Origin: Escherichia phage vB_EcoM_DE16 | Length of the DNA: 64,000 nucleotides | Reading direction: 5' to 3' (one strand) | Sequence record: OP595145.1 | Shown: positions 1-64,000 of the stretch, piece by piece | How the letters are laid out: the number at the start of each line of letters is the position of its first letter | How positions within the stretch are numbered: position 1 is the stretch's first letter | Position numbers and translations under genes: made by a program | Notes under the pieces: generated by a model | What the model was told of the DNA's origin: nothing | Databases searched by the model: none | What the model saw: only the letters and a program-made list of their open reading frames with translations

Positions 1-46
1 TAGCCAGTTTCTGCCGTTGTGTTTTAGCTGCGGTTTTATTTCCCAT
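1..46 (-). CDS. hypothetical protein, N-terminal fragment (gene continues beyond window start)
   Basis: ATG at 46-44 on minus strand preceded by AAAGGAG RBS; reading frame runs off the window edge. Confidence 0.3.
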   Translation of the reverse strand, partial: MGNKTAAKTQRQKLA

Positions 47-63
47 AGTAGCACTCCTTTTAG

Positions 64-81
64 AAGGGGCCGAAGCCCCTT
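64..81 (-). terminator. GC-rich stem-loop (GGGGC-UUCG-GCCCC on the transcribed strand) between lysozyme stop and next gene
   Basis: perfect 5-bp GC stem with UUCG tetraloop directly after stop of 84..584; same element recurs at 6231..6250. Confidence 0.4.
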
Positions 82-83
82 TA

Positions 84-584
84 TTAGTTGTAAGCATCTA
101 AAGTTCCAGAAGTCAGAACTTTAATTACTCGTTCAGCACGGTTTGGCGTCTGGCTATACCATCGGCTTTTACGCATGTTTTTACCTGCTTGAGTATAATA
201 TGCATTGCTGATTAAAGTCAAGCTATTTTGAAACCCTTCAGCACCTTTTAACCCCAACTGGAAAACCATGTTGATTATTCCCAGTTTACGAGTATCACTA
301 ACCTTATCATAGATTGGTGATAAGATAGTACTGTTTTTTATGTCTCTCTTCACTTTTGCAACATCGTCAGCAAAGATTTGACGGGCTTCTTTTTCTGTGA
401 TAACTCCATTAGTCTTACGACCAAGAAGATTATCTAAGATTTGAATAGCCTTTGCTTTATCTTTTATTTTAGTCAGAAGGTGTCCTATGCCGACTGTCCA
501 ATAACCAAGATGGTCTTGATAAACAGTAAGCTTCAGTCCTTCATCGACTCGTAGCATATCAAACTCATCTACTACTTTAGCCAT
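84..584 (-). CDS. endolysin, T4 e-type lysozyme (GH24 muramidase)
   Basis: 166 aa; N-terminal DEGLKLTVYQD...GYWTVGIGH block matches the Glu/Asp/Thr catalytic region of T4 lysozyme; size matches. Confidence 0.85.
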   Translation of the reverse strand: MAKVVDEFDMLRVDEGLKLTVYQDHLGYWTVGIGHLLTKIKDKAKAIQILDNLLGRKTNGVITEKEARQIFADDVAKVKRDIKNSTILSPIYDKVSDTRKLGIINMVFQLGLKGAEGFQNSLTLISNAYYTQAGKNMRKSRWYSQTPNRAERVIKVLTSGTLDAYN

Positions 585-591
585 TTACTTC

Positions 592-741
592 CTATTCGTC
601 GTCTCCTACTCCGTGATCCAACTCGTTAAACAACAGATGTTCTGGAGAAGTTTCACGTTTTGGTTTCGTTTTCTTTATGTTGGACTTCAGCTCATTTGCC
701 AAAGCACGAGAAAAGATCTTACGTTTCTGTTTACTTTTCAT
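592..741 (-). CDS. small basic hypothetical protein (49 aa)
   Basis: ATG at 741 with upstream GGAG; K/R-rich product; fills gap between glutaredoxin and lysozyme genes. Confidence 0.3.
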   Translation of the reverse strand: MKSKQKRKIFSRALANELKSNIKKTKPKRETSPEHLLFNELDHGVGDDE

Positions 742-746
742 AATTG

Positions 747-1007
747 TTACTCCGCAATTTGAGCCATGAGATCACGCAGTTCGGTAAAACCGCCTACGTA
801 TGTTACCTCCCCGTTCACTTCAGACAGAATTTGTGGAAATGTGCGTGGAGGAACTCCGGTAAGATCAACAACTGTTTTAGTCATTGATTCTAAATCATAG
901 TCTTGGTCAAGACTTAAATATTCAAACTGTTTATTGCGCATAGTCAATAGTTGTTTTGACATTTCACAAAATTGACAGTTAGGTTTACCAAAAATTACAA
1001 ATTCCAT
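747..1007 (-). CDS. glutaredoxin-like protein (NrdH/Grx family)
   Basis: 86 aa, N-terminal CQFC (CxxC) redox motif in FGKPNCQFCE context; start overlaps rmlD stop. Confidence 0.7.
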   Translation of the reverse strand: MEFVIFGKPNCQFCEMSKQLLTMRNKQFEYLSLDQDYDLESMTKTVVDLTGVPPRTFPQILSEVNGEVTYVGGFTELRDLMAQIAE

Positions 1008-1849
1008 TACCTCTCCTTATTAAGTAATACTGCTAAAGACTGTTCAATACCTTTATTTAAATCTGATTTTGTAAGATAGTGACTGGTTACTAGTTGTGAC
1101 TTCACCGGACGTGCTGCTGGAGCATTATAGGTTGAAGCTGATACCGCCGATATCTTAACAGGTTCTGGCATCTGTGTCAAGATCTTTTCCGCAAACTCCG
1201 CCCAAGAAATAAGATGGCTTCCTGCAAAATGGTAAGTCTTAACAGACCTTGACCAACCTGTTTTTAATACTTCAAAAATAGCTTCTGCTAAATCTGGAGC
1301 ATATGTTGGACAAGATAACTGATCAGCAACAATAATAAAATCACGTTGTCCATCATTATAGCGAGACAACATGGTTTTTAGAAAGTTATTTCCAAATTCG
1401 CTATATACCGAGGCTGTTCGAATAATATATGCATTTGGGTTAACTCCTCGCACCATTTTTTCACCAAGTTCTTTCGTATACCCATAATTGTTTATTGGGT
1501 TAGGTGTAGTATCTTCAAAAATAGGATGAGAATAATTAAAAATATAGTCTGTGGAAATATGCACAAAATCAATTTTAAGTTTGCTGCACACTGCCGCAAT
1601 ATTTGCAGGGCCATAAGCATTAACAGCCAAAGCAGTAGCAAAATCTTGTTCGGCTTTATCTACAGCCGTATAAGCGGCGCAATTAATAACACCATCTACA
1701 TAATCTTCAACAATAGCGTTTCGCACAGCTTCAAAATTTGTAATATCTACACGTTCTTTAGGATAAATTAAAGATACATTTGCAGGAGCAACTTTACGTA
1801 AAGCTTGTCCCAGTTGTCCATTACCACCCAATACCAGATATGTTAGCAT
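1007..1849 (-). CDS. rmlD: dTDP-4-dehydrorhamnose reductase
   Basis: 280 aa; N-terminal GGNGQLG Rossmann motif, STDYIF and YGYTK catalytic motifs typical of RmlD. Confidence 0.8.
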   Translation of the reverse strand: MLTYLVLGGNGQLGQALRKVAPANVSLIYPKERVDITNFEAVRNAIVEDYVDGVINCAAYTAVDKAEQDFATALAVNAYGPANIAAVCSKLKIDFVHISTDYIFNYSHPIFEDTTPNPINNYGYTKELGEKMVRGVNPNAYIIRTASVYSEFGNNFLKTMLSRYNDGQRDFIIVADQLSCPTYAPDLAEAIFEVLKTGWSRSVKTYHFAGSHLISWAEFAEKILTQMPEPVKISAVSASTYNAPAARPVKSQLVTSHYLTKSDLNKGIEQSLAVLLNKER

Positions 1850-2409
1850 ACACCCTCGCTACGTAACTGTTGAAAAGATTTAGCCATTGCATCTTTTGTT
1901 GATAGGATAGGTTTAAAACCTTCATCAAAAATCATATCGAAGCCCCAATCGATCCCTATATCAGGATCATCCCAACGTAAACTTTGTTCACTAGAAGGGT
2001 CGTATGGAGTTGTGCATTTGTATTCAAAGATAGCATCCATACTCAAAACTATAAAACCATGTGCCAAACCAGGTGGAAGCCAAAACTGCGTATGGTGTCG
2101 TGCACGAAGAACAACACCGTCCCAAGCACCGTAAGTAGGACTATCTTTACGTAAGTCTACAGCGAAATCCAATACTTCACCACTTACACAACGAACAAGC
2201 TTACCTTGCGGATTATTTGTTTGAAAGTGCATTCCTCGCAAAACACCGAAGTTTGATTTAGACATGTTATCTTGAACGAAAGTTTGTCTACCAATAATAT
2301 CTTCGTATTTTTGTTCATTATATGTTTCTAAAAAGAAACCACGGTCATCTTTATAAACGTCTGGTTTGATAATTACCGCACCTTCAATTTTTGTTTTTTC
2401 TACTTTCAT
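1843..2409 (-). CDS. rmlC: dTDP-4-dehydrorhamnose 3,5-epimerase
   Basis: cupin-type RmlC motifs ([15 protein letters not shown]); start set at internal ATG 2409 (GGAGGG RBS) overlapping rmlA stop as ATGA; the track ORF 1843..2529 has a spurious upstream extension. Confidence 0.8.
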
Positions 2410-3284
2410 TTTCCCTCCGCTAATTTGAGTAGGTATTGCCCGTACTCTGTTTTCTTCAGTGAGTTTCCATGATAGACCAAAGTCTCTAAAGAAATCCACC
2501 CTTTTTTGAAAGCAATTTCTTCCAGGCACGCAATCTTCAATCCTTGACAGTTCTCAATAGTCTGCACGAATTGACCAGCTTCCATCAGACTGGCGTGTGT
2601 TCCTGTATCAAGCCAAGTAAATCCTCGTCCGAGAACTTCTACTTGTAACTTCCTGTCTTCGAGGTAGCTGCGATTGATATCGGTGATCTCCAGTTCTCCA
2701 CGCGCGGAAGGGGTTACTTCTAATGCACGTTGAATAACAGAGTTATCATAGAAATACAAACCTGTGACAGCATAATCTGATTTAGGATTTTCAGGTTTCT
2801 CTTCAATAGAAATAACTTGACGATTACTCCCAAATTCAACCACACCGAATCGTTCAGGATCTTTCACCAAACACCCGAAGATACAAGCTCCGCCCCAAAC
2901 ATCTACCATCTCACTAGCGTTAATCAGTAGTTTACCAAAGCTTTGTCCGAAGAATAGGTTGTCACCTAAAATAAGAGCAACAGAGTCTTCTCCGATAAAA
3001 TCTTTACCGATGATGAAAGCGTCCGCAAGACCTCGTGGCTCGGATTGGATTGCGTAAGTGAGTTTTATCCCAAACATAGACCCATCTCCAAGAAGATGCT
3101 CAAAGTCTTCCTGATCGCCTGGTGTGGTGATGATTAAGATATCCTTAATGTCAGCCAACATCAATACCGATAAAGGGTAGTAGATCATGGGTTTGTCATA
3201 CACAGGGAGCAATTGCTTGCTCACACTGCGTGTTACCGGATGAAGGCGGGTTCCACTTCCTCCCGCCAAAATAATACCTTTCAT
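2406..3284 (-). CDS. rmlA: glucose-1-phosphate thymidylyltransferase
   Basis: 292 aa; N-terminal [16 protein letters not shown] nucleotidyltransferase signature. Confidence 0.85.
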
Positions 3285-3292
3285 AACCCTCC

Positions 3293-4285
3293 TTAAATCT
3301 TCTCACTCCACCATTGAGGGTTGTTTAAGTACCATTCAATCGTTGAGTAGAGATCTTGTTCAAATGTAGAGTTTGCACTCCAACCCAGTTCAGACTCTAT
3401 TTTAGAAGGATTGATTTCATAACGCAAGTCATGTCCTTTACGATCTTCAACAAAAGTTATCAAGTTGGAAGAAGGGTAGGTTCCTGCTTCTGGATGTACA
3501 GCATCCATGTAGTCACAAACCATATAGATGATCTCCATATTGGTTTTGGGATTACGTGTTCCAACATTATACGTTTGACCTGGTTCTCCACCTGTTGCCA
3601 CTTGAAGAATAGCTCGCGCATGATCCTCAACAAAAAGCCAGTCTCGCACCTGATCGCCTTTACCATACACCGGAATCTCTTTATTCGTCAAGATACTTGT
3701 GATGATTTTTGGGATCAGCTTTTCTGGATGTTGATAAGGTCCAAAGTTATTGGAGCAGTTGGTTATCACAACAGGTAAACCGTAGGTACGGTACCAAGCT
3801 TTCACAAGATGGTCAGATGCTGCCTTAGACGCACTGTACGGGCTTGAAGGAGCATAAGCTGTCTCTTCGGTAAAGGGAACGCCAGAGTCTGCCATATCGC
3901 CGTACACTTCGTCTGTGGAGACGTGTACGAACATCTTCAGTTTATTTTTTGGGAGGAGCCTTGCAGCTTCCAATAAATTGTATGTGCCAATAATATTGGA
4001 GTCGATGAAAACTCGTGGATTCTTGATAGAATTATCCACATGACTCTCTGCCGCTAAGTGAATGATGAAATCGGGATTGCACTCTACTACTAAACTTTTG
4101 ACCTGGGTTTCGTTTGCCAAATCTGTTATGCTTAGTTTAACGTGAGTGATATCGCCTACATTCTCAATATCTGCTGCATAGCCCATCTTATCAACGACAA
4201 AAACTTCGTTATTGGGATCTTGACAAAGAGAGCGCACCACGGCACTCCCAATAAAACCAAGACCACCTGTTACCAGATAGCGCAT
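3293..4285 (-). CDS. rmlB: dTDP-glucose 4,6-dehydratase
   Basis: 330 aa; TGGLGFIGS Rossmann motif, STDEVYG and YSASKAASD catalytic motifs of SDR-type dehydratases. Confidence 0.85.
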
Positions 4286-4294
4286 CAGTTCTCC

Positions 4295-4621
4295 TTACCA
4301 GACGTTTTGTGATACTAACGTTTCAGTTTCAATATGGTACTTCTCGTAGAGTTCGAAATAAATCTCATTAGCTTTTTTATCCAAACTTGTGAGGTCTATT
4401 GCCCGTGCGCTGCATCCTGACGCAAGTTCAATACCAAAGACACAATCTTCAGGATCTGCATCATACCACGGGGAGACACTCACTAACCCAATACCTTCGT
4501 AAAGAAACCAGTTGAAATCCCCATCGAATTGATCCTCAATCTGCGGATCGCCTTTAAACACTTCTTCCCATTTCTTATATGGTGCGCCTTGCACCATCTT
4601 CCATTCGATATCAATCCCCAT
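4295..4621 (-). CDS. hypothetical protein (108 aa, acidic)
   Basis: ORF first in the rml operon; no recognisable motif. Confidence 0.5.
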   Translation of the reverse strand: MGIDIEWKMVQGAPYKKWEEVFKGDPQIEDQFDGDFNWFLYEGIGLVSVSPWYDADPEDCVFGIELASGCSARAIDLTSLDKKANEIYFELYEKYHIETETLVSQNVW

Positions 4622-4775
4622 TTTTCATCTCCTCCTCTTCTTGAGCAGCTTTAATAATTGCTTCATAAATATCGTAAGCAATGCCTCCACAACATCTAGC
4701 TTCGAAAGCTATTGCTTCTGCAATGTGATCTGTTAATTCTCGTGGAATGCGGACATACTCTTTTTCACTCTCCAT
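4611..4775 (-). CDS. small hypothetical protein (54 aa)
   Basis: ATG-initiated ORF found by manual translation; overlaps neighbours by a few nt; below 60-aa track cutoff. Confidence 0.3.
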   Translation of the reverse strand: MESEKEYVRIPRELTDHIAEAIAFEARCCGGIAYDIYEAIIKAAQEEEEMKNGD

Positions 4776-4917
4776 CTTCTACCTCCAACCCTTCTTTTTC
4801 AAAGACTACTACTCGTCCCTCACCATGACAATTCAGGCAAGGAAATGTTACCATAATTTCCACTTCCATCTGTCCCGTCCCACCACACACAGGACAAAAA
4901 ATAAGTTTTTCAGCCAC
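4765..4917 (-). CDS. small zinc-ribbon protein (50 aa, CPVCGG...CLNCHG)
   Basis: GTG start after GGAGG; two CxxC pairs; found by manual translation. Confidence 0.35.
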   Translation of the reverse strand: MAEKLIFCPVCGGTGQMEVEIMVTFPCLNCHGEGRVVVFEKEGLEVEDGE

Positions 4918-5126
4918 TATTCCTCCTTAATTATTTCAAATTTGGCAACACCATTTACAATAATATGACCACAAGACATAACTCCTAGCCAAGGATCGCC
5001 GTTTTTCTTCAGGCGTTTACCGAATACATCACAAAAACCATTCTTCATTTCAGAGGCTTCATAAGAAGCCCCTTTATCAAAAACGTCTTTGAATGTGTCG
5101 ATTATACCAACACATTTCAAAATCAT
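4917..5126 (-). CDS. hypothetical protein (69 aa)
   Basis: ORF abutting nrdB stop. Confidence 0.4.
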   Translation of the reverse strand: MILKCVGIIDTFKDVFDKGASYEASEMKNGFCDVFGKRLKKNGDPWLGVMSCGHIIVNGVAKFEIIKEE

Positions 5127-6211
5127 TAGAAGTCAAGCTCCTCATCATCAGAGAGATCTTTGTTAGCTGAATTCAATTTGTAATTAGTTAACTGAATCTC
5201 TTGGGCTGCTGACTGAATCAAATCAGGATTCAACCATTTTTCCATCCAAGCTAAAGGGCTATGTTTAGGTGCTTTAAACTTGGCTTTCATTTTCAATCGA
5301 CGATAAATAGGAGCAGCATTGAAATAAACCCACTGTTTAGACAATTCGGCGTTAAGACCTACAATAAAACGACCTTCACTAAACAGGTAGTCACACCATT
5401 GTTCCTCTTGTTCAACAACAGTGTCGAGGATCAAAGTCAACTCTTCAATATTGTCTTCGTAAATTTTACGCCAAATTGGGTCATGCATCAATGCATCAAT
5501 TACAGCATAATCCATTTTAACATGCAGGATTTCATCTAGCATAATTTTCTGGATCAGTTTACAAGCCCCAACAAACAGTTGTTGTTCTGCCATAGCAAAA
5601 GTAGCAGAGAAGGAAGATATAAACTGAATACCTTCTAATCCAATCAGGGCTACCATCCCTTTAAGAATCAGCAGTCGAAGTTCATCGTTAGCTTCAATCA
5701 ATCCTAGAGCATACTTATGACCAGCTTCTTCCAATTGACCCATGATATCAGCAATGATACCCATACGATTGAAAATTTTATCATTAATCATAATCTGATT
5801 GATGACTTCGATTGGATCTGGAGTACATTGACGGATTATTTCAGAATACGTTAACGCATGGAGAACTTCCATTTCACTCTGCTTCATCATCATAGCACAG
5901 GCTTCATTGTTACTCAAGAATGGAGAGAACAAAGTGATGATTGATTTTGCAAGAGAATCATTTTCCCATTGGAACGATAAGTTTTTAATCATAACATCAT
6001 AGTTGTTTTTAGAACAAGCTACGAAATCTTTACGTGTCTGATCCAGATTGACTTCATTCTCATCCCAATCTTGTGCTTTTTGAAGTTTGTAGAGTTTGTG
6101 CATCTCTGGATAAGTTACGTTAACAGAATCAAAGATCCCTAACTGTTCCCCTAAAAATACTGGATATTTTCCTGTTTTGTAAACTTCATTGTGTAAATTA
6201 ATTGCTGCCAT
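5126..6211 (-). CDS. nrdB: ribonucleotide reductase class Ia small subunit
   Basis: 361 aa; paired E..H iron-ligand motifs (EVLHALTYSE, DEILHVK) and ferritin-like helical composition. Confidence 0.8.
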   Translation of the reverse strand: MAAINLHNEVYKTGKYPVFLGEQLGIFDSVNVTYPEMHKLYKLQKAQDWDENEVNLDQTRKDFVACSKNNYDVMIKNLSFQWENDSLAKSIITLFSPFLSNNEACAMMMKQSEMEVLHALTYSEIIRQCTPDPIEVINQIMINDKIFNRMGIIADIMGQLEEAGHKYALGLIEANDELRLLILKGMVALIGLEGIQFISSFSATFAMAEQQLFVGACKLIQKIMLDEILHVKMDYAVIDALMHDPIWRKIYEDNIEELTLILDTVVEQEEQWCDYLFSEGRFIVGLNAELSKQWVYFNAAPIYRRLKMKAKFKAPKHSPLAWMEKWLNPDLIQSAAQEIQLTNYKLNSANKDLSDDEELDF

Positions 6212-6230
6212 TTAAAATTCTCCTCAATAA

Positions 6231-6250
6231 AAGGGGGCCGAAGCCCCTTT
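6231..6250 (-). terminator. intercistronic GC stem-loop between nrdA and nrdB (GGGGC-UUCG-GCCCC on the transcribed strand)
   Basis: same hairpin as at 64..81; followed on the transcribed strand by UUUUAUU and the nrdB RBS. Confidence 0.4.
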
Positions 6251-6279
6251 ACGTTTACCCTTCTTCACCTGTTCTCCTA

Positions 6280-8523
6280 CTACATTTTACAGGCACTGCA
6301 CCCTTCGTCTTCAGAATCTTCTTGTGCTAAAGAGTCTGCTGATTTTGTTCTACTATTAAGGTAATACAATGATTTGCCACCCAGTCTAGCAAAATTCAGA
6401 ATAAACTGCATCTCAGCTTTCACGGATAAACGTCCACCTACCAATTTAGAATAATCTAGCCAAGAATCACAAGAAATTCCTTGGTCAGTAAACTTGGTAA
6501 AGATACCGTACATTTCTGCAAGGTCTTTAGCCGGAGTATCCCAGGCAGACTGGTAGAACATTTTCAGTTTTTCGTAGTCTGGAACAATAAATAATACACT
6601 ACCTTTCTGACTCTGTTTATACATAATAGTATCACGAACAGGATACAGAGAGTTAGTAGTATTGCTTACCAAACTGCTGGACTCATTAGGTGCAATAGCA
6701 GCCAAGACACTGTTACGGATACCACCTTGTTCAATGATTTCAGCACGTAAGCCTTCCCAGTCCATTTTAAGATCAAAATTACCGATACTATCTACTGTTT
6801 TAGCATAAGTGTCAATTGGTAGCCAACCTTGAGGCCATTTGGTCTTATCGATCCATTCCGCATTACCTTTTTCCTTAGCCAGACGCAGAGAGGCTTTTGC
6901 CAACCAAAAGTAATGACGTTCTGCAAGTTCATGCATTAATTTTTTAGCATAAGCATCTGAATAATTTACAAAATTACTTGCCAAGTAATGCGCTAAGTTT
7001 GTAATACCTACACCAATAGATCTACGTGCTTTAGCAGTTATTTCGTTATGTTTAAATGGATAATCCATTGTTTCAATAACGTTGTCAATTGTCAATACAG
7101 TGTAGTATGCAACATCCTCATATTCTTCAGGTAATACACGACCAGCAACAATAGAAGATAAGAAGCATAAAGCCAATTCTTGATCTTCTGTATTCTCACC
7201 AGTAAAGAGATCCGGCATACTGTGGAAAGCTTTAGTTGGCAAGAAGATCTCTTGACACAGGTTTGATTGATACACCGTATCCAGGAAAGGTGTATGGTTG
7301 TTAACGTTGTCAGCAAAGAACATGTAAATACGTCCTGTTTCTGCACGTTGAACAATAATCTCTGTCAGAAGATCACGAGCCTTAACAAATTTTTTCTTAA
7401 TGCGTCGTCTACTTACTTTGTCATAAACTGCATCAAACTCTTCTTCACTTTTATATAAAGCTTCATAAAGTTCAGGAGCATCATCACAACTAACTAACAT
7501 CCAGTCTTCGTTTTTTGCTGCTCGACGCAAGAACGAACGGTTAACAACAATAGAATAATCTAGTTTATCCACTCGTTTATCTATAGGTGTTGTTGGATTC
7601 TTCAGTCGAATCAGATCGTCGAAGTCTGGTTCAAGTATGGTAAAGGTAACTGTAGCACTACCTCCACGGCTTGCTTGCTTTGAAGCTCCAACACTATCTT
7701 CCATCCATTTCAGATACGGAAGAAGACCACCGTGAATAATACGATTATTCTTAACACCTTGACCTGTGGCACGAGTTTGAAGATTAACACCAATACCTGC
7801 GTTATTCAACGTATACTCATGAGCTAAGTAATTAGCAATGGCTAAAGACTCTGCCGTATCGTCTGCACGGAATAAACAACAAGACGCACTTCCTTTGATT
7901 GGAGTTCGTAGAGTTGTCAGATATGGCGATGGCAGATTAATCTTAAGATCGCTGACATAAGTATAAAGTTTTTTAATATCTTCTATACGGCGTTCTTTTG
8001 GTTGGATCTCCATAACCTTCATTGCGATACCAATGAAAAGGAACTGTGGAGACTCATGCACCACATCGTTTACTGCATCTCGAATAAGATATTTATCCAC
8101 CATTTGACGTAAAACAGAATAACCATAAGTTAGATTTTTATTATGCTTTACAATCTTACCGATTTCTTTGATCTCTTCATCAGTATAATCCATTTTAGCC
8201 CAATGACCACGTTCTACCATATCATGATAAAAGGTATTCAGTGAAGGGATACTGTGGTATCCCCCATGAGCCTGTTTGTAAATCATACCCAGAAGAAGTC
8301 TTCCTGCCATATCACTGTAAGCTTGTGTTTTCTTGTCAATACACGCTGCAATCATTGCTTTATGCAGATCACGTGTAGACACACCGTCATAACACCGCTT
8401 CACAGCTTCTAATTCAATTTCAGACCAGTTTAGTTTACCTGCTGCAAATTCAGACCACTTGCGAAGTTTTTCTGGGTTAAACTCCTCTGTCTTACCATTA
8501 GATTTAGTTACAAAACGAATCAA
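6280..8523 (-). CDS. nrdA: ribonucleotide reductase class Ia large subunit
   Basis: 747 aa; N-terminal ATP-cone-like region; size and adjacency to nrdB; overall RNR alpha-like composition. Confidence 0.85.
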   Translation of the reverse strand: MIRFVTKSNGKTEEFNPEKLRKWSEFAAGKLNWSEIELEAVKRCYDGVSTRDLHKAMIAACIDKKTQAYSDMAGRLLLGMIYKQAHGGYHSIPSLNTFYHDMVERGHWAKMDYTDEEIKEIGKIVKHNKNLTYGYSVLRQMVDKYLIRDAVNDVVHESPQFLFIGIAMKVMEIQPKERRIEDIKKLYTYVSDLKINLPSPYLTTLRTPIKGSASCCLFRADDTAESLAIANYLAHEYTLNNAGIGVNLQTRATGQGVKNNRIIHGGLLPYLKWMEDSVGASKQASRGGSATVTFTILEPDFDDLIRLKNPTTPIDKRVDKLDYSIVVNRSFLRRAAKNEDWMLVSCDDAPELYEALYKSEEEFDAVYDKVSRRRIKKKFVKARDLLTEIIVQRAETGRIYMFFADNVNNHTPFLDTVYQSNLCQEIFLPTKAFHSMPDLFTGENTEDQELALCFLSSIVAGRVLPEEYEDVAYYTVLTIDNVIETMDYPFKHNEITAKARRSIGVGITNLAHYLASNFVNYSDAYAKKLMHELAERHYFWLAKASLRLAKEKGNAEWIDKTKWPQGWLPIDTYAKTVDSIGNFDLKMDWEGLRAEIIEQGGIRNSVLAAIAPNESSSLVSNTTNSLYPVRDTIMYKQSQKGSVLFIVPDYEKLKMFYQSAWDTPAKDLAEMYGIFTKFTDQGISCDSWLDYSKLVGGRLSVKAEMQFILNFARLGGKSLYYLNSRTKSADSLAQEDSEDEGCSACKM

Positions 8524-8539
8524 CTTCTCCTCCCTATTA

Positions 8540-8794
8540 TTAATGCATATTCAAAACATCTACATCATAACCGAACTTCATTTCATTAAAAAGTCCATTA
8601 GCATATAGAAAACCTTCAAAATGAGTTATGTCATCAAACCCTTTTGCTTTTGCTCGACGATCTGCTTCTTGTCTTTTAGGAGATAAACGTTTTGAAGTGT
8701 CTAGAATTACAGTTACATTACAACCAATAGTTTCATCAAAATAGACTTCGATTTCACAGCCTTCATATTTATTATCAGTCATTGTCCCTCTCAT
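8540..8794 (-). CDS. hypothetical protein (84 aa)
   Basis: ORF only. Confidence 0.45.
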   Translation of the reverse strand: MRGTMTDNKYEGCEIEVYFDETIGCNVTVILDTSKRLSPKRQEADRRAKAKGFDDITHFEGFLYANGLFNEMKFGYDVDVLNMH

Positions 8795-9234
8795 TGATTA
8801 GTATCATCTGCTTTCGCAGGATCATAAGAGTTACCGAAATCATCCATCTTAATATGTGACGCACCCCAACCTGTAAATTCTTCATCACCAAAATGAAAAA
8901 TATCATTTTCTTGATAGATTCGTTTAAAACCACAATTAGGTGAAACAGGGAAAGTGAAAAGCGTTGTATTTGCAAACACTACTCGCTTATCGTTATTGCT
9001 TCGGATATTCACATTACGCTCAACAGAATAGTGTGAATCTTCAGCCATACCCAGCATTACAAGCGACGCTCTAATAACAGCATTTTGTTTCTCGTGTGGG
9101 ATATTGCCATTGTGTTTATTTGATTCTAGTTTCCAGATAGGGGTAGACATTACAGTAGACATGCTTACGGTAGCCCAAGTTGTAGTATTTACTAATGACA
9201 TATTTTCTCCTTCGTTTTGAATGGGAGGACTCAC
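8791..9234 (-). CDS. hypothetical protein (147 aa)
   Basis: ORF in the nucleotide-metabolism block; no secure motif. Confidence 0.45.
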   Translation of the reverse strand: MSPPIQNEGENMSLVNTTTWATVSMSTVMSTPIWKLESNKHNGNIPHEKQNAVIRASLVMLGMAEDSHYSVERNVNIRSNNDKRVVFANTTLFTFPVSPNCGFKRIYQENDIFHFGDEEFTGWGASHIKMDDFGNSYDPAKADDTNQ

Positions 9235-9299
9235 CTCCTCCCAGTATTGTGCTATATTATACTAAAACTAATACTAAAGTCAATAACTATTTAAACAGA

Positions 9300-10298
9300 T
9301 CACCATTTAGTATGATTTGTTAAAAGTTGACGATGTTGAATCCAACCTTTGAAATTGCCAGACCAAAACTTACCATTACGATCTACATGGGTAATACCTG
9401 GTTCCCAAGAGTTAAAATCCCAAGGAGCATTGATAAACAAATCTTCAAAACAGTTCTCTCCGTATTGTTCGCATGTTTCTTGCATTGGGGTGGCTTGATG
9501 TTCAAACGGAGAAGCATGAACCTTGCGCCCAGTTAGCAAACGACCATAAATATCTAAAGCTTTATCTTTAGTTGCATTCAAACGACGATAGCTAACCTGT
9601 GCACAACACGAAGCTGAAATAGCTTTAGCTTCTTCCAAAGTAAGCACAACAACTTCTCCAGATTCATCTTGAACATAGTATCCACCAAAAACAAAATGAT
9701 CGTCACCTTCTGTGCCAATATTATCATAGAAATGGTCTACATAAGGTGTGTGCCATTGCCCTGGTTTAAGCACTTCTGGTGTAGATTCTTCATACTCTTT
9801 GTGCATCTCTTTAGCCAAAGCTTCGATAGTAGGATCGGCTTCTTTGTCATCACGTAGCCACCAGAAATTTTCATATTCTGTTGCTGTCAGAACTGTTTTA
9901 ATTCGTTGGAAAGGTTCCAGAAGACGGTTTGCAACTTGTTTGTGGTACCCTGCCAAAGAGAATTCTTCTGCAAAACGTGCTGCACTAAGCGCGGCAAGAT
10001 CCCACCACTCTTGAGCAGTATAACCTGCATCAATAAGAGCGTCATGATCAACACCTTTATCCTGCATACCAGGTTGGTTAGCCCCAAAACGATAAGGACG
10101 AGCAGGCTGATTTCGCACCATTTCGATCAGTGTTTTAACAGGTATAGCACGGCTAGAAGCAGCGTTACGACTGAATAGGCGGTGAGTCATCAGTTCTGAA
10201 TGAATAATACGTGGATATTCAAGTTCGAAAGTTACAATCTCTTTTCCGTCTTCAGTGATGGAATGCGCAATAATACTAGCCGAAATCTGTTTTGTCAT
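9300..10298 (-). CDS. flavin-dependent thymidylate synthase-like protein (ThyX family, atypical)
   Basis: THRLFSRNAASSR matches the ThyX RHR-x7-S-x-x-x-R signature except Thr for the first Arg; 332 aa is about 100 aa longer than canonical ThyX. Confidence 0.55.
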   Translation of the reverse strand: MTKQISASIIAHSITEDGKEIVTFELEYPRIIHSELMTHRLFSRNAASSRAIPVKTLIEMVRNQPARPYRFGANQPGMQDKGVDHDALIDAGYTAQEWWDLAALSAARFAEEFSLAGYHKQVANRLLEPFQRIKTVLTATEYENFWWLRDDKEADPTIEALAKEMHKEYEESTPEVLKPGQWHTPYVDHFYDNIGTEGDDHFVFGGYYVQDESGEVVVLTLEEAKAISASCCAQVSYRRLNATKDKALDIYGRLLTGRKVHASPFEHQATPMQETCEQYGENCFEDLFINAPWDFNSWEPGITHVDRNGKFWSGNFKGWIQHRQLLTNHTKW

Positions 10299-10307
10299 TT
10301 TTTCTCC

Positions 10308-10916
10308 TTAGTTTTTAAAATTGTTCAAAGTGTTAAAAACATCCAAACATGTTAGCCACTGATCTTCTAAACCTGTGATCACAACATTTGGTTTTTTCTT
10401 TAGTTCTTCTAGATGGTTATCTTTATAAGGCGTATTAAAATATATTTTAACCACTTCATCTGGAAAATATAGTAGGTTATCAGCCCTGTCATCTATTGCT
10501 ATATCACAAGGCAATAAATATTTTTCTTTCGTAGCAAAAAAGCCGTTACCAGATCCTTTGCTAAAATCAATCGTATCTAATGTTCTTAAAACATGCTTAT
10601 GTTTAGAACTTAAGTGACCACCTTTTGTCACACTTGCGATCAAAAGATTGCTACCTTTCCTTGAAACATACTTTAAGAAATCTGGCATACCTGGAACAAA
10701 ACCCATTGTATCATAGAGATGAGGATTATCCAGAAATCCGTAAGGATCTATATTGAACTCCTCCCTGAAACCAGGAAAGTAGTTGGTAAGATCATAGTCT
10801 GCATTTTTTGTGAATGTGTCTATCTTAACACCAAGTCCACTAATCTTATTCAACCATTCTAACCAAGCAACATCTAATGGAGCCACAACTAAATCCCAAT
10901 CACATACTATCTGCAT
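10308..10916 (-). CDS. HAD-superfamily 5'-nucleotidase-like protein
   Basis: N-terminal hhhhDxDxh-type block (IVCDWDLVV) at residues 3-11; location among nucleotide-metabolism genes. Confidence 0.4.
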   Translation of the reverse strand: MQIVCDWDLVVAPLDVAWLEWLNKISGLGVKIDTFTKNADYDLTNYFPGFREEFNIDPYGFLDNPHLYDTMGFVPGMPDFLKYVSRKGSNLLIASVTKGGHLSSKHKHVLRTLDTIDFSKGSGNGFFATKEKYLLPCDIAIDDRADNLLYFPDEVVKIYFNTPYKDNHLEELKKKPNVVITGLEDQWLTCLDVFNTLNNFKN

Positions 10917-10952
10917 AAAACCTCCTCTCTCTTTTAGTATAGTTATCTTATA

Positions 10953-11528
10953 CTAACTTTCAATTTCCTGCAATAGGATTTTGACTATTTGTTTGCGGCG
11001 TTTTGCTACTGTGCTTTCAGGTTCTATTTTACGCTTCTTCAACCAAGCTTTATCTTTCTTAGCTCTACACAAAGCTATCGCTTCTTTTTCAGCTTTTGCT
11101 TCTTCAAAAGATATGCCTTGCTTGTCTGCATAAGCAAGAATAGAGTTGCACAATTTACAAACCATGCGCAAATCTTCTTCTTTCACATAGATTAAACGGA
11201 AAACAAAAAGAGGAATATCATCAAAACATTGAAGTTGTTTTGCTGCGTGAATATGATCCACTTGGAAGTCTTTCATTCCTCCTCTATGTCCACATATTTC
11301 GCACTCACAATTCCAAACTTGTTTTGGTTTTCCAGTTTTCTTATCTATCATTACATTGCCGTCTTTATCTACACGATCAACTTTAAAACGCCTTGCATTG
11401 ATAACCTTAATTTTATTAGGGTGTCTCATCCATGCTTTTCTAAAGCATCCCCTAAGATAAGTATAAAATTCAGCTTGTGTTTTCCAGGGTGTTCCTTCAC
11501 CCCACATTATTTTTGGTTCACCTGCCAA
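10953..11528 (-). CDS. HNH endonuclease-like protein
   Basis: CECEICG ... VDHIHA ... CKLCNS zinc-ligand and catalytic His pattern of HNH nucleases. Confidence 0.5.
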   Translation of the reverse strand: MAGEPKIMWGEGTPWKTQAEFYTYLRGCFRKAWMRHPNKIKVINARRFKVDRVDKDGNVMIDKKTGKPKQVWNCECEICGHRGGMKDFQVDHIHAAKQLQCFDDIPLFVFRLIYVKEEDLRMVCKLCNSILAYADKQGISFEEAKAEKEAIALCRAKKDKAWLKKRKIEPESTVAKRRKQIVKILLQEIES

Positions 11529-11695
11529 TATTGCTCACCTTTTTAGCTGTATATTCCCCTGGTGGGATATTATGTTTAAAAAACAAAAGGCGGTCTAACC
11601 CCGCCTTGCACATTGTTTCTGGAATAGTCAAAGTTAGTAAAAGTTTATCACCTTTTCGGTTGAATATTTTATAAACTTCTCCTGCTCCATATTGT

Positions 11696-12097
11696 TTAGT
11701 ATTGCTCGCCACTAATACGTTCCTTAAGTTGTTTAATAGCTTCGATTGCATCTACATAAGAAGAGTTATACATGTGTTTCAGTGCCACTCGTATTAAAGG
11801 ATCTTTTGTGAAGAAATCAATAAGAAGCATAGCTTGATCATGTTTAGCTGCATTTGTCATAGATGGATAATTTTCACGAACCATATACGTGTTATTTTGC
11901 ATAAGGGTTCTTTCTAGTTCAATACAATGGATAGCTTTATCTAGGTTAATCTGACGTTCACCTTTAATACGTGTTGCGTATTTTGCCAATTTGCAAAAAC
12001 AAGGTGTGCCACCAACCAAATAAGCTAGTTCAATAGGTTGCATTGCCATTTTTGTGTAGTGATCACCGTCAACCTGATTATCAAAAGCATTAGACAT
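11696..12097 (-). CDS. hypothetical protein (GDHY motif, DUF3310-like)
   Basis: N-terminal VDGDHY...QPIE resembles a conserved phage domain of unknown function; family name recalled from memory. Confidence 0.35.
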   Translation of the reverse strand: MSNAFDNQVDGDHYTKMAMQPIELAYLVGGTPCFCKLAKYATRIKGERQINLDKAIHCIELERTLMQNNTYMVRENYPSMTNAAKHDQAMLLIDFFTKDPLIRVALKHMYNSSYVDAIEAIKQLKERISGEQY

Positions 12098-12353
12098 AAT
12101 TTTCCTCCTGAATTCCTACTGCACCTTCTTCTGGGTAGTCTGCATAATAAGCTACCCTACCTTGATAGATAATATCACCATCGTCATTGTAGATCGCTGT
12201 ATCTTCTTGAATTGTTATTTCAACATCAAGCAAATCTGGGTCTTTCTCGATAGTATAGTTCAAACCTAACATTTCAAACAGTTCGAAAATTTCGTTACCT
12301 GTTAATGTAATGCTCATATTTCCTCCTTTTATTGTGGTTAGCAGAGTATACAC
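12090..12353 (-). CDS. hypothetical protein (87 aa, acidic)
   Basis: ORF only. Confidence 0.45.
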   Translation of the reverse strand: MYTLLTTIKGGNMSITLTGNEIFELFEMLGLNYTIEKDPDLLDVEITIQEDTAIYNDDGDIIYQGRVAYYADYPEEGAVGIQEENYV

Positions 12354-12403
12354 TAATATAAAATTTTTGTCAATAAAAAAGGGAGCAATAAGCTCCCTGA
12401 TTA

Positions 12404-13363
12404 TTAGATTCCAATGATAGTTGCTGCTCGTTTATCCTTGGATCTGGTGTTTGCTCTACTACGTGACAAACCTCCGCAAGATTCACAACGAATAATATCG
12501 AAAGAACTTACCGCAGTGTGGTATTGTTTACCAGTAACAACGTGAACGTGATCACTGCCACAACGAGAACAACGGACCTTCTCATCTGGGTAATAAGCGG
12601 ATAAGTTAGGATGCTGTGGAATCCACGGAAGGATTTTCATATACAAATCACGGAGTGAAACAACATCGCCATCATTGTAAATCTGCATACGTTCAAAAGC
12701 ATCACGATCACCTTCACAACATGCTTTCCATAAAGGGAACCCCTCGTTATCCAGTTTTTCACTTTCTGTTTCGAAATATGCTCCCATTTCTTTAAGGGAG
12801 TTGGAAGGAAGTGCAAATTGTTTCTTAGCTGCCTTCAATGTATCAACAACTACATAATTAGAAGGAGGAGCCATATCGTGATATGCAAATCGTTGGTTAA
12901 TGTATGCACGGTCAAACTTATACCCGTTGTGTGCCACAACTACATCTGCCTCATTCAGAAGGTTCCAAAGATCTTGGCAAAGCTCCCAATCATCTGTATG
13001 ATCAATATCAAAAAGAGGATAAGAAGACAAATTCTTACCTTCCACTTCACCAGTATACAGATCAGCAGAAGAATAAGATAACAAATAACCTCTGCGAATT
13101 ACCTGGTCTGGAGAAATGAAGGCTTTGAATCGACGGAAAGTATATGCAATCTCTGGTGCAGTTTCAACATCAATAATTTTAATAACTGGTTGTTTCTTTT
13201 TAACTGATTCTTGTTTACTTCCACTGAAACGTGCAAGGAAATCATTCACTGTGCTTTTTCTTGTTGGGCTACCTAAAACAATTGCTGCAATATTGCGAGA
13301 AGACATACCCTCTGCACTCATACTAAGGATATCTGCTTTCTGCTCTTCTGTTAATCTGCTCAC
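12404..13363 (-). CDS. DEDD-type 3'-5' exonuclease with N-terminal HTH and C-terminal zinc ribbon
   Basis: IIDVETAPE (Exo I), HNGYKFDRAYI (Exo II), YNDGDVVSLRDLY (Exo III-like); two C-terminal CxxC pairs. Confidence 0.5.
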   Translation of the reverse strand: MSRLTEEQKADILSMSAEGMSSRNIAAIVLGSPTRKSTVNDFLARFSGSKQESVKKKQPVIKIIDVETAPEIAYTFRRFKAFISPDQVIRRGYLLSYSSADLYTGEVEGKNLSSYPLFDIDHTDDWELCQDLWNLLNEADVVVAHNGYKFDRAYINQRFAYHDMAPPSNYVVVDTLKAAKKQFALPSNSLKEMGAYFETESEKLDNEGFPLWKACCEGDRDAFERMQIYNDGDVVSLRDLYMKILPWIPQHPNLSAYYPDEKVRCSRCGSDHVHVVTGKQYHTAVSSFDIIRCESCGGLSRSRANTRSKDKRAATIIGI

Positions 13364-14478
13364 TCTGCCTCCTGTTGTGAGATGTATGACTGAAGCATAC
13401 TCTCAAATGTTGTATCGTCATTATCCCAGCGTTTCATGTATACCAACTGGAAAATTGTTTCTATCCATTCATCTGTTGTCATATGGACTTCTTCTCCATC
13501 CCAAGAAGTAAAATTAACACCATCTGGGAACCACGAGTAGTAAGTATCTTTAACTGTTTGGAAAAGCTCTGCTTGAGTTTTACAAGCTGAAAGAAGATTA
13601 AAACAAGTAATATCTCCAAACTTAATATCAAAATCTTGATAGGGTCGGATACTATCTGTTTTATCTCCCATTAGCATCTGATATGCTAACCAGTAACTGC
13701 CCCAACCTTTAACTTCTTTCTTTTTACCTTTATCTACGATCCATATATCGCCAATAGATTCATCAATAAGAATTATATCTGGATTTTTAAAGACTCCATC
13801 TTCTTTGTAGAAATTAAAAAGAATACTAGGAGTATGTAAACTATCTTTATCTATAGATACCACGATATAAGAAAATTTACCCGTCCTTTTATAATCTTTA
13901 TAACCTTGGAAACCATATTTCTCTAACTCATCATCAGCTTCTATTACAGTAACAACATCACCATTGTGGAACTCCACAAGATAATCTTTGGTTTCTGAAA
14001 GCTGAAGTGGTTTGATATCTAATCGTTCAGATTTATATTCTACAGGCATTTTGAAGGCGTGTCTGAAAGTTTTTCCTACGCCAATAACTCCGCAATATTT
14101 TTCTAAACGTAGATGTTTTAGAATACCTAAGACTTTTGTTTTAGCTGCTTGGAAGGTGTGTCCGATATCTTCTGGCGGGTATTGCTTATCAATGATTTCG
14201 AACTCTTCCTTTGTGAAGGGACGTTTGTTTTTGGAGGCTCTTTCTGCATTTGTATCTCCTAGCCAACCTCCAATTTTAGTCTTGCTTTTACCCCAAAACT
14301 CTGTCTTATTTTTAAATTCCTTTTGAGCACCTGAAGGGATGTGCTTCGCAATGATTGTTCTTTTCTCTAATGCAGACGCTGCTTGGAAAGCAATCTGATC
14401 ATAATCAATTGCAGCTATTGTTTCTTCGTTGACATATAAATGAAGATCTTCAGGTTTAATTAAAATATAACCGCTAAT
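13360..14478 (-). CDS. RNase H/FEN-family 5'-3' exonuclease; true start uncertain, no ATG/GTG/TTG in first 147 codons
   Basis: EADD, S-x-DKD and GDKTDS (H3TH-like) motifs after Met at 14049; upstream in-frame 147 codons have no stop and carry the IAAIDYDQIA block resembling the T4 RNase H N-terminus; ATT at 14478 follows AGGGGGA. Confidence 0.55.
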   Translation of the reverse strand: MSGYILIKPEDLHLYVNEETIAAIDYDQIAFQAASALEKRTIIAKHIPSGAQKEFKNKTEFWGKSKTKIGGWLGDTNAERASKNKRPFTKEEFEIIDKQYPPEDIGHTFQAAKTKVLGILKHLRLEKYCGVIGVGKTFRHAFKMPVEYKSERLDIKPLQLSETKDYLVEFHNGDVVTVIEADDELEKYGFQGYKDYKRTGKFSYIVVSIDKDSLHTPSILFNFYKEDGVFKNPDIILIDESIGDIWIVDKGKKKEVKGWGSYWLAYQMLMGDKTDSIRPYQDFDIKFGDITCFNLLSACKTQAELFQTVKDTYYSWFPDGVNFTSWDGEEVHMTTDEWIETIFQLVYMKRWDNDDTTFESMLQSYISQQEAE

Positions 14479-14490
14479 ATTTCCCCCTAA

Positions 14491-14700
14491 TTATTCATCG
14501 TCATCCTCTGTTGAGAATGTTTTAGTATACGGACATTGACGACTTTTCGGGATTGCTATAACTTCATCTTGGTTAGCGTTAGAATAGTAGCAATATTTTG
14601 TGTTGCCATTAACTTCAGAATCAGACAAGATTAAAGTAATTTGACCTGCTGCTACTGTGAAACTAAAAGCTAAAAGAACGACTGTCAGAATCTTTTTCAT
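14491..14700 (-). CDS. small secreted protein (signal peptide, 69 aa)
   Basis: N-terminal MKKILTVVLLAFSFTVAAG signal-like hydrophobic segment; acidic C-terminus. Confidence 0.5.
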   Translation of the reverse strand: MKKILTVVLLAFSFTVAAGQITLILSDSEVNGNTKYCYYSNANQDEVIAIPKSRQCPYTKTFSTEDDDE

Positions 14701-14772
14701 AACGCCTCCTAAAAAGCCTACCTCATTAAGTAGGTAGGCATAATATCATAACTAATCCCGCAAGTCAAGAAC

Positions 14773-15651
14773 TTATTTAAGGATTGTTGCTTTGGTTAAA
14801 TCTTCCATCAGACCTCGAATCTCATTGAAGCACAGAAGGACTGAAGCTTCAATACTACCTTCTTCGTCTGCAAAATATTTCGGAAAACGTAGTTTAGAAA
14901 GTTTAAACTCTTTATCCACTACAAAATCTACAACACCGTCATATTCAAGACCGATTGCAACCACATCTTTACCATCTTCTTTTAGTTCGACAGCTTTAGA
15001 CTCGTATAGGGATTCTTTACTCCAAACAACAACGCCCTCGCTATCCTCCATTTTGATATAATTTCCGAGAGTAATACGATCTGCTTCGTGATTCTCCAGC
15101 AATTCACCAAAACCTTTTACAATAGCTTCTTCGTGCACACTAAAACCTACCGAAGGGAAAGTCCCCAGAACGGAACGGAGGAAAGAAGTAATCTCTTCTG
15201 CAACCTTTTTACTTCCATTAAGAACATAAAGAAGATTCGTAGTTTTATCCAAGACAACATAGTTAAAGAAATCTTCAGGTTCTGTTTCAGGCAATAGTGC
15301 AAATTCAATATCTTCCTTCATTGCTTTGACTACTTCTTTATCGACATAAAACTCTTTACCTTCGCTCTCCATATCCTGACGCATTTCTTCTAGACGTTCA
15401 TTCAGAATGCGTTTAACTTTCTTTTTATCTACCTTCTTCACAGATTGACCTACATTAAGCAGTTCAAGATCTGAAAACTCTTTTACAAATTTAGAATCAT
15501 CTTCGAAACGAACAAGACCGATAGTATGTGACTGGGAGCCTTCTGCTGTTACAAATTCCAGAGGAATATCTGTAATGCTGTTAAGGGATGCTACAGAAGC
15601 ATTGTCACCAACAACCATAGGCAGAGCGGATTTAAAAGATTTTACAAACAT
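14773..15651 (-). CDS. hypothetical protein (292 aa, acidic)
   Basis: ORF only. Confidence 0.5.
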   Translation of the reverse strand: MFVKSFKSALPMVVGDNASVASLNSITDIPLEFVTAEGSQSHTIGLVRFEDDSKFVKEFSDLELLNVGQSVKKVDKKKVKRILNERLEEMRQDMESEGKEFYVDKEVVKAMKEDIEFALLPETEPEDFFNYVVLDKTTNLLYVLNGSKKVAEEITSFLRSVLGTFPSVGFSVHEEAIVKGFGELLENHEADRITLGNYIKMEDSEGVVVWSKESLYESKAVELKEDGKDVVAIGLEYDGVVDFVVDKEFKLSKLRFPKYFADEEGSIEASVLLCFNEIRGLMEDLTKATILK

Positions 15652-15682
15652 GTTTCCTCCTATTTAATACATCTCACATTAC

Positions 15683-15699
15683 CGCCCGTAAAGGGCGGC
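15683..15699 (-). terminator. GC stem-loop (CCGCCC/GGGCGG) between genes; weak terminator candidate
   Basis: 6-bp GC stem; no clear U tract. Confidence 0.3.
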
Positions 15700-15707
15700 T
15701 TACTACA

Positions 15708-16433
15708 TTACTTATTAATAATACCTGCAATATTAGGTTTGACAAAGGTCGATGGTTTCATGATCTTACCTTTATCATCAAAGAACACATACACTTTCTG
15801 TTTTTCATTATAAACAGCATGAACACCAGTGTATGCCCCTTCTGGACGATTGGCATTTCGTTCTTCAATTGCAGCGCATTCTTGTGCAATGGCTGAATCG
15901 ATATCTGAAGTTTTCCAAGTTTTCAGCAACTGTTGTTTAGTTGGATACTTGGAATCATTACTTTTCAATACCTCTTTAATAACTTTCTTTTCTGGATATT
16001 TTGAACGGATTAGAGTGTCACGAGACATACGCATAATACCCGCAGCCATTAGCGCCATTTGAACTGGCTCTGTAAATGTTTGTTCCAAAGCATCGAAATC
16101 GGTATACACAGTTGGAGTAAAAACATCGCCTACAGCATAGTCCAAGAAATTCATCGTATGTTCTTCACCAAAGAACATGTAAGTCAGATAACTGGATACT
16201 ACAAAAATATCCGCTGCTGCATCCAAGAGTTCTACATGATCGTTTACTTTCGCGGCTGTTTCATACTCTTTAAGCTCTTCACGAACGAACCCGATTTGAG
16301 ACATAAATAGCTCTTGAGTGAATTCAGGTTGTTCACCACCTCGTGCTTTGGCATTCCAATCAATCACGTGCTTCGCGGCATTTTTGAAAAATTCAGTATC
16401 GAACTTAATATCTTTAAAAAAATTCTCGATCAT
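15708..16433 (-). CDS. MazG-like nucleoside triphosphate pyrophosphohydrolase (all-alpha NTP-PPase)
   Basis: EELKEYE...ELLDAAADIF acidic-helix pattern typical of MazG/dimeric dUTPase fold. Confidence 0.45.
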   Translation of the reverse strand: MIENFFKDIKFDTEFFKNAAKHVIDWNAKARGGEQPEFTQELFMSQIGFVREELKEYETAAKVNDHVELLDAAADIFVVSSYLTYMFFGEEHTMNFLDYAVGDVFTPTVYTDFDALEQTFTEPVQMALMAAGIMRMSRDTLIRSKYPEKKVIKEVLKSNDSKYPTKQQLLKTWKTSDIDSAIAQECAAIEERNANRPEGAYTGVHAVYNEKQKVYVFFDDKGKIMKPSTFVKPNIAGIINK

Positions 16434-16442
16434 TATAACTCC

Positions 16443-16624
16443 TTATTTAAAATAGCTTTCTAGAAAGTTGCTAATATTTACTACAGTCTCACCCATGTAA
16501 ATTCCTGCGAAACCGAAAACAAGCATACGTGGAATATTGAAATACCATTTATCCGCCGGAAAAGATGCCAGAATTACAATAGCAATTGCTATCAACATCA
16601 TAAGAATTGTTGCTAAAATTATCA
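16443..16624 (-). CDS. small membrane protein (60 aa)
   Basis: two hydrophobic helices; start placed at internal ATG with GGAGG RBS. Confidence 0.4.
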
Positions 16625-16816
16625 TAAAAATGCCTCCAGGTATTTTGCACAATGATATGCTAAGAAACAAGAAACTACCGCATACCCAACTCCAGACATA
16701 CATGAATCAATCGCAACACATACGGTTCTTTTCTTTGAATTCTTAGGAAAGCTTTCCGAAGCATTCATACAATAAAAAGAAAGCACACTGAAAACGATTA
16801 AAATGGCTAAGAACAT
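16622..16816 (-). CDS. small membrane protein (64 aa)
   Basis: AAGGAGG RBS before ATG 16816; hydrophobic N-terminus. Confidence 0.4.
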   Translation of the reverse strand: MFLAILIVFSVLSFYCMNASESFPKNSKKRTVCVAIDSCMSGVGYAVVSCFLAYHCAKYLEAFL

Positions 16817-16825
16817 TTTTCCTCC

Positions 16826-17953
16826 TTATTCTGCTGGTTCCCAAGTGCCTGGGATCATTTCTCGAATACGAACACCAACAGGTTTTGTTGGAATACCTTC
16901 ATCTGAAAATTCTTCATACTCTATTTCAACGAACTGATTAATCAAGGTAGAAGCATTCTCTGCTTTACGATAATTGATAGTCTCATGAGCATCTTTACGC
17001 ATTAAGAATTCAACTACTTTACCATTTTCCATCTCACCTGTCAACACTCCATCGCCATTTTTATCACTTTTTGAATTTATTACTTTAACTTCAAGCGTAT
17101 GACGAGGCTTACGTTTAATAACATCATAAGAACGTTTATCAAATTCGTAAACTCCGTGAGCATTACGATATACTACACCTTCAGCTTTCTCAAGTAAAGC
17201 TTTTTCATAGAAAGCATCAAACTGTTCTTGGTTTTCGATATACTCTGTATGAACTACACAAATAAGCTCATCAAGACCATAATCCTCCACTACTGCCTTA
17301 AGAGCAGTAAGAACATCAACACGTTTTTCAAACGGTAGATCTGGAACTGGAATATCGTATACGTAATAATTCAGCAAAGGTGTATTTGCATTATGCTTCT
17401 TCCAGGCACTGTTAATTTGTTGCAGACTAAGGACACCTAACCCAGCAAACACTTCACCATCAAGAGGATGACCAACAACTTCACTAATAAAGTTTGGAAT
17501 ACCTTTCCAATGAGGTGGCAGGTTATACACTTCCCCAGCTTTTGATAAGCACTCCCCTTTCATGTTAATCATAGAACGTAACCCGTTCAGTTTGTATTGT
17601 GCATAACCAGGGAACACAACCCTTTCAGGATAATCTTTATAATCCTGGCATTTCATTGGTGTGGAAGGAACATGGTTTTCAGCTTCTTCTTTTGTTTTAT
17701 AATAGCCATTCTTTAACTGTTTTGTCCATTTGGCAAAAGCTTCAAGTTCAGCTTGTTCTTCCGGTGTTGTTTCATTGGAACGACCAATGTTTTTTGCTTC
17801 TGCTGTATAAGATTTTTCTGTGATTTTTCCACCTACCCTTCCATGAGCTACAGTAACAACTGCACCATCTGTATACACTGTCCACTGTTTAAGTTTTCCT
17901 TTTGAATCTTTACCATACAGCGTTTGATTTGTTTGTTGCATTAGTCCTCCCAT
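16826..17953 (-). CDS. ATP-dependent DNA ligase
   Basis: 375 aa; KLNGLR nucleotidyltransferase motif I region and OB-fold-like C-terminus. Confidence 0.7.
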   Translation of the reverse strand: MGGLMQQTNQTLYGKDSKGKLKQWTVYTDGAVVTVAHGRVGGKITEKSYTAEAKNIGRSNETTPEEQAELEAFAKWTKQLKNGYYKTKEEAENHVPSTPMKCQDYKDYPERVVFPGYAQYKLNGLRSMINMKGECLSKAGEVYNLPPHWKGIPNFISEVVGHPLDGEVFAGLGVLSLQQINSAWKKHNANTPLLNYYVYDIPVPDLPFEKRVDVLTALKAVVEDYGLDELICVVHTEYIENQEQFDAFYEKALLEKAEGVVYRNAHGVYEFDKRSYDVIKRKPRHTLEVKVINSKSDKNGDGVLTGEMENGKVVEFLMRKDAHETINYRKAENASTLINQFVEIEYEEFSDEGIPTKPVGVRIREMIPGTWEPAE

Positions 17954-18162
17954 TTAAAAACTGAAATTTTCAATCTGTTACACACTTCATCCAAATCTGC
18001 GTCGAGTAACGTTGTAGATGTTGCCAACATATAATCAATGCTTGTGAAACCTTGCCCTTTGGCATAGTCAAGCATATCTTCATACATATCTTCAAGATCA
18101 CCGTCATCAAAAGTAGCTAGAAAATCCTCGTCCCCACTACGAACATAAAATGCAGTACTCAT
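17941..18162 (-). CDS. hypothetical protein (73 aa, acidic)
   Basis: ORF only. Confidence 0.45.
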   Translation of the reverse strand: MSTAFYVRSGDEDFLATFDDGDLEDMYEDMLDYAKGQGFTSIDYMLATSTTLLDADLDEVCNRLKISVFKWED

Positions 18163-18350
18163 TCTTCTTCATCCCAAGATTCAAAAGCACAACAATCATC
18201 GGTTTCTATAATACCAACACGTCCGCAGGTATTGCAAGTGATTTTATCCCCGTAGAATAAATAATTTTTATCACCCTCTGTGTTTACAGTTATGTCATTA
18301 CTACCACAAGGGCAAGTCAGCCAACCAACAACAACGATATCTTTTTTCAT
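18159..18350 (-). CDS. zinc-ribbon protein (63 aa)
   Basis: CPCG ... CNTCG cysteine pairs. Confidence 0.45.
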   Translation of the reverse strand: MKKDIVVVGWLTCPCGSNDITVNTEGDKNYLFYGDKITCNTCGRVGIIETDDCCAFESWDEEE

Positions 18351-18359
18351 AATCCCTCC

Positions 18360-18686
18360 TTAAGCGTTCAGTTCGTTGTTGAGTTCGTAAATCTCTTCTT
18401 GAAGAGCATCAATCTCTTCCTCCAAACGGGAGATCTCTTCTTTTAGATATACCATTTCGGATTCTTTCTCTTCTAATTCATTTTCAAATTTTACTTTATT
18501 AGCCTCATTTTCATAATGCAGTTCAGCGTAATCATCACGCATTTGTTCAATAAGATGAATCAGAGACAAGATATAATTATCTCCCGTTTCATCACGCCAC
18601 TCTTCACCGTGACGGAGAACGGTAATTCGTCCAGTATCTTCATCTAAAATTGTCTCATATTTACGATCATCTGTATAAATCTGCAT
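18360..18686 (-). CDS. coiled-coil protein (108 aa)
   Basis: heptad-rich EEIxRLEEEIDALQEEIYEL C-terminus. Confidence 0.45.
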   Translation of the reverse strand: MQIYTDDRKYETILDEDTGRITVLRHGEEWRDETGDNYILSLIHLIEQMRDDYAELHYENEANKVKFENELEEKESEMVYLKEEISRLEEEIDALQEEIYELNNELNA

Positions 18687-18695
18687 TATTTCTCC

Positions 18696-19100
18696 TTATT
18701 GAAGTTTAAGTGAACCACGAAGACGTTTCTCTTGCTGATCACGGATATATTGTGGAACCTCGTGAATTGAATCATTACCGTGCCTATTTTCAACAACTAA
18801 AGAGATAACTTGATAACCAAACTCTTCAGCAAGAGCTAGATAAGGTTTAAGTTCTTTCTCTGTGGTTGAAGTATTAGAAACAATAATCTTGTTAAGATTA
18901 GATGCCATAGCATCACGAACAATACCCTGACACCATGCGTGTGCTTTACCTACATTTTCTGGCTTCCAGTCGTAAACACCACTTTCTGTGTAATGATATT
19001 GATCTGCCTCACAGATAGGCCAATAACCTTCAGAAATAATTTCTGCTACCGTAGATTTACCAGCACCTGAAACGCCACGTAAAATGATAAGTTGTTTCAT
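18696..19100 (-). CDS. P-loop kinase (polynucleotide/nucleotide kinase-like)
   Basis: Walker A GVSGAGKST at N-terminus; 134 aa. Confidence 0.55.
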   Translation of the reverse strand: MKQLIILRGVSGAGKSTVAEIISEGYWPICEADQYHYTESGVYDWKPENVGKAHAWCQGIVRDAMASNLNKIIVSNTSTTEKELKPYLALAEEFGYQVISLVVENRHGNDSIHEVPQYIRDQQEKRLRGSLKLQ

Positions 19101-20033
19101 TTATCCTCCAAAGAAGTTTTCGATTTTTTCACGTCGCTCTTGCTGATTTAAAGCAGCCCATTGAGTCTTCGTAAAATTATTTCGAATCCATTCTAACAAA
19201 GCGTAATATTCTTCGTCAACAATTTGTTTGGCATTTTTCGGATTATCCCAAATCAGATCCCACTTTTTATCTCCACCGCGCATAAGAAACTTCTTAGTAA
19301 GATAGTGTGGTGATTTAATTTTTAAAAGTAAGTTGAACGGATAGTTTGTTTCACGAACTACAAACCCTTCGTGTTTACAATGTTTAGACATTTCAACAAC
19401 ATCTGAAAACTTAACCATTGGATGAACTTCAGGACGCTTAAATTTGGTGACAGAAGCAATTCCATCAAGAGCACCTTCAGGTAACATAAAACTTGTCCCA
19501 TCAGGTTTTTGAATTCTGGCACCAATTAAGTATGCACCTGGTTCTTCTTCGACAATATGCGGATCAGAAGGATCACAGATTTCAAAAAGGAAAGTTGCTT
19601 TTGCGCTCTCTGTCCATTTGATGAAATGTTCTATGTCATCACACTCTGAAACAATATGATTCTTTGCAATACTTGCAAAATCTGATTCAAGGCTTCCTGT
19701 TGTCGATACAATAAGTTGACCTTTATATACACCTACAGAGGCCATAAAACCATTTACTTTACGAACCACATCTACAAGTTCATCCGCTGGTAGATCTGTG
19801 CCATTCTCAAAACGATTAAAAATCTTAGTGAAAGGCCAAATAACAACATTGTCATCACCATCAACAACGATTCCGCGACATTCTAGAAGACGAGAATCAA
19901 TGTTCCATAGGTTATCCCAGAAAACTTTGTTCTTATACTTAAGAACAGATAGACCAGAATACTCTCCTTCTTTATATGTTTTCTTATGAACTAAACCTTT
20001 TTCAACCAAATCGTCGCAATTAAATTTAGTCAC
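19101..20033 (-). CDS. RNA ligase-like nucleotidyltransferase
   Basis: KVNGF motif I lysine; second ligase-type gene besides the DNA ligase, flanked by kinase and phosphatase genes. Confidence 0.45.
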   Translation of the reverse strand: MTKFNCDDLVEKGLVHKKTYKEGEYSGLSVLKYKNKVFWDNLWNIDSRLLECRGIVVDGDDNVVIWPFTKIFNRFENGTDLPADELVDVVRKVNGFMASVGVYKGQLIVSTTGSLESDFASIAKNHIVSECDDIEHFIKWTESAKATFLFEICDPSDPHIVEEEPGAYLIGARIQKPDGTSFMLPEGALDGIASVTKFKRPEVHPMVKFSDVVEMSKHCKHEGFVVRETNYPFNLLLKIKSPHYLTKKFLMRGGDKKWDLIWDNPKNAKQIVDEEYYALLEWIRNNFTKTQWAALNQQERREKIENFFGG

Positions 20034-20034
20034 A

Positions 20035-20586
20035 TTACTCTCCTTTGATTATTTTGTGATGGTCTACAGTTACGATATCTCGTTTACTCATCATAGAAAT
20101 TATCTCATCAAAATGCAAGATTTTTCCGTGTGCATCCCAACCCACATCTAACATTTTACCATAAGCTTCATCAGGGAAAGATCCGTGGGAATGCCCGTGT
20201 AGCATGATTGATCCACGACCTTGTTTATTCCAGGAGGCAATAGGGTAATGGCTTAAGACGAAGAACAGCTTCTGGTATTTCACTTCGTCATAATACACCA
20301 CTTCGCCATACTCTGCAAGCACTTCTCGGTGCTTGCTGTAATCATGGTTCCCAACAAGATAAGTGATATCCCCTTGCAGACGGGAAGCAATCTTACGGGT
20401 ATCTTCTTCAGTCCCGAAACAGAAGTCGCCCAAATGCCACATCTTAACACCAGGAGTAGTAGCGCATTTATTCCATGCTTCGATCAGTGCTTCTGTCATG
20501 TGGTCCATATCTTCCCACGGTCGATATTCAGGAGCAAACTCTCGTATACGTTTGTGCATAAAATGCAAATCACTTGTAATAAACAT
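20035..20586 (-). CDS. calcineurin-like metallophosphoesterase
   Basis: DLHF, GDF, GNHD, GHSHG metal-binding motifs in canonical order. Confidence 0.6.
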   Translation of the reverse strand: MFITSDLHFMHKRIREFAPEYRPWEDMDHMTEALIEAWNKCATTPGVKMWHLGDFCFGTEEDTRKIASRLQGDITYLVGNHDYSKHREVLAEYGEVVYYDEVKYQKLFFVLSHYPIASWNKQGRGSIMLHGHSHGSFPDEAYGKMLDVGWDAHGKILHFDEIISMMSKRDIVTVDHHKIIKGE

Positions 20587-20942
20587 TAGTATAATCCCTC
20601 GCTAAATAGGTCACGATCATGACCATTACGTTCGTAGTCAATCTGGTCTGCGTGTTTTGCAATAATGTATGCATCTTCACGACTCCACCAATTGTAGTAT
20701 TGATCAATAAAACCTTGATTGTTTGGAAGACAATGCACTTTATCAAGCACACCTGCTTCTTTCAATACATTCAATTGTGCTGATAATATAGGATTTGCAT
20801 GTCGAACACAAGGAATAATTAACTCTTCACCATTATTCAAAATATATTTATTCGCAGCACAGACGATAACACGTTGCACATAATGACCCTCACCAATCCA
20901 GGTAAGAGGTTGGTAACAAATGTTCTGATCAATACTACTCAT
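20586..20942 (-). CDS. hypothetical protein (118 aa)
   Basis: ORF only. Confidence 0.5.
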   Translation of the reverse strand: MSSIDQNICYQPLTWIGEGHYVQRVIVCAANKYILNNGEELIIPCVRHANPILSAQLNVLKEAGVLDKVHCLPNNQGFIDQYYNWWSREDAYIIAKHADQIDYERNGHDRDLFSEGLY

Positions 20943-20953
20943 TAAGTTTCTCC

Positions 20954-21310
20954 TTAATAGTGAACACGAATCATTTTAATACCATAACGCAGCATGGATT
21001 CTTTTGCAAGCATGAATTTATCCCCAGCGGCGGGATTAGAAGTATGCACGAAAATGGTAGGTGAACCAAAGCAAGGTTTACCAAACGCCAGAAGTTCTTC
21101 CAAACGCAAGAAAACATCATACCCGTCTTGATCAGAATCTTCACCCAAATCGTTGTCAAAATGCCACTCGTCTACAAAACGATAACCCTTCTGCACCTCA
21201 TTCATGTAACGAGAGGCAAGAAGTTCCTGTGAGGTTTTAAACCAGATTGCATCTGGACAACCATAATCTTTTGGATCACGTAAATCATCAAGCCAAATAA
21301 TAGTACCCAT
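20954..21310 (-). CDS. hypothetical protein (118 aa)
   Basis: ORF only. Confidence 0.5.
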   Translation of the reverse strand: MGTIIWLDDLRDPKDYGCPDAIWFKTSQELLASRYMNEVQKGYRFVDEWHFDNDLGEDSDQDGYDVFLRLEELLAFGKPCFGSPTIFVHTSNPAAGDKFMLAKESMLRYGIKMIRVHY

Positions 21311-21320
21311 ATAACCTCCT

Positions 21321-21791
21321 CTAAGCTGGCATTATTAAAAAAGAACTCTCCACTTCAAAATGCCAATCATCCACAAGCCCTGATTCCCAATCCTTCTCTT
21401 CATGGAAAGAGCAAATCCAACGGTACATACCTGGCGGTGTATTCTCAACATCTTCTGGCAACCCGTAATCCAAAGCTGTCAAACCGTTCTCTGTAAAACT
21501 AGGATGGAGATTAGGAGCTTTCAATACAGAAACCATGCCTCCAACATCTACAGCCACAATCCACTCTGTCATGTATGGGCTGTCATATTGAGGCTCATCA
21601 GAACCTACCTCAACAGCCTCTGTGCGTAAGATGATAATAGCCTGCTCTGTGATTGGGGCTTTGACAATATAACCTTGGTCCTCAAAAAGATCGATAACCT
21701 CGAACTCATCGCCGTTTTCGACACCATAACTCTTATTCAAAGAGATAAACTTCGGGTTATCATCGTAAGCTTTAGTTACTTTAATTTTCAT
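21321..21791 (-). CDS. hypothetical protein (156 aa)
   Basis: ORF only. Confidence 0.5.
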   Translation of the reverse strand: MKIKVTKAYDDNPKFISLNKSYGVENGDEFEVIDLFEDQGYIVKAPITEQAIIILRTEAVEVGSDEPQYDSPYMTEWIVAVDVGGMVSVLKAPNLHPSFTENGLTALDYGLPEDVENTPPGMYRWICSFHEEKDWESGLVDDWHFEVESSFLIMPA

Positions 21792-22012
21792 TTTTCCTCC
21801 TTCACTTTAACCTCAAATTCTACAGGCTTACCCTCAATGTAAAAACACTGATACTCTGCCTTATCATCCTCGTCACGAGGCCAAGTTACCAAGGAGTTAT
21901 AGCAATCTTCTGGTGCTTTGAAGATGTTTTTAGTCTCCACAGTAACATTCCCATTAAGTGTTGCCAATACCACCCAACCAGCTACAGGGATCATAGTGTC
22001 TCCACTTTCCAC
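21788..22012 (-). CDS. hypothetical protein (74 aa)
   Basis: ORF only. Confidence 0.4.
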   Translation of the reverse strand: MESGDTMIPVAGWVVLATLNGNVTVETKNIFKAPEDCYNSLVTWPRDEDDKAEYQCFYIEGKPVEFEVKVKEEK

Positions 22013-22173
22013 GTTTTACCATTATCAACCAAGGTCTTTGCTACAGCATACTCCTTCCCATTAACAAGGAAATAATAAACGATAAAAGATTTCCCGATTG
22101 TTACTGTCTTAGTAACCTCTACACGTTTAACGCCTTGCATGTATTTTGCCTTACCGGAATAGAGTAAAATCAT
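21991..22173 (-). CDS. hypothetical protein (60 aa)
   Basis: ORF only. Confidence 0.35.
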   Translation of the reverse strand: MILLYSGKAKYMQGVKRVEVTKTVTIGKSFIVYYFLVNGKEYAVAKTLVDNGKTWKVETL

Positions 22174-22451
22174 TTTGCATTCCTCTTGTTGTTGATAACA
22201 TCCATAGCAGTATATGGTTTATTAGTGCCATGATACTCCAGAATCATTGGAGAGCCTTCTTGCACTACTTCAAAGATACCATAAACAGAACTTTCAGCAA
22301 ATACCATTTGCTTCGTGCCTTCATCGTTTACAACGAGAGAAAACTTCTTGCCTGTCCCGTTGAGGATCTCGTATTTCTTGCCAGCAGTGAATAATCCAGA
22401 GTACCACTCATTATCTGTTGCTTTTACACACTTCAGGAAAGTCTTGATCAT
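22170..22451 (-). CDS. hypothetical protein (93 aa)
   Basis: ORF only. Confidence 0.45.
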   Translation of the reverse strand: MIKTFLKCVKATDNEWYSGLFTAGKKYEILNGTGKKFSLVVNDEGTKQMVFAESSVYGIFEVVQEGSPMILEYHGTNKPYTAMDVINNKRNAK

Positions 22452-22801
22452 TTCTTTTTGCTCCTCTTTTTAGATTTCTCATACAAACCTAACACAGCCG
22501 CTTCTTTTGCACAAGTAGGAACTGAAGTCATTCCTCTTCTTTTTGCTTCTGGAAGATTGAGTGTCCACCATCCGAACCAATAAATTTGGTCTGCCGTGAG
22601 TGGTTCAGCCATTGGATCTGCCTCCTGCTCCTCAAGACGTTGCAACGCTTCTTCAATCTTCTCGATTGGTGTGTCAAAGACGAATGCCTCCGTATCAAAT
22701 TTATCTTTCTTAGGAACTGATTTGGCTACTTTGAGAACCTCGTTTTTCGGTTTCTTAGTAACGTTCTTTGGCTTTGATAACTTCTTCTGTGTTTTCGCCA
22801 C
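22448..22801 (-). CDS. lysine-rich hypothetical protein (117 aa)
   Basis: K-rich N- and C-termini, possible nucleic-acid binding. Confidence 0.45.
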   Translation of the reverse strand: MAKTQKKLSKPKNVTKKPKNEVLKVAKSVPKKDKFDTEAFVFDTPIEKIEEALQRLEEQEADPMAEPLTADQIYWFGWWTLNLPEAKRRGMTSVPTCAKEAAVLGLYEKSKKRSKKK

Positions 22802-22994
22802 TTACTACCTCCATACGATCTAAAAAGTCATTCACAAATCTCCAGTAACGTTGACCTGTTCTAAGATCTTCATAGATAACCACAGGATCAAACACTTTAG
22901 ATATTCCGGCAGGTTTTGGAAATTCCACTACTGTATATAAACCACCTTTTGCTACACAAGAATAGGTTACGCCTGTAATTGGATAGTTGCTCAT
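22755..22994 (-). CDS. hypothetical protein (79 aa)
   Basis: ORF only. Confidence 0.4.
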   Translation of the reverse strand: MSNYPITGVTYSCVAKGGLYTVVEFPKPAGISKVFDPVVIYEDLRTGQRYWRFVNDFLDRMEVVSGENTEEVIKAKERY

Positions 22995-23185
22995 TTCTTT
23001 ACGTACTCCATGATTGGGGTATGGTCGCCAGTAAGCGTAACACGGCTGTAGGACACATCTTGTGTCTTCAGTGTATCAATCCACTCTAAGAAGTGTTCTT
23101 TCGCTTCTGTGTAGTTCTGTGTGCCTTTAACAACGTGTATACCATCTAGAGTTACACGGAATACCATTTGAATAACGTCTTTCAT
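22991..23185 (-). CDS. hypothetical protein (64 aa)
   Basis: ORF only. Confidence 0.4.
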   Translation of the reverse strand: MKDVIQMVFRVTLDGIHVVKGTQNYTEAKEHFLEWIDTLKTQDVSYSRVTLTGDHTPIMEYVKK

Positions 23186-23298
23186 TTCTTACCTCCTTTG
23201 TTGTCAAAATAACTTACCAGAACATCGTGAACCACACACATGGCAAAAATCAGAACAATTGTTGTCAGGACTGGATTCTCACTAATTAGTGCTATCAT
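23182..23298 (-). CDS. small membrane protein (38 aa)
   Basis: internal ATG with GGAGGTGG RBS; single hydrophobic helix. Confidence 0.3.
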   Translation of the reverse strand: MIALISENPVLTTIVLIFAMCVVHDVLVSYFDNKGGKK

Positions 23299-23605
23299 CT
23301 TTAACCACCTCCAATTGCCTTTCGAGTTTGACTTTGTTTGAGAACTGATAATGACACAACTTACATTGCATGTCAACAATCTGATCGTGATTTAACCCTA
23401 CAATTTTAACTTCCTTTGCACCATCCCACTCCAAATACTCAAAGCCATCCAAATGATTACTCTTGTCCAACAGGAATGCTATCTGCTGCCATTCAATCTG
23501 AATGTCATTTAAATGATATGCTGCACAGAAGATATCCTCATAGTAAAAGACGATCATTGTCATTGCTTCGTCCAGCACAACTACCTCTTGTCTTGTAAAT
23601 CTCAT
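23282..23605 (-). CDS. hypothetical protein (107 aa), first gene of the minus-strand arm
   Basis: ORF adjacent to divergent control region. Confidence 0.45.
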   Translation of the reverse strand: MRFTRQEVVVLDEAMTMIVFYYEDIFCAAYHLNDIQIEWQQIAFLLDKSNHLDGFEYLEWDGAKEVKIVGLNHDQIVDMQCKLCHYQFSNKVKLERQLEVVKDDSTN

Positions 23606-23859
23606 TCTAGCCTCCTAAACGCGTCTCTGACGCACTTTTTATATATAAGATGATAAATCACCTTACCTAGTAAGTGAACTTGCTCTACGAGCCTCTTATG
23701 AAGCTTATGTTATAGGCTATACTATTGCTACCTGTTTAAGCAAGGTTTTTGCACACAGAAAATAATTTTTAATAAAACTCTTGACTTTTGTGTTCGAAGT
23801 ATGCTACCCTAGAAATCTATTAACGAGCGCAGCGAGTTAAGGTTTTAGGTTGTTGATGT

Positions 23860-24060
23860 AGTATTCTGTACTAAAGTACTGTACTCCGTACTAGATTAAT
23901 AATTATTAAATATTAATAATAAATAATTATTAGATCTAACAAACAGGTACAGTGTATCAGAACTGGTACGTACAGATCAACTTCTATCAATTAAAAAATA
24001 AAATAATAAATTATTATAAATAATACTTGATCTATAGATCAGTATGAAGTACAGTACGGA
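23860..24060. promoter_or_regulatory. divergent control region with GTAC-containing iterons flanking AT-rich palindromes; origin or operator candidate
   Basis: four GTACT copies at 23866-23893, GGTACAG / GTACGTACAG / GTACAGTACGG repeats, AT-only palindromic tracts 23896-23935 and 23990-24027, GATCTATAGATC palindrome. Confidence 0.3.
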
Positions 24061-24087
24061 ACATCTTAACAAGAATGGAGGTGTGCA

Positions 24088-24273
24088 ATGATTAGTGAGA
24101 ATCCGTGCAAATGGCATCATGTGCCTATTAAAGATTGTATGTCTTGTAATCCACGTTCTATTTATAACATTGCATCTTATGACGATGACAATGTGTTAGA
24201 CGATGATGAAGGCTGGGAGGATTTAGATTGGACTGGTTATGAAACCAAAAAGGATAAAATTATTCCTAGTTGA
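24088..24273 (+). CDS. hypothetical protein (61 aa)
   Basis: GGAGG RBS before ATG. Confidence 0.45.
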   Translation: MISENPCKWHHVPIKDCMSCNPRSIYNIASYDDDNVLDDDEGWEDLDWTGYETKKDKIIPS

Positions 24274-24310
24274 CTTAAGATATCCTTCGTGCTAAACTAG
24301 AAGTGAGGAG

Positions 24311-24562
24311 ATGCCGATCACTCCCCATTTGGGGTTCGAAGGATATATGCAAAATAGTTTTTATTTTAGGTGCCGTGCTTGTAATAGGCATTTGACAAAC
24401 CACTCCAGACGTGATAAAAATGGAGTCATCAAGGAATCAGACCTCTGTTCTATTTGCACAGGTTTGGCTTTTGATGATAGTCCCGAAAGGGTTTATCAGC
24501 ATCAATGTATAACAGACGTTCTCGTGTCAAACTTGGTAGAGGACGAACAACTAACAGATTAG
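24311..24562 (+). CDS. cysteine-rich hypothetical protein (83 aa)
   Basis: GAGGAG RBS; CRACN ... CSICTG cysteine pairs. Confidence 0.45.
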   Translation: MPITPHLGFEGYMQNSFYFRCRACNRHLTNHSRRDKNGVIKESDLCSICTGLAFDDSPERVYQHQCITDVLVSNLVEDEQLTD

Positions 24563-24570
24563 GAGGAACA

Positions 24571-24819
24571 ATGTCTCTATTAGAAAAACACGTGTTTGAA
24601 GATGGTAACGGCAATGCAGTTTTTCTTTTCCATCCAGAAAAATACACATCTGAAAACAATGGTACAACTTCTATTGTAATCACTAAAGATGTTAAAGTTA
24701 TTGATTTCTTGGCTCTAATGCGAGAGATGGATCTTGAAATTAATACTTTTAACGCAGAAGCTTTGGTTGTTGCTCTTCTGGAAAAGAAAGATAGTGAAGA
24801 AGTAGCAGAATATGCTTAA
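24571..24819 (+). CDS. hypothetical protein (82 aa)
   Basis: start set at internal ATG 24571 preceded by AGGAGG. Confidence 0.45.
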   Translation: MSLLEKHVFEDGNGNAVFLFHPEKYTSENNGTTSIVITKDVKVIDFLALMREMDLEINTFNAEALVVALLEKKDSEEVAEYA

Positions 24820-24826
24820 ATAACTA

Positions 24827-24856
24827 TTGACAAACGTATCCTTCATATGTTAGGAT
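24827..24856 (+). promoter_or_regulatory. sigma70-like promoter candidate (ACTATTGACA -35 box)
   Basis: TTGACA at 24827 then 17 nt then TTAGGAT; shares motif with the other promoter candidates listed. Confidence 0.35.
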
Positions 24857-25064
24857 ACGTTCATCAAGTGTGGTAAGAGGGTCGTTGACTTTTGTTAAGA
24901 TGGGCTTGCACTGCGGTAGTGTTAGAGACTACTTCTTCAGAGGTTAGCTACCAAAGAGGAAAAGGAATAGTCTCGGCTCAAGAACTTTTACGCTGAAAGT
25001 TGGGCTTGGTCTTAGAGAATGTAGCGGTTCTCTACAATCGTCAGCGTCTCTGTTACCACATTTA

Positions 25065-25139
25065 TGGCCCTGTAGCTCAATGGGAGAGCTGTCGGCTCAT
25101 AACCGATAGGTAGCTGGATCGAAACCAGCCAGGGCCACC
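25065..25139 (+). tRNA. tRNA, anticodon CAT (Ile2 lysidine-type or Met)
   Basis: manual cloverleaf: acceptor GGCCCTG/CAGGGCC, anticodon loop CTCATAA, T-loop, encoded CCA; resembles bacterial tRNA-Ile2. Confidence 0.7.
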
Positions 25140-25142
25140 AAC

Positions 25143-25217
25143 GTCTTTATGGTGTAATGGATAGCACAGGAGTCTTCTAAACTCTTAGTCAAGGTTCGAT
25201 TCCTTGTAAAGACACCA
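25143..25217 (+). tRNA. tRNA-Arg (anticodon TCT)
   Basis: acceptor GTCTTTA/TAAAGAC, anticodon loop CTTCTAA, T-loop GGTTCGATTCC, encoded CCA. Confidence 0.7.
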
Positions 25218-25413
25218 GAATATTTTAACATGAATTAGCTCAAGTGATTTGAACCCCACTACTGATCATGGTGGCAGAGAATGAGGCAAGTATGTCAGAC
25301 ATTATAAACAAAGGCCACGGTTATATTAGAAGACATAGACGCTCGAAGAGCACCGTTCGTGGAGAACGGGGGTTGGTGGAGTCACCATTCATGGTAAAAT
25401 GTTTTAAAAAACT

Positions 25414-25443
25414 ATTGACAACAAACATTATTTTATGTTAGAT
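25414..25443 (+). promoter_or_regulatory. sigma70-like promoter candidate (ACTATTGACA -35 box)
   Basis: TTGACA then 17 nt then TTAGAT, upstream of tRNA-Ser. Confidence 0.4.
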
Positions 25444-25451
25444 TATAAGTA

Positions 25452-25542
25452 TGGAAGGGCAAATCGACGTGGCGACGAAAACGGTCTTGAAAACCGCCGA
25501 GCTTGAAAGAGCCTTGGGAGTTCGACTCTCCCTCCTTCCGCC
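25452..25542 (+). tRNA. tRNA-Ser (anticodon TGA), class II
   Basis: anticodon loop CTTGAAA, long variable arm, T-arm GGGAGTTCGACTCTCCC, discriminator G, encoded CCA; D-arm fold is irregular. Confidence 0.6.
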
Positions 25543-25547
25543 AGATT

Positions 25548-25633
25548 AGGTAGATTGGTGAAATGGTAGCCACAACAGTTTGCTAAACTGTAGTCGGAAA
25601 CGGCGTGTAGGTTCGAGTCCTACATCTACCGCC
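25548..25633 (+). tRNA. tRNA-Ser (anticodon GCT), class II
   Basis: acceptor GGTAGAT/ATCTACC, anticodon loop TTGCTAA, variable-arm hairpin, discriminator G, CCA. Confidence 0.7.
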
Positions 25634-25763
25634 AAGTTCTTTTTAATATAGCTTACTTTAATAGAGTAAACTTTCGGCAGATGGCCTCCACCATCTTACC
25701 GATACTTCATAGTTAGTGGTGCGAACACTGGCTATTTTAAAAAGAATTTAAATACTAGCATTT

Positions 25764-25851
25764 AGGTGAGTTAATTCCGTAGGGGTAGCGGGGCAGACTG
25801 TAAATCTGTTATCATTGCGATTCGGGTGGTTCGACTCCATCACTCACCACC
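25764..25851 (+). tRNA. tRNA-Tyr (anticodon GTA), class II
   Basis: acceptor GGTGAGT/ACTCACC, anticodon loop CTGTAAA, long variable arm, discriminator A, CCA. Confidence 0.7.
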
Positions 25852-25857
25852 AAATTA

Positions 25858-25943
25858 AGATGAGTTGGCTGAATGGTTTAAGCGGCGGACTGTTAATCCG
25901 TGTTCGAAAGAACGATATAGGTTCAAATCCTATACTCATCGCC
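25858..25943 (+). tRNA. class II tRNA with anticodon GTT (Asn anticodon on a Ser/Tyr-type body); identity unresolved
   Basis: perfect 7-bp acceptor GATGAGT/ACTCATC, 3-bp D stem, anticodon stem GCGGA/TCCGT with loop CTGTTAA, 15-nt variable arm (GTTC-GAAA-GAAC), T-arm ATAGGTTCAAATCCTAT, discriminator G, CCA. Confidence 0.6.
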
Positions 25944-25950
25944 AGAATTA

Positions 25951-26027
25951 TGGACTTGTAGAGTTAAGGTAAACCCCCAGTCGCCAAGAGGCTTCTGGAA
26001 TTGCAGGTATCGAATCCTGCCGAGTCC
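25951..26027 (+). tRNA. tRNA-like element with aberrant D/anticodon arms (possible tRNA pseudogene)
   Basis: 7-bp acceptor GGACTTG/CGAGTCC and T-arm GCAGG-TATCGAAT-CCTGC (8-nt loop) but no 5-bp anticodon stem with 7-nt loop; no encoded CCA. Confidence 0.3.
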
Positions 26028-26033
26028 CAGCTT

Positions 26034-26108
26034 TGCTCCTATAGTATAATGGCTATTACAACGGTTTTGTAATCCGTGGATCTCTGTTCGATTCAGAGTG
26101 GGAGCACC
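26034..26108 (+). tRNA. tRNA-Thr (anticodon TGT)
   Basis: acceptor GCTCCTA/TGGGAGC, anticodon loop TTTGTAA, T-arm CTCTGTTCGATTCAGAG, CCA. Confidence 0.65.
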
Positions 26109-26608
26109 AACATAACAGGTAAGAACATTTAGGCTACTGAGAAATCATCCGAGGCAATCAGACCTATCTTCTGTTAAGTGTTCTTATCGTTGTGAAGAAA
26201 GCAAACTTATTGAATGTAAGCGGACGAAAGACATTCACTAACCTGTAGTAAGGTCGAGCCAAAGCGCGGTAATGAGTTCCGAGGTTAGTATTCACAACAC
26301 AACATTAAGAGCACTGTGATTGATCGTCGTATCCTGTGCACAAGGTCTGCTCGAAAGACAGTGTTCTTAGTATTGTGTTGATCACAAAAAGAGTTACCTG
26401 AAACTTGACCGGAGTAGGGTTGGATGGGGCAAAAGAAGAAGCGGCTCTCCCATCGACAGCAACGAAGAATAATATTTGACTTTGGTTTTGTATTATTTTA
26501 AGTTAGCTTACCGAACGTAGGGCTAGTCACCCAATGGGATACTCGTCACTGTCCCACTCAATAAAACTATTGACAACCAATAGTAAAATGTAGTATAGTA
26601 AAGATGTA
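26109..26608 (+). ncRNA. ORF-free, tRNA-free 0.5 kb spacer inside the tRNA cluster; structured ncRNA candidate
   Basis: no ORF of 60 aa or more on either strand, no T-loop motif; long-range complementary pairs AAGAACA/TGTTCTT and TTGTGAA/TTCACAA. Confidence 0.25.
26569..26598 (+). promoter_or_regulatory. sigma70-like promoter candidate (ACTATTGACA -35 box)
   Basis: TTGACA then 18 nt then TATAGT, upstream of tRNA-Gly. Confidence 0.45.
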
Positions 26609-26609
26609 G

Positions 26610-26683
26610 GGCGTTCTTGGTGTAGCGGTAGCATTCCGTCCTTCCAAGTCGGCGGCACGAGTTCGATCCTCGTAGAACGCTCC
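26610..26683 (+). tRNA. tRNA-Gly (anticodon TCC)
   Basis: acceptor GCGTTCT/AGAACGC, anticodon loop CTTCCAA, T-arm ACGAGTTCGATCCTCGT, CCA. Confidence 0.65.
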
Positions 26684-26781
26684 AAATTATTTAATAAAGG
26701 GTTGCCAGAAAACTTTCTCTTTTACTCATGGTTTTCTCCTTCTCTCACACCTCTTCTGGTTGCCCTTCATTAAATGATTTA

Positions 26782-26857
26782 TTGGTTTGTAGTGTAGTCA
26801 GGTAGCACACGACACTTTGACTGTCGTAGGTTTGGTTCAAATCCAGACAGACCAGCC
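26782..26857 (+). tRNA. tRNA-Gln (anticodon TTG)
   Basis: acceptor TGGTTTG/CAGACCA, anticodon stem-loop CGACA-CTTTGAC-TGTCG, T-loop TTCAAAT, CCA. Confidence 0.65.
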
Positions 26858-26862
26858 ATATA

Positions 26863-26939
26863 ACGGAATTTAGCTCAGTTTGGTAGAGTGTACGCTTTGG
26901 GAGCGTATTGTCGCAGGTTCGAATCCTGCAATTCCGACC
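26863..26939 (+). tRNA. tRNA-Pro (anticodon TGG)
   Basis: acceptor CGGAATT/AATTCCG, anticodon stem-loop TACGC-TTTGGGA-GCGTA, T-arm GCAGGTTCGAATCCTGC, CCA. Confidence 0.7.
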
Positions 26940-26945
26940 AATTAA

Positions 26946-27019
26946 ATGTTTCGTAGTTCAATGGTAGAACCCACGACTGATAATCGTGAGACACAAGTTC
27001 GATTCTTGTCGAAACAACC
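26946..27019 (+). tRNA. tRNA-Ile (anticodon GAT)
   Basis: acceptor TGTTTCG/CGAAACA, anticodon stem-loop CACGA-CTGATAA-TCGTG, T-arm, CCA. Confidence 0.7.
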
Positions 27020-27021
27020 AG

Positions 27022-27093
27022 TTTCCCGTTAGACTTACAGGATAAGAGTTCCACAGCTTATTGTGATGCTGGTTCGAATCCAGCACGGGATAC
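27022..27093 (+). tRNA. tRNA-like element lacking a canonical anticodon arm (pseudo-tRNA or non-canonical tRNA)
   Basis: good acceptor (TTCCCGT/ACGGGAT), D-arm and T-arm GCTGGTTCGAATCCAGC, but only 16 nt between D- and T-arms, forming CACAG/TTGTG stem with 4-6 nt loop; 3' end ACC not CCA. Confidence 0.3.
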
Positions 27094-27097
27094 CTAA

Positions 27098-27176
27098 TAG
27101 CGGGATAGAGGAGTCTGGTCGTCCTCGCCAGTTTCATATGCTGGAGATCATTGGTTCAAATCCAATTCCCGCCTCC
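27098..27176 (+). tRNA. tRNA-Met (anticodon CAT), possibly initiator-like
   Basis: anticodon stem-loop CCAGT-TTCATAT-GCTGG, T-loop TTCAAAT, acceptor AGCGGGA/TCCCGCC with A1:C72 mismatch, CCA. Confidence 0.6.
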
Positions 27177-27291
27177 AAATATCGCTTGCCAGCGGTATCT
27201 TTGAAGACCTTGCCTGGTTCCTTCTAAGATGGAGGGGTGCGACTCCTTAACGCACAATTATAATAAAGCATTTCAAATTAACAGTATTTAT

Positions 27292-27315
27292 TAGCCTCCT
27301 TATTGGAGGCTTTTT
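27292..27315 (+). terminator. rho-independent terminator closing the tRNA cluster
   Basis: AGCCTCC-TTATT-GGAGGCT stem-loop followed by TTTTT. Confidence 0.6.
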
Positions 27316-27333
27316 GCTATCTATTGAATAAAA

Positions 27334-27362
27334 CTTGACTTATTATTTTTTATATGTTAAGA
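27334..27362 (+). promoter_or_regulatory. sigma70-like promoter candidate
   Basis: TTGACT then 17 nt then TAAGAT, about 25 nt upstream of the 27385 gene RBS. Confidence 0.4.
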
Positions 27363-27384
27363 TAAAGTTTAGGAGGATTTTATT

Positions 27385-27681
27385 ATGCCTAAACTAAAAC
27401 GTGGTCGTGGAAGACCAACAGCCGAAATGCAACAGATTTACGCAATGGATGCGGCGCAAGCAAGTGTAAAAGAATTATTTGCAGAGCATTATTTAGAAGC
27501 TATGCGGTATATTGTTGAACTTGTTAATGATAAGGATGCAGCAAAACCTCTCCGCTTCCAAGCAGCTAAAGCTATTAAAGAGCAAGTAGAAGAATGGTTA
27601 GAAGAACATTATGAAGCTATGGAAGAAGAAACCCCTGCCGTGCAGAATACAGATGACGTTCCTAAAAAGATCGTAATCTAA
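27385..27681 (+). CDS. small DNA-binding-like protein (KRGRGRP motif); possible small terminase or regulator
   Basis: AGGAGG RBS; basic N-terminus with GRGRP AT-hook-like motif, acidic C-terminus. Confidence 0.4.
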   Translation: MPKLKRGRGRPTAEMQQIYAMDAAQASVKELFAEHYLEAMRYIVELVNDKDAAKPLRFQAAKAIKEQVEEWLEEHYEAMEEETPAVQNTDDVPKKIVI

Positions 27682-27696
27682 TCCCTCTCCTCTCTT

Positions 27697-27765
27697 GGGG
27701 CTTTGCCCCTCCTCCTTGTTATTTTTAACACCCCTCTCCGAAAGGTTAGGGGCTTTTTTATTTTT
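27697..27765 (+). terminator. tandem stem-loops ending in a T tract
   Basis: GGGGC-TTT-GCCCC at 27697-27709 and CCCCT...AGGGG at 27731-27752 followed by CTTTTTTATTTTT. Confidence 0.5.
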
Positions 27766-27821
27766 AATGCTTGCAATTGTATATCATTTTATGATAAGAT
27801 CAGATATGAGGAGGATAAAAT

Positions 27822-27992
27822 ATGCGCAATTTTGTAGTTAAAAATGATTTTAACCGTTCTTCTTATCATAAAGATAAAAAGAATGATTACACACGGGCTT
27901 GGAACTTGGAGGAAGAACTTTATGATGACAGAGAAGACGTGGGAAGAGATCCTAGCGGAGGCTCAACCGATGGAAGTGAAGAAGATAGTTAA
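27822..27992 (+). CDS. small acidic hypothetical protein (56 aa)
   Basis: strong GAGGAGG RBS before ATG; found by manual translation. Confidence 0.35.
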   Translation: MRNFVVKNDFNRSSYHKDKKNDYTRAWNLEEELYDDREDVGRDPSGGSTDGSEEDS

Positions 27993-28042
27993 CAACGCCC
28001 CTTCTCTTCCTAAAATAAAATTTTATGAGGAAGTAGAAGATA

Positions 28043-28435
28043 ATGAATCTAAAGACTAAAACTGTATTAGGTTTTGTTTTAATTGTCGTTCTTATTCTTG
28101 CTGGAATGTTTGCTTATAACAAGATATATGAGTCTGGCTACAAAGATGGTGTTGCCTATCAAACGCAATTGTATCAAGCAGCCCAAGCAAAAGCAAAACA
28201 AGATTTTGATGTTCTTCAAAAAAGAGCAGATGAAGAAAGAGCATTATTAAATACTCAAATAAACAACTTGTCTAAAAACAATGCACAATTAAAAGCAGAT
28301 TTAGAGAAGAAGAAACAAACGATCAATGAGGATACAACGAATTATGCAAAAACTAATTCTGGTAGTATGTCTTGCTTTGCCCCTAATGATGACGGGTTGT
28401 TCATCATCAACAAAAGTTTCCCCAGTTCTTATTGA
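28043..28435 (+). CDS. i-spanin-like protein (N-terminal TM helix plus coiled coil)
   Basis: N-terminal hydrophobic helix VLGFVLIVVLILAGMFAY, then Q/K/A-rich coiled-coil; overlaps downstream lipoprotein gene. Confidence 0.45.
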   Translation: MNLKTKTVLGFVLIVVLILAGMFAYNKIYESGYKDGVAYQTQLYQAAQAKAKQDFDVLQKRADEERALLNTQINNLSKNNAQLKADLEKKKQTINEDTTNYAKTNSGSMSCFAPNDDGLFIINKSFPSSY

Positions 28436-28670
28436 TGAGTGTAAGGCTGTAGCCATAGAAAAGGTTAAAGGTCCAGATTCGGATTTGATGGATAAAGTAT
28501 CGACACCTGTGCCATACACTAAAAATCAAATTGCAAAAGGGGTTAGTAGATCTGAAGTTGTTAACAACCAAACTCAAAACAACGCTCTTTGGGAGCAAGA
28601 TAGACGAAAGGTTTTAGGTTTACAAACATATATTAAAACACTGCAAGAAAAAGGTATTATTGCTGAATAA
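28344..28670 (+). CDS. o-spanin-like outer-membrane lipoprotein
   Basis: signal peptide MQKLILVVCLALPLMMTGC with lipobox Cys; gene starts inside the preceding TM/coiled-coil gene in another frame. Confidence 0.45.
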   Translation: MQKLILVVCLALPLMMTGCSSSTKVSPVLIDECKAVAIEKVKGPDSDLMDKVSTPVPYTKNQIAKGVSRSEVVNNQTQNNALWEQDRRKVLGLQTYIKTLQEKGIIAE

Positions 28671-28679
28671 GGAGGGAAT

Positions 28680-30755
28680 GTGGCAAAGAAAAAGGCAGCA
28701 GGTAGTTTAGCTGGAGTAGATATTGAAGTAAAGGCTCAACCAGGTAAACAGACTCTTGCAATGGATTTAATGCCAGAAGTTATGATTTATGGTGGTGCCG
28801 CTGGATGTGTTTCTGCTGAAACGGAATATCTTACAAAAGATGGTTGGAGACAGATTAGTGAATATTCGGGAGAGGATATTTACCAATACAACCCTAAGAA
28901 TAAGCGTTTAGAATTGGTAACACCTTATTTTGTAGAATACGATTTAAATGGAGATAACCTATACAGAATAACAAATGGTGTAGGATTGTTCCAAGAACTT
29001 AGTATGGAACACCGTTTTGTATTCTATAAGAAAAAGAAATCAAAGAAACATTTCGAGATTCTTGTAGGAGATCTTATTGCATTACAGCAAATAGGAAAAC
29101 CACTGCAAGGTTATGTAGAAAATCCATTCGGTAAACGTGTTCCTTTTAACATACCTGGTAAAAAGAGCACTTACTTAAAAATACACGAGGTTATTTCAAC
29201 AGATGATAAGAAATATTGTTTTGAGACTCCAAGCAGTTATATTGTCTTTAGACGTGGCGATCACTGCTTCGTTACTGGGAATAGCGGCAAGTCTCGTCTG
29301 CTATTGCTGAAAGCTTTAAAATACGCCTACAAAGACCCTTTGTTTGGTGGAATACTTTTCCGTAAGAACACCACTGCTCACCGTAAACCAGGTGGTCTGT
29401 TTACAGAAGCAAAACGTTTGTATCTTCCTTTACAACCTCACGTAAAAGAAAGTACAATGGATATCATTTTTGAAGCCACTGGTGGCGGAACCCTCAAATT
29501 TGACCATTTGGAAAACGATAACGTAACCGCAGAAACAAACCATCAGGGTACACAGTATTCAATGGTAGGTTTTGACGAGTTAACCCACTTCACACAGTAT
29601 GAAATGCTCTATCTTCTGGGACGTATGCGTTCAGAGTCAGAAACAAGTTTCATGTTGTGCACATGTAACCCTGACGCAGATAGTTGGGTTTTGAATTGGG
29701 TGTTACCTTATCTTGATGAGGGTGGTTATCCTAGAGAAGATATGTGTGGTAAACAAAAATATTTCATCATTGTTAACGATGAACCTGTTTTTGCTGACAC
29801 ACCTGAAGAACTGAAAGAAAAATATCCAGAAAACTGTTTCATGGAAAACCCTAATACAGGGGAGACAGTTGTTATTGAACCACAAACTTTCGTATTTATT
29901 GGTGGGACAATATTTGATAACCCAGAACTCATTAGGCTTAACCCTAATTACTTAGCACAGCTTAAATCACAAACAGCGATCAAAAGAGCACAGCTTCTGG
30001 ACGGTTGTTGGTTTGCACGTATCCAGAAAGAATCTTTCTTTCAACGTGAATGGTTACATAAAATATCTTATAAAGATGTTCCTAACAATCTTAAACTAAT
30101 GCGAGCATGGGATAAAGCTGTTTCAGTTCCTACAGAAACTTATCGTTATCCAGACTATACAACATCTGTCAAAATGGGTAAAGACCAAGATGGTAATATC
30201 TACATCTTTGGCGACTATGATTATGATGCTGTGGATGAGAAAAGTAAAATTTTCGGAAGGTTTCGAAGACTACCTGGGGAAAGGGATAACCTGATTCTAA
30301 ATCAATGTAAGATTGATGGACCAGAAGTTACAGTAGTTCTTCCTAAAGACCCATCTGGTGCTGGGACAATAGAATATACAGAATCTGCAAAGAAACTTAT
30401 TCTAGAGGGTTTTGTTGTTAAACCAGATGCTATGCCAGGCAACAAGAAAAAGCTTCAGCGTTTTATGCCTTTTAGTAGTGCGTGTCAAAACGGTTTTGTT
30501 TATATTGTTGAAGATTCTTTCCCTAATGTGGAAACTCTAACCCACTTTTATAAAGAATTGGAATCTTTCAATGGTGAAAGATCTACAGCCACTATTAAAG
30601 ATGACATTCCCGATGCTGCTGCTTCTTGTTTTAATACTCTGTCAAAAGAGAATACTTTCAAGGCAGTAGCTATCCCTACAACAACAAATGCTCCTACAGG
30701 ATACAGTAGAATGAACAGTGGATTCCACCAACCGTATAGTGTCCGTAAAAGATAA
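28680..30755 (+). CDS. terminase large subunit (intein-containing precursor)
   Basis: 691 aa, GTG start after AAGGAGGG; Walker B-like VGFDE, C-terminal nuclease DPSGAG motif; Walker A split by insertion (see 28806..29282). Confidence 0.65.
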   Translation: MAKKKAAGSLAGVDIEVKAQPGKQTLAMDLMPEVMIYGGAAGCVSAETEYLTKDGWRQISEYSGEDIYQYNPKNKRLELVTPYFVEYDLNGDNLYRITNGVGLFQELSMEHRFVFYKKKKSKKHFEILVGDLIALQQIGKPLQGYVENPFGKRVPFNIPGKKSTYLKIHEVISTDDKKYCFETPSSYIVFRRGDHCFVTGNSGKSRLLLLKALKYAYKDPLFGGILFRKNTTAHRKPGGLFTEAKRLYLPLQPHVKESTMDIIFEATGGGTLKFDHLENDNVTAETNHQGTQYSMVGFDELTHFTQYEMLYLLGRMRSESETSFMLCTCNPDADSWVLNWVLPYLDEGGYPREDMCGKQKYFIIVNDEPVFADTPEELKEKYPENCFMENPNTGETVVIEPQTFVFIGGTIFDNPELIRLNPNYLAQLKSQTAIKRAQLLDGCWFARIQKESFFQREWLHKISYKDVPNNLKLMRAWDKAVSVPTETYRYPDYTTSVKMGKDQDGNIYIFGDYDYDAVDEKSKIFGRFRRLPGERDNLILNQCKIDGPEVTVVLPKDPSGAGTIEYTESAKKLILEGFVVKPDAMPGNKKKLQRFMPFSSACQNGFVYIVEDSFPNVETLTHFYKELESFNGERSTATIKDDIPDAAASCFNTLSKENTFKAVAIPTTTNAPTGYSRMNSGFHQPYSVRKR
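28806..29282 (+). mobile_element. mini-intein (Hint domain, 159 codons) inserted in the terminase Walker A loop
   Basis: starts CVSAETEYLTKDGW (block A-like), SMEHRFVF (block B-like), ends CFVTGN before Ser +1; removal gives YGGAAG-SGKS P-loop; no homing-endonuclease domain. Confidence 0.55.
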
Positions 30756-30758
30756 TTG

Positions 30759-30787
30759 TTGACAAAAGTCACTTTAAAGTGTATTAT
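30759..30787 (+). promoter_or_regulatory. sigma70-like promoter candidate upstream of portal gene
   Basis: TTGACA then 17 nt then TATTAT. Confidence 0.45.
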
Positions 30788-30856
30788 AACTAGATAGGTG
30801 AGGTTGTATATAATACAGCCTTGCCTTAACGATTTTATACCTGACTGGAGGAACAA

Positions 30857-32422
30857 GTGTCAACAGGAAAAAGAACGTACACTAAAAAGTCAGAATACTG
30901 GGACAAAGGTGCTGCAAATAAAGCTGCTCTCTCTCCAACAAAAGAAGCAGAGAAAGAGAAAACGTTACTCCTGTCACCTGAAATAGGAACGATCGGATTA
31001 AACTCAATCAAAGCATTTACGAATTTCATGCAACCCTATGAGACTCGTTTCCCAGAATGTATTCGAACTTTTAAAGAGATGGGTGAAGACCCTGATGTAG
31101 CTACTGCTCTTGATGCTACGTATATCTTTGTAGATAGAGCATTCTTTGATTTTAAGATAAAATACAATGTAAGCTCGGCAAAGTCAAGAAAAGCTGCTAA
31201 GTTTATTGATTATATGTTACGTAATATGCAAGCCCCTCTACGTCAATATGTTAGATCACTTTTGACATATAAGCAATACGGGTTTGCATTTGCAGAAAAA
31301 GTTTATGAGTTGGATGAAGATCCTAAGAGTCCTTACTTTGGGTATTGGCGATTAACTAAGCTGGCTTTTAGGCCACAAGATACTCTTCACATGGCTCAAC
31401 CTTTTACATATTCGGCAGACGGACGTTCTATCTTGTCTGTTAACCAGAATATCACCAATACAATGTTAGCACCAGGTAATACGACTTTAGAAACTGGTAT
31501 TAAAGAAATTCCTTTTAGTAAAGTTTTATTTGTCGGTAGCAACATTACAGAGAATAACCCACTAGGAGTTAGTCCGCTTTTAGCTGTATATCGTAGCTGG
31601 CGTGAAAAATCTCTTATTCAGGAATTTGAGGTTATTGGGGTATCTAAAGATTTAGGTGGTATGCCAGTTCTTAAGGTTCCAAGTGACATTCTAAACAGGG
31701 CATCTTTAGATCCTGCTGGGGATGAAGCACAATCTCTTCGAGTTCTCCAAGCCAACATCGCTAACCTTCACTCTGGTGAGCAAGCCTACATGGTATTGCC
31801 TTCAGACGTTTATGAAGGTACAGTGATGCGTCAATACGATCTTGTATTCCAAGGTGTTGATGGCACGGGTAAACAGTTTGACACTCAAGCACTAATCAAA
31901 CAACGTAAACTGGATATTTATAACCGCTTTGGTGCGGGTGTGTTGATTATGGGTGATGGTGATGCAGGAAGTTTTGCGCTTTCTGACAACAAACAAACAC
32001 TATTGTCTCATTTTATTGAGCGAGATGTAGATATTGTTGTAGAAGCTATAAACTCTCAACTGATCCCTCAAACACTACGACTAAACAATATCTTCCTTTC
32101 TGATGAAGATATGCCTAAGTTTGTCAGTGGTGAAATGGGTGATCCTGATATTGAAGTAAATGCTAAAGCTATTCAGCAGTTGGTAGCCTCTGGTGCAATA
32201 CCTTTAACCCCAGAAGTTATTAACGAGTTCCTTGAAAAAATTGGTTTTGAATATCGCATCCCTGACGATATTGTTGCCAATAAAGAGAAATTCTTTGAAT
32301 TCATGGATAACTATATGCCTGACAAAACTTCACGATCAGGAGATGGTTTAGCTACAGCGGGAACTGGAACGTCTGATACTGTTTCTGCTTTAGATCCTTC
32401 AGCACAAAACCTGTCGAATTAA
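30857..32422 (+). CDS. portal protein (putative)
   Basis: 521 aa ORF immediately after terminase large subunit; GTG start with GGAGGAA RBS; assignment by position and size. Confidence 0.5.
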   Translation: MSTGKRTYTKKSEYWDKGAANKAALSPTKEAEKEKTLLLSPEIGTIGLNSIKAFTNFMQPYETRFPECIRTFKEMGEDPDVATALDATYIFVDRAFFDFKIKYNVSSAKSRKAAKFIDYMLRNMQAPLRQYVRSLLTYKQYGFAFAEKVYELDEDPKSPYFGYWRLTKLAFRPQDTLHMAQPFTYSADGRSILSVNQNITNTMLAPGNTTLETGIKEIPFSKVLFVGSNITENNPLGVSPLLAVYRSWREKSLIQEFEVIGVSKDLGGMPVLKVPSDILNRASLDPAGDEAQSLRVLQANIANLHSGEQAYMVLPSDVYEGTVMRQYDLVFQGVDGTGKQFDTQALIKQRKLDIYNRFGAGVLIMGDGDAGSFALSDNKQTLLSHFIERDVDIVVEAINSQLIPQTLRLNNIFLSDEDMPKFVSGEMGDPDIEVNAKAIQQLVASGAIPLTPEVINEFLEKIGFEYRIPDDIVANKEKFFEFMDNYMPDKTSRSGDGLATAGTGTSDTVSALDPSAQNLSN

Positions 32423-32450
32423 AAATATTTAATATTTTTTAATTTTTCTA

Positions 32451-32479
32451 TTGACAAAACAACAAATATCCTGTAGACT
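32451..32479 (+). promoter_or_regulatory. sigma70-like promoter candidate with AT-rich upstream element
   Basis: TTGACA then 17 nt then TAGACT; preceded by A/T tract 32420-32448. Confidence 0.35.
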
Positions 32480-32515
32480 AAGATTTATGGGATATCTGTT
32501 TTTAAGAGGTTTCAA

Positions 32516-32995
32516 ATGGAACTCAATAAAGATACACTGTGGGAACTCTTCAAAACCTTCGCTGGTTTTAAAGAGAATTCTGAATCCCAACAAGATTCTA
32601 TACCATCTCAAAAACCTGAAACTTTAGTCAAACAAAATAAATTTGACGAAGAAAAGATGCAGGTTATTGAGGTCTTGTATTGTCCACCTGAAGAAGACGA
32701 TCTCCACGGAGAGCGCATGTCTGATTTGGAAATCAGGAAGATGGTTGACAACTTCAATGAGAATATTACCAACATTAGTGGTAATCTTGGTCACATGAAG
32801 AACACCGATAAGTTTTCTCCAATTAAAGCTTGGGTAAATGAAGTCGATTGTTACATTGGTGACGAACTCGTTGTGGAAGGAACTCCCCTCGTTAAAATCC
32901 AATTCAACGACCCTGAATTATATCAAGCTCGTAAAGACGGCGTTCTTAAAGGTTTGAGTATAGGCGCAATGGGCGTTAAAGTCAAGAAGGACTAA
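32516..32995 (+). CDS. head morphogenesis protein (possible prohead protease)
   Basis: 159 aa between portal and scaffold genes; conserved-looking His (HGERMSD) and GLSIGAMG segment; assignment tentative. Confidence 0.3.
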   Translation: MELNKDTLWELFKTFAGFKENSESQQDSIPSQKPETLVKQNKFDEEKMQVIEVLYCPPEEDDLHGERMSDLEIRKMVDNFNENITNISGNLGHMKNTDKFSPIKAWVNEVDCYIGDELVVEGTPLVKIQFNDPELYQARKDGVLKGLSIGAMGVKVKKD

Positions 32996-32997
32996 TC

Positions 32998-34113
32998 GTG
33001 GCAAATACATATTTAACTAACGTAGACTTTTCAGGAAAAGCTACGGAAGAGTCACTAGGTGCTCATATTGCTTACACTTTTGATTTTCAAGGTGGAGCGG
33101 CATCTGGTTACAATACCCCCCTTTTATTTAAGTCAGACGGATCTCCAGACATAACTTTTGAAAAGTTAGAAGCTCTCACTAAAATGGGAGAAGATGTTAC
33201 AGAGTTACGTAAAAGCTATATTCAACAAGTGATGGATCGCATTTCTGAAAAAGTGCGTGAAAAATTTGAAGCTGGTTGGGATTGGGTTTACGTTATTGAT
33301 GCTGACTTCGATGCGAACGTTGCAATTTTCTGTTCAGATAACGGTATGTTCTCTGTTGGCTTTAAAGTTGACGGACTGAATGTTGAAGTTGAAGAGGTTG
33401 CTAAACCTGTTGTTCGTGTTACTGATTATCAAGTTGTTGATGGTGATGTAATGATCTCCATTGATTTCTTTGAGGACGTTTTAGACGATGCTTTGAGTAA
33501 TCTCGTTAAGAGTTCCTTGAAACAAAGTCAAGTTAAAGATTATTTAGTGAAAGCTCACGCTAAAGCTAATACAAACTCTGTGGATGCAGAGGCTAACCCC
33601 GCAGGTGATAAATCTGCAAACACAACTGGAATCAATAAAGGAGAAACCCCTTTGGAAAATATCAACAAAGAAGAATTCCTGAAATCTGCTGAATTCCAAG
33701 AACTGATGAAAGCACAGATTGCTGAAGCTGTAGAAAAAGCAGCCGCAGATGCACGTGCAGCCGCAGAACTTGAAGCACAGGAAAAAATCGCTAAGGCAGA
33801 ACAGGAAGCAGAAGAACTTCGTAAAGCTGAACAAGCTCGTATCGAAGAAGAATATACAACTGTTGTTAAATCCTATTCTTTCGTAGAAGAAGACAAAGTT
33901 GAAGCTCTCGTTAAATATCTGGTAGACAATAAAGATATCGCTGAAACTATCGTCAAAGCATTCGAAAAAGCACGTGCAGAAGTGGACGCAGTTAAGAAAG
34001 AATTTGGAACAGAACGTGGTGTTGACGTGATCAATACTCAACCTGTAGCTAAATCTTCTTCTGAACTGATTAGTCAGAAAGCTGCTGAACTTAAAAAAGC
34101 CCAGAAACAATAA
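32998..34113 (+). CDS. scaffolding protein (putative)
   Basis: 371 aa with long A/E/K-rich coiled-coil (AKAEQEAEELRKAEQARIEEE), upstream of decoration and capsid genes. Confidence 0.4.
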   Translation: MANTYLTNVDFSGKATEESLGAHIAYTFDFQGGAASGYNTPLLFKSDGSPDITFEKLEALTKMGEDVTELRKSYIQQVMDRISEKVREKFEAGWDWVYVIDADFDANVAIFCSDNGMFSVGFKVDGLNVEVEEVAKPVVRVTDYQVVDGDVMISIDFFEDVLDDALSNLVKSSLKQSQVKDYLVKAHAKANTNSVDAEANPAGDKSANTTGINKGETPLENINKEEFLKSAEFQELMKAQIAEAVEKAAADARAAAELEAQEKIAKAEQEAEELRKAEQARIEEEYTTVVKSYSFVEEDKVEALVKYLVDNKDIAETIVKAFEKARAEVDAVKKEFGTERGVDVINTQPVAKSSSELISQKAAELKKAQKQ

Positions 34114-34132
34114 TCTTAGGAGATTAAATTAA

Positions 34133-34531
34133 ATGGCTAAAGGAATTACTTTATCTAACTCTCGCCAGGAATTCGGACACCTGGTTCTGGGTGGAGTGTT
34201 TAGCTCTGACCTTGGACACTGTGTACGTGAAGTTAACCTGGTTAAAACAGCAACCATGAAAATTGGTTCTATCCTGAAAGCTGACAACACTGAAGCTGCT
34301 AAAGCTGAAGCTGCCGATGCTGCTAAAGTTCTGATTTGGACTGATGCTCTGTTCGGTATTGACGATGTAGCAGTAGGTGACACTTTCACCGCAGTTGTTG
34401 GCGTACGTGATCTTACTCTGAACCGCTTTGCAGTATACTACAAAGATGGCTCCCTGGTAGATGACGCTGGCGTAGCAGCACTGGAAACACATGATCTGAA
34501 ACTGACCGAAAAAGTCGTTTTCACTTCTTAA
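34133..34531 (+). CDS. head decoration protein (putative)
   Basis: 132 aa directly upstream of major capsid gene; codon usage of a highly expressed gene. Confidence 0.4.
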   Translation: MAKGITLSNSRQEFGHLVLGGVFSSDLGHCVREVNLVKTATMKIGSILKADNTEAAKAEAADAAKVLIWTDALFGIDDVAVGDTFTAVVGVRDLTLNRFAVYYKDGSLVDDAGVAALETHDLKLTEKVVFTS

Positions 34532-34552
34532 TTTTAATAGGAGATTAATATA

Positions 34553-35554
34553 ATGCCAGCAGTAATTTTAGATCAGGTTGTAGATTTCAGCCCTATGATC
34601 GAACTTCAGGATTCCCCTGATACACTGATTGCCAGCCTGAATCTGTTCAGTGTTGACTATCATTCAACTACCGCTATTGAAATCGGTAAAGAAAAAGCTG
34701 AAGATGCTCTGATCTCCGCTCGTGAGCGTGGTGGTGAGCGTAACTTCCTGACCATGAAAAATCCAGAACTGAAAGCGTTCCGCATTCCGTTCTTCCCTCT
34801 GGATAAAAACATCAAAGCTCAAGATATCCAATCTTTCCGTAGCTTTGCAATGGCAGGAATCAATGACTCTCTGCGCACAGACGCTGAAGTTGTTAACCGC
34901 TATATGTCCCAGATTCTGCGTGACGTAGCAAAAACCAAAGAGAAAATCTTTGCAGAAGCAGTTATGGGTCGTGCCTATAACGGCGTAGGTGGTGCAGCTA
35001 ACTCTGCATACAACTGGTATACCGAATGGGGTGCTACCCAGAAATCTGTTGCTGTAGACTTTGCTTCTACCACTGTTTCTCCAGCAGCCACTATCGAACA
35101 AGAAGCTCGTGCTTACATCATCGATACTAAACAAGATGGCTCTACCGCTACCCGTATCGTAGCTCTGTGTTCTCGTGAGTTTTTCGCATCTCTGGTTAAC
35201 TCTCCATTTGTTCGCCAGGCATATCAGTATTTCCAGGGAACTCCTAACCTTCTGCGTGACCGCCTTAGCGGTAACATGGATGTTCAGGTGTTCGAATGGA
35301 ACGGTGTAACTTACATTGAAGATATCCACGGTAACATCCCTGCTGGTGAAGCATATGTTCTGCCTATGGGTATCGAAGGTATGTTCCAGGCGCACTACGC
35401 TCCTGCGGATACTCCAGAACTGGCTAACACCCAGGCTCGTGAACTGTATACCTTCATGATCAGCCAGCACCGCACTATTCAGCTTCAGTCTGAATTCTCG
35501 CTGCTCGCAGTTAACACCCGTCCAGAACTGGTAGTTAAACTGACTACGGCTTAA
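34553..35554 (+). CDS. major capsid protein
   Basis: 333 aa; biased high-expression codon usage (CTG/CGT/GGT rich), followed by a strong terminator; resembles lambda E-type capsid proteins in size and gene order. Confidence 0.6.
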   Translation: MPAVILDQVVDFSPMIELQDSPDTLIASLNLFSVDYHSTTAIEIGKEKAEDALISARERGGERNFLTMKNPELKAFRIPFFPLDKNIKAQDIQSFRSFAMAGINDSLRTDAEVVNRYMSQILRDVAKTKEKIFAEAVMGRAYNGVGGAANSAYNWYTEWGATQKSVAVDFASTTVSPAATIEQEARAYIIDTKQDGSTATRIVALCSREFFASLVNSPFVRQAYQYFQGTPNLLRDRLSGNMDVQVFEWNGVTYIEDIHGNIPAGEAYVLPMGIEGMFQAHYAPADTPELANTQARELYTFMISQHRTIQLQSEFSLLAVNTRPELVVKLTTA

Positions 35555-35575
35555 TAGAACTCTGTTAAGATTAGA

Positions 35576-35609
35576 GGCTCGTCCGTGATGGGCGAGCCTT
35601 TTCTGTTTT
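35576..35609 (+). terminator. rho-independent terminator after major capsid gene
   Basis: 9-bp stem GGCTCGTCC/GGGCGAGCC, loop GTGAT, then TTTTCTGTTTT. Confidence 0.7.
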
Positions 35610-35639
35610 ACAATAAGAGTTTACAACGAGGAGATTGAT

Positions 35640-35984
35640 ATGTCAAACCCAGAATTGAAACGTTACTTTAGTTATCACGAAATGATTCGTGATTTCGAAT
35701 CGCTTTCACCACTGATCGATGCTGATAAAACATTAGTATCTGCGCCACCAATGTCTTTCTATCTGAAAGATGGTCGTATTGCATTAGGTGGAAACTTCAT
35801 TCACTTCCTCACGCGTTTGAGAGAAGAAACAGGTATTCTTGTGCATCCTTTTGCAAGTGAAGAACACATGGGTTACTATCTTGTAAGTTACGAAGACTAT
35901 GCACCTGTAAAAATCAAAGAAGAAGTTTTAAAAGTAGAAGCGGTAGACACTCCAGCTAAAAAACGTTCCCTTCGTAAAAAATAA
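35640..35984 (+). CDS. hypothetical structural protein (114 aa)
   Basis: GAGGAG RBS; position in head-tail joining block. Confidence 0.5.
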   Translation: MSNPELKRYFSYHEMIRDFESLSPLIDADKTLVSAPPMSFYLKDGRIALGGNFIHFLTRLREETGILVHPFASEEHMGYYLVSYEDYAPVKIKEEVLKVEAVDTPAKKRSLRKK

Positions 35985-35993
35985 GGTGGGCTT

Positions 35994-36542
35994 ATGCTGA
36001 ATGCGGTAGAGTTGGCACCACTGATCCGAATTCTTGTTTATAACCCTTCTCAAGAAGTATTGCCAGATGCAATGCTGATTCAGATCATCCAAACTTGGAT
36101 TGATATTATAGGGAATGAAGATAAGGATAAGTGTGCAGTATTGTGGAACAGCTTGATTTCTGTTTTAGAGTATCTATGGAACAACGATGTTCTTAACAAC
36201 AATACTCAAACAGGAGGAGCTATGTCCCGCAGAGAAAAGATGGGTGAAGTCGAAGTTGAAGTTAAATTTAACAACGGTCAAGTAACTTATAAGTCTCCGT
36301 GGGAAGATATCTATCATAACTATTTAAATGGTCTTATGGTCATTCCTGGGTGCACGGCAGGACGAGGAGCAACCAGTAAAGTTCTTATTGGCGGTGTGGA
36401 TGCTCGTGAGATTGATCGAGTAAACAGCGATCCTAACTCTGTGAATGGTCTTGGTAATGTTGCAAGTGTTGATCGTAATACACGTAACGTTAATTATTTG
36501 CGAAATTACGGACCTGTTTCTTTTTATCGTAGGGACAAATAA
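35994..36542 (+). CDS. head-tail connector/completion protein (putative)
   Basis: 182 aa ORF in head-tail joining block. Confidence 0.45.
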   Translation: MLNAVELAPLIRILVYNPSQEVLPDAMLIQIIQTWIDIIGNEDKDKCAVLWNSLISVLEYLWNNDVLNNNTQTGGAMSRREKMGEVEVEVKFNNGQVTYKSPWEDIYHNYLNGLMVIPGCTAGRGATSKVLIGGVDAREIDRVNSDPNSVNGLGNVASVDRNTRNVNYLRNYGPVSFYRRDK

Positions 36543-37030
36543 TGGAAAGTGAGATCTTACCAGGTGACGATACAGATTGGGAAACCATTATCAAAAAGAT
36601 GATGGACCTTGAACAAGTTCAAATCGAAGCTGGTTTTTTAACAAACAAAAGGCATCCTGAATCAGATCTCACTATTCCTGCAATAGCAGCTATTCAACAA
36701 TATGGTAATGAAACAAATAACATACCTGCTCGTCCTTTTATAACAGATGGTGCTGTTATCTCACAGAACAATATCGCTAAAAAGATGAAGCAGGTTTTTG
36801 CAAATTACCTAATGAACAATGTTGGGTTGGCTGTTTTTGAGCCTATAGCGAGAGCCTCTAGAGAAGGAATAGCTCAAGCGATTGCAATGCAACGTTATCG
36901 TCCTTTATCTCCTGTGACAATTAAGATACGACAAGATAAAGGCAACTATTCTAATCATATCTTAATAGATACGGCACACATGATAAATGCAATCGAAACA
37001 AAAATCACAAAAAGCAAGTCTAAAAAATAA
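36542..37030 (+). CDS. head-tail joining protein (putative)
   Basis: 162 aa, start overlaps previous stop. Confidence 0.45.
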   Translation: MESEILPGDDTDWETIIKKMMDLEQVQIEAGFLTNKRHPESDLTIPAIAAIQQYGNETNNIPARPFITDGAVISQNNIAKKMKQVFANYLMNNVGLAVFEPIARASREGIAQAIAMQRYRPLSPVTIKIRQDKGNYSNHILIDTAHMINAIETKITKSKSKK

Positions 37031-37042
37031 CTTGCATAAACT

Positions 37043-37492
37043 TTGTTTTTGATGTATACTAAAAAGGAGATACAAGTGTTACTAGATCAATTTACTCTCC
37101 TTGATCTAACTGAATACCAAGGTCGTAGACGAGTCTACAAAGAGGCCGTTGGTTCAGTTATTGCTAACTTAGAAAGTAGTGTAGAATATGAACCATTTAC
37201 TATTGAAGCGGCAAGCTTACAACCGATATCTGGTAAAACACTGAATGCACTACCCGAAGGTTACAGATCTAAGGCTCAATATAGTTTCTGGACTAAAACA
37301 GAAATGAAGGGGTTACAACAAGGAACAGAACAGTTATCAGATCAAATATTGATAGATGGTAAATGGTATTCTGTTTATTCCCTTAAAGATTGGACCAGAA
37401 CATCTTTCTTAGTCCATCATCACTGTGTTGCGATATTAGACGATCAAAACAACTCCTGGTCTTATGGAACAGAAGGAGGAAACTTTGGCTAA
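37043..37492 (+). CDS. tail completion protein (putative); start uncertain
   Basis: track ORF begins at TTG 37043; GTG 37076 preceded by AAGGAG may be the real start. Confidence 0.45.
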   Translation: MFLMYTKKEIQVLLDQFTLLDLTEYQGRRRVYKEAVGSVIANLESSVEYEPFTIEAASLQPISGKTLNALPEGYRSKAQYSFWTKTEMKGLQQGTEQLSDQILIDGKWYSVYSLKDWTRTSFLVHHHCVAILDDQNNSWSYGTEGGNFG

Positions 37493-38123
37493 TATTTACC
37501 AACAAATAGAAGCATACGAAAATGCCATCTACTTAAATATAGGTGGCTTCCTTCAAGAATTAGTGGGGTTGCCAGTCTATGTTATGGATAAGCCATTCAT
37601 TAAACCGGATACTCCTTACCTAGCACTACGTATTATCACTTCCAGCGATTCTGGAGGTTGGTCTTACCGAAGCTCTATTCAAAATGATATGTATTCCTAC
37701 GAGATGGATAATACCTACGAGATTGAACTTGTAGCCTATCGTGGAAGACCTACCACTTTGATGAGCTATGTTCTGGCTGCTCTCCGTGGTGCAGAGGAAT
37801 TAAAATACAAACATCTCTATTCTAAAGGTCTTGGTTTTTTAGGAGCCTCCAATATAGCTCAAGCCAATACAATTGTAGACGGAGATAAGACTGAATTAAG
37901 AGCGCGTATGGTTATGACGTTCAACACTCGTATGAGTATTGAAGATATTGCTACTACACCAATAGAAGCAATCAACATGCACATCCGTTCATTCAGAGAT
38001 AGTTACAATGATCCTATCCCTTTAGATTTAATTCTAAACAGGGTTTATGCAATTACTTTGGTTCCAGGCGAATACTCGTCAGTTAATCAAAATGGATCAT
38101 TATTTAACAACCCTACCGAATAA
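37464..38123 (+). CDS. tail-associated structural protein (219 aa)
   Basis: ORF overlapping previous gene end; AAGGAGG upstream of possible TTG start at 37485. Confidence 0.45.
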   Translation: MEQKEETLANIYQQIEAYENAIYLNIGGFLQELVGLPVYVMDKPFIKPDTPYLALRIITSSDSGGWSYRSSIQNDMYSYEMDNTYEIELVAYRGRPTTLMSYVLAALRGAEELKYKHLYSKGLGFLGASNIAQANTIVDGDKTELRARMVMTFNTRMSIEDIATTPIEAINMHIRSFRDSYNDPIPLDLILNRVYAITLVPGEYSSVNQNGSLFNNPTE

Positions 38124-38157
38124 ACTCATTGGAATTAAGTTTCTAACAGGAGCATAA

Positions 38158-39531
38158 ATGGCAACTTTTCGTGAAAAGGTAGCAACCGTAACTTTACTGT
38201 ATGGTGCTACATCAATTCGTGAAACCCAGTTCGATATTCCCCTGATCCTTACAGGTCAGAATGTAACTGGCGAAGCGATTCAATATTACTCTTCTTCCGA
38301 TGCACTTTTGGAAGCAGGTTATGGATTAAATGATCCAGCGTATATTATGGCAGTCAAACTGTTTAACGGTTTGTTCCCACCAGATCAAGTCATGGTTGGT
38401 AAGCGTGAAGTTACAAACTTTACTCTAACTCCAATCGTAGAAGATAGTGCAACTTACACAATTACCATCAAAAATGGTACCAAGAAAAAAGAATTTAAAT
38501 TCATTGCTGATGACACTGCAACTGCACAAGAGATTGTAGTTGGTCTGACTGAAATGATCAATGCAGATCTTGTTTATGGCCCACTGTTTACAGTAGCTAA
38601 CAACGGCGCTGCAATGACTTTCACTCCAGTAGAAGGTAAGTTTGGTTCTATTGACAGCACAGGTTTCACTCAAGAAACTGTCTATGCTAATGCTATTACG
38701 GAAGATATCGCTGCTCTGCATGATATTGATAGTAGCTGGTTCTGGACCCTTTCAGATTCCCATGAAACAGAAGATGTTCTAGCTTTGGCTGCATGGGTAG
38801 AAGAGAATGATAAAGTTTACTTCTTCTCTAGCTCTGAACCTGGAATTAAAACGAAAGCAGAAGATAACGTTCTGGAACGACTGAATGACCTCGGCTATAA
38901 TAACACTTGCTTTGCTTTGTGGATGACCGATGCAGATTCTGTATTCCCAGAAGCAGCAGTTGTTGGTGCAATCTGTTCTCGTCAACCTGGTTTAACTACT
39001 CTTCACGGTAAAACACTGGTAGGTGTAGAGATCGAGAAACTGGATCAGACTTCGGAAAACAATATTGTTCAACAGAACGGTAACATCTATCGTAAAGAGC
39101 ATGGAACTCTGTTCTATCGTGATGGATTGATGGTTAGCGGTTTCTTTGTTGACTATGTTGTTCATGCTTTGTGGTTTAAAGCTCGCACAGAAGAATCACT
39201 GTTTACACTGTTTAAACAACAGTCTATGCTGGGTGGTGGTGTTCGTGCTACTTCAAACGGTCTGGCTTTGATTCGACAAGCTGTTCTGGCTAACCCGATC
39301 CAAGTAGGTATCCTCAACGGTTCCATCGCTAATGAAGTTGTTACTTCTGAAGAGACTGGTTTGCGTGTCGATCTGAAACCTATTGTTTATATTCCTTCTC
39401 GTGCCGATATGACCGATGCGCAAATCAATGCTCGTCTGGTTGATGGGATGAAGATTGAATATGTTTACGCTGGCTTCTTCCATTACGTTAAAGTTCAGGT
39501 CAACGTCCTGACTAACCGTACTGCAAACTAA
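38158..39531 (+). CDS. tail sheath protein (putative)
   Basis: 457 aa immediately upstream of a 159-aa tube-sized gene and the chaperone/tape-measure block; biased codon usage. Confidence 0.5.
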   Translation: MATFREKVATVTLLYGATSIRETQFDIPLILTGQNVTGEAIQYYSSSDALLEAGYGLNDPAYIMAVKLFNGLFPPDQVMVGKREVTNFTLTPIVEDSATYTITIKNGTKKKEFKFIADDTATAQEIVVGLTEMINADLVYGPLFTVANNGAAMTFTPVEGKFGSIDSTGFTQETVYANAITEDIAALHDIDSSWFWTLSDSHETEDVLALAAWVEENDKVYFFSSSEPGIKTKAEDNVLERLNDLGYNNTCFALWMTDADSVFPEAAVVGAICSRQPGLTTLHGKTLVGVEIEKLDQTSENNIVQQNGNIYRKEHGTLFYRDGLMVSGFFVDYVVHALWFKARTEESLFTLFKQQSMLGGGVRATSNGLALIRQAVLANPIQVGILNGSIANEVVTSEETGLRVDLKPIVYIPSRADMTDAQINARLVDGMKIEYVYAGFFHYVKVQVNVLTNRTAN

Positions 39532-39577
39532 TACGGCGGGGGTTAAGCCCCCGTTATCAAAATAAAGAGGATCTATA

Positions 39578-40057
39578 ATGGATAAAATGCTTACTGGCGT
39601 AATGGCCTACGACCCATCTCAAGTTATCCTTTCATTAGGTGGTTGGGAACCGTGGGGTTTTGCGGCTGATACTAAAATCGTTATTGCTAAATCTAACGAT
39701 ATTATCAACCCTTATTCAGGGACTGATGGTGACGTTTCACTAGCTTTGAGTCGTAACCGTTTGGGAACACTCACAATGTCTTTGCAACGCACATCTCCAG
39801 CTAACGAAGTACTTGCAACATATGCACAAACAATGTATTCTACTCGTCAAGTAGCATTCAGTGTTTACTTGGAAGACCCACGTGGCTATTACATTAGCAC
39901 GATTGGATGGATTCAAAGTCAGCCTGAAGATACTATTGGCGAAATGATTACAGAGAACCAATGGGTTATTGGTCTTAAAGATGCAAGCCTTCTGCGTAAT
40001 GAAGTTGGTGTAGGTTTGAGCACCCTTAACTCAATCTCTGCTCTGACAATTCAATAA
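39578..40057 (+). CDS. tail tube protein (putative)
   Basis: 159 aa between sheath and chaperone genes; followed by strong terminator. Confidence 0.5.
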   Translation: MDKMLTGVMAYDPSQVILSLGGWEPWGFAADTKIVIAKSNDIINPYSGTDGDVSLALSRNRLGTLTMSLQRTSPANEVLATYAQTMYSTRQVAFSVYLEDPRGYYISTIGWIQSQPEDTIGEMITENQWVIGLKDASLLRNEVGVGLSTLNSISALTIQ

Positions 40058-40060
40058 TAA

Positions 40061-40086
40061 ATAAAGGGCAGAAATGCCCTTTTTAT
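40061..40086 (+). terminator. rho-independent terminator after tube gene
   Basis: AAAGGGCA-GAAA-TGCCCTTT then TTTTAT. Confidence 0.7.
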
Positions 40087-40102
40087 CATTAGAGAGGAAA
40101 AT

Positions 40103-40585
40103 ATGTCACAAGAACAAGATAACACAATTCAAAAATATGCTCGACCAGAAGAAGTAGTTGAGATTCCGTTAGATGGAAACAGATCTGTTACTTTCCGTAT
40201 TATGAAGTGGAGTCCATCTAAAGTGTTTGACAGGATTCCAGAATTGGGTAGTGTTCTGGTTGTTCCTATGACTATGTATAGCACAGCAACAATGTCCGCA
40301 GACGAAGACCTTGAGTCACGTATTGCTATGGCACTGATCCAACTTTTTGCAGGTTTGGAAGAAAAGAATTTAACTGTCTTTTTGCGTAAAATTTTAGATG
40401 AGGTTTATACTCAAGACGGTTATAACGTTGCAGAAAATTTTGATGAATTATTTATGGCTCACCCAGAACTAGTGTTAGATCTTACTGCTAAAGTTCTGGA
40501 GGTAAACTACGGCCCTTTTTTCAAACGAGGTTTCGGAAAACTGTTCACACAGCTTCAGGCGATGACGAGTTTAGCAGCAAATTAA
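40103..40585 (+). CDS. tail assembly chaperone (G-like)
   Basis: 160 aa directly upstream of tape measure gene; contains slippery heptamer near its 3' end. Confidence 0.45.
   Translation: MSQEQDNTIQKYARPEEVVEIPLDGNRSVTFRIMKWSPSKVFDRIPELGSVLVVPMTMYSTATMSADEDLESRIAMALIQLFAGLEEKNLTVFLRKILDEVYTQDGYNVAENFDELFMAHPELVLDLTAKVLEVNYGPFFKRGFGKLFTQLQAMTSLAAN
40516..40522 (+). other. candidate -1 programmed frameshift site (T_TTT_TTC)
   Basis: X_XXY_YYZ heptamer in the zero frame of the chaperone gene; the -1 frame is open from 40444 to 40851. Confidence 0.4.
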
Positions 40586-40632
40586 CACCTGCGATTGAAC
40601 ATGCTATCGACACAGCAACGAAAACCCTTACT

Positions 40633-40851
40633 TTGAAGTGGTATGAGGTTATTCTTTGCAAAGTCGTTAAAGATACCTCGGAAACACTGAAAACATTGGA
40701 TAACTACGGTGTAGATTATCTTTTAAAACTATATGAGTATTTAACATACGAAGAGTATGTTGAAGCCATGTATGTTAAAGACACTTCAATAAAGAGAAAA
40801 CATCAAAACCAGACAAATAAAATGTCAGATTTGTTTAAGAAACTTGTTTAA
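40633..40851 (+). CDS. tail assembly chaperone -1 frame extension (GT-like C-terminal part)
   Basis: ORF in the -1 frame relative to 40103..40585, no independent ATG (track start is TTG); open frame begins upstream at 40444. Confidence 0.35.
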   Translation: MKWYEVILCKVVKDTSETLKTLDNYGVDYLLKLYEYLTYEEYVEAMYVKDTSIKRKHQNQTNKMSDLFKKLV

Positions 40852-40871
40852 TCCAACACGAGGAACATACT

Positions 40872-42860
40872 TTGTTAGAAATTAACGCCTCCAAAATTAG
40901 TAACGTGGTTACGTTTAAGGTGGACAAGAACAGTCTCAAGGAAGCAAAAGATGCCGTGTTGAGTGTTCAGAAGTTTGCAAATAAAATGCAACCCACTATG
41001 AACATGACCAAGTTTAGACAACAAATGAAAGAGATTGAGCGTGAACTTAAGAAAGCTCAAACTCAAAGTCAAAAACCTATGCGAGCACCTACTCCCGCTG
41101 GAGCGGGTGCTCCTGTAGGCGGATCTGGCAGACCTAGAACTCCTAAAACCCCGCAAGGAAGAGAAGAAGAAAAAGCTCGTAAAGCGGCTGAACGCGAAGC
41201 TAAAGCAGCAGCACGTAGGGAAGACTTAGGTAATCTTCGTTTGCAGAACTTTAACTACCGAGCAAGAGCATTCAGTAAAGCTAGTCCTGGTGCTATGCAA
41301 GAAGCTAGAGACGTTATGGGTAAAGCTGTAGAGCAATACAAAAAGGGTGAAATAACTCTTCAACGTATGAACCAAGCTCTTGCTCACCAGTTGGATGCTT
41401 TACGCAGATCTCATCGTGAAAAGAATGCTGAAATAGAAGACGAGGTTCGCGGTCGTCGCCGTATTCGTAGAGAGCTAGAAGCAGAAGCTAAAATGCGTAT
41501 ACGTATGCGAAATCGTGAACTTAGAGATATAGAACGCAACCGTAAGCGGGAATTAGCTCAACAAAAACGTGATCGTGATCGTAGATATGGACAATTAAAA
41601 GAAGGTGCAGCAGGTCTTAATCCACGCATGATTGCATCCTCTTTGATTGGTGCTGGGCTGTTTGCAGGTGGTTCTGTAGTTGGTAACACGTTGATGAATA
41701 CTAACGAAAGAATTAAACTTGTAAGCCGTGGTGCTGAAAACGTTCAGACAAACGCCAACGCTATTTTGGCAATGACAGCTTGGGGTGAACAGAACGGTGT
41801 AGACTCTGCAAATATTATTAAATCAATAGATAATATTAAAGACGTTCGTGAACGTCTTGGTAATACAGTTTTAGCTGCAAAGTGGAATGAGAAAGAAGGG
41901 AAGTGGAAAGGCGGTGATAATGGCATAACTGACATTATGAACCTGTTTGGATGGAATCCAGAACAGCTTAAACCTTTACAGAACGATCCTTTAGCTTTTA
42001 TTCAGGCTACTGTTAATGAAGGTGAGCGTCGAGGTATGAACTCTGCTCAAATAGGGCGACTTCTTGAAAACCTTGGTGATGACCTTATGCACTACCAACG
42101 CATGTTTAGTAAAAACGGCGAAGGGTATAATGAAGTATTGAAAATGCTTCAAAGAACAGGTGCAACATTAACTCAAGAACAAATAGATGCTTCTAAGGAG
42201 TTTACTCGTTTTGCTGCAACAGTTCAGCTTGTAGGTCAAGGTATGCAGAACCATTTCTTAGAGGGTTTTGTGAAAGCCTTACCTAAAGATGATTCTTGGT
42301 TGGATAACGTTAAAGTGCTAGATCAGTTCGCCAAAGATTTAGGTGAAGAACTTGGTAAAACAACAGTTCAACTTGGTGGTTTTGCTAAAGAATTAGGAGA
42401 TGGTTTCGGATCTTTTACCAATTGGCTTAAAGAAACATTCCCAGATACCTTCGGAGACAACACAGATCCTAATAAATCTTTGGCACAAAAAGCATACGAG
42501 GCAACGCAAAGTGGAGACAGCAATCCTGTAGCAGATTGGTTGTACAATTTAACAGGTATTGATACACAAGATATTGGTCGTATGTGGAGAGGAGAACAAA
42601 CAAGGACACGTGCTTTTGGATTTGGTAATCCTCTTGAAGATTTACGTGAATCAGCCTATACACCTAACGTAAGTTTGGCTCGTAATCAACCTGTTGTTGA
42701 GAATACGGTAGCAATACCAAGTGATCTTATCAAAGTTACGATCAGTCCTTCTTCCGAGTTTGGAAATATTCTTGATGCAAGAATTCAAAATAGCGGAAAT
42801 AGCATTTTCCAACGTTTGTCTCTTTCAACTCTAAGTGGACAATCTAACACTGGTGGTTAA
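40872..42860 (+). CDS. tail tape measure protein
   Basis: 662 aa, long charged coiled-coil N-terminal half, position after sheath/tube/chaperone; terminator follows. Confidence 0.6.
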   Translation: MLEINASKISNVVTFKVDKNSLKEAKDAVLSVQKFANKMQPTMNMTKFRQQMKEIERELKKAQTQSQKPMRAPTPAGAGAPVGGSGRPRTPKTPQGREEEKARKAAEREAKAAARREDLGNLRLQNFNYRARAFSKASPGAMQEARDVMGKAVEQYKKGEITLQRMNQALAHQLDALRRSHREKNAEIEDEVRGRRRIRRELEAEAKMRIRMRNRELRDIERNRKRELAQQKRDRDRRYGQLKEGAAGLNPRMIASSLIGAGLFAGGSVVGNTLMNTNERIKLVSRGAENVQTNANAILAMTAWGEQNGVDSANIIKSIDNIKDVRERLGNTVLAAKWNEKEGKWKGGDNGITDIMNLFGWNPEQLKPLQNDPLAFIQATVNEGERRGMNSAQIGRLLENLGDDLMHYQRMFSKNGEGYNEVLKMLQRTGATLTQEQIDASKEFTRFAATVQLVGQGMQNHFLEGFVKALPKDDSWLDNVKVLDQFAKDLGEELGKTTVQLGGFAKELGDGFGSFTNWLKETFPDTFGDNTDPNKSLAQKAYEATQSGDSNPVADWLYNLTGIDTQDIGRMWRGEQTRTRAFGFGNPLEDLRESAYTPNVSLARNQPVVENTVAIPSDLIKVTISPSSEFGNILDARIQNSGNSIFQRLSLSTLSGQSNTGG

Positions 42861-42867
42861 TAAAATA

Positions 42868-42890
42868 CCTCGCTTCGGCGGGGTTTTTTC
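42868..42890 (+). terminator. rho-independent terminator after tape measure gene
   Basis: CCTCGC-TTCG-GCGGGG then TTTTTT. Confidence 0.65.
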
Positions 42891-42898
42891 GTTTCCCT

Positions 42899-42928
42899 TG
42901 ACACGAAGTTTCTATATGTGTTACAATA
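42899..42928 (+). promoter_or_regulatory. sigma70-like promoter candidate for baseplate operon
   Basis: TTGACA then 18 nt then TACAAT. Confidence 0.45.
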
Positions 42929-42986
42929 ATCAATATGGGAAGATCTTGCATCTTCCTTTTGGCATTATCATTACTACGAGGTTATC

Positions 42987-43688
42987 ATGGCAGCAATGAC
43001 TCCACAACAGTCGGTGAGAGCCGTCTATAAGGCAGAACAGGAAATCAACTCTACCGAGAATAAAAATACCTCGGCATCTACTGTAAAGGGTGATAATGGT
43101 TTCTGCATTTTAGCAAGTGTTTATAATAGTTCAAGTGATCAATACATTCAAAACTTTAAAGCAATTACTTTCGATTCAGTCCCTGAAATAGGTGTAACTC
43201 GTGAGGCAGATGTTACAAGTTTTCCAGTAGAATCAGGATCGGATGTAAGTGACCACGTTCAAATAAAAAACAACAGATTTAAACTTTCAGGTATAATTAC
43301 CGAAACACCAATTCGGCTTATGCGAGATCAATTATACAGTGCAGGTGTAAATGGTGCTAGGATTTCTCAAGCAATAGAGTATCTAGATCAAATATTTGAG
43401 TCAAGACAACCAATAGTTCTTTTGACAGAACACAGAACTTTTGAAAATGTTATTCTCAAAGGTTATTCGTATGATTATAAATCTGAATTTGCTATGCAAT
43501 TTGATTTAGAGTTTGAACAAATCCGTCTCGTTTCTAAGGCCACTACTAACGCTATTGCTGTAAAAACAGCACCAAATAAGTCAACTGGTGGTGATGTGAA
43601 AGGTCAAGTTGCTTCGAATGGTCCTAAGTCAGATATTACAGTAAGAACTGCTGAAGCTACTAATACCCCAACAAACAACGGAGGTTAA
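42987..43688 (+). CDS. tail/baseplate assembly protein (233 aa)
   Basis: position after tape measure gene. Confidence 0.45.
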   Translation: MAAMTPQQSVRAVYKAEQEINSTENKNTSASTVKGDNGFCILASVYNSSSDQYIQNFKAITFDSVPEIGVTREADVTSFPVESGSDVSDHVQIKNNRFKLSGIITETPIRLMRDQLYSAGVNGARISQAIEYLDQIFESRQPIVLLTEHRTFENVILKGYSYDYKSEFAMQFDLEFEQIRLVSKATTNAIAVKTAPNKSTGGDVKGQVASNGPKSDITVRTAEATNTPTNNGG

Positions 43689-43690
43689 TA

Positions 43691-44104
43691 GTGACAACTT
43701 ATTCTAAAACAACAAGGTCTACAAGTAATACAGGCTACAGTGCAGTTTATCTGGAGGACCATTCTACTTATTTTGCATGGTATCTGAAAACTGAAGAGTA
43801 TCCTGATCAAACATATACAGTTACATTGGATGGAGTTGATTATGACATTCGTTTAAGGTGGAACACTAGGGACGAGTCTTGGCAATGTCAAATAGGATTA
43901 TCTGGAGATGATCCAAGTATAAGTTTCAAAGTTACAAACGGTTTAGATCTTCTTAAACCTTATAAATATCTTGAAAGTGTGCCAGATGGTCAATTGTATA
44001 TAGTAGATACAGTTAAGATTAATGGTCGTCCTGGGTATACAACTACAGGTCGAGATAAACGTTTTGTATTGGTTTATATTGATAACAAACCTAATCAGGC
44101 GTAA
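43691..44104 (+). CDS. tail/baseplate protein (137 aa)
   Basis: GTG start; position. Confidence 0.45.
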   Translation: MTTYSKTTRSTSNTGYSAVYLEDHSTYFAWYLKTEEYPDQTYTVTLDGVDYDIRLRWNTRDESWQCQIGLSGDDPSISFKVTNGLDLLKPYKYLESVPDGQLYIVDTVKINGRPGYTTTGRDKRFVLVYIDNKPNQA

Positions 44105-44113
44105 GGAGATAAT

Positions 44114-45124
44114 ATGGCAGAAAGAGAGTATACAAAAGCTCCTGCCCCTAATTTAAACAGGGCATACAAATTATTAATTGGTTCTGCCACAAACACAATA
44201 CAGAAGAGAACTAAGAACTCGGCATTTAAATCTACAGTAGATTTGGATACCAAGTTAGGGACAACAGAAAAATCCTCTTCTAATTTGTATTTGTTGCAAG
44301 ACCATCAAATAACCTTCAGTATTAAGAAAGATAATAACAAAGATCCTAACCAAGCAGAGATTGTAGTTTATAACCTTTCGGATGATACTGTTAACTATAT
44401 AAACCGTGGTATCCGAAATAACTTGGCTGTTGCTTTAGCGGTAGGATACGCAGGTGAAGAGTTGGTTATGATCTTCAAAGGAACTATCCAGTGGGTTAGT
44501 GATACTTTTGACTCGGTAGACAGGAAAACCACTTTACACTGTTTGGATGGTGGTATTAACATTGCAGAAGCAAGAACAAGCCGCAGTTATCCAAAAGGAA
44601 CTAAAATCAAACGTGTTGTGACAGATTTGGTAAAGGATTTAGGAACTACAGAAGGTAATATACACGTAGATAATGATCAAACCTTATCTTCAGCAACAGC
44701 TATGTGCGGAAACACTTCACATTACCTAGAACATATTTGTAAGAGTATTGATCACAATGTGTCAATACAAGATGGATCTGTTTACGTTACTCCTCGTTCA
44801 CAAATGTCTAGTGCACGTAGCGCCTACATTAGTCCTGAAACTGGTCTGATAGGAAGTCCAGAACCATTCCACAACGATATAAAACCTACTAAAAAAGTTA
44901 CCAAGTCCTCTAAGAAGGCAAAGAAACCTACAGACGGTGTTAAATTCAAATGCCAAATGAATGGTGCAATATTACCAGAAAAAACAATCTGGTTAAAAAG
45001 CCGAGATTATGATGGTCCATTTAAAGTAGTTTCTGTTTCTCACAACGGAGATAAAGAAGGTAAAGAGTGGGTTACTGAAGTGGAATGTGTATCCGTGTCT
45101 GAAATAATGACTAAGGAGAAATAA
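44114..45124 (+). CDS. baseplate hub-like protein (336 aa)
   Basis: position before spike-like gene. Confidence 0.45.
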   Translation: MAEREYTKAPAPNLNRAYKLLIGSATNTIQKRTKNSAFKSTVDLDTKLGTTEKSSSNLYLLQDHQITFSIKKDNNKDPNQAEIVVYNLSDDTVNYINRGIRNNLAVALAVGYAGEELVMIFKGTIQWVSDTFDSVDRKTTLHCLDGGINIAEARTSRSYPKGTKIKRVVTDLVKDLGTTEGNIHVDNDQTLSSATAMCGNTSHYLEHICKSIDHNVSIQDGSVYVTPRSQMSSARSAYISPETGLIGSPEPFHNDIKPTKKVTKSSKKAKKPTDGVKFKCQMNGAILPEKTIWLKSRDYDGPFKVVSVSHNGDKEGKEWVTEVECVSVSEIMTKEK

Positions 45125-45858
45125 TGGATGCATTGAATTTTGTCACAGCAATGCGTGGCTTAATGACAGAACAATTAGCAGAAGTCCATACAGCCTTGCC
45201 AGTCCGTGTGACTGGCGTTAATTATGGTGCTAAAACTGTCACCTTAGAATCTATTGTTAAAAACACACGATCTAGTGAAGATGAAATAGATTATCCTACT
45301 TTTGAAGATGTTCCTTTTATGGTTAATGGTGGTGGGACAGGAAGAATCTCATTCCCTATTAAAGCTGGCGATTTAGGAACTGTTATATTTTCTGAAAGAG
45401 ATCCTTCTAATGCACTGCAAACTAGTGGGGAAACCTCTTCATCATCCACTTTTATGCAGCCTTGTGGATTATACCCTATTTGTTTTATTCCTAAAATAGC
45501 TACAGGAACAGATTCAACAGAAGCTGTAGATTCTGAAAAGGTAGTTATTTCTAATAACAAAAACACATACGCTTCTTTCGATCCTACAGGCAATATTTCA
45601 ATATGGAATAGTCAAGGGATGAAAATAGATATTACTACCTCCGGTATTACTATTACAGATGGCACAGGGACTTTGGATCTAAAAGGTGGTAATTTAACTT
45701 TCAAAGGCGGCGTAGCAGATATCAATGGTCTTAAAATAGATCAGAACGGTTTGATGACAGATGGTAATGGCATCGGATTCCATACTCACACGCACACGGT
45801 TCGTAACATTCAGAGCGGTAGCTCAAGTGCCGAGTCCTTAAAACCAACAGGAGCCTAA
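45124..45858 (+). CDS. baseplate central spike-like protein
   Basis: 244 aa; Gly/Thr/Ser-rich beta-type C-terminal half (TTSGITITDGTGTLDLKGGNLTFKGG) and HTHTHT motif. Confidence 0.4.
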   Translation: MDALNFVTAMRGLMTEQLAEVHTALPVRVTGVNYGAKTVTLESIVKNTRSSEDEIDYPTFEDVPFMVNGGGTGRISFPIKAGDLGTVIFSERDPSNALQTSGETSSSSTFMQPCGLYPICFIPKIATGTDSTEAVDSEKVVISNNKNTYASFDPTGNISIWNSQGMKIDITTSGITITDGTGTLDLKGGNLTFKGGVADINGLKIDQNGLMTDGNGIGFHTHTHTVRNIQSGSSSAESLKPTGA

Positions 45859-45859
45859 C

Positions 45860-46486
45860 ATGGGAATCCCTTTTGACTTAAAACTTGGACCAAACAACGA
45901 CCTCATCATGGATGATGGGGATTTGGTCCTCACTACAACCAGAACAGAAATTGCAGCACAAACTCTTGGGATAACTCTGAACACGTATCGTGGGGAGTGG
46001 TTTTTAAATACTAACTTCGGTGTTCCTTACTTACAAGAGATTATTGGTGTTGCTAGAAAGAAAGATATTGTAGACAGAATATTTTTAGCAGAGATTGCCA
46101 AAAACGTTTACATAGATACAATAAACAGTTATAAATCTGCTTATGACATGGACCAACGTTATTATTCAATGACAGTTATGGTCACAGTTGGAGCAGATAC
46201 AGTAACATCTATATTCAATACTCAACCTTCTGAAGAGTTTATTTACCCTGAAGCTGGTGAAGACAATGCAGCGATCATTTGTGAAGCTTACAGTATTGTT
46301 GAGAATTCGAATAGACTTTATCGCTTTATCAACTTTGTTGGTTTGCCACGTGATACCTACTCTACTTGGTGGAATGAATGGTCTACAGAGTCAGCAGTGG
46401 AAAGAATCATGGTTAACGAAAAAGGTGATGCATTAGCTACAAACAATAATTTCGGTATAACAGCTATGACAGGAGTAGAAGAGTAA
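45860..46486 (+). CDS. baseplate wedge protein (W/gp25-like)
   Basis: N-terminal GIPFDL...DGDL...GEW...FG pattern resembling GPW/gp25-type baseplate proteins. Confidence 0.45.
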   Translation: MGIPFDLKLGPNNDLIMDDGDLVLTTTRTEIAAQTLGITLNTYRGEWFLNTNFGVPYLQEIIGVARKKDIVDRIFLAEIAKNVYIDTINSYKSAYDMDQRYYSMTVMVTVGADTVTSIFNTQPSEEFIYPEAGEDNAAIICEAYSIVENSNRLYRFINFVGLPRDTYSTWWNEWSTESAVERIMVNEKGDALATNNNFGITAMTGVEE

Positions 46487-46959
46487 TGGCAGATTTAACT
46501 ACGATCAAAATTTCTGATCTTACACAAACAACCTCTGTGTCTGATACAGATTTCTTTGTAACAGATCAGGCTGGAATAACAAAGAAAACTTCTTTGAAAG
46601 TGCTGTTGAGTGGTGCAGGGGTAACTAGAAACCGTCTGAATGCACGGGGAACAGTAACTAGCACCTTGGCATTAGATATTAGTTCGGCAGAATATTTTTC
46701 AGCAACTTTATCTTCTGCAACGTGCACAATTAGTTTTACTAATATTCCAGTAGCAACAAATGCAGTTTTAAACTTTACTTTAGCTTTGCGTCAAGGAAGT
46801 GGTGCAAATAAAGTCGTATGGCCTTCTTCTGTAAAATGGAGTTTTGGTCGTTCCCCAGTTTTGAGTTATCGTCAAGGTGCAACAGACACTTTTGAGTTTA
46901 TCAGTTATGATAATGGTGCAACTTGGACAGGTAGCTTAGTTTTAGCAGGAGTTATTTAA
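46486..46959 (+). CDS. small fibre-like structural protein (157 aa)
   Basis: N-terminus MADLTTIKISDLT...TDFFVTDQ shares a motif with the N-terminus of 52006..53946. Confidence 0.4.
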   Translation: MADLTTIKISDLTQTTSVSDTDFFVTDQAGITKKTSLKVLLSGAGVTRNRLNARGTVTSTLALDISSAEYFSATLSSATCTISFTNIPVATNAVLNFTLALRQGSGANKVVWPSSVKWSFGRSPVLSYRQGATDTFEFISYDNGATWTGSLVLAGVI

Positions 46960-49835
46960 TGTCAAGAGTTAAGCACAATATTGACAACACGTTTCAGTTG
47001 ATTGAAGGGTTGGTTCAGTTTTTGGAAAGAAATACTGGGCTTACCATAGATCCTACGGTTCAGCATTACATTATCAACCCACAAAACGTATTGGCGAACA
47101 ACAGACACTTTATTAACTGGACAGCGCAGGAAGGGCAACCAAACGGTGACGCTACTACCGAAGGTCAATCTGTGCTTATCACTGGTTTTGCCTATGCATA
47201 TTTGGCTACAGGGGATAAAAAATATCTTGAATCTGCCGAGAAGTACTGGCAAGCCTATATAGATCACTTCTTCGGGGGCCAACCTATTCCTGATCCTCCG
47301 GCTAAGTATCGTCCCAACTGGATCATCAATGGTAAAGAACCACGTTTAGCACATTACCCTCTCACAGATGATGGGTATCCTACGCACGGTGGGTTCAAAG
47401 GTAGCATGATGACTTGGATTAACGGAAGGACTGTTATTCCTAAAGGTGCACCGCATTGGGGGGAATACTTAGATAAAGCTTGGTTTGCTTTCAATGGCAA
47501 TCTTGGTTGGAACTCCGTTAACGCAACAGTTTATGCAACTAACCCAGATGGTTCAACTAACTGGAAAGAATATGGAGATCAGTGGGACGTTGAATGGATT
47601 ATAGATCGTCTAGGACGTAAAGTTGATTGGGATGGTAACATTTTATCTACAGGTCACAGCTTCGCAGAATATGGAACAGTGCAACTTAAAAATGCTTCTG
47701 TGAACGGTGATTATAAATTCAACTACGCTACATGCAACCCTGTAGAACACGGTGGATATCTGCTTAAGCGTAATGAGATGTGGCATAACCGTCCTGTAAA
47801 CGTTCCGGTAGAGTTAGGTTATCAAGATAATGCTTCCGATGCTGAAACGTGGTGGTGTGATGCAAACTACTTGATGTATCAGATCACAGGAGAGAGAAAA
47901 TACTGGCTTTGCTGGCAATCTTCTTTATTGTTGTGTCAAGACTACTCAAACATCGATATGTTTGATAAATTCTTCCGTAGATCTACGACAGCAATAATTC
48001 CTTTTACAGATGGTATCTCGTATGATTACTCATACCCATCTACAGCAATACCTAAATATTCTCGTGATGAATTAGGATACACAGTAATTCGCCAAGATGT
48101 TTCAGCACAAACAACTCTAGAACAACAGGCAGTTTGGTTCAGAGTGGATCAGAATTCAAAACTGCGTATTGAGTTTCAAGGTGTAGATGATGCAGGGGAA
48201 GGTGTTCTTTTCCGTCCAGAGCTAGAATTAAGCAAAACTAAGAGTGAAACAGACACAGTGACATATCGTTGTGGCTTACCTCTTGGTGCAGCTAATATGA
48301 CTAAGATGGATATACCTTTATCCAGTTTTATGCGCACCGAACCTCCTGGAGGTGGTGTATATATTATTGCTGAACCCAGAATTATTGTTGACTGGGGAAG
48401 CAATACTGTGATACAATATAAATATGCAACTGGTATTGCTGGGACAAATAGTGATCAGATAGTTTCTGCTAATATGGATTCAGATGGTGGTTTTACTGTT
48501 GGGTTTTGGTTAACACCAACTAAAACAGCCAATTTAAAATCTATTACATATCGTTCATACGCAGATGATTTTAACATCACTATTACGGATTCCGCAGGTT
48601 GGAGATGGTGGGCCATGTTAGAAAAAACAAATTCTGCATGGGTTACTAAAGCTTTAAGTCCTGCTGATTTCAAATTAAGCACTTGGCAACCCAATCATAA
48701 CGACACAGAGACAAAACCTTCGTCAATAAACCTGACTGCTGTTGATCAGATCAACATTGCATTGGATTCTGAACCTGCAAATGGCTTGACAGGGGCAATC
48801 GATTTTTATTGTGTTAACGATATCCCATCTTTGTATTCTTCAGCCGCTGGTGATGATTACACAATGTATTTCAGGGTTACAGTTTCATCTGAAAATCCTT
48901 ATACAGCAAAACTTGGAGATTGTACAATACTGGACTATAAACTTGACAGTTTGAATTATACTCCAGGAATCATTCCATTTTCCAATATTAGTGATCCTAA
49001 CACAGCATTATATGACGGTTGGCGTGGTATTCCTTACCCAGGCTATCAATACCCATCCTTATATTGTTTTAAAGGGAGAGATATTGACTGGGTTCGTATG
49101 AACAACAGTATAGACTTTTTATATGATTCACAAATGTGGTTTTATAATAAGTTTGCCCCTGTGATGCCTGGGCCAATGGCACAAGCTTATGTTTGGGATC
49201 GTTGGGATGCTCATAAATACGGAAACAAGAATGAGTTCACAATGTATCATTGGAACGATAAAGCTTGGGATGGTTATGAAGCACGAGCATTCTTCTGTGC
49301 GTGTCATACAGTATACGAACTGAAGCAACGAGGAGCAGAAGTTCCTGCAAAACTTTTAACAGTTTGTAAAAACTGGATCAATTATCTGAAGTGGTTCCAA
49401 GATAACAACGAAGGAAGAACACCAACAATATTTTATCCCAACGGAGAAGTGGCTGCGCCTGTAGATGACTTTACAAGTCACATGTCTGCGCTCTTTATGG
49501 CGGGATGTGCTATAATGGGGATGGCTGGATATGATTCAGAAATTCCTAACATTAAAATAGTAGCAGATCGCTGTTTTGAACTTATTCAGGAAAATTATAT
49601 TGTTCTTGGTCCTAATCACGTTATGAATGGTTGTTGGAGTGCTGCCCCTAGACCAGACAGTGATAACGGAGTCTTCTTTGGCTTCCACGCCGGAGAGTTG
49701 TTACGTGGTTTTGGGTTGTATGCCTTATACAAAAAACTTAATCCCCAAAATGCATTACCTGTTTTGGATTCGAGCAATATTCCTGCACTTACTGTTTTGA
49801 CAATGGCAAACATTAGTGTGGACGTTACCGAGTAA
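46959..49835 (+). CDS. large baseplate/tail structural protein (958 aa)
   Basis: long ORF in baseplate-fibre block. Confidence 0.5.
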   Translation: MSRVKHNIDNTFQLIEGLVQFLERNTGLTIDPTVQHYIINPQNVLANNRHFINWTAQEGQPNGDATTEGQSVLITGFAYAYLATGDKKYLESAEKYWQAYIDHFFGGQPIPDPPAKYRPNWIINGKEPRLAHYPLTDDGYPTHGGFKGSMMTWINGRTVIPKGAPHWGEYLDKAWFAFNGNLGWNSVNATVYATNPDGSTNWKEYGDQWDVEWIIDRLGRKVDWDGNILSTGHSFAEYGTVQLKNASVNGDYKFNYATCNPVEHGGYLLKRNEMWHNRPVNVPVELGYQDNASDAETWWCDANYLMYQITGERKYWLCWQSSLLLCQDYSNIDMFDKFFRRSTTAIIPFTDGISYDYSYPSTAIPKYSRDELGYTVIRQDVSAQTTLEQQAVWFRVDQNSKLRIEFQGVDDAGEGVLFRPELELSKTKSETDTVTYRCGLPLGAANMTKMDIPLSSFMRTEPPGGGVYIIAEPRIIVDWGSNTVIQYKYATGIAGTNSDQIVSANMDSDGGFTVGFWLTPTKTANLKSITYRSYADDFNITITDSAGWRWWAMLEKTNSAWVTKALSPADFKLSTWQPNHNDTETKPSSINLTAVDQINIALDSEPANGLTGAIDFYCVNDIPSLYSSAAGDDYTMYFRVTVSSENPYTAKLGDCTILDYKLDSLNYTPGIIPFSNISDPNTALYDGWRGIPYPGYQYPSLYCFKGRDIDWVRMNNSIDFLYDSQMWFYNKFAPVMPGPMAQAYVWDRWDAHKYGNKNEFTMYHWNDKAWDGYEARAFFCACHTVYELKQRGAEVPAKLLTVCKNWINYLKWFQDNNEGRTPTIFYPNGEVAAPVDDFTSHMSALFMAGCAIMGMAGYDSEIPNIKIVADRCFELIQENYIVLGPNHVMNGCWSAAPRPDSDNGVFFGFHAGELLRGFGLYALYKKLNPQNALPVLDSSNIPALTVLTMANISVDVTE

Positions 49836-49843
49836 GGGGTAAA

Positions 49844-51997
49844 ATGAAACAAGCTATATTTACTGTCACGCGAGACAAGAGAGTAAATGCGAGTTCATTT
49901 AACTACACGACTGTTGATGGAACAGCAGTCGCTGGTAGAGATTATATTGCAAAATCGGGAACACTTGTGTTCCCTGATGATGCTGATTCTGCTACTATTG
50001 TGGTTGAAGTATTTGAACGACCAAAGAACTCAATAGATCTTAACTTCTCCCTCCAAGTTTCAGGGATTAGTCAAAATAATATGATGGTTGAAACAACCAT
50101 CAATTGTATTATAACTACTATCCAAGAAAATACCACTCCAATAACTTGGACTACAAAAGACGTTAAAATGTTCTCTCCTATGTATTGGACAATAGATTCT
50201 CAAGCAACGGAAAGTTGTTCTATTGTATCTCATGGAGACTCTTTTACTGCAAGATTTGTAAACAGAACAACAGCAGGTTTGGCAGGGGTTATCTGGAGCA
50301 CAGTTGACAAATATGACCATAAAGGTGTTGGGTATTTACCCCACACAGATTTAAGTTCAGAGAAACTTTGGTTTAAAATGGAAATTAGTCAAAACATGCC
50401 AGGTTTTAAAGAAGAACCTTTGGTGCCGACTTTGACTGTAACTCTCCTGGATAAAAGTGTTCATTATGTCAGTTTAGGATTCTATGCTTCAGATATTTCA
50501 GAAGATGGTAAAACAGCCACAATCAAGCTAGATTTTGGTAATATCTTTTCTGGCCCTAATAATGATATTCCTTTGGATATGAGTGCCGTAGACAATATTT
50601 TCTTCTCTTTGATTACAGCAAGGTATGAAGAAATAGAGGAGATTGTACCTATTGACAGTCAAGAGGCTTGGTTTACTTTCACTCTTCTTGAACCTACTTC
50701 TGGTTATAGTATGATGAAAGTCAGCAACCTTGTCCAGCCTGAACATGATATTCGCATGTGCACATCTTATGATGATATGTATAACCTGACTCCAGAGAGA
50801 GTTATTTATAATACATATGCACTAGGTTATCGTGGAATGATTAACCATTACAACGGAATGTCTCACTATTATGAGTTCTCATGGAACGGAACATCTTGGG
50901 CTTTAAATAGATCTGTTTTCCTGAATCCGGCTACAGAAGCTTGGCTTAACAGTTTCCATTCTATAGCTAATGAAAATGGCTACACAATAATGAACTCTTT
51001 GAGTTTTGAGTTGATGAGCACAGTTTGTCCTGTAGAATGGGTTCAACATGATTGGAACGATGCTCTTGCAGCAACAGGTTATAAGCCGCCTAGCTATGTG
51101 TTATCTCCAACAATTGATGAAGGTATGGAATATTTGCAAAATGTTATTAACAAAATAGCATCTATTTCTCAAGCTAACAATATTCCAATCGTTATTCAAA
51201 TTGGTGAACCTTGGTGGTGGTATAATACAGCAAGTAAAATGCCTTGTATATATGATTACACTACCAAACTGGCATTCAATACTGAAACAGGCTTATTTGC
51301 ACAAGATGCAGGAACTATAGATAATTATAAAACAGGAACACCATTTGACGAATACTATGCATTTTTGTCTCGTAAACTAGGGTTAAGAGTTACAAAGTTT
51401 GCAACAGACACCAGAGCAACTTATCCAGGAGCTAAAGTAACATTGCTTCCGTTCTTACCATCAATTATCGGCAACGGTTTGATGGAGAAAGTTAACTTTC
51501 CGTCTGATTACTACATTCCTGAAGCTTTTGATTTTTATTGTTCAGAGTGTTACGACTGGCTTCTGGAAGGTAAAATGATGAAAGCATTTGATGCAATTAC
51601 CATACCACATGAAAAATTAGGTTTTGAATATTCTGATATTCACTATCTTGCAGGTTTTGTTCCAGATGCTACTCTTGCACCTTTGTATGGCTTTGATCCT
51701 GAATCAAACTACCGCACGTATCTTTGGAAAATGATTATAGGTAATATAGTGTTGAACGCCAATAAGTTCAATGGACTTACACAATATATATGGGCCTATC
51801 CTCAAATAATGCACGATTCTATCACGGTAGTTAATTCTCAATCCCAAGTTTTCTATATGGGTAACGTGCCTTTGAACGCTTATTTACAGGATATCACTCT
51901 TAAACAGGTAAATGTTGAGATTGCCACCATAAGTGGAATTACATTAGCCACTAAATCTGGAGAAGATTTAGTAACAACACAAAAATTTTATATATAG
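49844..51997 (+). CDS. large tail structural protein (717 aa)
   Basis: long ORF in baseplate-fibre block. Confidence 0.5.
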   Translation: MKQAIFTVTRDKRVNASSFNYTTVDGTAVAGRDYIAKSGTLVFPDDADSATIVVEVFERPKNSIDLNFSLQVSGISQNNMMVETTINCIITTIQENTTPITWTTKDVKMFSPMYWTIDSQATESCSIVSHGDSFTARFVNRTTAGLAGVIWSTVDKYDHKGVGYLPHTDLSSEKLWFKMEISQNMPGFKEEPLVPTLTVTLLDKSVHYVSLGFYASDISEDGKTATIKLDFGNIFSGPNNDIPLDMSAVDNIFFSLITARYEEIEEIVPIDSQEAWFTFTLLEPTSGYSMMKVSNLVQPEHDIRMCTSYDDMYNLTPERVIYNTYALGYRGMINHYNGMSHYYEFSWNGTSWALNRSVFLNPATEAWLNSFHSIANENGYTIMNSLSFELMSTVCPVEWVQHDWNDALAATGYKPPSYVLSPTIDEGMEYLQNVINKIASISQANNIPIVIQIGEPWWWYNTASKMPCIYDYTTKLAFNTETGLFAQDAGTIDNYKTGTPFDEYYAFLSRKLGLRVTKFATDTRATYPGAKVTLLPFLPSIIGNGLMEKVNFPSDYYIPEAFDFYCSECYDWLLEGKMMKAFDAITIPHEKLGFEYSDIHYLAGFVPDATLAPLYGFDPESNYRTYLWKMIIGNIVLNANKFNGLTQYIWAYPQIMHDSITVVNSQSQVFYMGNVPLNAYLQDITLKQVNVEIATISGITLATKSGEDLVTTQKFYI

Positions 51998-52005
51998 GAG
52001 TAAAA

Positions 52006-53946
52006 ATGTCAACTACAATTACTAATTTACCCGAAACATCAAAAGTTAATGATTCTGATTACCTGGTTTTAGACCAACCTGATAAGACTGTTAAAAGCAC
52101 AGTTTCCAACTTTCTTACTGACACTGGGGTGGTTTTAGCCACCCAGTTGAAAGATACAGATGGAGCAGATTTAATACAATCCTCAAATGGTAATACTGTT
52201 CAGGAAGAGTTGAATAACAATCTTCTTAATGATCGTGAACAGTGGCGTCGTAGTCTTGCTGAGGCTGGCTTAACGCTTGTTGATGGTAGTTTTGAAGACG
52301 GTGCTACAGCAAATAGTAAAACTGATGCCGTTTGGTATAGGACAGGAGGTCAGTGTTATGTGTGGGATGGTGTCGGGGTTAAAAATGTACCTGCTAAATC
52401 AACTCCAACATCAACTGGCGGGGAAGGGGTTGATAAGTGGCTTAATGTTAGTAATGTTACACTTAGGAGTGGGATAGTAGCCTCTATAAATCCAGTAGAT
52501 AATCTAAGCGCACTTAAATCGTCCCTTGCATCAAAGAAGATAACCACATTAACTGAGGCTGTAACCACTACGGATGTAATTATTGTTCCTTCCTACAGTG
52601 AGTTAAGAGGCATTGGTCATAATATAGGAATCATTGCACAACAACCGAAGCCGCAAAAAGTAATATCAAAATCTGGAAATAAAAAATATGATTTTGTTAA
52701 TACAAATAAACCACTTCAGTCGAGAGATGCAATATTAGCTATAGATCCTGCGTGGATTGACGGAGTATACCCCCAACATACAATAATCGATGGGGTATCC
52801 TTACTTGGTGATCCATCCAGTAAAAATGATGTCGGGCTATTTATTTTTCAGGGTGGAAATTTCACCATCAGGAACATGCAGATAGCGAACTGCCTAGACG
52901 GGATTCTTAGCAGTGGCTGCTGGATTAGTCGCTTTGAGAACGTGAGTGCGCTTGGTGGCAGTCTGGCTTTTAATGGTGGCACAAGCCATGTATTAATTGG
53001 GTGCGCTGCCTGGGCTACCGCTGAGAATGACGGAGCATTTTATTTTAATGACGTAACATACAGCAGCATGGTTGGATGCACATCTGACCACTCGGAAGCT
53101 CCAGCTAACTTCTTCAGAGATGGCGTGCAGATGACCATGGTTAACTGCGGAAGCGAGTTCGCTACCTCACCGGGAGGTGGTGTTGGTAGCATGATTGCGT
53201 CAGCAGGTGCGGGCAATAAAATCACGGTACTTGGATATAAAGGGGTTCCAAAGGCTGGGCAGACTGACCCGCTAATTAGTATTTCAGAAAACAGTACGAT
53301 GCACATTATCAATTGGTACAGCAATGAGCCAGACTATCCGAATAGTTTAGACGTCAGTGTAAATGGTGACGGAAGCACTATTATTGTTGAAGATAGTATA
53401 TTCTCTGGAGGCCGAACCCTGCCGGTTGTACAGTTCAGGGGCAACCAACCGAACAGTAAAGTTATTGTTAAGAGCGGCGGTAATGAATATGTATATACCT
53501 CACCTCTGGGGGGTGGTATTGTAAGTTCACCAGAACGTAAGTACAGAGGTACAACGTATACACCGAAGCTACTGGTTAATGGCGCGAATGTTGCCGAGCT
53601 AACATATTCCACTGCTATAGGTAGTGCAGTAAAGAATGGTAATCAACTAACAGTAAACTTTAATTTAGTTATATCAGCCGCTCCTTCATCCCCATCTCAG
53701 GGTACTATTACACTGGATTTACTTTCTACTGAGACGGGGTACGTTCCTGAATATGAATCGTGTGGTGTGCTAGTAGTTTCTAATGGTGTGGGTTTCAGTG
53801 GGGTGGCATGCGTAGTGTCGCCCAATGAGACTATGGTTTATTTAAAAAGCAGTGATGGGGTAAATATGCAACTACAGCATATAAAGGCAGGAACGCAAAT
53901 CAGAGGAGCGGTGACATTTAAAGTAAAAAGATCTGGTTGGTCATGA
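52006..53946 (+). CDS. tail fibre/tailspike protein
   Basis: 646 aa; N-terminal fibre-type motif; WDGVGVKNVPAKSTPTSTGG motif shared with 61860..63884; Gly/Ser/Asn-rich beta-helix-like repeats. Confidence 0.5.
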   Translation: MSTTITNLPETSKVNDSDYLVLDQPDKTVKSTVSNFLTDTGVVLATQLKDTDGADLIQSSNGNTVQEELNNNLLNDREQWRRSLAEAGLTLVDGSFEDGATANSKTDAVWYRTGGQCYVWDGVGVKNVPAKSTPTSTGGEGVDKWLNVSNVTLRSGIVASINPVDNLSALKSSLASKKITTLTEAVTTTDVIIVPSYSELRGIGHNIGIIAQQPKPQKVISKSGNKKYDFVNTNKPLQSRDAILAIDPAWIDGVYPQHTIIDGVSLLGDPSSKNDVGLFIFQGGNFTIRNMQIANCLDGILSSGCWISRFENVSALGGSLAFNGGTSHVLIGCAAWATAENDGAFYFNDVTYSSMVGCTSDHSEAPANFFRDGVQMTMVNCGSEFATSPGGGVGSMIASAGAGNKITVLGYKGVPKAGQTDPLISISENSTMHIINWYSNEPDYPNSLDVSVNGDGSTIIVEDSIFSGGRTLPVVQFRGNQPNSKVIVKSGGNEYVYTSPLGGGIVSSPERKYRGTTYTPKLLVNGANVAELTYSTAIGSAVKNGNQLTVNFNLVISAAPSSPSQGTITLDLLSTETGYVPEYESCGVLVVSNGVGFSGVACVVSPNETMVYLKSSDGVNMQLQHIKAGTQIRGAVTFKVKRSGWS

Positions 53947-54112
53947 TTATATGCTAACAGGATGCTGAAGATATGGGAGTGAGTTTTCCCTTTCTTAATC
54001 TGAACTGTATATGGCATCAGTGGCGTGGATGCCCATGGATGGCACCACGCTAACTGGTGTTAATAATCTTGATTTGACTTTCTACTATTAATAGAAAAAC
54101 AAAGAGGTTTAT

Positions 54113-54421
54113 ATGAACGAAATGTTCTCACAAGGTGGTAAAGGTTCAACCGGAATCTTAACCAATAAACAAGCAGTAGCCCGTCACTTTGGAGTTAAAC
54201 AATCTGAGGTTGTTTACTTCTCAGTTGGTGTGGATTTGGGTGGGTATAAGGTTATCTATGATAAGGAGACGCAAAGGGCGTATTCCCTACCTGCTGATAT
54301 TGCCCCAGGTACTACTGCCATTAGTCTTAGTGCTGCTGTACTTGTGCATTCAGCGGGTTCTGTAGACCTTGGGGAATTAGCTGTATCTTGTGATTTAAAA
54401 AGTAATGAGAACGCACCATGA
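54113..54421 (+). CDS. stand-alone fibre-domain protein (102 aa) homologous to an internal segment of 58745..61798
   Basis: QAVARHFGVKQSEVVYFSVG...YSLPADIAPGTT...SAGSVDLGELAVS aligns with QTIARKYGLLDDEVAYATAG...YTLPPNITGTLT...SGGSVDLSALAVE in the 1017-aa protein. Confidence 0.45.
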   Translation: MNEMFSQGGKGSTGILTNKQAVARHFGVKQSEVVYFSVGVDLGGYKVIYDKETQRAYSLPADIAPGTTAISLSAAVLVHSAGSVDLGELAVSCDLKSNENAP

Positions 54422-54660
54422 GAAAGTTTTTAATCGGAATGTTTTGTACTTATCCAAACAACAAAATCAGTTCTACTAAAGTGTGGAACGCACTGGGAAT
54501 GCTAACCATGACAGGCATGTTTATCTTTTTAGGAATAGAAAAAGAAATTCCTGAATGGATGGGTTGGGCTTTTGTTTTCATGATAACCCCTTCTCGCCTC
54601 ATGAAAAATCTTATTGATTTACGTTGGGGCAGATCACAATCTACCAAAGAGGATGACTAA
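54418..54660 (+). CDS. small two-TM membrane protein (holin-like)
   Basis: 80 aa with two hydrophobic segments and charged C-terminus. Confidence 0.35.
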   Translation: MRKFLIGMFCTYPNNKISSTKVWNALGMLTMTGMFIFLGIEKEIPEWMGWAFVFMITPSRLMKNLIDLRWGRSQSTKEDD

Positions 54661-56147
54661 TGGACGAATATGGTTTGACAGATGCGGGATTTGTAATCCC
54701 GACTTTTGACGATGTTCTAAACAATTATATGACAGCAGTAAAAAACACATTTGGTGCAGATGCAGCCACTTCGGAAGATACTGTGATCGGACAACTGTTT
54801 AGAATAATTGCATACACAGATTACACATTGTGGGAAGGTATGCAAGGTGTTTATAATACTCAAACACTGGATGGTGCAGAAGGTATTTATCTTGACGAAA
54901 TCTTTTCTAAGCGCGGTTTCTATCGAGCAGGGGCAGCAGCAAGTACAGGTTATGCCTATGTTAAGAGTAATAACAAAGCAGCTTGGACTTATGAGTTAGG
55001 CACGGATATTTACTTCAACTCTGATAGTGATATGAACTACTATGTTAGCACACCAACTATGTTGAATGCTAAGATTGCAGCTTATCAAATCTCTCGTGCT
55101 AATGCAACTGCTACAGGTGTTCCAAATATTACTTTTTATGCACAAAGTGCGGTGGATGGAGGACTAAACAGTAAAACACTTGCACCTGGTTCTTCTACAT
55201 TTATAACCGATCTTGAAACTTTTATCAAGGCGAATTTAACAGAAGCTGATCGTAGTCTTGTATTTTCTGATTCAGGTAACTTATCAATTGGTTTTACTTC
55301 TTTAACCAGTGATACTCCAGTGGGGCTGGTAACTCCTATTAAATTTTATGCTAGTGTTCCGGTTGGAACCAAGTGGAGTGAGATTCCGGTAGTTGCAGCA
55401 GAGAAAGGATACAATCCTGTTGGTGTGGAGTCTATTACAGGGATATCTTCTACCTTTACAGGTTATCTTGATAGTGGTAACTTCTATTCATTTTCCCCTG
55501 GTCGAGATGTTGAGACAGACGCAGAATTCCGCTCTCGTTTCAATGACAACGTTGACGAAGCTAACGCAGGGACACGAGCAGCTATTGTGAAAGCTCTGCT
55601 ACTTACAGATGGTGTTACTAAGGTGAAGATTTATGATAACCCTACATTACATGATCAAGAACATGCTCCAGCTATGACTTTCCAGACTATAGTTTATGGT
55701 GGCAGTGCAGAAGAAATTGCAAATGTTATCTATAAAACCAAACCAATCAACACTTTGACACACGGAACAACTAACATAACAGTTACAACAGAAGATGGAG
55801 GACAAGAAATTATCCGCTTCTCTCCTGGTACTTCTGCTATGTATTCCGTAAAACTTGTTTATCAAACTGTCAACGGAACAACTTTAAGTGGAACAGAAAA
55901 ACAAAACATCGTAGAAGCTTTACAAAACCTGCAAGCTTACTTTGAGTTAGGTTCTTCAGTAACGAACGATCAAATCAAAGGTGTTATTTATGCAGCACTT
56001 GCTTTTGGACGCTTGACTTCTCTTCGTGTTTATGTTAAACTTAATACTGAGGATGACAGTAAATATACAGAGAATAATATAGTTCCTGCTTATAATGTTG
56101 TCCCTTCTTTTGACCTTGATAACATTTCTTACGAGTATGGAGTGTAA
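54660..56147 (+). CDS. baseplate wedge/fibre-associated structural protein (495 aa)
   Basis: long ORF between fibre genes; start overlaps previous stop. Confidence 0.4.
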   Translation: MDEYGLTDAGFVIPTFDDVLNNYMTAVKNTFGADAATSEDTVIGQLFRIIAYTDYTLWEGMQGVYNTQTLDGAEGIYLDEIFSKRGFYRAGAAASTGYAYVKSNNKAAWTYELGTDIYFNSDSDMNYYVSTPTMLNAKIAAYQISRANATATGVPNITFYAQSAVDGGLNSKTLAPGSSTFITDLETFIKANLTEADRSLVFSDSGNLSIGFTSLTSDTPVGLVTPIKFYASVPVGTKWSEIPVVAAEKGYNPVGVESITGISSTFTGYLDSGNFYSFSPGRDVETDAEFRSRFNDNVDEANAGTRAAIVKALLLTDGVTKVKIYDNPTLHDQEHAPAMTFQTIVYGGSAEEIANVIYKTKPINTLTHGTTNITVTTEDGGQEIIRFSPGTSAMYSVKLVYQTVNGTTLSGTEKQNIVEALQNLQAYFELGSSVTNDQIKGVIYAALAFGRLTSLRVYVKLNTEDDSKYTENNIVPAYNVVPSFDLDNISYEYGV

Positions 56148-56149
56148 AA

Positions 56150-56779
56150 ATGGCAGTGAGTGTTGACCATGTAACAACTTGGGCCAGTATCAATGAAGAT
56201 GTTAAAAACCTTCTGATTGAAGATTTTAAATCTTCTCCTAACATTGTCAAGCTCCTCTACATCGTATCCAGTGAAAAGCAAAAGATAGATCAGGCAATGA
56301 TCTATCTTGCTAAACACCGCTTGATCTCTACAGCTACAGGCAAATACCTAGATATTCTAGGGGAAGAAATGGGGATCGAACGTAATGGCTCTGATGATGA
56401 AGAGTATAGAACAATATTAAAAATCAGGGCTTACCGCGTAGCCTCATCGGGGACTCGTGGTGACATAATTGATATCTTCGCCCGTTTCACAGGAACAGAG
56501 CGTGAAACGCTTAATACTTACGTAGGTTTGAATAAAACCTTTGATGTGTTTTTCTACAACCTGTGTCTTCAATCTGATCAAGCTTTAGAGCAGTTGCTAA
56601 GTGTTTTCCCTATTATTAGTAGCTACCGTCTTGGAGCAAAAGCAGGATCAGCTTTTGGTTTTAGTTCTTATTATGCTACCAAACCGCCTCATGGTATTGG
56701 TGGTTTAGGTTCCCTGTACATGGAATCTACTGGGGATGAAACAGGACGCATGTGTACGCTTCTCAAGCAAATAGATTAA
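56150..56779 (+). CDS. baseplate/tail fibre connector protein (209 aa)
   Basis: position. Confidence 0.4.
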   Translation: MAVSVDHVTTWASINEDVKNLLIEDFKSSPNIVKLLYIVSSEKQKIDQAMIYLAKHRLISTATGKYLDILGEEMGIERNGSDDEEYRTILKIRAYRVASSGTRGDIIDIFARFTGTERETLNTYVGLNKTFDVFFYNLCLQSDQALEQLLSVFPIISSYRLGAKAGSAFGFSSYYATKPPHGIGGLGSLYMESTGDETGRMCTLLKQID

Positions 56780-56788
56780 GGAGTTTAA

Positions 56789-57850
56789 ATGGCGAAGCCA
56801 ATATATTATCCTGACTGGGCTACACAAACTGTAACGCTCCCAGGAACTTTAAACACAAACAAAATTAGACCTAAAGAAACCATCCGCACAGTTGGTATGG
56901 ATTATGGTCAAATCATGACTTGCGAAGAAATGAACTGGATTCTTAATAATATCGGTTTATGGATTCGCTATTTGGTGGATGATTTTCTTCCAACTTTACC
57001 TAATACCTACTTGCCTTTAGTGGGAACTAAGATTACAATGGCAGGTGATGCTACTGGTGAGGCCACTTGGAACGGTAACAAAGAAGTTACTTTATCTATC
57101 CAAGTTCAAGATAACAGTCATAATCACTTGTCAGCAAACATTACAGATGCTACTAGTTCAACAGTAACACCAAACGTGTTGGTAAAACGTGATGCGGGTG
57201 GTGCTATTTATGGTGGTGATGTTTATGTTAACGGTACTTCCACAACAGATCCTGCAACACTGTTCTTCAAAAACTTTGCAGGACAAACAAATGGTGAGAT
57301 TTCTGCCGAGTATCAAAGCGGAGGTCAGCTTTACATCTATCGTAGAAATCCTAACACAGGTAGTGTATTGGCAGGTGTTCGTTTATATGATGCAGGTTAT
57401 GTTCTAATAGATAATCCAAGATCGAACAGTGGACAAGATACTTCTAACGGAAATGCTTTAGTTCGTTTAGATTATCTGAACTCTCGTTTGACTTCCCTTC
57501 AGAACACATTGCAGACGAATATTAACACTGTTCAAAACAACTTGAATAATGTTAACAACAACCTCTCTTCTCGTATAAACAATGTAGAAAGTAATCATCA
57601 AAGTCAGATTACAAATAACTACAACTATGCTAACGGAACCTTTGTAAGAGATATTCGTTATACTAGCCAAGGTGTGTATTATCCGCCAGGGAACGAGGTT
57701 TCTTGGACTTATATCTGTTCTTCTGGTTATGTTCTTTCTGGTATTATCGTACAGGAAACAGGACGTAGCTCTGCGGATAACATCGGTGGGGTTTACTTCA
57801 AACGCCTCCAGCGCAACGTTAACGGAAACTGGTACGATATTGGAGGCTAA
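56789..57850 (+). CDS. tail fibre protein (353 aa)
   Basis: N/Q/T-rich, coiled NNLNNVNNNLSSRINNVESN segment typical of fibre shafts. Confidence 0.45.
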   Translation: MAKPIYYPDWATQTVTLPGTLNTNKIRPKETIRTVGMDYGQIMTCEEMNWILNNIGLWIRYLVDDFLPTLPNTYLPLVGTKITMAGDATGEATWNGNKEVTLSIQVQDNSHNHLSANITDATSSTVTPNVLVKRDAGGAIYGGDVYVNGTSTTDPATLFFKNFAGQTNGEISAEYQSGGQLYIYRRNPNTGSVLAGVRLYDAGYVLIDNPRSNSGQDTSNGNALVRLDYLNSRLTSLQNTLQTNINTVQNNLNNVNNNLSSRINNVESNHQSQITNNYNYANGTFVRDIRYTSQGVYYPPGNEVSWTYICSSGYVLSGIIVQETGRSSADNIGGVYFKRLQRNVNGNWYDIGG

Positions 57851-58396
57851 ATGATATTTACAAACTTTAAAAAATATATTCCTGAAGACCCTGAACTAAA
57901 AGAATTGGTAGAAGCAGAGAACATTCTTTTTCTTCGTTGCGATCAAGGTTACGACTGGTATGATTTACGTAGCACAGAATTCAATAACGATAAAATGAAA
58001 GTCGTTTTTGATGATCAAAATCGTATTGTGTTTTGGAATACTGATCCTACACTACTTTGCCCTGAAGATCTTTCTATAGCACAAGTAGACTTTAATATAG
58101 ATACTTTTGAGGATATTAGGAACAAGGTTCTGGATTTAGAAACCTTAACTCTTAAGGATAAAGAGTATTCCCGTGAAGAGTTGATGACACAAGCTAGTGC
58201 AAAAATTCGCTCTTTACAAGAAACAGCGGTAGCACTTATAACACCTTTACAGTATGCTAAAGATTTAGAAATGGCTACTGAAGACGAATTAGCTTATCTT
58301 AAAAATCTTCAAGTTTATGTAGTTAAACTAAATCGTGTTCCGCTTCAAAAAGACTATCCTTACGCTATAGATTGGCCTACATTACCGACAGAATAA
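57851..58396 (+). CDS. tail fibre assembly protein (putative)
   Basis: 181 aa directly after fibre gene with overlapping start. Confidence 0.4.
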   Translation: MIFTNFKKYIPEDPELKELVEAENILFLRCDQGYDWYDLRSTEFNNDKMKVVFDDQNRIVFWNTDPTLLCPEDLSIAQVDFNIDTFEDIRNKVLDLETLTLKDKEYSREELMTQASAKIRSLQETAVALITPLQYAKDLEMATEDELAYLKNLQVYVVKLNRVPLQKDYPYAIDWPTLPTE

Positions 58397-58405
58397 GGGA
58401 TCACT

Positions 58406-58741
58406 ATGGAATTTCAAGAAGCATGGGGACTTGCAAAGGATGCAATAATCCCTTTAATCGGAGTCATCTGGTTCTTTTTCAAACAAAAAATGGATAAATT
58501 CGGCTCTGATCTTGAGGAAATGGAGGAGAAAAGTCGAGAGCTAGAGAAGAAGTTGGTCTTTGTTGAATCAACTTATGCAACTAAAGCCGAACTTACCCAG
58601 ATGCTAAATCAAATTAACTCTACATTAATGGCAAATAATAACACCCTTGAGCAAAAAATTGAAAAGATTATGGACCTCAAGAATGCGACTATCCAAATGA
58701 TGCTAGATGACATAGTTAAACGTACACAGAATAAGGGGTAA
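58406..58741 (+). CDS. hypothetical protein with N-terminal TM and coiled coil (111 aa)
   Basis: hydrophobic N-terminus then E/K-rich helix. Confidence 0.4.
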   Translation: MEFQEAWGLAKDAIIPLIGVIWFFFKQKMDKFGSDLEEMEEKSRELEKKLVFVESTYATKAELTQMLNQINSTLMANNNTLEQKIEKIMDLKNATIQMMLDDIVKRTQNKG

Positions 58742-58744
58742 TTA

Positions 58745-61700
58745 ATGGCAACATTCCCAACATATCCAGCAACGTCTCTCGAACAGGGCGTAGACCTGGT
58801 TATTTTCTCATCTAACCAACTCCATGATGTTATTAATGGAAGTGCTACAGAGAGTATTGAAACAGAATCAGGGTTGATACCAACCCTGAGAAAAGCCCTT
58901 GTTGACAACTTTTTCTTTAAAAGCCCATTGGATTGGGCGCAAGGCACAAACGAAACAGTTTTTAACCAACTTCGTTATTTCCAGAATGGAGTATTGAGCG
59001 GTTATTACTATGCCCCTAACGCTACATTGGTTAACCCAATCCCTATGCAAGGGACTCCAGTAGGAGATAACAACTGGGTATTGTGGGGACTGAAAACAGA
59101 ACAATTAGCAACAGAAGTCACCCCGTGGGTATACTCTGGTGCAACGGGTTATGAAACAGTAATTAGTCCTCCTTACATCTTTGATAGTGCTATTGTTACG
59201 ATCAATGGTGTTATTCAGGTTCTGGGGGAAGCTTTCCGTATAGAAGATAGTAAGATCATCTTATCTGAACCTTTGGGACACGATCCTGCAACAGGACTAC
59301 CAAACAAGCTTTTTGCTTATATTGGTAAAATCGTAGCTTCAGCAGATACAGATCCTAATCTAGAGAACCGTCTTGTTAGTTTAGAAACAAAAACGGAAGA
59401 ACTAACAGAAAGCATGGATAAAGTCCCTCTGCAAACTATTGCTCGTAAATATGGTTTGTTAGATGATGAGGTGGCTTACGCAACAGCAGGTCAATCGTTA
59501 ACAGGGATTAAAGCTCTGTATGATCCAGTAGCACAGTCTTCCTACACATTACCTCCTAACATCACAGGAACTTTAACATCCTTGTCTGTTTCTGGAGTAA
59601 TGACTTATTCTGGGGGGTCTGTAGATCTTTCTGCACTAGCTGTTGAACGTGGACAGTTTGTTCATTTGCCTACAAGCTTTGGTAATAACGTAACTCTGAC
59701 AGCTAAAAATCAGACGATTGGACGTGGTGCTGGTCGTTATCGTTGGGCTGGAAGTTTACCAAAAAGTATTTTGGCTTCTGATACATTGGAGACAAGCGGT
59801 GGATTAGGTCCAAATGCATGGGTTCTGACCAATACAGAAGGACTGTTAACCCCTCGTGGTGGAACATACAACGATTTATTCGATGTTGTCTACTTGTCAG
59901 AATTTGCTAACAACACAACAACATATACCACACCAGAAGCAGCTTTCCAAGCGGCACTGTTAGCAGCAAAAGCTTCGAAAAGCAAGATTCTCGATGCTTA
60001 CGGTTGCGATATGACTTTCACGACAAGCTCTTTTGATATTCAAGGTATCACTTTGCGTGGGGGTGTGTTCCGTGGTCAACGCGACTATCGTGTGCAAAAT
60101 GCTACAGTAGAAGGCACAACTTTCCGTAACTCTCGTGTTATGTATTGGGGTGGTGCTGTGCGCATGTTCGATTGTTTGTGGGACGGTGCTCCTCGCGCAG
60201 GTCAAGTTGGTAGCTTGGTATTCCAAGGCAACCCAATATCAGGTACTTTTGAAATTGATAATTGTACTTTTAAAAACGGGTTATACGGCATCCTTCAACA
60301 AGGAACAGGGGAACCAGTAACACGTGGTGTCTTCCGTAACCTTACCTTCATGGACATGCAAGGTGATGCAATAGAACTGAACGTCATCAATAAACATTAT
60401 GACGATGGTTGTGTGATTGAGAATATTTACCTGTCTAATATCGATGGAACTAATGCTCCTATTCCTCTGTCCAACTGGGGTATCGGTATTGGTGTAGCTG
60501 GTAAAGGACCATATGGTTACGGAATCCCTGATGATCAATATTGTAAGAATATTACAATTCGTAACGTTTTTGCAAAACGTTGCCGTCAGATTGTCCACGT
60601 AGAAGTTGGTCGTAATATCTCTATCGAAAACATTCATGGCGATCCAGACCAGACTGTATCTGTTGGGACAGGTTTGGCAACTGGCGCAGTTGTAATGTAT
60701 GGAAGTAAAGATTTTACGATTGATGGTGTTTATGGAGAGCCTAAAACAGACGGTAGCACACTTGCAAGTAATATCCGTATGATTTATTTGGAGTGGGGAA
60801 CTAACGCAGTTCTGGACGAAGAGGGTAATCCGGTAGTTCCGGCACAGGGCAGACCTTCAAATCCATGCTTTAACTATTCTGTTCGTAACATTCACACCAA
60901 AACTGGGCGTGTTTTTGCGGGAGTTTCCGCTGGGCCAGGTTATGAAAACAGAGTTAGCTTTGAAAATATTCGTTGCGCTGCATTGCAGTTGTTCGGTATA
61001 GCTTCTTGGCTTTCAATGTCTAACATCACCTGTAATATCTTCGATTGTGTTGGTCAACCTGAATCTGGTCCAGGGACATTTTATGATGGATTCTTCCGTA
61101 GAGAAAAATCTGTTCTTGAAATGGTTAACGTAAACTGTTACCCAGATGGCAAGACGATGGTTACTGGTCGTCCACAGTGGAGCCGTTGCCGTTACTCGGA
61201 TATTCATCGTGTCAACTGTAATGTTGAAGCTAATATGTATACCAATATCGCAGGTGGTATTGGAGCTATTGTAGGGACAACGGGCAAAGTTTATTACTTA
61301 GAGCCTAATCCTAGTCGAAACATTGATGGAATGCATTTCCCAACAGGGAAAGAGTTTGACAAAGGGGATATGATAGTCAAGGCGGATAATACGTTCTTCC
61401 TTGTAACAACAAGTGGGGCATATATTCCAGATATCCCAGCTTTCGGTATTCGAGCTACACAGGCAGGAGATACCTTCCTGACACAGAACTTGACTCCTAA
61501 CGGGACAGCAACAAATGCTTCTTGGTTGTATCATTACCCTCTGTCAGCAGGGACACGTATCCGTATTCCTGGTGCTGGTGTAGGTGGAGCAGATTTGGAC
61601 ACAGTTATTACTCGTGCACCTTATCAAGATAATGATACGTGGACTAACCCAGTTAAAATAGACATTGCAGATCCAATTGTAACGCCTACAAGTGCTGGAG

Positions 61701-61798
61701 TTAGAATTAAAACCATACCTAATGATTCCAGTAATGTTTCTGTAGGTAATACTGCGGTTATTCGCCCAACGCCAGTAGTAGATGTGCCAACAACCTAA
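58745..61798 (+). CDS. tailspike protein with right-handed beta-helix (putative depolymerase)
   Basis: 1017 aa; repeated NxxxxN/IxNIxG-type beta-helix rungs (FRNLTFMDMQGDAIELNVINKHYDDGCVIENIYLSNIDG...ITIRNVFAKRC). Confidence 0.5.
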   Translation: MATFPTYPATSLEQGVDLVIFSSNQLHDVINGSATESIETESGLIPTLRKALVDNFFFKSPLDWAQGTNETVFNQLRYFQNGVLSGYYYAPNATLVNPIPMQGTPVGDNNWVLWGLKTEQLATEVTPWVYSGATGYETVISPPYIFDSAIVTINGVIQVLGEAFRIEDSKIILSEPLGHDPATGLPNKLFAYIGKIVASADTDPNLENRLVSLETKTEELTESMDKVPLQTIARKYGLLDDEVAYATAGQSLTGIKALYDPVAQSSYTLPPNITGTLTSLSVSGVMTYSGGSVDLSALAVERGQFVHLPTSFGNNVTLTAKNQTIGRGAGRYRWAGSLPKSILASDTLETSGGLGPNAWVLTNTEGLLTPRGGTYNDLFDVVYLSEFANNTTTYTTPEAAFQAALLAAKASKSKILDAYGCDMTFTTSSFDIQGITLRGGVFRGQRDYRVQNATVEGTTFRNSRVMYWGGAVRMFDCLWDGAPRAGQVGSLVFQGNPISGTFEIDNCTFKNGLYGILQQGTGEPVTRGVFRNLTFMDMQGDAIELNVINKHYDDGCVIENIYLSNIDGTNAPIPLSNWGIGIGVAGKGPYGYGIPDDQYCKNITIRNVFAKRCRQIVHVEVGRNISIENIHGDPDQTVSVGTGLATGAVVMYGSKDFTIDGVYGEPKTDGSTLASNIRMIYLEWGTNAVLDEEGNPVVPAQGRPSNPCFNYSVRNIHTKTGRVFAGVSAGPGYENRVSFENIRCAALQLFGIASWLSMSNITCNIFDCVGQPESGPGTFYDGFFRREKSVLEMVNVNCYPDGKTMVTGRPQWSRCRYSDIHRVNCNVEANMYTNIAGGIGAIVGTTGKVYYLEPNPSRNIDGMHFPTGKEFDKGDMIVKADNTFFLVTTSGAYIPDIPAFGIRATQAGDTFLTQNLTPNGTATNASWLYHYPLSAGTRIRIPGAGVGGADLDTVITRAPYQDNDTWTNPVKIDIADPIVTPTSAGVRIKTIPNDSSNVSVGNTAVIRPTPVVDVPTT

Positions 61799-61804
61799 TG
61801 GAAT

Positions 61805-61828
61805 AGAGGGGGATTCCCCCTCTTCTTC
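61805..61828 (+). terminator. stem-loop terminator after tailspike gene
   Basis: AGAGGGGG-ATT-CCCCCTCT then TCTTCC. Confidence 0.5.
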
Positions 61829-61859
61829 CAATAGAATGGTCTAATGATAGGAGAGATAA

Positions 61860-63884
61860 ATGAATTTAACAAGACCTAATAGTGCGATAGCCGATCTGGT
61901 AGAAGCTACTTATCGAAAACGTCGCAGCTTTGAGGCAGGTTTTACATTACGTAATTCCCGTGAAGTTTTGCTGTTAGCAGCAGAAGGGAATTATTACCAA
62001 TGGAAAGGAACTTTTCCTAAAGTTGTTCCAGCAAACTCTACGCCAGCCACCACAGGTGGTATTTCTTCCCTTGCATGGCAAAGTGTTGGGACCGCTGATG
62101 ATATAGCAATTATCAATGCCAAGTTTACAGCAATGCAGCAACAGATTGATGATCTGTCGGAAACAATACCTGAAGCTGGTAAATCGGCTTATCAGATCGC
62201 ACTTGATAATGGTTTTGTTGGAACAGAAGCACAATGGCTTGCTTCTTTGAAAGGGGATACTGGTGCTCAACTTAATATTAAAGGATCATTAGCAAGCACT
62301 AGTGAACTACCATCCACAGGTAACGTTGCAGGGGATGGTTATATCGTAGGTGATGTAATCTACGCTTGGGATGGTTCTGTTTGGAAACTTATTTCTTCTC
62401 TTGGGCCAGAAGGTAAATCAGCTTACGAGGTATGGTTGGCAGATGGTAATACAGGATCTGTTTATGATTTTCTTACCTCTATAAAAGGTGATAAAGGTGA
62501 TGTTGGTCCTACAGGGCCACAGGGAGCACCTGGTGTTAACGCCAACGGTTTTGATTATCGTGGGGATTTGCCTTCTACAAGTAACTTACCACAACCTAAC
62601 TCTGAAAACGTAAGCCAAGCTTATTCTATCAATGGTAATCTTTATGTCTCTAATGGGACAGCTTGGGTCAACATGGGTAATATTGTTGGTCCTCAAGGTC
62701 CACAAGGTGAGGCAGGTAAAGACGGTCTTGATGGAACAGATGGAGATGAAGGGAAATCTGCATATCAAAGTTGGCTGGATGCTGGTAATGAAGGGACAGA
62801 AGTAGATTTTATTGCCTCACTTAAAGGTCCAAAAGGAGACAAGGGTGATCAAGGAGAGCGAGGTCCACAAGGTGAACTAGGTCCACAAGGACCAGTGGGT
62901 GCAACAGGATCAGGTTTAGAGATTATCGGGGTTCTGAACAGTGAAGCTGAACTTCCTCCTACTGGAGAAGTAGGTGATGCATATAAAATTAATAATGATT
63001 TGTATGTTTGGATTCAAGATGCTACGGAATGGATGAATGTTGGCAGTCTTGGAGGAACATCAATTACAGCTAAAGGTCATGTTCCGAACAGTGAAGCTCT
63101 CCCTGTTTATAATAACTATGGTGATGCCTATTTAACTGAAGACACTAGTAATCTTTACATCTATACCTACGATCAAGACACCAATTCCGCATCTTTTGTT
63201 GACATGGGAAGTATTAAAGGCGACAAAGGTGAAAAAGGGGATAAAGGAGATAAGGGTGATCCTGGAACAAACGGAACCAACGGTACTGATGGGACCAACG
63301 GTAAGGACGGCGCACAGTGGTTTGTAGCAACAACTAATCCAGTTGCAGGAGACGGTGTTATCAATGATTACGCTTTCAACACTACCACTGGAGCAGTGTT
63401 TAAGAAAACAGATTCTTCTACATGGACACTTATAGGAACTCTTCCTAGTATACCAGAAGCACCTCAAGACGGCTTGACGTATGGTCGTTCTGATGGGAAC
63501 TGGATCGAAATATCAGGATCAGATCCTACAGAAGCTATAACACCAACTAAAGTTACAGCAGGTTTCATGGAACTTGAAACAACTACTGCCAACTCTGGAG
63601 CATCTTGGACTCCTTCTGGAACTTCCAATATGTATGTTGTTACAGTAACTGACGCTCTGACAGTTGGAGCATGGCCTGGTGTCACTGGCTCTACAAAGCC
63701 TAAAGCGTTTTCAGCAATGATTTATTTGATTCAAGATACAACGGGACACACGGTTACACTAGATGCGTCTTATGGAGCACTGAATGATACAGAAATAGCA
63801 ACTACTGCTAACGCAGTAACAATTTTGCAATTAACGTATCCTGGTGTGGGTGATATCGTGGACATGGTTGTTGTAACACGATAA
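61860..63884 (+). CDS. tail fibre protein with collagen-like Gly-X-Y repeats
   Basis: 674 aa; several Gly-X-Y runs (GDKGDVGPTGPQGAPG; GPQGPQGEAGKDGLDGTDGDEG; GPKGDKGDQGERGPQGELGPQGPVGATG; GDKGEKGDKGDKGDPGTNGTNGTDGTNGKDG); VPANSTPATTGG fibre motif. Confidence 0.6.
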   Translation: MNLTRPNSAIADLVEATYRKRRSFEAGFTLRNSREVLLLAAEGNYYQWKGTFPKVVPANSTPATTGGISSLAWQSVGTADDIAIINAKFTAMQQQIDDLSETIPEAGKSAYQIALDNGFVGTEAQWLASLKGDTGAQLNIKGSLASTSELPSTGNVAGDGYIVGDVIYAWDGSVWKLISSLGPEGKSAYEVWLADGNTGSVYDFLTSIKGDKGDVGPTGPQGAPGVNANGFDYRGDLPSTSNLPQPNSENVSQAYSINGNLYVSNGTAWVNMGNIVGPQGPQGEAGKDGLDGTDGDEGKSAYQSWLDAGNEGTEVDFIASLKGPKGDKGDQGERGPQGELGPQGPVGATGSGLEIIGVLNSEAELPPTGEVGDAYKINNDLYVWIQDATEWMNVGSLGGTSITAKGHVPNSEALPVYNNYGDAYLTEDTSNLYIYTYDQDTNSASFVDMGSIKGDKGEKGDKGDKGDPGTNGTNGTDGTNGKDGAQWFVATTNPVAGDGVINDYAFNTTTGAVFKKTDSSTWTLIGTLPSIPEAPQDGLTYGRSDGNWIEISGSDPTEAITPTKVTAGFMELETTTANSGASWTPSGTSNMYVVTVTDALTVGAWPGVTGSTKPKAFSAMIYLIQDTTGHTVTLDASYGALNDTEIATTANAVTILQLTYPGVGDIVDMVVVTR

Positions 63885-63887
63885 CAG

Positions 63888-63913
63888 AAGCCCCGAAAGG
63901 GGCTTTCTTTTTA
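63888..63913 (+). terminator. rho-independent terminator after collagen-like fibre gene
   Basis: AAGCCCC-GAAA-GGGGCTT then TCTTTTTAT. Confidence 0.7.
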
Positions 63914-63925
63914 TGGAGGGTTTAA

Positions 63926-64000
63926 ATGTTTCCAATTCCAATATTTACTATTATGACCAGCACTGGTGTCGTTCCTCTGCCAGCAGGTATTGTTAAAAAA
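63926..64000 (+). CDS. hypothetical protein, N-terminal fragment (runs off window end)
   Basis: GGAGGG RBS then ATG at 63926; hydrophobic N-terminus. Confidence 0.35.
   Translation, partial: MFPIPIFTIMTSTGVVPLPAGIVKK

What the first reader, a model, noticed from the sequence alone, without database searches (positions are those of the whole stretch)
26109..26608. 0.5 kb ORF-free, tRNA-free segment inside the tRNA cluster: candidate structured RNA
Between tRNA-Thr and the promoter of tRNA-Gly there is no ORF of 60 aa or more on either strand and no tRNA T-loop motif. The sequence contains long-range complementary pairs (AAGAACA at 26128 with TGTTCTT at 26189; TTGTGAA at about 26190 with TTCACAA at about 26290) and lies inside a transcribed, processed RNA region. 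T4-type tRNA clusters are known to carry small stable RNAs of unknown function, and this could be an analogue.
Basis: inference. Interest (0 to 1): 0.45.

Follow-up and report, generated by a model that had tools for sequence, protein, structure and literature searches.

The report
Swappable structured-RNA cassettes between phage tRNAs
The 0.5-kb gap between two tRNA genes of this E. coli phage is a string of separately folding RNA hairpin modules that also occur, swapped like cassettes, next to tRNA genes and tmRNA-like leaders in many unrelated phages; no RNA-family library or paper I could search describes them.

Summary

It is not one 0.5-kb RNA. It is an array of modules on the tRNA strand:
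- A, 26111-26195
- B, 26189-26299
- C, 26297-26378
- weaker hairpins up to 26556
- the sigma-70 promoter of the tRNA-Gly unit, 26570-26599

The window comes from a Phapecoctavirus. A plus B (26110-26296, 187 nt) is an insertion/deletion flanked by ACAYAACA repeats, and only 4 of 92 related database phages carry it.

A, B and C recur at 78-94% identity in unrelated phages, prophages and phage-plasmids. In the framed contexts examined they lie on the tRNA strand, often directly abutting tRNAs. In many of those genomes they sit behind a tmRNA-like tag leader that the window lacks.

Covariation supports the folds of A and C, and conserved G-U pairs mark the + strand. At least nine unrelated cargo sequences share one basal stem (CACAACAGGUAAGAGCA / UGCUCUUUCCGUUGUG). 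C carries a loop palindrome (GUGCAC, GGGCCC or GCGCGC) that suggests kissing-loop dimerisation.

The modules are not homologous to T4 rnaC/rnaD. Their function is inferred, not shown.

The parts
26035..26109 (+). tRNA-Thr (UGU) with encoded CCA. Module A's frame starts at the next base.
   Evidence: ARAGORN; Rfam tRNA, 59.5 bits.
26110..26296 (+). 187-nt insertion/deletion block, equal to module A plus module B. It is bounded by direct repeats ACATAACA (26110-26117) and ACACAACA (26297-26304).
   Evidence: Alignment A1. The block is absent from Mt1B1_P17, nieznany and WPEC1. Among 92 database relatives only SF1-1, phiWec190, phiWec188 and PsgM04F carry it.
26111..26195 (+). Module A, a framed hairpin.
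- Basal stem: CAUAAC 26111-26116 with GUUGUG 26189-26194.
- P1: 26119-26131 with 26175-26187.
- A 43-nt nearly invariant three-way-junction core at 26132-26174, containing P2 (UGA-GAAA-UCA, 26138-26147) and P3 (CAGA/UCUG, 26159-26173).
   Evidence: - Fold z = -3.56 on + against -0.65 on -.
- Alignment A2, alifold and pair counts: 96.5% of cells paired, covariation 0.340 against 0.146 in shuffles (0 of 500 reach it), 6 pairs with double changes.
- Homologues at 87-94% identity in Gamaleyavirus, Taipeivirus, Jedunavirus, siphovirus Bas81 and Xanthomonas jumbo phage XbC2.
26189..26299 (+). Module B, an 'inverse-frame' unit closed by GUUGUGAA 26189-26196 with UUCACAAC 26291-26298.
- It contains the hairpin GAAUGU/ACAUUC (26211-26236).
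- It contains the widely conserved B core at 26237-26277 (ACU-AACCUGUAGUAAGGUCGAGCCAAAGCGCGGUAAUG-AGU).
   Evidence: - Fold (z only -0.99).
- Homologues in Pylasvirus, 46-47-kb siphovirus contigs, about 700 T4-like phages and 116-121-kb contigs.
- The closing 3-bp helix of the core covaries: CG 8 / UA 7, and CG 14 / GC 1.
- The interior is invariant, so its fold is unresolved.
26297..26378 (+). Module C, a long framed hairpin of 29 pairs. The apical stem CCU/AGG (26333-26335 with 26343-26345) closes a 7-nt loop GUGCACA (26336-26342) that carries the 6-nt palindrome GUGCAC.
   Evidence: - Fold z = -3.22.
- Alignment A5, 33 distinct sequences: 94.6% paired, covariation 0.288 against 0.101 (0 of 500), slid controls 0.068 or lower, 10 pairs with double changes, invariant G-U pairs.
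- Loop palindrome intact in 65 of 68 occurrences, in three versions.
26423..26454 (+). Hairpin D (GAUGGGG ... CUCCCAUC). The stem is conserved and the loop differs between phapecoctavirus alleles. Support is weak.
   Evidence: Alignment A1. The fold of 26386-26470 is not better than shuffles, z = +0.56.
26458..26509 (+). Allelic block E. Here it is an AU-rich hairpin. SF1-1, phiWec188/190 and PsgM04F carry an unrelated sequence at the same place.
   Evidence: Alignment A1, columns about 428-476; fold.
26510..26556 (+). Conserved tail with two small hairpins: GGG/CCC (26520-26532) and UGGGA/UCCCA (26535-26556). No covariation is available.
   Evidence: Nearly invariant in alignment A1. Fold of 26455-26565 gives z = -1.94.
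26570..26599 (+). Sigma-70-type promoter TTGACA-18-TATAGT for the tRNA-Gly/Gln/Pro/Ile/Met unit. It belongs to the repeated AAAACTATTGACAA early-promoter motif.
   Evidence: Promoter scan, 11 of 12 positions. The same motif occurs at 24827 and 25415. It is annotated as repeat_region in phage nieznany.

Best explanation
The interval is the 3' part of a polycistronic tRNA transcript, with its promoter at 25415. It encodes a row of independently folding structured-RNA cassettes, not tRNAs or proteins.

Architecture:
- Each framed cassette is a long hairpin. Its basal stem is a shared 'frame': 5' CACAACAGGUAAGAGCA ... UGCUCUUUCCGUUGUG 3', here in slightly diverged form.
- The tip of the hairpin carries a sequence-conserved 'cargo'. 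A is a three-way junction. C is a hairpin with a self-complementary loop.
- Framed hairpins alternate with units closed by the inverse pairing GUUGUG...CACAAC. B is such a unit.

Processing (inferred): the frames start directly after a tRNA's CCA and can end directly before the next tRNA. Ordinary tRNA maturation (RNase P at the 5' side, RNase E or exonucleases at the 3' side), and possibly RNase III on the 20-30-bp stems, should therefore release the cassettes as discrete small RNAs.

Evolution: the repeated frame sequence also gives homology for recombination. This explains cassette gain, loss and exchange within and between phage families. The 187-nt A+B block is one such period.

Function (inferred): the near-invariance of the cargo cores across very distant phages argues that the cargo acts through a sequence-specific partner. 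Module C probably pairs with a second copy of itself through its palindromic loop.

Shown here: the structure, the strand, the modularity, the distribution and the indel.
Inferred: transcription, processing, dimerisation and any trans-acting function.
For: 1. No tRNA, no Rfam family and no conserved ORF.

2. Strand-specific folding:
- A: z = -3.56 on + and -0.65 on -.
- C: z = -3.22 on + and -1.76 on -.
- G-U pairs are invariant in all 33 sequences of module C.

3. Covariation:
- A: 0.340 against 0.146 in shuffles, slid controls 0.098 or lower.
- C: 0.288 against 0.101, slid controls 0.068 or lower.
- B core: closing helix only.

4. Modules recur in unrelated phages:
- A in N4-like, Ackermannviridae, Jedunavirus, siphovirus and Xanthomonas jumbo phages.
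- B in N4-like, siphovirus, T4-like and 116-121-kb contigs.
- C in siphoviruses, prophage-like contigs and SSU5-like phage-plasmids.

5. At least 9 unrelated cargo families sit on the same frame.

6. Link to tRNAs:
- In XbC2, module A lies about 10 nt after tRNA-Tyr.
- In pCP53 the same tRNA-Thr-CCA + ACACAACAGGUAAGAGCA layout occurs.
- 31 of 55 module-C contigs have tRNAs within about 0.5 kb, always on the same strand.
- In L024, L034 and L063 the frame ends at the first base of a tRNA.

7. The A+B indel is bounded by ACAYAACA repeats, and the alleles are mosaic: two tRNA-Thr alleles, A+B present or absent, two E alleles.

8. Promoters lie at 25415 and 26570 and the only terminator-like site after them is at 27293.

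9. The loop palindrome of C keeps its self-complementarity in three versions, 65 of 68 occurrences.
Against: - There are no expression data. Transcription, processing and stability are inferred from gene order and consensus promoters only.
- Module B as a whole does not fold better than shuffles (z = -0.99), and its core fold is ambiguous.
- 26386-26470 shows no structural signal (z = +0.56).
- The covariation tests use related sequences, so the number of independent events is small. Module A rests on about 3 lineages, and the loop palindrome on one covarying pair.
- 88 of 92 sister phages do without A+B, so these two modules are dispensable for the phage.
- 24 of 55 module-C contigs have no nearby tRNA, and the T4-like copies of the B core are far from tRNAs. 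Cargo function is therefore not tied to tRNA maturation.
- No binding partner or phenotype is known.
Confidence: 0.62

Rival explanations
1. The hairpins are passive processing or insulator elements. They only separate tRNAs in the precursor, set RNase cleavage sites or block 3' exonucleases, and have no function once released.
For: - Frames abut the tRNA CCA and tRNA 5' ends.
- A+B is dispensable in most sister phages.
- The long stems are plausible RNase III substrates (inference).
Against: - A spacer needs only a stem. Yet the 43-nt core of A is nearly invariant between E. coli phages and a Xanthomonas jumbo phage, while its closing stem has changed completely.
- The B core and module C also occur without any tRNA nearby.
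Confidence: 0.2
2. The conserved features act at the DNA level. They would be hairpin or palindromic recombination or protein-binding sites, comparable to attC sites or MITE-like elements. The RNA folds would be a by-product.
For: - The indel lies exactly between short direct repeats, and the alleles are mosaic.
- The frames are inverted repeats around a variable centre.
- GTGCAC, GGGCCC and GCGCGC are DNA palindromes.
Against: - Many conserved G-U pairs would be A-C mismatches on the other strand.
- The folding signal is strand-asymmetric.
- Orientation always equals that of the neighbouring tRNAs, 31 of 31.
- No recombinase was found to be consistently linked. This was not searched systematically.
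Confidence: 0.08
3. Module A is a new self-cleaving ribozyme that trims the 3' trailer of the upstream tRNA, as theta (HDV-like) ribozymes do in gut phages.
For: - It sits directly 3' of a tRNA in the window, in XbC2 and in 1611E-K2-1.
- Its core shows ribozyme-like sequence invariance in a small junction.
- tRNA-linked ribozymes exist in phages (PMC10879173).
Against: - No HDV-like nested pseudoknot was found: my own descriptor gave 0 hits in 26100-26420.
- No Rfam ribozyme family matches at E<=10.
- In N4-like, Taipeivirus and Bas81 arrays the same module lies hundreds of nucleotides from any tRNA.
Confidence: 0.06
4. The segment is decayed tRNA genes or encodes small proteins below the 60-aa cut-off.
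For: - The cluster does contain degenerate tRNA-like sequences elsewhere: 25453-25539, 25765-25849, about 25950-26034 and about 27021-27098.
- Some depositors annotated tiny ORFs here.
Against: - No tRNA-model hit in 26110-26610, even at E<=10.
- The 43-aa minus-strand ORF is broken by stops or a frameshift in PsgM04F, KpCHEMY26 and L080.
- The 25-aa plus-strand ORF is 'MG*' in phiWec190 and PsgM04F and 12 aa in SF1-1.
Confidence: 0.03

Closest known systems
T4 species 1 and species 2 RNAs (rnaC, rnaD)
   Same: They are small non-tRNA RNAs encoded inside a phage tRNA cluster, on the tRNA strand, and presumably cut out of the same precursor. Their function is likewise unknown.
   Different: - No sequence similarity.
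- T4 rnaC ends in a tRNA-like T-arm, which the window modules lack.
- The window modules are framed hairpin cassettes shared across phage families. That is not known for rnaC/rnaD (own knowledge).
tmRNA (ssrA) pseudoknot domain
   Same: - In many other phages, prophages and phage-plasmids the same cassettes follow a tmRNA-like PK1 plus tag reading frame (ANDDVVLMAA*, ANEEVYLAVA* and others) and two pseudoknot-like units.
- The 5' half of module B is 77-79% identical over 34-35 nt to E. coli ssrA nt 278-312, the PK4 region.
   Different: - The window has no tag frame and no tRNA-like domain in the interval.
- Even the other phages' leaders stay below the Rfam gathering scores: 27-34 bits against 47. 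ARAGORN does not call them.
- The ssrA similarity is short and weak.
Theta / HDV-like ribozymes next to phage tRNAs (PMC10879173)
   Same: A small structured RNA placed immediately 3' of a phage tRNA.
   Different: No nested double pseudoknot with a catalytic C and no Rfam HDV-type match.
GOLLD and ROOL large phage RNAs
   Same: They are ORF-free ornate RNAs of phages and prophages, commonly beside tRNA genes, and are known to multimerise (own knowledge; review PMC12990946).
   Different: - No match to their Rfam models at any threshold.
- Here the unit is an 80-110-nt exchangeable cassette, not one 600-800-nt fold.
HIV-1 dimerisation initiation site (kissing-loop hairpin)
   Same: A hairpin loop carrying a 6-nt G/C-rich palindrome. 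GUGCAC and GCGCGC are also the two HIV-1 DIS variants (own knowledge). Here the variants keep self-complementarity.
   Different: - The loop is 7 nt, not 9 nt.
- The context is a bacteriophage.
- Dimerisation was not tested.

Membership tests
T4-type small stable RNAs (rnaC/rnaD) | Encoded within the phage tRNA cluster on the tRNA strand, inside the same transcription unit | tested here: met
   The interval lies between tRNA-Thr and tRNA-Gly, downstream of the promoter at 25415, with no terminator before 27293.
T4-type small stable RNAs (rnaC/rnaD) | Sequence or structure homology to T4 rnaC or rnaD | tested here: not met
   BLAST of window 24800-27400 against T4 63000-74500 gives only tRNA-to-tRNA hits and a 38-nt hit in the denV-vs.8 region.
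T4-type small stable RNAs (rnaC/rnaD) | Accumulates as a stable processed RNA in infected cells | not testable with these tools
   Needs Northern blot or RNA-seq.
tmRNA (ssrA) | tRNA-like domain: acceptor stem, T-arm, CCA | tested here: not met
   ARAGORN and Rfam at E<=10 find none in 26110-26610.
tmRNA (ssrA) | Tag reading frame with resume codon (GCA AAC GAx ...) | tested here: not met
   There is no GCAAACGAYGA-like site in the window's tRNA cluster. It is present in other phages' arrays.
tmRNA (ssrA) | Similarity to the tmRNA pseudoknots | tested here: inconclusive
   Module B against E. coli ssrA nt 280-312: 77% over 35 nt, E = 0.015 in a 363-nt search space.
HDV-like / theta ribozymes | Nested double pseudoknot (P1, P1.1, P2, P3) with a catalytic C in J4/2 | tested here: not met
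   (own descriptor, 0 hits; shuffles average 1.1). (no Rfam HDV-type hit).
HDV-like / theta ribozymes | Located directly next to a phage tRNA | tested here: met
GOLLD / ROOL | Match to the family covariance model | tested here: not met
tRNA or tRNA pseudogene | Cloverleaf detectable by the tRNA covariance model | tested here: not met
   There is no RF00005 hit in the interval at E<=10.
Kissing-loop dimerisation hairpin (DIS type) | Hairpin loop with a 6-nt self-complementary sequence that stays self-complementary when it varies | tested here: met
   GUGCAC 29, GGGCCC 26, GCGCGC 10, non-palindromic GUGCCC 3.
Kissing-loop dimerisation hairpin (DIS type) | Forms a loop-loop homodimer | not testable with these tools
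   Needs native gel, AUC or SAXS with loop mutants.
DNA hairpin recombination site (attC-like) or MITE | Pairing equally possible on both strands, and a linked recombinase or transposase | tested here: not met
   Conserved G-U pairs and strand-asymmetric z-scores. Linkage to a recombinase was not searched systematically.

The most novel reading that the evidence does not exclude
The cassettes are domains of a so far undescribed class of phage RNAs derived from tmRNA.
- These would be long transcripts that begin with a tmRNA-like pseudoknot and tag reading frame but have no tRNA-like domain.
- They carry exchangeable structured 'cargo' hairpins and embedded tRNAs.
- They self-associate through palindromic kissing loops.
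- They act on the host's translation or ribosome-rescue machinery, or decoy an RNA-targeting defence.

The window would hold a stripped-down version, with cassettes and tRNAs but no tag leader.
Probability: 0.15. Interest if true: 0.85.

Novelty: new variant of a known kind. Interest (0 to 1): 0.6.

Why it matters
Phage tRNA clusters are now seen as counter-defence and translation-control loci, but the non-tRNA RNA in them has been ignored since T4 species 1 and 2.

This window shows three things about that spacer RNA:
- It can be a set of conserved, covariation-supported modules.
- The modules move between phage families as different as N4-like, T4-like, Ackermannviridae, siphoviruses, jumbo phages and phage-plasmids.
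- They are missing from Rfam.

If the modules have trans-acting partners, they form a new pool of phage small RNAs. Their link to tmRNA-like tag leaders lacking an evident tRNA domain would open a testable question about phage interference with ribosome rescue.

At a practical level, annotators currently place spurious tiny ORFs on these sequences.

Tried and rejected
- **Rfam 15.** Searched at the gathering threshold on the whole window, at E<=10 on 24800-27500, and at E<=10 on 26100-26570 alone. Nothing relevant was found.
- **ARAGORN** for tRNA or tmRNA. None in the interval.
- **Homology to T4 rnaC/rnaD**. None.
- **HDV-like/theta ribozyme descriptor**. 0 hits.
- **Small-ORF conservation**. 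The ORFs are not conserved.
- **Host mimicry.** BLAST of 26100-26560 against 5,426 E. coli genomes shows only module C, in about 110-kb phage-plasmids and 11 chromosomal sites. No host RNA gene matches.
- **Genome-contig scan** with the module-A 19-mer. The 4 hits have no flanking similarity and equal the roughly 4 expected by chance.
- **Metagenome scan**. It added only close relatives of copies already known.
- **Resolving the fold of the B core**. Two folds fit equally well because the interior is invariant.
- **Literature searches** on phage tmRNA-like RNAs, phapecoctavirus transcriptomes and tRNA-cluster small RNAs. I found no description of these modules.
- **Other spacers of the window's tRNA cluster.** They share nothing with the non-phapecoctavirus loci fetched.

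Full report
**Context**

The window belongs to a Phapecoctavirus (phAPEC8-like, Stephanstirmvirinae). The interval plus flanks matches 92 phage records. The flanking tRNAs are 97-99% identical to Mt1B1_P17, dw-ec, Schickermooser and others (annotation).

The tRNA cluster spans 25066-27177 on the + strand. Three sigma-70-type promoters sharing the AAAACTATTGACAA motif drive it, at 24827, 25415 and 26570. One terminator-like hairpin lies at 27293-27311. The finding (26110-26610) is therefore the 3' part of the second unit plus the third promoter.

**Check of the observation**

- ARAGORN and Rfam find no tRNA, tmRNA or any other family in the interval, even at E<=10 on the 471 nt alone.
- No ORF of 60 aa or more exists there.
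They are the closing stems of two modules in the predicted folds.
- The + strand folds better than shuffles (z = -2.48). The - strand does not (z = -0.45).

**Anatomy**

An alignment with eight relatives shows that 26110-26296 (187 nt) is a clean insertion/deletion.
- It is bounded by ACATAACA (26110-26117) and ACACAACA (26297-26304).
- Only SF1-1, phiWec188, phiWec190 and PsgM04F share it, which is 4 of 92 records.
- A second block, about 26458-26509, exists in two unrelated alleles.
- The combinations of tRNA-Thr allele, A+B presence and block-E allele are mosaic. The interval has therefore been reshuffled by recombination.

BLAST of the parts against 50,697 phage records splits the interval into modules that recur in unrelated phages.

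Module A (26111-26195) occurs at 87-94% identity in:
- Gamaleyavirus nithesis
- Taipeivirus UPM2146
- Jedunavirus 1611E-K2-1
- siphovirus Bas81
- the Xanthomonas jumbo phage XbC2, where it lies about 10 nt after tRNA-Tyr and before a second tRNA

Module B (26189-26299) occurs in:
- Pylasvirus (Pylas, KpCHEMY26) and 46-47-kb siphovirus contigs
- about 700 T4-like phages, where only its 38-42-nt core is present, in the denV-vs.8 spacer
- 116-121-kb contigs

Module C (26297-26378) occurs in:
- siphoviruses (Bas77, Bas81, SCNJ1-C, Sashavirus)
- 55 IMG/VR contigs
- about 80 E. coli SSU5-like phage-plasmids

**The shared frame**

Reading these loci shows that the modules sit on a common scaffold.
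- A basal stem 5' CACAACAGGUAAGAGCA ... UGCUCUUUCCGUUGUG 3' carries different apical sequences.
- A pattern scan of the loci fetched finds at least nine unrelated cargo families on this frame.
- Framed hairpins alternate with units closed by the inverse pairing GUUGUG(GUGAA) ... (C)CACAAC.
- In the window the frames are slightly diverged: CAUAAC-AGG-UAAGAACA for A, and CAACACAAC-AUU-AAGAGCAC for C.
- The 187-nt indel equals one period, a framed hairpin A plus an inverse unit B, between two copies of the ACAYAACA frame sequence. Recombination between frames explains its gain or loss.

**Evidence that the structure is RNA**

Module A (10 sequences, about three lineages):
- 96.5% of cells are paired.
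- Six pairs have compensatory double changes.
- The covariation score is 0.340, against 0.146 in shuffles (0 of 500 reach it) and 0.098 or lower when partners are slid.
- The closing stem is AAGAACA/UGUUCUU here and ACACUAC/GUAGUGU in XbC2.
- The inner GAAA hairpin changes UGA/UCA to UGC/GCA.
- The 43-nt junction core (26132-26174) is otherwise nearly invariant.

Module C (33 distinct sequences):
- 94.6% of cells are paired.
- Ten pairs have double changes.
- The covariation score is 0.288 against 0.101 (0 of 500), with slid controls at 0.068 or lower.
- Several G-U pairs are invariant in all sequences. On the opposite strand they would be A-C mismatches.
- Single-module folds agree: A gives z = -3.56 on + and -0.65 on -. 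C gives -3.22 and -1.76.

Module B is weaker.
- The whole unit has z = -0.99.
- Only the 3-bp helix that closes its conserved core covaries (CG 8 / UA 7, and CG 14 / GC 1).
- The invariant interior fits two folds equally well.

The region 26386-26470 has no structural signal (z = +0.56). For 26455-26565 the z-score is -1.94, with no covariation available.

**The loop of module C**

The 7-nt apical loop carries a 6-nt palindrome: GUGCAC in the window, GGGCCC or GCGCGC elsewhere. It is intact in 65 of 68 occurrences. The covarying loop positions show GC 15, CG 9, UA 7, other 2. These positions are two bases apart and cannot pair within one loop. The simplest reading is loop-loop pairing between two molecules, as in retroviral dimerisation hairpins. 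This rests on one covarying pair and few independent events, so it is a hypothesis.

**Link to tRNAs and to tmRNA-like leaders**

- Frames begin at the base after CCA in the window, in pCP53, in L031 and in 1611E-K2-1. In L024, L034 and L063 they end at the first base of a tRNA.
- Of 55 module-C contigs, 31 have tRNAs within about 0.5 kb, always on the same strand.
- 22 contigs have, upstream on the same strand and never elsewhere, a short reading frame that looks like a tmRNA tag (ANEEVYLAVA*, ANDDVVLMAA* and others). A pseudoknot-like element precedes it and two follow it.
- Rfam scores these leaders below threshold: tmRNA_permuted 27-34 bits against 47, beta_tmRNA 18-21 bits. ARAGORN does not call them.
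- I saw no tRNA-like domain at their 5' ends.
- The window has no such tag.
- The 5' half of module B resembles E. coli ssrA nt 278-312 (77-79% over 34-35 nt). This is a weak lead that the cassettes derive from tmRNA pseudoknots.

**Alternatives**

- Protein coding is excluded by non-conservation of the small ORFs.
- Decayed tRNAs are excluded by the tRNA model.
- An HDV-like/theta ribozyme was tested with a descriptor and not found.
- A purely DNA-level role fits the indel and the palindromes, but not the G-U pairs, the strand asymmetry or the constant orientation.
- A purely passive spacer role fits the position, but not the near-invariant cargo cores or the copies that lie far from tRNAs.

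**Most likely mechanism**

The interval is transcribed from the promoter at 25415 together with the upstream tRNAs. tRNA maturation, and perhaps RNase III on the long stems, releases the cassettes as small structured RNAs. The frames double as recombination homology that lets cassettes move. The cargo acts through sequence-specific contacts, and C acts through self-pairing. Only the structure, strand, modularity and distribution are shown here. The rest is inference.

**Novelty**

Nothing in Rfam 15 or in the searchable literature describes these modules. The nearest known things are T4 rnaC/rnaD (same position, no homology), tmRNA pseudoknots, theta ribozymes (PMC10879173) and the tRNA-adjacent GOLLD/ROOL RNAs. 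I rate it a new variant of a known kind, namely structured small RNAs embedded in phage tRNA operons. Its cassette architecture is unusual.

Noticed in passing
L023 380-1120; L019 1300-1710; L020 1310-1900; L021 1290-1860; L009 2130-2920; L010 2330-2720; L013 2470-2760; L011 1830-2200: Unrelated phages, prophage-like contigs and SSU5-like phage-plasmids carry a long ORF-free transcript unit. It starts with a tmRNA-like pseudoknot and a tag reading frame (GCA AAC GAx ... TAA, giving ANDDVVLMAA, ANEEVYLAVA, ANEDRFLMAA or ANDNTFLAVA). I saw no tRNA-like domain at its 5' end, though I did not look for one further along the arrays. Rfam tmRNA models score it below threshold and ARAGORN misses it.
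   Followed up: partly
window 25453-25539: Directly after the promoter at 25415 lies a long-variable-arm tRNA-like sequence with an apparent UGA anticodon. It scores 37.4 bits against tRNA-Sec (gathering score 47) and ARAGORN does not call it. In phiWec190, ARAGORN calls a tRNA-Ser(UGA) just upstream of tRNA-Ser(GCU), in a comparable position; I did not align the two.
   Followed up: no
window 25765-25849: Rfam finds a tRNA (39 bits) that ARAGORN does not report. Relatives annotate it as tRNA-Tyr or 'tRNA-Pseudo-GTA'.
   Followed up: no
window ~25950-26034 and ~27021-27098: Two more tRNA-like remnants with T-arm-like GGTATCGAATCC and GGTTCGAATCC and partial acceptor pairing. Neither tool calls them. 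They are probably decayed or atypical tRNAs.
   Followed up: no
window 26690-26782: The spacer between tRNA-Gly and tRNA-Gln can form a long hairpin (AAGGGUUGCCAGAA ... UUCUGGUUGCCCUU). Nieznany has an extra ~90 nt between tRNA-Gln and tRNA-Pro that the window lacks, so other spacers of the cluster also vary by indels.
   Followed up: no
L022 1860-1897 (T4 64859-64896); L008 2501-2542: The module-B core lies inside the annotated 5' end of T4 vs.8. In phage Paracelsus the corresponding frame has a stop (ATG ATT CTG TGA) and the homologous gene is annotated 40 codons shorter. The T4 vs.8 start may therefore be over-extended across a conserved RNA element.
   Followed up: partly
L011 1000-4050: Klebsiella Taipeivirus UPM2146 has about 3 kb with no annotated gene. 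It contains the tmRNA-like leader, module A, other hairpin units and an STnc100 match at exactly the gathering score (47 bits, 3498-3711).
   Followed up: no
L040 2800-3200: In a contig that looks like a lambdoid prophage (judged from reading the sequence only), cassette C plus the GUGGUGAAUGCGCAGGCUGAUGCGC unit lie between two terminator-like hairpins. They follow what looks like a Q-type antiterminator gene (read from the sequence, not searched) and a TTGACA promoter, which would place them in the late-operon leader.
   Followed up: no
window 24857-25065: About 200 nt of ORF-free leader lie between the first promoter (24827) and tRNA-Met. It has no match in the non-phapecoctavirus loci fetched.
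   Followed up: partly
L098, L103, L107, L110: Several metagenome contigs hit by the module-A 19-mer carry an unrelated short tandem-like repeat (GGAGGCAATCAAGGACCATCAGAGGCCATCCGAGGCAATCAGACCTGATCCGAAAA). It is not homologous to module A beyond the 19-mer.
   Followed up: no

What the first reader, a model, noticed from the sequence alone, without database searches (positions are those of the whole stretch)
28806..29282. Mini-intein splitting the Walker A P-loop of the large terminase
The terminase ORF is about 160 aa longer than expected at its N-terminus. The insert begins with Cys in CVSAETEYLTKDGWRQISE (intein block A pattern), has SMEHRFVF (block B-like T/SxxH), and ends CFVTGN immediately before Ser. 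Excising codons 43-201 joins YGGAAG to SGKS, recreating a canonical terminase P-loop. The penultimate residue is Gly rather than the usual His, and no homing-endonuclease domain is present.
Basis: partly seen in the sequence, partly recalled or inferred. Interest (0 to 1): 0.6.

Follow-up and report, generated by a model that had tools for sequence, protein, structure and literature searches.

The report
Unannotated mini-intein in phage terminase
The large terminase gene of this phAPEC8/phi92-like coliphage is interrupted, in the middle of its ATP-binding loop, by a 159-residue self-splicing protein element (a mini-intein) that standard domain databases miss and that no GenBank record checked annotates. 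Its closest characterised relative is an unusual class 3 intein.

Summary
ORF 28680-30755 (+) encodes a 691-aa TerL in which codons 43-201 (nt 28806-29282) separate YGGAAG from SGKS.

- Pfam and NCBIfam Hint/intein models give no hit.
- A profile of 29 homologous inserts hits a solved intein (6zgq, AceL NrdHF, E 1.5e-11).
- An AlphaFold model (pLDDT 93) matches only HINT domains, with 6zgq best (TM 0.71/0.73).
- Insert-free TerL homologues read GGAAGSGKS.
- HEN-bearing (~300-330 aa) and HEN-less versions sit at the same site in a patchy pattern.
- The same element occurs in RtcB, DNA polymerase, primase-helicase and RecD-like helicase genes.
- Among 183 family copies, Cys1, block-B His and the terminal Asn are invariant, and the +1 residue is always Ser, Cys or Thr.

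The penultimate Gly is the family norm (180/183). It has experimental precedent: AceL NrdHF ends TGN|S, and a block-B Arg compensates for the missing His.

One twist remains. This intein also carries the class 3 hallmarks (Cys at block F:4, Thr at G:5) alongside Cys1, so the initiating nucleophile is unresolved. Splicing itself is inferred, not shown.

It is fixed across Stephanstirmvirinae and under purifying selection. I rate it a new member of a known kind, of moderate interest.

The parts
28670..28675 (+). Shine-Dalgarno AGGAGG for the TerL precursor gene
   Evidence: Read directly. The same motif is annotated for phi92 gene 119.
28680..30755 (+). TerL precursor gene: 691 codons plus stop, 78.7 kDa. 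The ligated product would be 532 aa (60.1 kDa) and the free intein 18.6 kDa.
   Evidence: ORF list. Pfam Terminase_6N E 5e-17. 99.9% identical to annotated TerL of Phapecoctavirus phages. Masses.
28680..28805 (+). N-extein (codons 1-42). It ends with the first half of Walker A, G39-A-A-G42 (28794-28805).
   Evidence: Alignment with intein-free homologues.
28806..29282 (+). Mini-intein, 159 aa, Cys1 to Asn159, with no homing endonuclease.
28806..28847 (+). Block A (CVSAETEYLTKDGW). In the family, Cys1 is 183/183, Thr6 170/183, Glu7 174/183, Gly13 174/183 and Trp14 167/183.
29001..29018 (+). Block B core S66-M-E-H69-R70-F71, i.e. B:7 Ser, B:10 His (invariant), B:11 Arg and B:12 Phe (not Trp).
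   Evidence: It corresponds to S65, H68, R69 and M70 of the AceL NrdHF intein (PMC7891396).
29208..29255 (+). Block F region KKYCFETPSSYIVFRR. Cys138 (29217-29219) sits at the F:4 position, Pro142 at F:4+4, and Arg149 is near-invariant.
   Evidence: Cys is 181/183 and Arg 177/183 in the family. The model has a strand at 136-140. Spacing to the terminal Asn is 21 residues, against 22 in AceL NrdHF (C124 to N146), which also has Pro at +4.
29262..29282 (+). Block G HCFVTGN: Thr157 (G:5), Gly158 (G:6, where most inteins have His) and Asn159 (G:7).
   Evidence: Read directly. In the family, TGN or SGN is 165/183, Gly 180/183 and Asn 183/183.
29283..30755 (+). C-extein. It starts with Ser+1 (29283-29285) of S-G-K-S (29283-29294), the second half of Walker A, followed by the rest of the ATPase domain and the nuclease domain.

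Best explanation
Nucleotides 28806-29282 encode an active, cis-splicing, endonuclease-less mini-intein inserted between Gly42 and Ser202 of TerL. That position lies inside the Walker A P-loop (G-A-A-G | S-G-K-S).

Proposed events. The gene is translated as a 78.7-kDa precursor that cannot bind ATP. The HINT-fold insert then excises itself as an 18.6-kDa protein and joins the flanks through a native peptide bond. This yields a 60.1-kDa TerL with an intact GAAGSGKS loop.

Proposed chemistry.
1. A thioester forms at the Gly42-Cys1 bond. It is activated by block B His69 and Ser66 and held by Thr157.
2. The N-extein is transferred to the side chain of Ser+1.
3. Asn159 cyclises. Arg70 (B:11) stands in for the missing penultimate His, as shown for the related AceL NrdHF intein.
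4. An O-to-N acyl shift completes the peptide bond.

What is undecided is the nucleophile that opens step 1. Cys1 would make it class 1, which I slightly favour at about 50%. Cys138 at block F:4 would make it class 3, as in AceL NrdHF, at about 25-30%. The remainder is both acting in relay or redundantly.

History. The element descends from a large family of LAGLIDADG-bearing homing inteins that target the residue before [S/C/T]GK[S/T] in phage ATPases. In the ancestor of Stephanstirmvirinae it lost the endonuclease and became fixed, and it is now kept intact because any loss of splicing would kill DNA packaging.

Shown here: the anatomy, fold, homology, distribution and selection. Inferred: the splicing itself and every chemical step.
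For: - Junctions: insert-free TerL homologues (P0019-21 at 61-62% identity; P0035, P0063, P0095) read GG(A/S)AGSGKS with no gap. Excision makes the Pfam Terminase_6N match contiguous and stronger.
- Sequence homology to inteins: a profile of 29 inserts hits 6zgq AceL NrdHF intein at E 1.5e-11. It then hits PolII, TFIIB, RecA, DnaB and gp41-1 inteins and a BIL domain weakly.
- Fold: the AF2 model has pLDDT 93.1 and pTM 0.86. All 50 top Foldseek hits against the PDB are HINT domains, best 6zgq with TM 0.71/0.73 and E 5e-7.
- Mobile-element behaviour: at this same TerL site there are 146-, 149-, 158/159-, 246- and 301-328-aa versions. One of the large ones has a weak LAGLIDADG_3 hit. On the extein tree the large ones sit singly next to intein-free sisters, and the 146-aa clade contains nested intein-free members.
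- Other host proteins: the same family interrupts RtcB (VGVDIG|C...TGN|CGM), DNA polymerase (DIH|C...TGN|S), gp4-like primase-helicases and a RecD-like helicase, and a PhoH-like PHROG.
- Catalytic residues in 183 full-length copies: Cys1 183, His B:10 183, Cys F:4 181, Gly G:6 180, Asn 183; +1 is Ser 105, Cys 50, Thr 28.
- Precedent for TGN: AceL NrdHF ends T144-G145-N146|S and splices within minutes. G145H abolishes its activity, and Arg69 (B:11) contacts the C-scissile carbonyl (PMC7891396). The window intein has the equivalent Arg70.
- Selection: intein dN/dS is 0.05-0.10 between the window, phi92, Klebsiella and Citrobacter phages. Amino-acid identity is 80-87%, against 86-89% for the extein.
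- Necessity: each phage record has only one TerL match, and these are viable, plaque-forming isolates.
Against: - No experiment shows splicing of this protein.
- Pfam and NCBIfam intein/Hint models give no hit on this insert or on any relative tested.
- The residue-level assignment of Cys138 to block F:4 rests on motif spacing, the predicted strand, and parallels with AceL NrdHF. It does not rest on a printed structural superposition. A profile of the C-terminal 50 residues alone found no intein, and hhalign to two canonical inteins aligned only block A.
- dS is saturated, so the dN/dS values are rough.
- Within the window's own clade the insert is universal, which on its own would also fit a fixed domain.
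Confidence: 0.9

Rival explanations
1. Exapted, non-splicing HINT-fold domain. The insert stays in the mature terminase as a permanent lineage-specific domain, for example regulatory or interaction-related, and TerL works with it in place.
For: The insert is present in every one of about 130 Stephanstirmvirinae genomes. It is under purifying selection as strong as the extein's. It has no endonuclease, and no Hint HMM recognises it.
Against: It lies between the fourth and fifth residues of GxxxxGK[ST], a tight phosphate-binding loop. Insert-free homologues have the loop intact. All residues needed only for splicing (Cys1, His B:10, terminal Asn, +1 Ser) are retained, and they are invariant in copies residing in unrelated proteins. 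Purifying selection is expected anyway for an intein in an essential site. Kelley et al. [quoted passage not shown]
Confidence: 0.05
2. Decayed intein that only cleaves, at the N- or C-terminal junction, or splices very poorly. The terminase would then be made as fragments or at low yield, possibly as a brake on packaging.
For: It lacks the penultimate His and the F:13 His, which usually drive Asn cyclisation (PMC7891396). Converting a class 1 intein to a WCT-type active site gave cleavage rather than splicing (PMC7664689).
Against: The N-extein fragment of 42 residues carries half of Walker A and could not function separately. AceL NrdHF has the same 'defects' and still splices to near completion, with barely detectable side cleavage. 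The compensating Arg70 is present. Strong conservation argues for full function.
Confidence: 0.04
3. Chance resemblance or annotation artefact. For example, the true start codon lies downstream of the insert, and the upstream part is untranslated or a separate gene.
For: Some metagenomic homologues are called from downstream starts (for example P0062 and P0060).
Against: The reading frame is continuous with a strong RBS at 28670-28675. The N-extein QPGKQ...IYGGAAG is conserved in intein-free homologues, and a protein starting after the insert would lack half of Walker A. Profile and fold statistics also exclude chance.
Confidence: 0.01

Closest known systems
AceL NrdHF intein (PDB 6zgq; Hoffmann et al. 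2021, PMC7891396), a naturally split class 3 intein from an Antarctic phage-like contig
   Same: It is the best sequence-profile hit (E 1.5e-11) and the best structural hit (TM 0.71/0.73). It has the same set of unusual residues: block B S-x-x-H-R with a hydrophobic non-Trp at B:12, Cys at F:4 with Pro four residues later, no His at F:13, a C-terminal T-G-N, and Ser+1. It is of similar size (146 aa against 159 aa) and also comes from a phage.
   Different: AceL NrdHF is split into two genes, starts with Ala1 and sits in ribonucleotide reductase. The window intein is contiguous, starts with an invariant Cys1 and sits in TerL. Sequence identity in the structural alignment is only 19%.
Mycobacteriophage TerL inteins (Kelley et al. 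2016, PMC5050341)
   Same: These are inteins in the ATPase domain of phage large terminases, some in the Walker A P-loop. Both class 1 and class 3 types occur, with and without endonucleases. They have been shown to splice and, where a HEN is present, to cleave intein-less alleles.
   Different: The host-protein families and sites differ. Their P-loop sites are in Terminase_1 proteins, the 'classic' one lying between Lys and Thr of GK|T, and their Terminase_6 intein is in the C-motif. This one is in a Terminase_6-type TerL, three residues earlier (G|SGKS). The hosts are Gram-negative enterobacteria. The intein lineage is also different: it ends TGN and is invisible to Pfam.
Class 3 (WCT) inteins, e.g. 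MP-Be DnaB, Msm/Mch DnaB-1 (PMC2807308, PMC7664689)
   Same: Cys at F:4, Thr at G:5 and His at B:10 are the residues that form the Cys-His-Thr triad of class 3 inteins. The +1 residue is Ser, which is typical of class 3. A phage origin has been proposed for the class.
   Different: [quoted passage not shown] This one has Cys1, Phe at B:12 and Gly at G:6.
Canonical class 1 mini-inteins, e.g. Npu DnaE, gp41-1, Ssp DnaB mini, Mtu RecA mini
   Same: They share the HINT fold, Cys1, block B (T/S)xxH, the terminal Asn, a +1 nucleophile, a size of about 130-170 aa and the lack of an endonuclease.
   Different: Canonical ones usually have Asp at F:4 and His-Asn at the C terminus and are found by Pfam and SMART models. 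This one has Cys at F:4 and Gly-Asn, and it is not found by them.

Membership tests
Intein (protein-splicing HINT domain) | HINT (Hedgehog/intein) fold | tested here: met
   AF2 model has pLDDT 93.1. All 50 top Foldseek PDB hits are inteins, BIL or Hedgehog domains, best 6zgq with TM 0.71/0.73.
Intein (protein-splicing HINT domain) | In-frame insertion in a conserved site of a host protein, with intein-free alleles in which the motif is contiguous | tested here: met
   GGAAG|SGKS is contiguous in P0019-21, P0035, P0063 and P0095. The Pfam match becomes contiguous after excision.
Intein (protein-splicing HINT domain) | Splice-junction residues: N-terminal Cys/Ser (or class 2/3 substitute), block B (T/S)xxH, C-terminal Asn, and +1 Cys/Ser/Thr | tested here: met
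   Cys1, Ser66..His69, Asn159 and Ser+1 are present. They are invariant in 29 TerL copies and 183 family copies.
Intein (protein-splicing HINT domain) | Penultimate His (block G:6); common but not obligatory | tested here: not met
   Gly158. Gly is 180/183 in the family. AceL NrdHF has Gly145 and G145H is inactive. PMC2807308 notes that some inteins use other residues.
Intein (protein-splicing HINT domain) | Match to curated intein/Hint profile HMMs | tested here: not met
   No Pfam or NCBIfam hit, even at E up to 10. A family profile against PDB sequences does find inteins.
Intein (protein-splicing HINT domain) | Same element found in unrelated host proteins (mobility) | tested here: met
   Found in RtcB, PolA, primase-helicase, RecD-like helicase and a PhoH-like protein.
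Intein (protein-splicing HINT domain) | Demonstrated excision and extein ligation | not testable with these tools
   Needs expression with SDS-PAGE/MS, or proteomics of infected cells.
Mini-intein (no homing endonuclease) | Splicing domain only, about 130-200 aa, with no HEN domain in frame, out of frame or antisense | tested here: met
   The insert is 159 aa and the model is a single compact domain. It has no LAGLIDADG or HNH hit, and no other ORF of 60 aa or more lies across it.
Class 3 inteins | No Cys/Ser/Thr nucleophile at intein position 1 | tested here: not met
   Cys1 is invariant. Hoffmann et al. define their class 3 set as lacking Cys at position 1. PMC2807308 notes that three WCT inteins starting with Ser1 or Cys1 were still to be classified.
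Class 3 inteins | Cys at block F (C2) position 4 | tested here: met
   Cys138 in K-Y-C-F lies on predicted strand 136-140, 21 residues before Asn159, against 22 in AceL NrdHF. It is 181/183 in the family. Caveat: the position is assigned by motif and spacing, not by a printed residue-level superposition.
Class 3 inteins | Trp at block B (N3) position 12 | tested here: not met
   Phe71 here. The family has V, M, I, F or L, with Trp in only 2/183. AceL NrdHF also deviates, with Met70.
Class 3 inteins | Thr at block G (C1) position 5 | tested here: met
   Thr157 here. The family has Thr 134 and Ser 34 of 183.
Class 3 inteins | Block F branched thioester intermediate; F:4 Cys obligatory and residue 1 dispensable | not testable with these tools
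   Needs C1A, C138A and C138S mutants and detection of a thiol-labile intermediate.
Class 1 inteins | N-terminal Cys/Ser that initiates an N-S/O acyl shift | tested here: inconclusive
   Cys1 is present and invariant, and two family members with Ser at F:4 keep Cys1. Whether Cys1 is the acting nucleophile cannot be read from sequence.
Bacterial intein-like (BIL) domains | HINT domains in non-conserved regions of variable, often secreted proteins, frequently without a +1 nucleophile, giving cleavage rather than splicing | tested here: not met
   This insert sits in the most conserved motif of an essential enzyme and has Ser+1 and a terminal Asn. BIL structures are weaker fold hits than 6zgq.
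Terminase large subunit, Terminase_6 type (host protein) | N-terminal ATPase with Walker A plus a C-terminal RNaseH-like nuclease | tested here: met
   After excision: Pfam Terminase_6N E 4e-19 and a weak Terminase_6C match. phrog_979 E 1e-216.

The most novel reading that the evidence does not exclude
This intein and its large, unrecognised 'Cys1 ... Y-C-F ... T-G-N' family may be mechanistic hybrids between class 1 and class 3.

Under this reading both Cys1 and Cys138 (F:4) take part. They could act as a thioester relay (Cys1 to Cys138 to Ser+1), as redundant initiating nucleophiles, or as a Cys1-Cys138 disulfide that makes terminase maturation, and hence DNA packaging, redox-conditional.

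The proven class 3 AceL NrdHF intein (Ala1) would then be a derivative of this family. That would make the family a living intermediate in the class 1 to class 3 transition that Tori and Perler proposed took place in phages.
Probability: 0.25. Interest if true: 0.75.

Novelty: new member of a known kind. Interest (0 to 1): 0.5.

Why it matters
1. Annotation. phi92, phAPEC8, ESCO5 and more than 130 related therapeutic-candidate coliphages carry an intein in an essential gene. No GenBank record examined annotates it, and Pfam and NCBIfam cannot see it. A 2024 paper states that no inteins have been reported in E. coli or coliphages (PMC11162368).

2. Scope. The profile built here retrieves 3,361 protein clusters at E up to 1e-10 and more than 12,000 at E up to 1e-3. 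The top hits are phage ATPases, polymerases and RNA ligases, so a substantial part of intein diversity may be missed by standard pipelines.

3. Mechanism. The family combines the class 1 nucleophile with the class 3 triad. It is the closest relative found here of the one 'unusual' class 3 intein studied in detail, so simple mutagenesis could show how the two mechanisms interconvert.

4. Tools. This is a 159-aa contiguous intein that must work in E. coli at 37 degrees C. It needs only Ser at +1 and Gly at -1, and its closest characterised relative splices fast and cleanly. That makes it an attractive candidate for protein engineering.

5. Biology. Terminase maturation depends on a post-translational step that could in principle be conditional.

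Tried and rejected
- Pfam and NCBIfam scans of the insert, the whole protein and six homologous inserts found no Hint or intein family. The only related signal was a weak LAGLIDADG_3 hit (E 0.0076) in one 323-aa relative.
- phmmer of the single insert against PDB sequences found nothing meaningful.
- A profile of only the C-terminal 50 residues against the PDB hit just toxin/cell-wall-binding repeats, through a 'DGKKY.F' resemblance that I judge to be chance. It gave no residue-level alignment of blocks F and G to a solved intein.
- Model coordinates are not exposed to scripts, so distances among Cys1, Cys138, His69 and Thr157 could not be measured.
- I considered whether residues about 80-115 (HFEILVGDLIALQQIG...) are a remnant of the first LAGLIDADG helix, because MAFFT aligns them with ...EGELRLQVAVMADG... 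of the large relatives. I rejected this as unsupported. From general knowledge, a segment of this kind ('...L..GD.v..') is a usual part of HINT domains after block B. The PolII intein alignment matches it, and the model places it in the compact domain at pLDDT above 90.
- A search for a second copy of the intein in the window found none.
- Tori & Perler 2011 and Brace et al. 2010, which tested WCT inteins beginning with Ser1 or Cys1, are not held in the library. Their results could not be cited.
- Literature searches for an intein report in phAPEC8, phi92 or Stephanstirmvirinae found none.
Full report
**1. What is in the sequence**

The window comes from a Phapecoctavirus-like coliphage. The ORF at 28680-30755 (+) is 99.9% identical at the protein level to the large terminase of ESCO5, nieznany, Mt1B1_P17 and dozens of other phAPEC8-like phages.

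- The ORF starts at GTG, five bases after AGGAGG, and encodes 691 residues.
- Codon 43 is Cys (28806-28808), preceded by ...VMIYGGAAG.
- Codon 201 is Asn (29280-29282), preceded by ...HCFVTG and followed by SGKS.
- Pfam sees Terminase_6N only from residue 202, starting at profile position 8.

**2. Standard domain tests fail, but a family profile and the fold do not**

The insert alone, the full protein and six homologous inserts give no hit to any Hint or intein model in Pfam or NCBIfam. A single-sequence search of PDB sequences is also empty.

I then collected homologues and aligned 29 inserts whose identity to the window's falls to 24% (alignment A2).

- A profile of that alignment hits the solved AceL NrdHF intein (6zgq) at E 1.5e-11.
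- Below it come PolII, TFIIB, RecA, DnaB and gp41-1 inteins and a BIL domain.
- An AlphaFold model built on the same alignment is confident (pLDDT 93.1, pTM 0.86). It is nearly all beta with one short helix.
- Foldseek against the PDB returns only HINT domains in the top 50. 6zgq is first (TM 0.71/0.73, E 5e-7), followed by Hedgehog C-terminal domains, Prp8, CDC21, DnaB, DnaE and RecA inteins and BIL domains.

**3. Comparative anatomy of the site**

- The nearest insert-free terminases (P0019-P0021, 61-62% identity, from contigs of up to 145-153 kb) read IYGGAAGSGKS with no gap. More distant ones (P0035, P0063, P0095) do the same.
- Removing codons 43-201 in silico makes the Terminase_6N match contiguous over profile 1-214. 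The score rises from 62.7 to 69.6 bits. The Terminase_3 match also extends across the P-loop.
- Other homologues carry inserts of 146, 149, 246 and 301-328 aa at exactly this position. All begin with Cys after GG(A/S)AG and end (T/S)GN before SGKS.
- One of the long ones has a weak LAGLIDADG_3 match, and related long copies in other proteins pass Pfam's LAGLIDADG_3 threshold.
- On a neighbour-joining tree of the exteins, the long endonuclease-bearing versions are scattered singly beside insert-free sisters. Examples are P0027 beside P0061 and P0030 beside P0076.
- The 146-aa version forms a Vibrio-phage clade with insert-free members nested inside it (P0063 beside P0033; P0074).
- The 158/159-aa version is present in all 16 members of the window's clade, whose sister group is insert-free.

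This is the presence/absence pattern expected of a homing intein. Here it has twice lost its endonuclease and has once become fixed.

**4. The same element in other genes**

tblastn with the insert alone finds it in all Stephanstirmvirinae at 79-100% identity. These include phAPEC8, phi92, and Klebsiella and Citrobacter relatives.

At lower identity it also appears inside other proteins:
- DNA polymerase of Acinetobacter phage ME3...PNDIH|CLSLDTEILTKDGW...VWCVTVPSSYIIIRRHSCVSVTGN|SINA.
- RtcB ligase of Corynebacterium phage Lederberg...VGVDIG|CVDADTEYLTPTGWK...KAYCFTVTTGFLVLRRSGNVFITGN|CGM.
- RtcB of a Pseudomonas jumbo phage.
- TerL of coliphage 19-1-2, which carries a long version at the same P-loop site.

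An exhaustive profile search of 1.84 billion cluster representatives gave 12,183 proteins at E up to 1e-3, 3,361 at E up to 1e-10 and 186 at E up to 1e-30. Matches occur at all positions in proteins of 283-2602 aa, with up to six copies per protein. Sampled hosts are gp4-like primase-helicases and a RecD-like helicase, and again Pfam reports no Hint domain in them.

In 183 full-length copies from the top 150 proteins:
- Residue 1 is Cys in 183.
- The last residue is Asn in 183.
- The +1 residue is Ser in 105, Cys in 50 and Thr in 28.
- The -1 residue is Gly in 110, very often directly in front of [S/C/T]GK[S/T].
- The median length is 315 aa, and only 9 copies are under 200 aa.

One caveat applies: these copies were selected by a profile that already carries those residues. 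Even so, a non-splicing terminase domain would not be found in RtcB and polymerases with conserved splice-junction residues.

**5. Selection and necessity**

Between the window, phi92, a Klebsiella phage and Citrobacter phage Tr1, the intein shows dN/dS of 0.05-0.10. Its amino-acid identity is 80-87%, against 86-89% for the extein. dS is saturated, so the ratios are approximate.

Each phage record has a single TerL locus. The insert lies inside GxxxxGK[ST], so I infer that the precursor cannot bind ATP and that splicing is obligatory for packaging. Kelley et al. argued the same for mycobacteriophage TerL inteins and showed that five tested ones splice (PMC5050341). Intein GC content is slightly below that of the extein (34.2% against 38.8%).

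**6. The penultimate Gly and the mechanistic class**

The AceL NrdHF intein has these properties (PMC7891396):
- It ends T144-G145-N146|S and lacks both the F:13 His and the penultimate His.
- It still splices with a half-time of about 4 minutes and little side cleavage.
- G145H abolishes its activity because the His would clash with Arg69 (block B:11). Arg69 hydrogen-bonds the C-scissile carbonyl, and R69A slows splicing.

The window intein has the same arrangement. S66-x-x-H69-R70-F71 corresponds to S65-x-x-H68-R69-M70. Cys138 with Pro142 corresponds to C124 with P128. T157-G158-N159|S corresponds to T144-G145-N146|S.

AceL NrdHF is a proven class 3 intein. C124 at block F:4 makes the first thioester, C124A and C124S are dead, and residue 1 is Ala. 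In class 3 inteins the F:4 Cys, B:10 His and G:5 Thr form a protease-like triad (PMC7664689; PMC2807308). The window intein has all three of these residues, but it also has Cys1, which is invariant across the family.

The evidence cuts both ways:
- For class 1: Cys1 is completely conserved in a family in which position 1 would be free to drift if unused. The two copies with Ser at F:4 (both in P0149) keep Cys1.
- For class 3: Cys at F:4 is 181/183, where class 1 inteins usually have Asp. Thr or Ser occupies G:5. The nearest characterised relative uses this route.
- Trp at B:12, the third class 3 hallmark, is absent, as it also is in AceL NrdHF.

I therefore call it an intein with high confidence, leave the class open, and give class 1 initiation a slight edge. 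The papers that tested WCT inteins beginning with Ser1 or Cys1 were not available.

**7. What is known and what is new**

Already known:
- Inteins in phage terminase ATPase domains, including P-loops (PMC5050341).
- RtcB/tRNA-ligase inteins in actinophages, listed in a 2025 preprint.

Not reported, as far as I could find:
- This intein in Stephanstirmvirinae. GenBank records for phi92 and the BASEL phage JohannJBalmer annotate only 'terminase large subunit'. The other hits carry only terminase or 'hypothetical protein' labels under the match, or no annotation.
- Literature searches found nothing, and a 2024 paper states that inteins have not been reported in E. coli or coliphages.
- The insertion point (G|SGKS in a Terminase_6-type TerL) differs from the sites catalogued in mycobacteriophages.

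It is therefore a new, unannotated member of a known kind. It belongs to a large lineage that standard HMMs miss, and its mix of catalytic residues is worth a mutagenesis study.

**8. Verdict**

| Question | Result |
|---|---|
| Observation | Confirmed |
| Interpretation | Supported |
| Confidence that this is an active mini-intein | About 0.9 |
| Non-splicing domain | About 0.05 |
| Cleavage-only relic | About 0.04 |
| Artefact | About 0.01 |
| Interest | 0.5 |

The interest score reflects an unsurprising kind of element, offset by an unrecognised family, a presence in well-studied phages, and an open class 1 versus class 3 question that is directly testable.

Noticed in passing
window 28043-28435 (+) and 28326-28670 (+): Two overlapping out-of-frame ORFs lie directly upstream of TerL. 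The first (130 aa) has an N-terminal transmembrane stretch. The second (114 aa) has a lipoprotein-like signal (...LPLMMTGCSSS). They look like an i-spanin/o-spanin pair, and the same order is annotated in BASEL phage JohannJBalmer.
   Followed up: partly
window 25066-27177 (+): A cluster of ten tRNA genes (Met, Arg, Ser, Asn, Thr, Gly, Gln, Pro, Ile, Met) lies about 1.5 kb upstream of the terminase gene. phi92 has a similar cluster in the same position.
   Followed up: no
window 30857-32422 (+): A 521-aa ORF lies immediately downstream of TerL. It corresponds in position to the annotated portal protein of phi92 and JohannJBalmer.
   Followed up: no
L003 (Escherichia phage 19-1-2) 1911-3257, 3497-3913, 3970-4213: This Vequintavirinae-like coliphage carries the long, endonuclease-bearing version of the same intein at the same P-loop site. 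Its TerL is annotated as two separate CDSs followed by an HNH homing endonuclease gene, which suggests a second interruption of the terminase gene or an assembly or annotation break.
   Followed up: no
P0149 (metagenomic protein, 1460 aa), intein copies at 34-364 and 456-792: These are the only two of 183 family copies with Ser instead of Cys at block F:4 (GKIYSLTVP, GKVYSVVVP). Both keep Cys1. If they are functional, Cys1 can act as the nucleophile in this family.
   Followed up: partly
P0124 (2602 aa), P0167 (2583 aa), P0171, P0178 and others: Metagenomic proteins carry three to six copies of this intein family, in places only a few residues apart, for example ...SGN|SGYQ|CHDE... in P0124. 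The host proteins were not identified.
   Followed up: no
window 28806-29282: The intein is slightly more AT-rich than its host gene, with GC of 34.2% against 38.8% for the extein and 39.1% for the window. It has a third Cys (Cys154, HCFVTGN), seen only in the window's closest relatives (P0001/P0002 group).
   Followed up: partly
A2 columns for intein residues 75-82: A lysine-rich stretch, YKKKKSKKHF, is strictly conserved within the Stephanstirmvirinae mini-intein but absent from the 146-aa and long versions. Its role is unknown. The model gives it high confidence.
   Followed up: no

What the first reader, a model, noticed from the sequence alone, without database searches (positions are those of the whole stretch)
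54113..61798. Domain sharing among receptor-binding proteins: a 102-aa ORF duplicates an internal segment of the 1017-aa tailspike
The product of 54113..54421 aligns over about 70 residues with an internal region (around residues 230-300) of the beta-helix tailspike at 58745..61798, at roughly 35-40 percent identity by eye, with shared blocks ARxxG, EVxY, YxLP and SVDL-x-x-LAV. Separately, two fibre proteins share a VPA-STP-TGG motif (52006 and 61860 genes), and two share an N-terminal motif (46486 and 52006 genes). The region therefore encodes at least four or five distinct fibre/spike proteins built from shuffled modules, one with collagen-like repeats. This suggests a multi-receptor tail apparatus and recent domain exchange.
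Basis: seen in the sequence. Interest (0 to 1): 0.45.

Follow-up and report, generated by a model that had tools for sequence, protein, structure and literature searches.

The report
Orphan tailspike head-domain gene remnant
The 102-residue ORF is the leftover first domain of a tailspike gene picked up from an unrelated phage family; it marks a recombination hot spot in a phi92/phAPEC8-type phage that carries many spikes, and is probably not a working receptor-binding protein.

Summary
The reported similarity is real: 31 of 72 residues are identical (43%, E=1e-15) between the 102-aa ORF and residues 230-300 of the 1017-aa spike. It is not a duplication within this genome.

The window is a Phapecoctavirus, a relative of phAPEC8 and phi92. 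Both sequences carry the known D1 "head" subdomain of CBA120-TSP1 / G7C-gp63.1-type tailspikes.

- **Origin.** ORF residues 1-92 are about 97% identical in protein, and about 86% in DNA, to TSP1 of Kuttervirus phages, including 25 nt holding the ribosome-binding site. Homology stops at codon 94, at the D1/D2 boundary.
- **Tail.** At least the last 18 nt of the ORF are the ribosome-binding spacer of the next gene, read through to an ATGA overlap.
- **Distribution.** Roughly a third of related phage records carry the ORF. Others have 49-aa or 32-aa fragments, a frameshift, or nothing (phi92, phAPEC8).
- **Mosaicism.** All copies share a near-identical 3' block of about 120 nt. Their 5' halves come from different donor types.
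- **Selection.** Changes among the near-identical copies are 8 nonsynonymous to 0 synonymous. Against the functional homologue the ratio is 3 to 31.

Best reading: a young, drifting tailspike gene remnant at the right edge of a swappable spike cassette. The other shared motifs are real and correspond to known modules. Interest is modest.

The parts
54088..54112 (+). 25 nt upstream of the ORF holding the ribosome-binding site (TAGAAAAACAAAGAGGTT...). It is shared with the region upstream of Kuttervirus TSP1 and G7C gp63.1.
   Evidence: DNA similarity to Kuttervirus and G7C starts at query positions 189-193 of 53900-54700, about 21-25 nt before the ATG. The upstream sequences are printed.
54113..54394 (+). 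Codons 1-94 of the 102-aa ORF: a TSP1/gp63.1-type D1 head subdomain, including the disordered N-terminal residues and the metal-ligand His25. It is cut two residues short of the D1/D2 boundary.
   Evidence: phmmer against PDB: 4oj5 (CBA120 TSP1) residues 1-94 E=3e-49; 4qnl (G7C gp63.1) E=1e-43; 9d84 (phage B2 gp48) E=3e-43. D1 is residues 13-96 in TSP1 and TSP3 (PMC6517402). PHROG hits cover only the D1 part of 17 spike families that are 548-1167 positions long.
54395..54421 (+). Codons 95-102 (DLKSNENAP) plus the TGA stop. At least the last 18 nt are the native ribosome-binding spacer of the downstream gene, read in the D1 frame. The stop overlaps the next ATG (ATGA).
   Evidence: The D1-less phage 3A1_SA_NWU has ...AAGTAAGGAGAACGCACC ATGAGAAAG at the same place, preceded by a GC-rich hairpin followed by a T-run that I read as terminator-like. 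The tail occurs only in Stephanstirmvirinae copies, not in the Kuttervirus and Schitoviridae loci fetched here.
54298..54417 (+). 3' block of the ORF. It is 93-100% identical in DNA in 10 of the 12 compared copies and 80-97% in anhysbys and L048, across both genera.
   Evidence: Identity profile over 12 loci in 30-nt windows. To the left the boundary of similarity varies from 54088 to about 54298. To the right the membrane gene drops to 63-90%.
54418..54660 (+). 80-aa membrane protein gene (phi92 gp144 homologue). Its start codon overlaps the ORF's stop.
   Evidence: phrog_1322 membrane protein, E=2e-26. Synteny with phi92 gp144.
52006..53946 (+). 646-aa tailspike at the phi92 gp143 position. 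It is the variable cassette to the left of the remnant: N-terminal anchor motif (aa 4-42), D2 (aa 93-149), then a beta-helix body with no close relative in the phage collection.
   Evidence: Pfam PF18668 and a weak Beta_helix hit. Only residues 1-~160 are conserved among relatives at 77-86%; the best match to the body is 42% identity. The body is the gap in the 83% coverage.
53975..53990 (+). Terminator-like hairpin followed by a T-run, after the 646-aa spike gene.
   Evidence: Consensus scan only.
58745..59344 (+). N-terminal ~200 aa of the 1017-aa spike: an anchor region with a TSP4-N/TSP2-like (T4 gp10 XD-like) fold. It is a possible docking platform.
59432..59644 (+). Internal D1 subdomain (aa 230-300) of the 1017-aa spike. 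This is the segment the ORF resembles.
   Evidence: phmmer against 4qnl, 5w6f, 4oj5 and 5w6h at E=1e-26 to 1e-30, covering D1+D2.
59648..59827 (+). D2 subdomain (aa 302-361, PF18668) of the 1017-aa spike.
60020..61744 (+). Colanidase-type beta-helix body (aa 426-1000) of the 1017-aa spike.
   Evidence: phmmer against 6e0v (phi92 gp150), E=1e-79. phrog_6117 colanic acid degradation.
61893..62090 (+). D2 subdomain (aa 12-77) at the very N-terminus of the 674-aa collagen-like fibre (phi92 gp151 homologue).
   Evidence: PF18668, E=1e-19.
46507..46623 (+). N-terminal anchor-type motif (aa 8-46) of the 157-aa fibre protein, shared with aa 4-42 of the 646-aa spike.
   Evidence: Smith-Waterman 69 against shuffles 29 +/- 5.3, 0 of 2000.

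Best explanation
The 102-aa ORF is a truncated tailspike gene. It holds the start region and first head subdomain (D1) of a CBA120-TSP1 / G7C-gp63.1-type spike.

How it arose and behaves:
- A Stephanstirmvirinae phage captured this gene start from an Ackermannviridae- or Schitoviridae-like donor. In those donors a D1-led spike gene always follows another spike gene.
- At codon 94 it was joined illegitimately to the ribosome-binding spacer of the membrane-protein gene, so the frame runs on for 8 codons to an ATGA overlap.
- It lacks D2, the neck and the enzymatic body, so it cannot be a receptor-binding spike.
- Since truncation it has drifted without detectable protein-level constraint and is being lost piecemeal in relatives.
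- It remains homologous to the conserved heads of foreign spikes and sits at the right edge of the hypervariable gp143-position spike cassette. It therefore keeps taking part in homologous recombination: crossovers fall inside it, replacing its 5' half and leaving a constant 3' block.

The similarity to residues 230-300 of the 1017-aa colanidase spike exists because that spike carries its own, anciently diverged D1-D2 head between an XD-like anchor region and the beta-helix, like CBA120 TSP2 and TSP4.

Shown here: homology and its boundaries, the origin of the tail, the decay series, the mosaicism and the substitution pattern. Inferred: the direction and single origin of the capture, and the lack of function.
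For: - Domain identity and truncation point. PDB and PHROG matches cover only D1. Homology to full-length heyday TSP1 and G7C gp63.1 runs from about 25 nt upstream of the ATG to ...LAVSR at codon 94.
- Foreign origin rather than local duplication. 97% aa / 86% nt identity to Kuttervirus TSP1, against 43% aa to the paralogue in this genome.
- Tail is native spacer. A D1-less relative has the same 18 nt with AAGGAG before the same ATGAGAAAG start. The tail is absent from the Kuttervirus and Schitoviridae loci fetched.
- Same-locus decay series. Intact 101-102 aa in the window, Ro121c4YLVW, PD211, nieznany, PaulScherrer and anhysbys. 49-aa 3' fragments in alia and ECGD1. A 32-aa internal-deletion form in PHB05. 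A frameshift in SF1-1. A partial copy in ESCO9. Absent in phi92, phAPEC8 and 3A1_SA_NWU. About 45 records carry the 3' block joined to the membrane gene; roughly 90 carry only the membrane gene.
- Mosaic 5' halves with a constant 3' block. One variant is 88-94% identical in DNA to Kuttervirus TSP3, including 95 nt upstream.
- Substitutions. Window against functional heyday TSP1 D1: 31 synonymous-only and 3 amino-acid-changing codons. Among the near-identical stand-alone copies: 0 synonymous and 8 nonsynonymous. Fisher p=1.4e-6.
- Donor gene order. TSP4-TSP3-TSP2-TSP1 in Kuttervirus and gp66-gp63.1 in G7C.
- The remnant occurs with both the 1017-aa and the 804-aa colanidase forms, and the 1017-aa form occurs without it. 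There is no co-dependence.
Against: - The ORF keeps a strong ribosome-binding site and an open frame of constant length in many genomes of two genera, and is probably translated.
- A possible docking platform (XD-like fold) exists in the N-terminus of the 1017-aa spike, so a structural role as a small cap cannot be excluded.
- The 8:0 count is small, is compatible with positive selection as well as drift, and clusters near the junction.
- The decayed forms in alia, ECGD1 and PHB05 still keep a short ORF ending at the ATGA. This hints that translation running into the membrane-gene start may matter.
- I found no Stephanstirmvirinae genome with a full-length D1-led spike at this locus, so the capture event itself is unobserved.
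- The survey of relatives used sampled rows, not every genome.
Confidence: 0.75

Rival explanations
1. The 102-aa protein is a working stand-alone D1 trimer. It docks, as TSP1 D1 docks on TSP4 XD3, onto the XD-like N-terminal region of the 1017-aa colanidase spike or another baseplate protein, and serves as a cap or small adaptor in the virion.
For: - D1 of TSP1 is the element that binds TSP4 XD3, and gp63.1 needs gp66 XD3 (PMC8825819).
- The ORF has an intact ribosome-binding site and the metal-ligand His25 (PMC6517402).
- It is intact in about a third of relatives.
Against: - It is absent from phi92, phAPEC8 and many others that have the same anchor region.
- Fragmentary, frameshifted and internally deleted versions exist.
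- Variation among near-identical copies is nonsynonymous only, and the metal-ligand position 25 differs among stand-alone copies (H/R/K/N).
- Trimerisation of the TSP1 head was shown only for D1-D2-neck with Zn (PMC8825819), not for D1 alone.
Confidence: 0.12
2. The ORF matters only as an upstream reading frame. Ribosomes finishing it at the ATGA overlap re-initiate on the membrane-protein gene, whose own Shine-Dalgarno is weakened in most D1-bearing alleles (AATGAG instead of AAGGAG).
For: - The ATGA overlap is kept in all intact copies and in the 49-aa (alia, ECGD1) and 32-aa (PHB05) forms.
- The D1-less 3A1_SA_NWU and the L048 allele have AAGGAG; most others have AATGAG.
Against: - The SF1-1 upstream ORF ends about 94 nt before the ATG and ESCO9 has none annotated, so coupling is not obligatory.
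- This explains retention of an open frame but not its origin. It is compatible with the remnant explanation rather than a replacement for it.
Confidence: 0.08
3. One reading: the ORF is a recent duplication within this genome of the internal segment of the 1017-aa tailspike, or the reverse.
For: Significant similarity between the two.
Against: - Only 43% identity between them, against about 97% to Kuttervirus TSP1.
- The ORF includes N-terminal residues 1-19 and an upstream ribosome-binding region that match foreign spike genes, not the 1017-aa gene.
- A nucleotide search with the ORF region listed no second place at the colanidase gene in relatives.
Confidence: 0.02
4. Split gene: the ORF supplies the missing D1 head for a D1-less spike encoded elsewhere, such as the 674-aa fibre that starts directly with D2. 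The two products would assemble non-covalently.
For: The 674-aa fibre begins with D2 at residue 12, roughly where the ORF's homology to TSP1 ends.
Against: - phi92 and phAPEC8 have the same D1-less gp151-type fibre without the ORF.
- The register does not match neatly: TSP1 residue 102 aligns with fibre residue 22.
- The two genes are 7.4 kb apart.
Confidence: 0.02

Closest known systems
D1 head subdomain of CBA120 TSP1 (ORF210, PDB 4OJ5) and other Kuttervirus TSP1/TSP3 spikes
   Same: Residues 1-94 align end to end with TSP1 residues 1-94 (E=3e-49). The disordered N-terminal residues and the Zn-ligand histidine are present. There is about 86% DNA identity, including the ribosome-binding region (PMC6517402, PMC8825819).
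   Different: TSP1 continues with D2, a helical neck, a beta-helix and D4 (776 aa). The ORF stops at the D1/D2 boundary. It sits in a Stephanstirmvirinae myovirus next to baseplate genes, not in the TSP4-3-2-1 array.
N-terminal domain of phage G7C gp63.1 (PDB 4QNL) and phage B2 gp48 (PDB 9D84), Schitoviridae
   Same: The same D1 domain, at 86% aa and about 81% nt identity to gp63.1. It shares the upstream sequence TAGAAAAACAAAGAGGTTTAT.
   Different: Those are full spikes that dock on gp66 (XD3) or on the gp49 adaptor (PMC8825819, PMC11654681). Here only the docking-domain part remains.
CBA120 TSP2 and TSP4 architecture (XD domains, then D1-D2 head, then body)
   Same: The 1017-aa spike has the same order: an anchor / XD-like region, then D1, D2 and a beta-helix.
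   Different: Its anchor belongs to the PF26208 (phiTE gp241-like) family and its body is a phi92 gp150-type colanidase. No partner has been shown to dock on it.
phi92 multivalent adsorption apparatus (gp140-gp151)
   Same: Gene-for-gene synteny with phi92 gp137-gp151. It has the same multi-fibre design (PMC13450770, PMC8594841).
   Different: phi92 lacks the ORF, its gp150 (804 aa) lacks the D1-D2 head, and its gp143 is an endosialidase rather than the 646-aa spike found here.
Modular horizontal exchange of tailspike receptor-binding domains at conserved N-terminal modules
   Same: Conserved head or anchor sequences act as crossover sites while bodies are swapped across genera (PMC10408124, PMC8432352).
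   Different: Here the conserved module that recombines is a truncated, apparently functionless gene fragment rather than the anchor of a working spike.

Membership tests
TSP1/gp63.1-type tailspike head subdomain D1 | Sequence homology across the whole D1 subdomain (TSP1 residues 13-96) | tested here: met
   phmmer E=3e-49 to 4oj5 residues 1-94. 17 PHROG spike families match through their D1 segment only.
TSP1/gp63.1-type tailspike head subdomain D1 | Metal-binding residue in the N-terminal helix (His in TSP1, Asn in TSP3) | tested here: met
   ARHFG with His25 in the window copy. The position varies (H/R/K/N) among other stand-alone copies (PMC6517402).
Functional tailspike / receptor-binding protein | D2 subdomain, helical neck and a C-terminal receptor-binding or enzymatic body | tested here: not met
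   The ORF ends 8 codons after the D1 homology. No Pfam domain is found. The matched spike profiles are 548-1167 positions long.
Branched spike complex of the CBA120/G7C type (D1 docking on an XD3 domain) | A partner protein with T4 gp10-like XD2/XD3 domains encoded in the same genome | tested here: inconclusive
Branched spike complex of the CBA120/G7C type (D1 docking on an XD3 domain) | Physical binding of the D1-bearing protein to the XD domain | not testable with these tools
   This needs multimer modelling, pull-down or ultracentrifugation.
Gene remnant / pseudogene fragment | Truncated relative to all full-length homologues, at a junction with unrelated sequence | tested here: met
   Homology ends at codon 94. 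At least the last 18 nt of the tail are the native spacer of the next gene.
Gene remnant / pseudogene fragment | Patchy presence and progressive decay among close relatives | tested here: met
   Intact, 49-aa, 32-aa, frameshifted, partial and absent states occur at the same locus. The split is about 45 against about 90 records.
Gene remnant / pseudogene fragment | Relaxed selection on the protein after truncation | tested here: met
   0 synonymous to 8 nonsynonymous among near-identical stand-alone copies, against 31 to 3 versus functional TSP1 (Fisher p=1.4e-6). The sample is small.
phi92-like (Stephanstirmvirinae) multi-fibre tail locus | Synteny hub-spike-gp139...gp151 and DNA identity to Phapecoctavirus genomes | tested here: met
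   97-99% DNA identity to Phapecoctavirus records outside the variable spike body. The gene order matches phi92.

The most novel reading that the evidence does not exclude
The stand-alone D1 protein is kept as a decoy. It is nearly identical to the docking head of Kuttervirus TSP1 and G7C-like gp63.1. In mixed infections it would occupy the XD3 docking sites on the competitor's TSP4 or gp66, so rival virions assemble without one spike. Alternatively it caps an XD-like site on its own colanidase spike. This would be a truncated structural domain reused as an inter-phage interference or assembly-control factor.
Probability: 0.06. Interest if true: 0.65.

Novelty: new member of a known kind. Interest (0 to 1): 0.28.

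Why it matters
It corrects an appealing but wrong reading (an extra receptor-binding protein made by internal duplication) and stops the ORF being counted as a spike. Public records name it 'tail protein' or 'tailspike protein'.

It also gives a clear natural example of how spike cassettes move. A head module shared by three unrelated phage groups (Ackermannviridae, Schitoviridae, Stephanstirmvirinae) survives as a fragment, and crossovers fall inside it repeatedly. This marks the practical right-hand boundary of the swappable spike cassette in phAPEC8/phi92-type therapeutic phage candidates, which is useful when engineering their host range.

None of this changes what is known about how tailspikes work.

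Tried and rejected
- IMG/VR scan with the ORF returned only one intact Stephanstirmvirinae locus and one fragment; the rest were Kuttervirus or N4-like. Relatives therefore had to be fetched one at a time.
- The large protein search returned almost only short proteins. It was useful for the stand-alone copies but could not give the length distribution of all homologues.
- Pfam found nothing in the ORF. My Pfam copy also missed PF26208 and PF27800, which the precomputed tables list for the 1017-aa spike.
- I looked for a Stephanstirmvirinae genome with a full-length D1-led spike at this locus. The two ~150-kb candidates, LHE287 and fGh-Ecl02, turned out to have Ackermannviridae-type spike loci. 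None was found.
- I looked for the DLKSNENAP tail or its DNA in the Kuttervirus and Schitoviridae loci fetched. It is absent.
- I looked for a donor carrying the spike body plus the D1 start as one contiguous block. In L048 only about 95 nt upstream plus D1 match Kuttervirus, not the body. In anhysbys nothing matches outside the subfamily. The body of the window's own spike has no close relative.
- Frameshift fusion to the membrane protein is rejected. T_TTA_AAA in the tail looks slippery, but the -1 frame hits TAA and TGA at once (sequence).
- The split-gene idea with the D1-less 674-aa fibre is rejected; see the rival explanations.
- The Schwarzer 2012 phi92 paper is not held in the library.
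- No sigma-70-like promoter of note lies upstream of the ORF.


Full report
**What the window is.** The region 52000-62000 is 97-99% identical in DNA to Phapecoctavirus genomes (the phAPEC8 group, subfamily Stephanstirmvirinae). The exception is one block, the body of the spike gene at 52006. Gene order matches phi92 gp137-gp151:
- hub 44114 and central spike 45124;
- a gp139 homologue at 45860;
- a 157-aa fibre protein at 46486;
- a 958-aa tail protein at 46959;
- a 717-aa Calx-beta / NCTSP protein at 49844;
- a 646-aa spike at 52006, the phi92 gp143 position;
- the 102-aa ORF at 54113;
- an 80-aa membrane protein at 54418;
- wedge proteins at 54660 and 56150;
- a short fibre at 56789, its chaperone at 57851 and a lipoprotein at 58406;
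- a 1017-aa colanidase spike at 58745;
- a 674-aa collagen-like fibre at 61860.

The multi-fibre apparatus of this group is already described (PMC13450770, PMC8594841).

**Check of the observation.** The ORF product aligns with residues 230-300 of the 1017-aa spike at 31/72 identities (43%), E=1e-15. The Smith-Waterman score is 143 against 27 +/- 5 for shuffles.
- The VPA-STP-TGG motif is Pfam PF18668 (Tail_spike_N) and occurs in three proteins.
- The N-terminal motif shared by the 157-aa and 646-aa proteins is significant: 69 against 29 +/- 5.3, 0 of 2000.
- The collagen repeats are confirmed.

**What the shared segment is.** Against solved structures, ORF residues 1-94 match residues 1-94 of CBA120 TSP1 (4oj5, E=3e-49). 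They also match G7C gp63.1 (4qnl, 1e-43), phage B2 gp48 (9d84, 3e-43) and CBA120 TSP3 (5w6f, 4e-32). Weaker matches fall on internal segments of TSP4 and TSP2. In TSP1 and TSP3 this is head subdomain D1 (residues 13-96). It is followed by D2 (97-154), a helical neck and the enzymatic beta-helix (PMC6517402). D1 of TSP1 is the part that docks on the XD3 domain of TSP4, and gp63.1 needs XD3 of gp66 (PMC8825819).

The large spike is therefore built like TSP2 and TSP4: an anchor / XD-like region, a D1-D2 head, then the body. phi92 gp150 (804 aa) lacks the D1-D2 head. The alignment jumps from residue 201 to 426, and the 804-aa forms carry PF26208 and PF27800 but not PF18668.

**The ORF is not a copy of that internal segment.** Its residues 1-92 are 96.8% identical to TSP1 of Kuttervirus heyday, 90-94% to many other Kuttervirus TSP1s, and 86% to G7C gp63.1. 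DNA identity is about 86% and about 81% respectively. It starts 21-25 nt upstream of the ATG, in a shared ribosome-binding region (TAGAAAAACAAAGAGGTT), and ends at window position ~54393, which is codon 94. Full-length spikes continue ...LAVSR-EEYVTLPGSF (the D1/D2 linker). The ORF continues ...LAVS(C/R)-DLKSNENAP-stop. Seventeen PHROG spike families match the ORF, each only through a D1 segment of about 90 positions in profiles 548-1167 positions long.

**Origin of the tail.** The stop overlaps the start of the membrane-protein gene (ATGA). A relative without the ORF, 3A1_SA_NWU, has a terminator-like hairpin at the same place, then ...AAGTAAGGAGAACGCACC ATGAGAAAG. That is the same 18 nt that encode the end of the tail here (AAGTAATGAGAACGCACC). 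At least the end of the tail is therefore the native Shine-Dalgarno spacer read in the D1 frame. The tail is found only in Stephanstirmvirinae copies. A -1 shift at T_TTA_AAA would hit TAA TGA at once, so no fusion with the membrane protein is possible (sequence).

**Distribution and decay.** At this one locus I found the following states.
- Intact ORFs of 101-102 aa in the window, Ro121c4YLVW, PD211, nieznany and anhysbys (Phapecoctavirus-type flanks), and in PaulScherrer/Bas60 (Justusliebigvirus).
- 49-aa 3' fragments in alia and ECGD1.
- A 32-aa form in PHB05, in which D1 codons 1-23 are joined directly to the tail.
- A frameshifted copy in SF1-1.
- A partial copy in ESCO9, which has also lost nearly all of the upstream spike.
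- Nothing in phi92, phAPEC8 and 3A1_SA_NWU.

A search with the 3' block plus the membrane gene gave 45 records covering both. By the sampled ranking, roughly 90 Stephanstirmvirinae records hold only the membrane gene. The ORF co-occurs with both colanidase forms, and the 1017-aa form occurs without it.

**Mosaicism.** I aligned 24 short homologues from metagenomes and genomes and profiled DNA identity in 30-nt steps over 12 loci.
- Window 54298-54417 is 93-100% identical in 10 of the 12 copies, and 80-97% in anhysbys and L048. This holds even where the adjacent membrane gene is only 63-90% identical.
- The left boundary of similarity varies: 54088 in Ro121c4YLVW, nieznany, PD211 and SF1-1; about 54178 in anhysbys; about 54238 in PaulScherrer; about 54270-54298 in L049, L050, alia, ECGD1 and ESCO9.
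- The 5' halves are of several kinds: TSP1/gp63.1-type, an MNKMFTQPTGPVAKQ type, a TSP3 type (P0022), another type (P0029), and in P0034 an unrelated coiled-coil N-terminus.
- The TSP3-type copy (L048) is 88-94% identical in DNA to Kuttervirus TSP3 over its D1 and 95 nt upstream, but not over the upstream spike body.
- In all contexts the neighbours are the same, and the upstream gp143-position spike differs (646, 659, 744, 762 and 771 aa and others).
- Only the first ~155 residues of that spike (anchor motif plus D2) are conserved among relatives.

In donors, a D1-led spike gene always follows another spike gene: TSP4-TSP3-TSP2-TSP1 in Kuttervirus and gp66-gp63.1 in G7C.

The simplest reading is as follows. 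The fragment lies at the right edge of a swappable spike cassette. Crossovers with foreign or sister D1 sequences fall inside it. They can never replace the last ~100 nt, because homology to any donor ends at codon 94. The low divergence of the 3' block across two genera suggests one fairly recent founding event followed by lateral spread. That step is inference.

**Selection.** Between the window copy and the functional TSP1 D1 of heyday there are 31 codons with synonymous-only changes and 3 with amino-acid changes. Against gp63.1 the counts are 33 and 13. Among the near-identical stand-alone copies, leaving out the two divergent alleles and the fragment edge, all 8 variable codons (67, 77, 85, 90, 91, 92, 93, 102) are nonsynonymous and none is synonymous. 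Fisher p=1.4e-6 against the TSP1 comparison. Eight of eight is expected about 10% of the time under neutrality and about 1e-5 at dN/dS=0.1. The metal-ligand position 25 also differs among stand-alone copies (H/R/K/N). The numbers are small, but they point to loss of protein-level constraint after truncation.

**Mechanism, with confidence.** About 0.75: a young, drifting 5' remnant of a TSP1/gp63.1-type spike gene that still recombines. It is probably translated, because the ribosome-binding site is kept, but it is dispensable. It may incidentally deliver ribosomes to the membrane-gene start. The three decayed forms that keep a short ORF ending at the ATGA, and the weaker AATGAG spacer in most D1-bearing alleles, hint at this. 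SF1-1 and ESCO9 show it is not required.

A structural role as a cap on the XD-like region of the colanidase spike is possible (about 0.12). Its absence from many relatives and its decay in others argue against it. Local duplication and split-gene readings are rejected.

**Comparison with what is known.** The D1/D2 head, its sharing between Kuttervirus and Gamaleyavirus, the docking on XD domains, and cross-genus exchange of spike bodies are all published (PMC8825819, PMC6517402, PMC10408124, PMC8432352, PMC11654681). Public records already label the ORF 'tail protein' or 'tailspike protein'. I found no paper that describes it as a truncated head domain or maps the recombination inside it. That is a limited literature check.

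**Verdict.** This is an ordinary kind of object, a gene remnant in a spike-exchange hot spot, documented here in unusual detail. Interest is modest.

Noticed in passing
window 52480-53946 (residues ~160-646 of the 646-aa spike): The receptor-binding body of the gp143-position spike has no close relative in the 50,697-record phage collection. The best match is 42% identity to PaulScherrer, then 24-30% to siphophage fibres. It is the only part of 52000-62000 not covered by near-identical Phapecoctavirus genomes. Its specificity is unknown.
   Followed up: partly
window 59350-60020 (residues ~202-425 of the 1017-aa spike); compare L043:11864-14278 (phi92 gp150) and L049:10576 onwards: The colanidase spike comes in two forms. 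The 1017-aa form has a coiled-coil plus D1-D2 head between the anchor and the beta-helix. The 804-aa form (phi92, PaulScherrer, L049) lacks it. This is a clean example of a head module inserted or deleted in an otherwise orthologous spike.
   Followed up: partly
window 54418-54507: The first ~90 nt of the membrane-protein gene are themselves mosaic. The window, SF1-1, L048 and L050 share one allele, while other Phapecoctavirus copies are only 63-87% identical there and then 100% from 54508 on. phi92 and phAPEC8 have yet another 5' end (MVKEKNGF..., with its own ribosome-binding site).
   Followed up: partly
L047:2627-3136 (ESCO9); L044:2516-2948 (nieznany); L045:2751-2879 (anhysbys); L052:2638-3040 (PHB05): ESCO9 (host as written in the record: E. 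coli DH5a) retains only an 82-aa N-terminal stub of the gp143-position spike. Several relatives carry extra small ORFs of 42-90 aa between that spike and the D1 remnant. These may be further cassette debris.
   Followed up: no
window 58769-59086 and 63531-63881: PHROG family 4549 (869-position fibre profile) matches residues 9-114 of the 1017-aa spike through its middle, and residues 558-674 of the 674-aa fibre through its C-terminus. This is another sign of module sharing between the two neighbouring genes.
   Followed up: no
window 49844-51997: The 717-aa product combines a Calx-beta domain with the N-terminal and TIM-barrel domains of 'non-contractile tail sheath protein' families (PF23844, PF23845), inside a contractile-tailed phage. 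It is the phi92 gp142 homologue, and its place in the virion is unresolved in the phi92 structure paper.
   Followed up: no
window ~24000: GC skew changes sign from about -0.18 to +0.13 near 24 kb. I take this as a switch of coding strand between an upstream block and the structural module; the ORFs there were not examined.
   Followed up: no
window 54397-54403: T_TTA_AAA in the ORF's tail fits the X_XXY_YYZ slippery pattern. A -1 shift meets TAA TGA immediately, so it is almost certainly fortuitous.
   Followed up: yes
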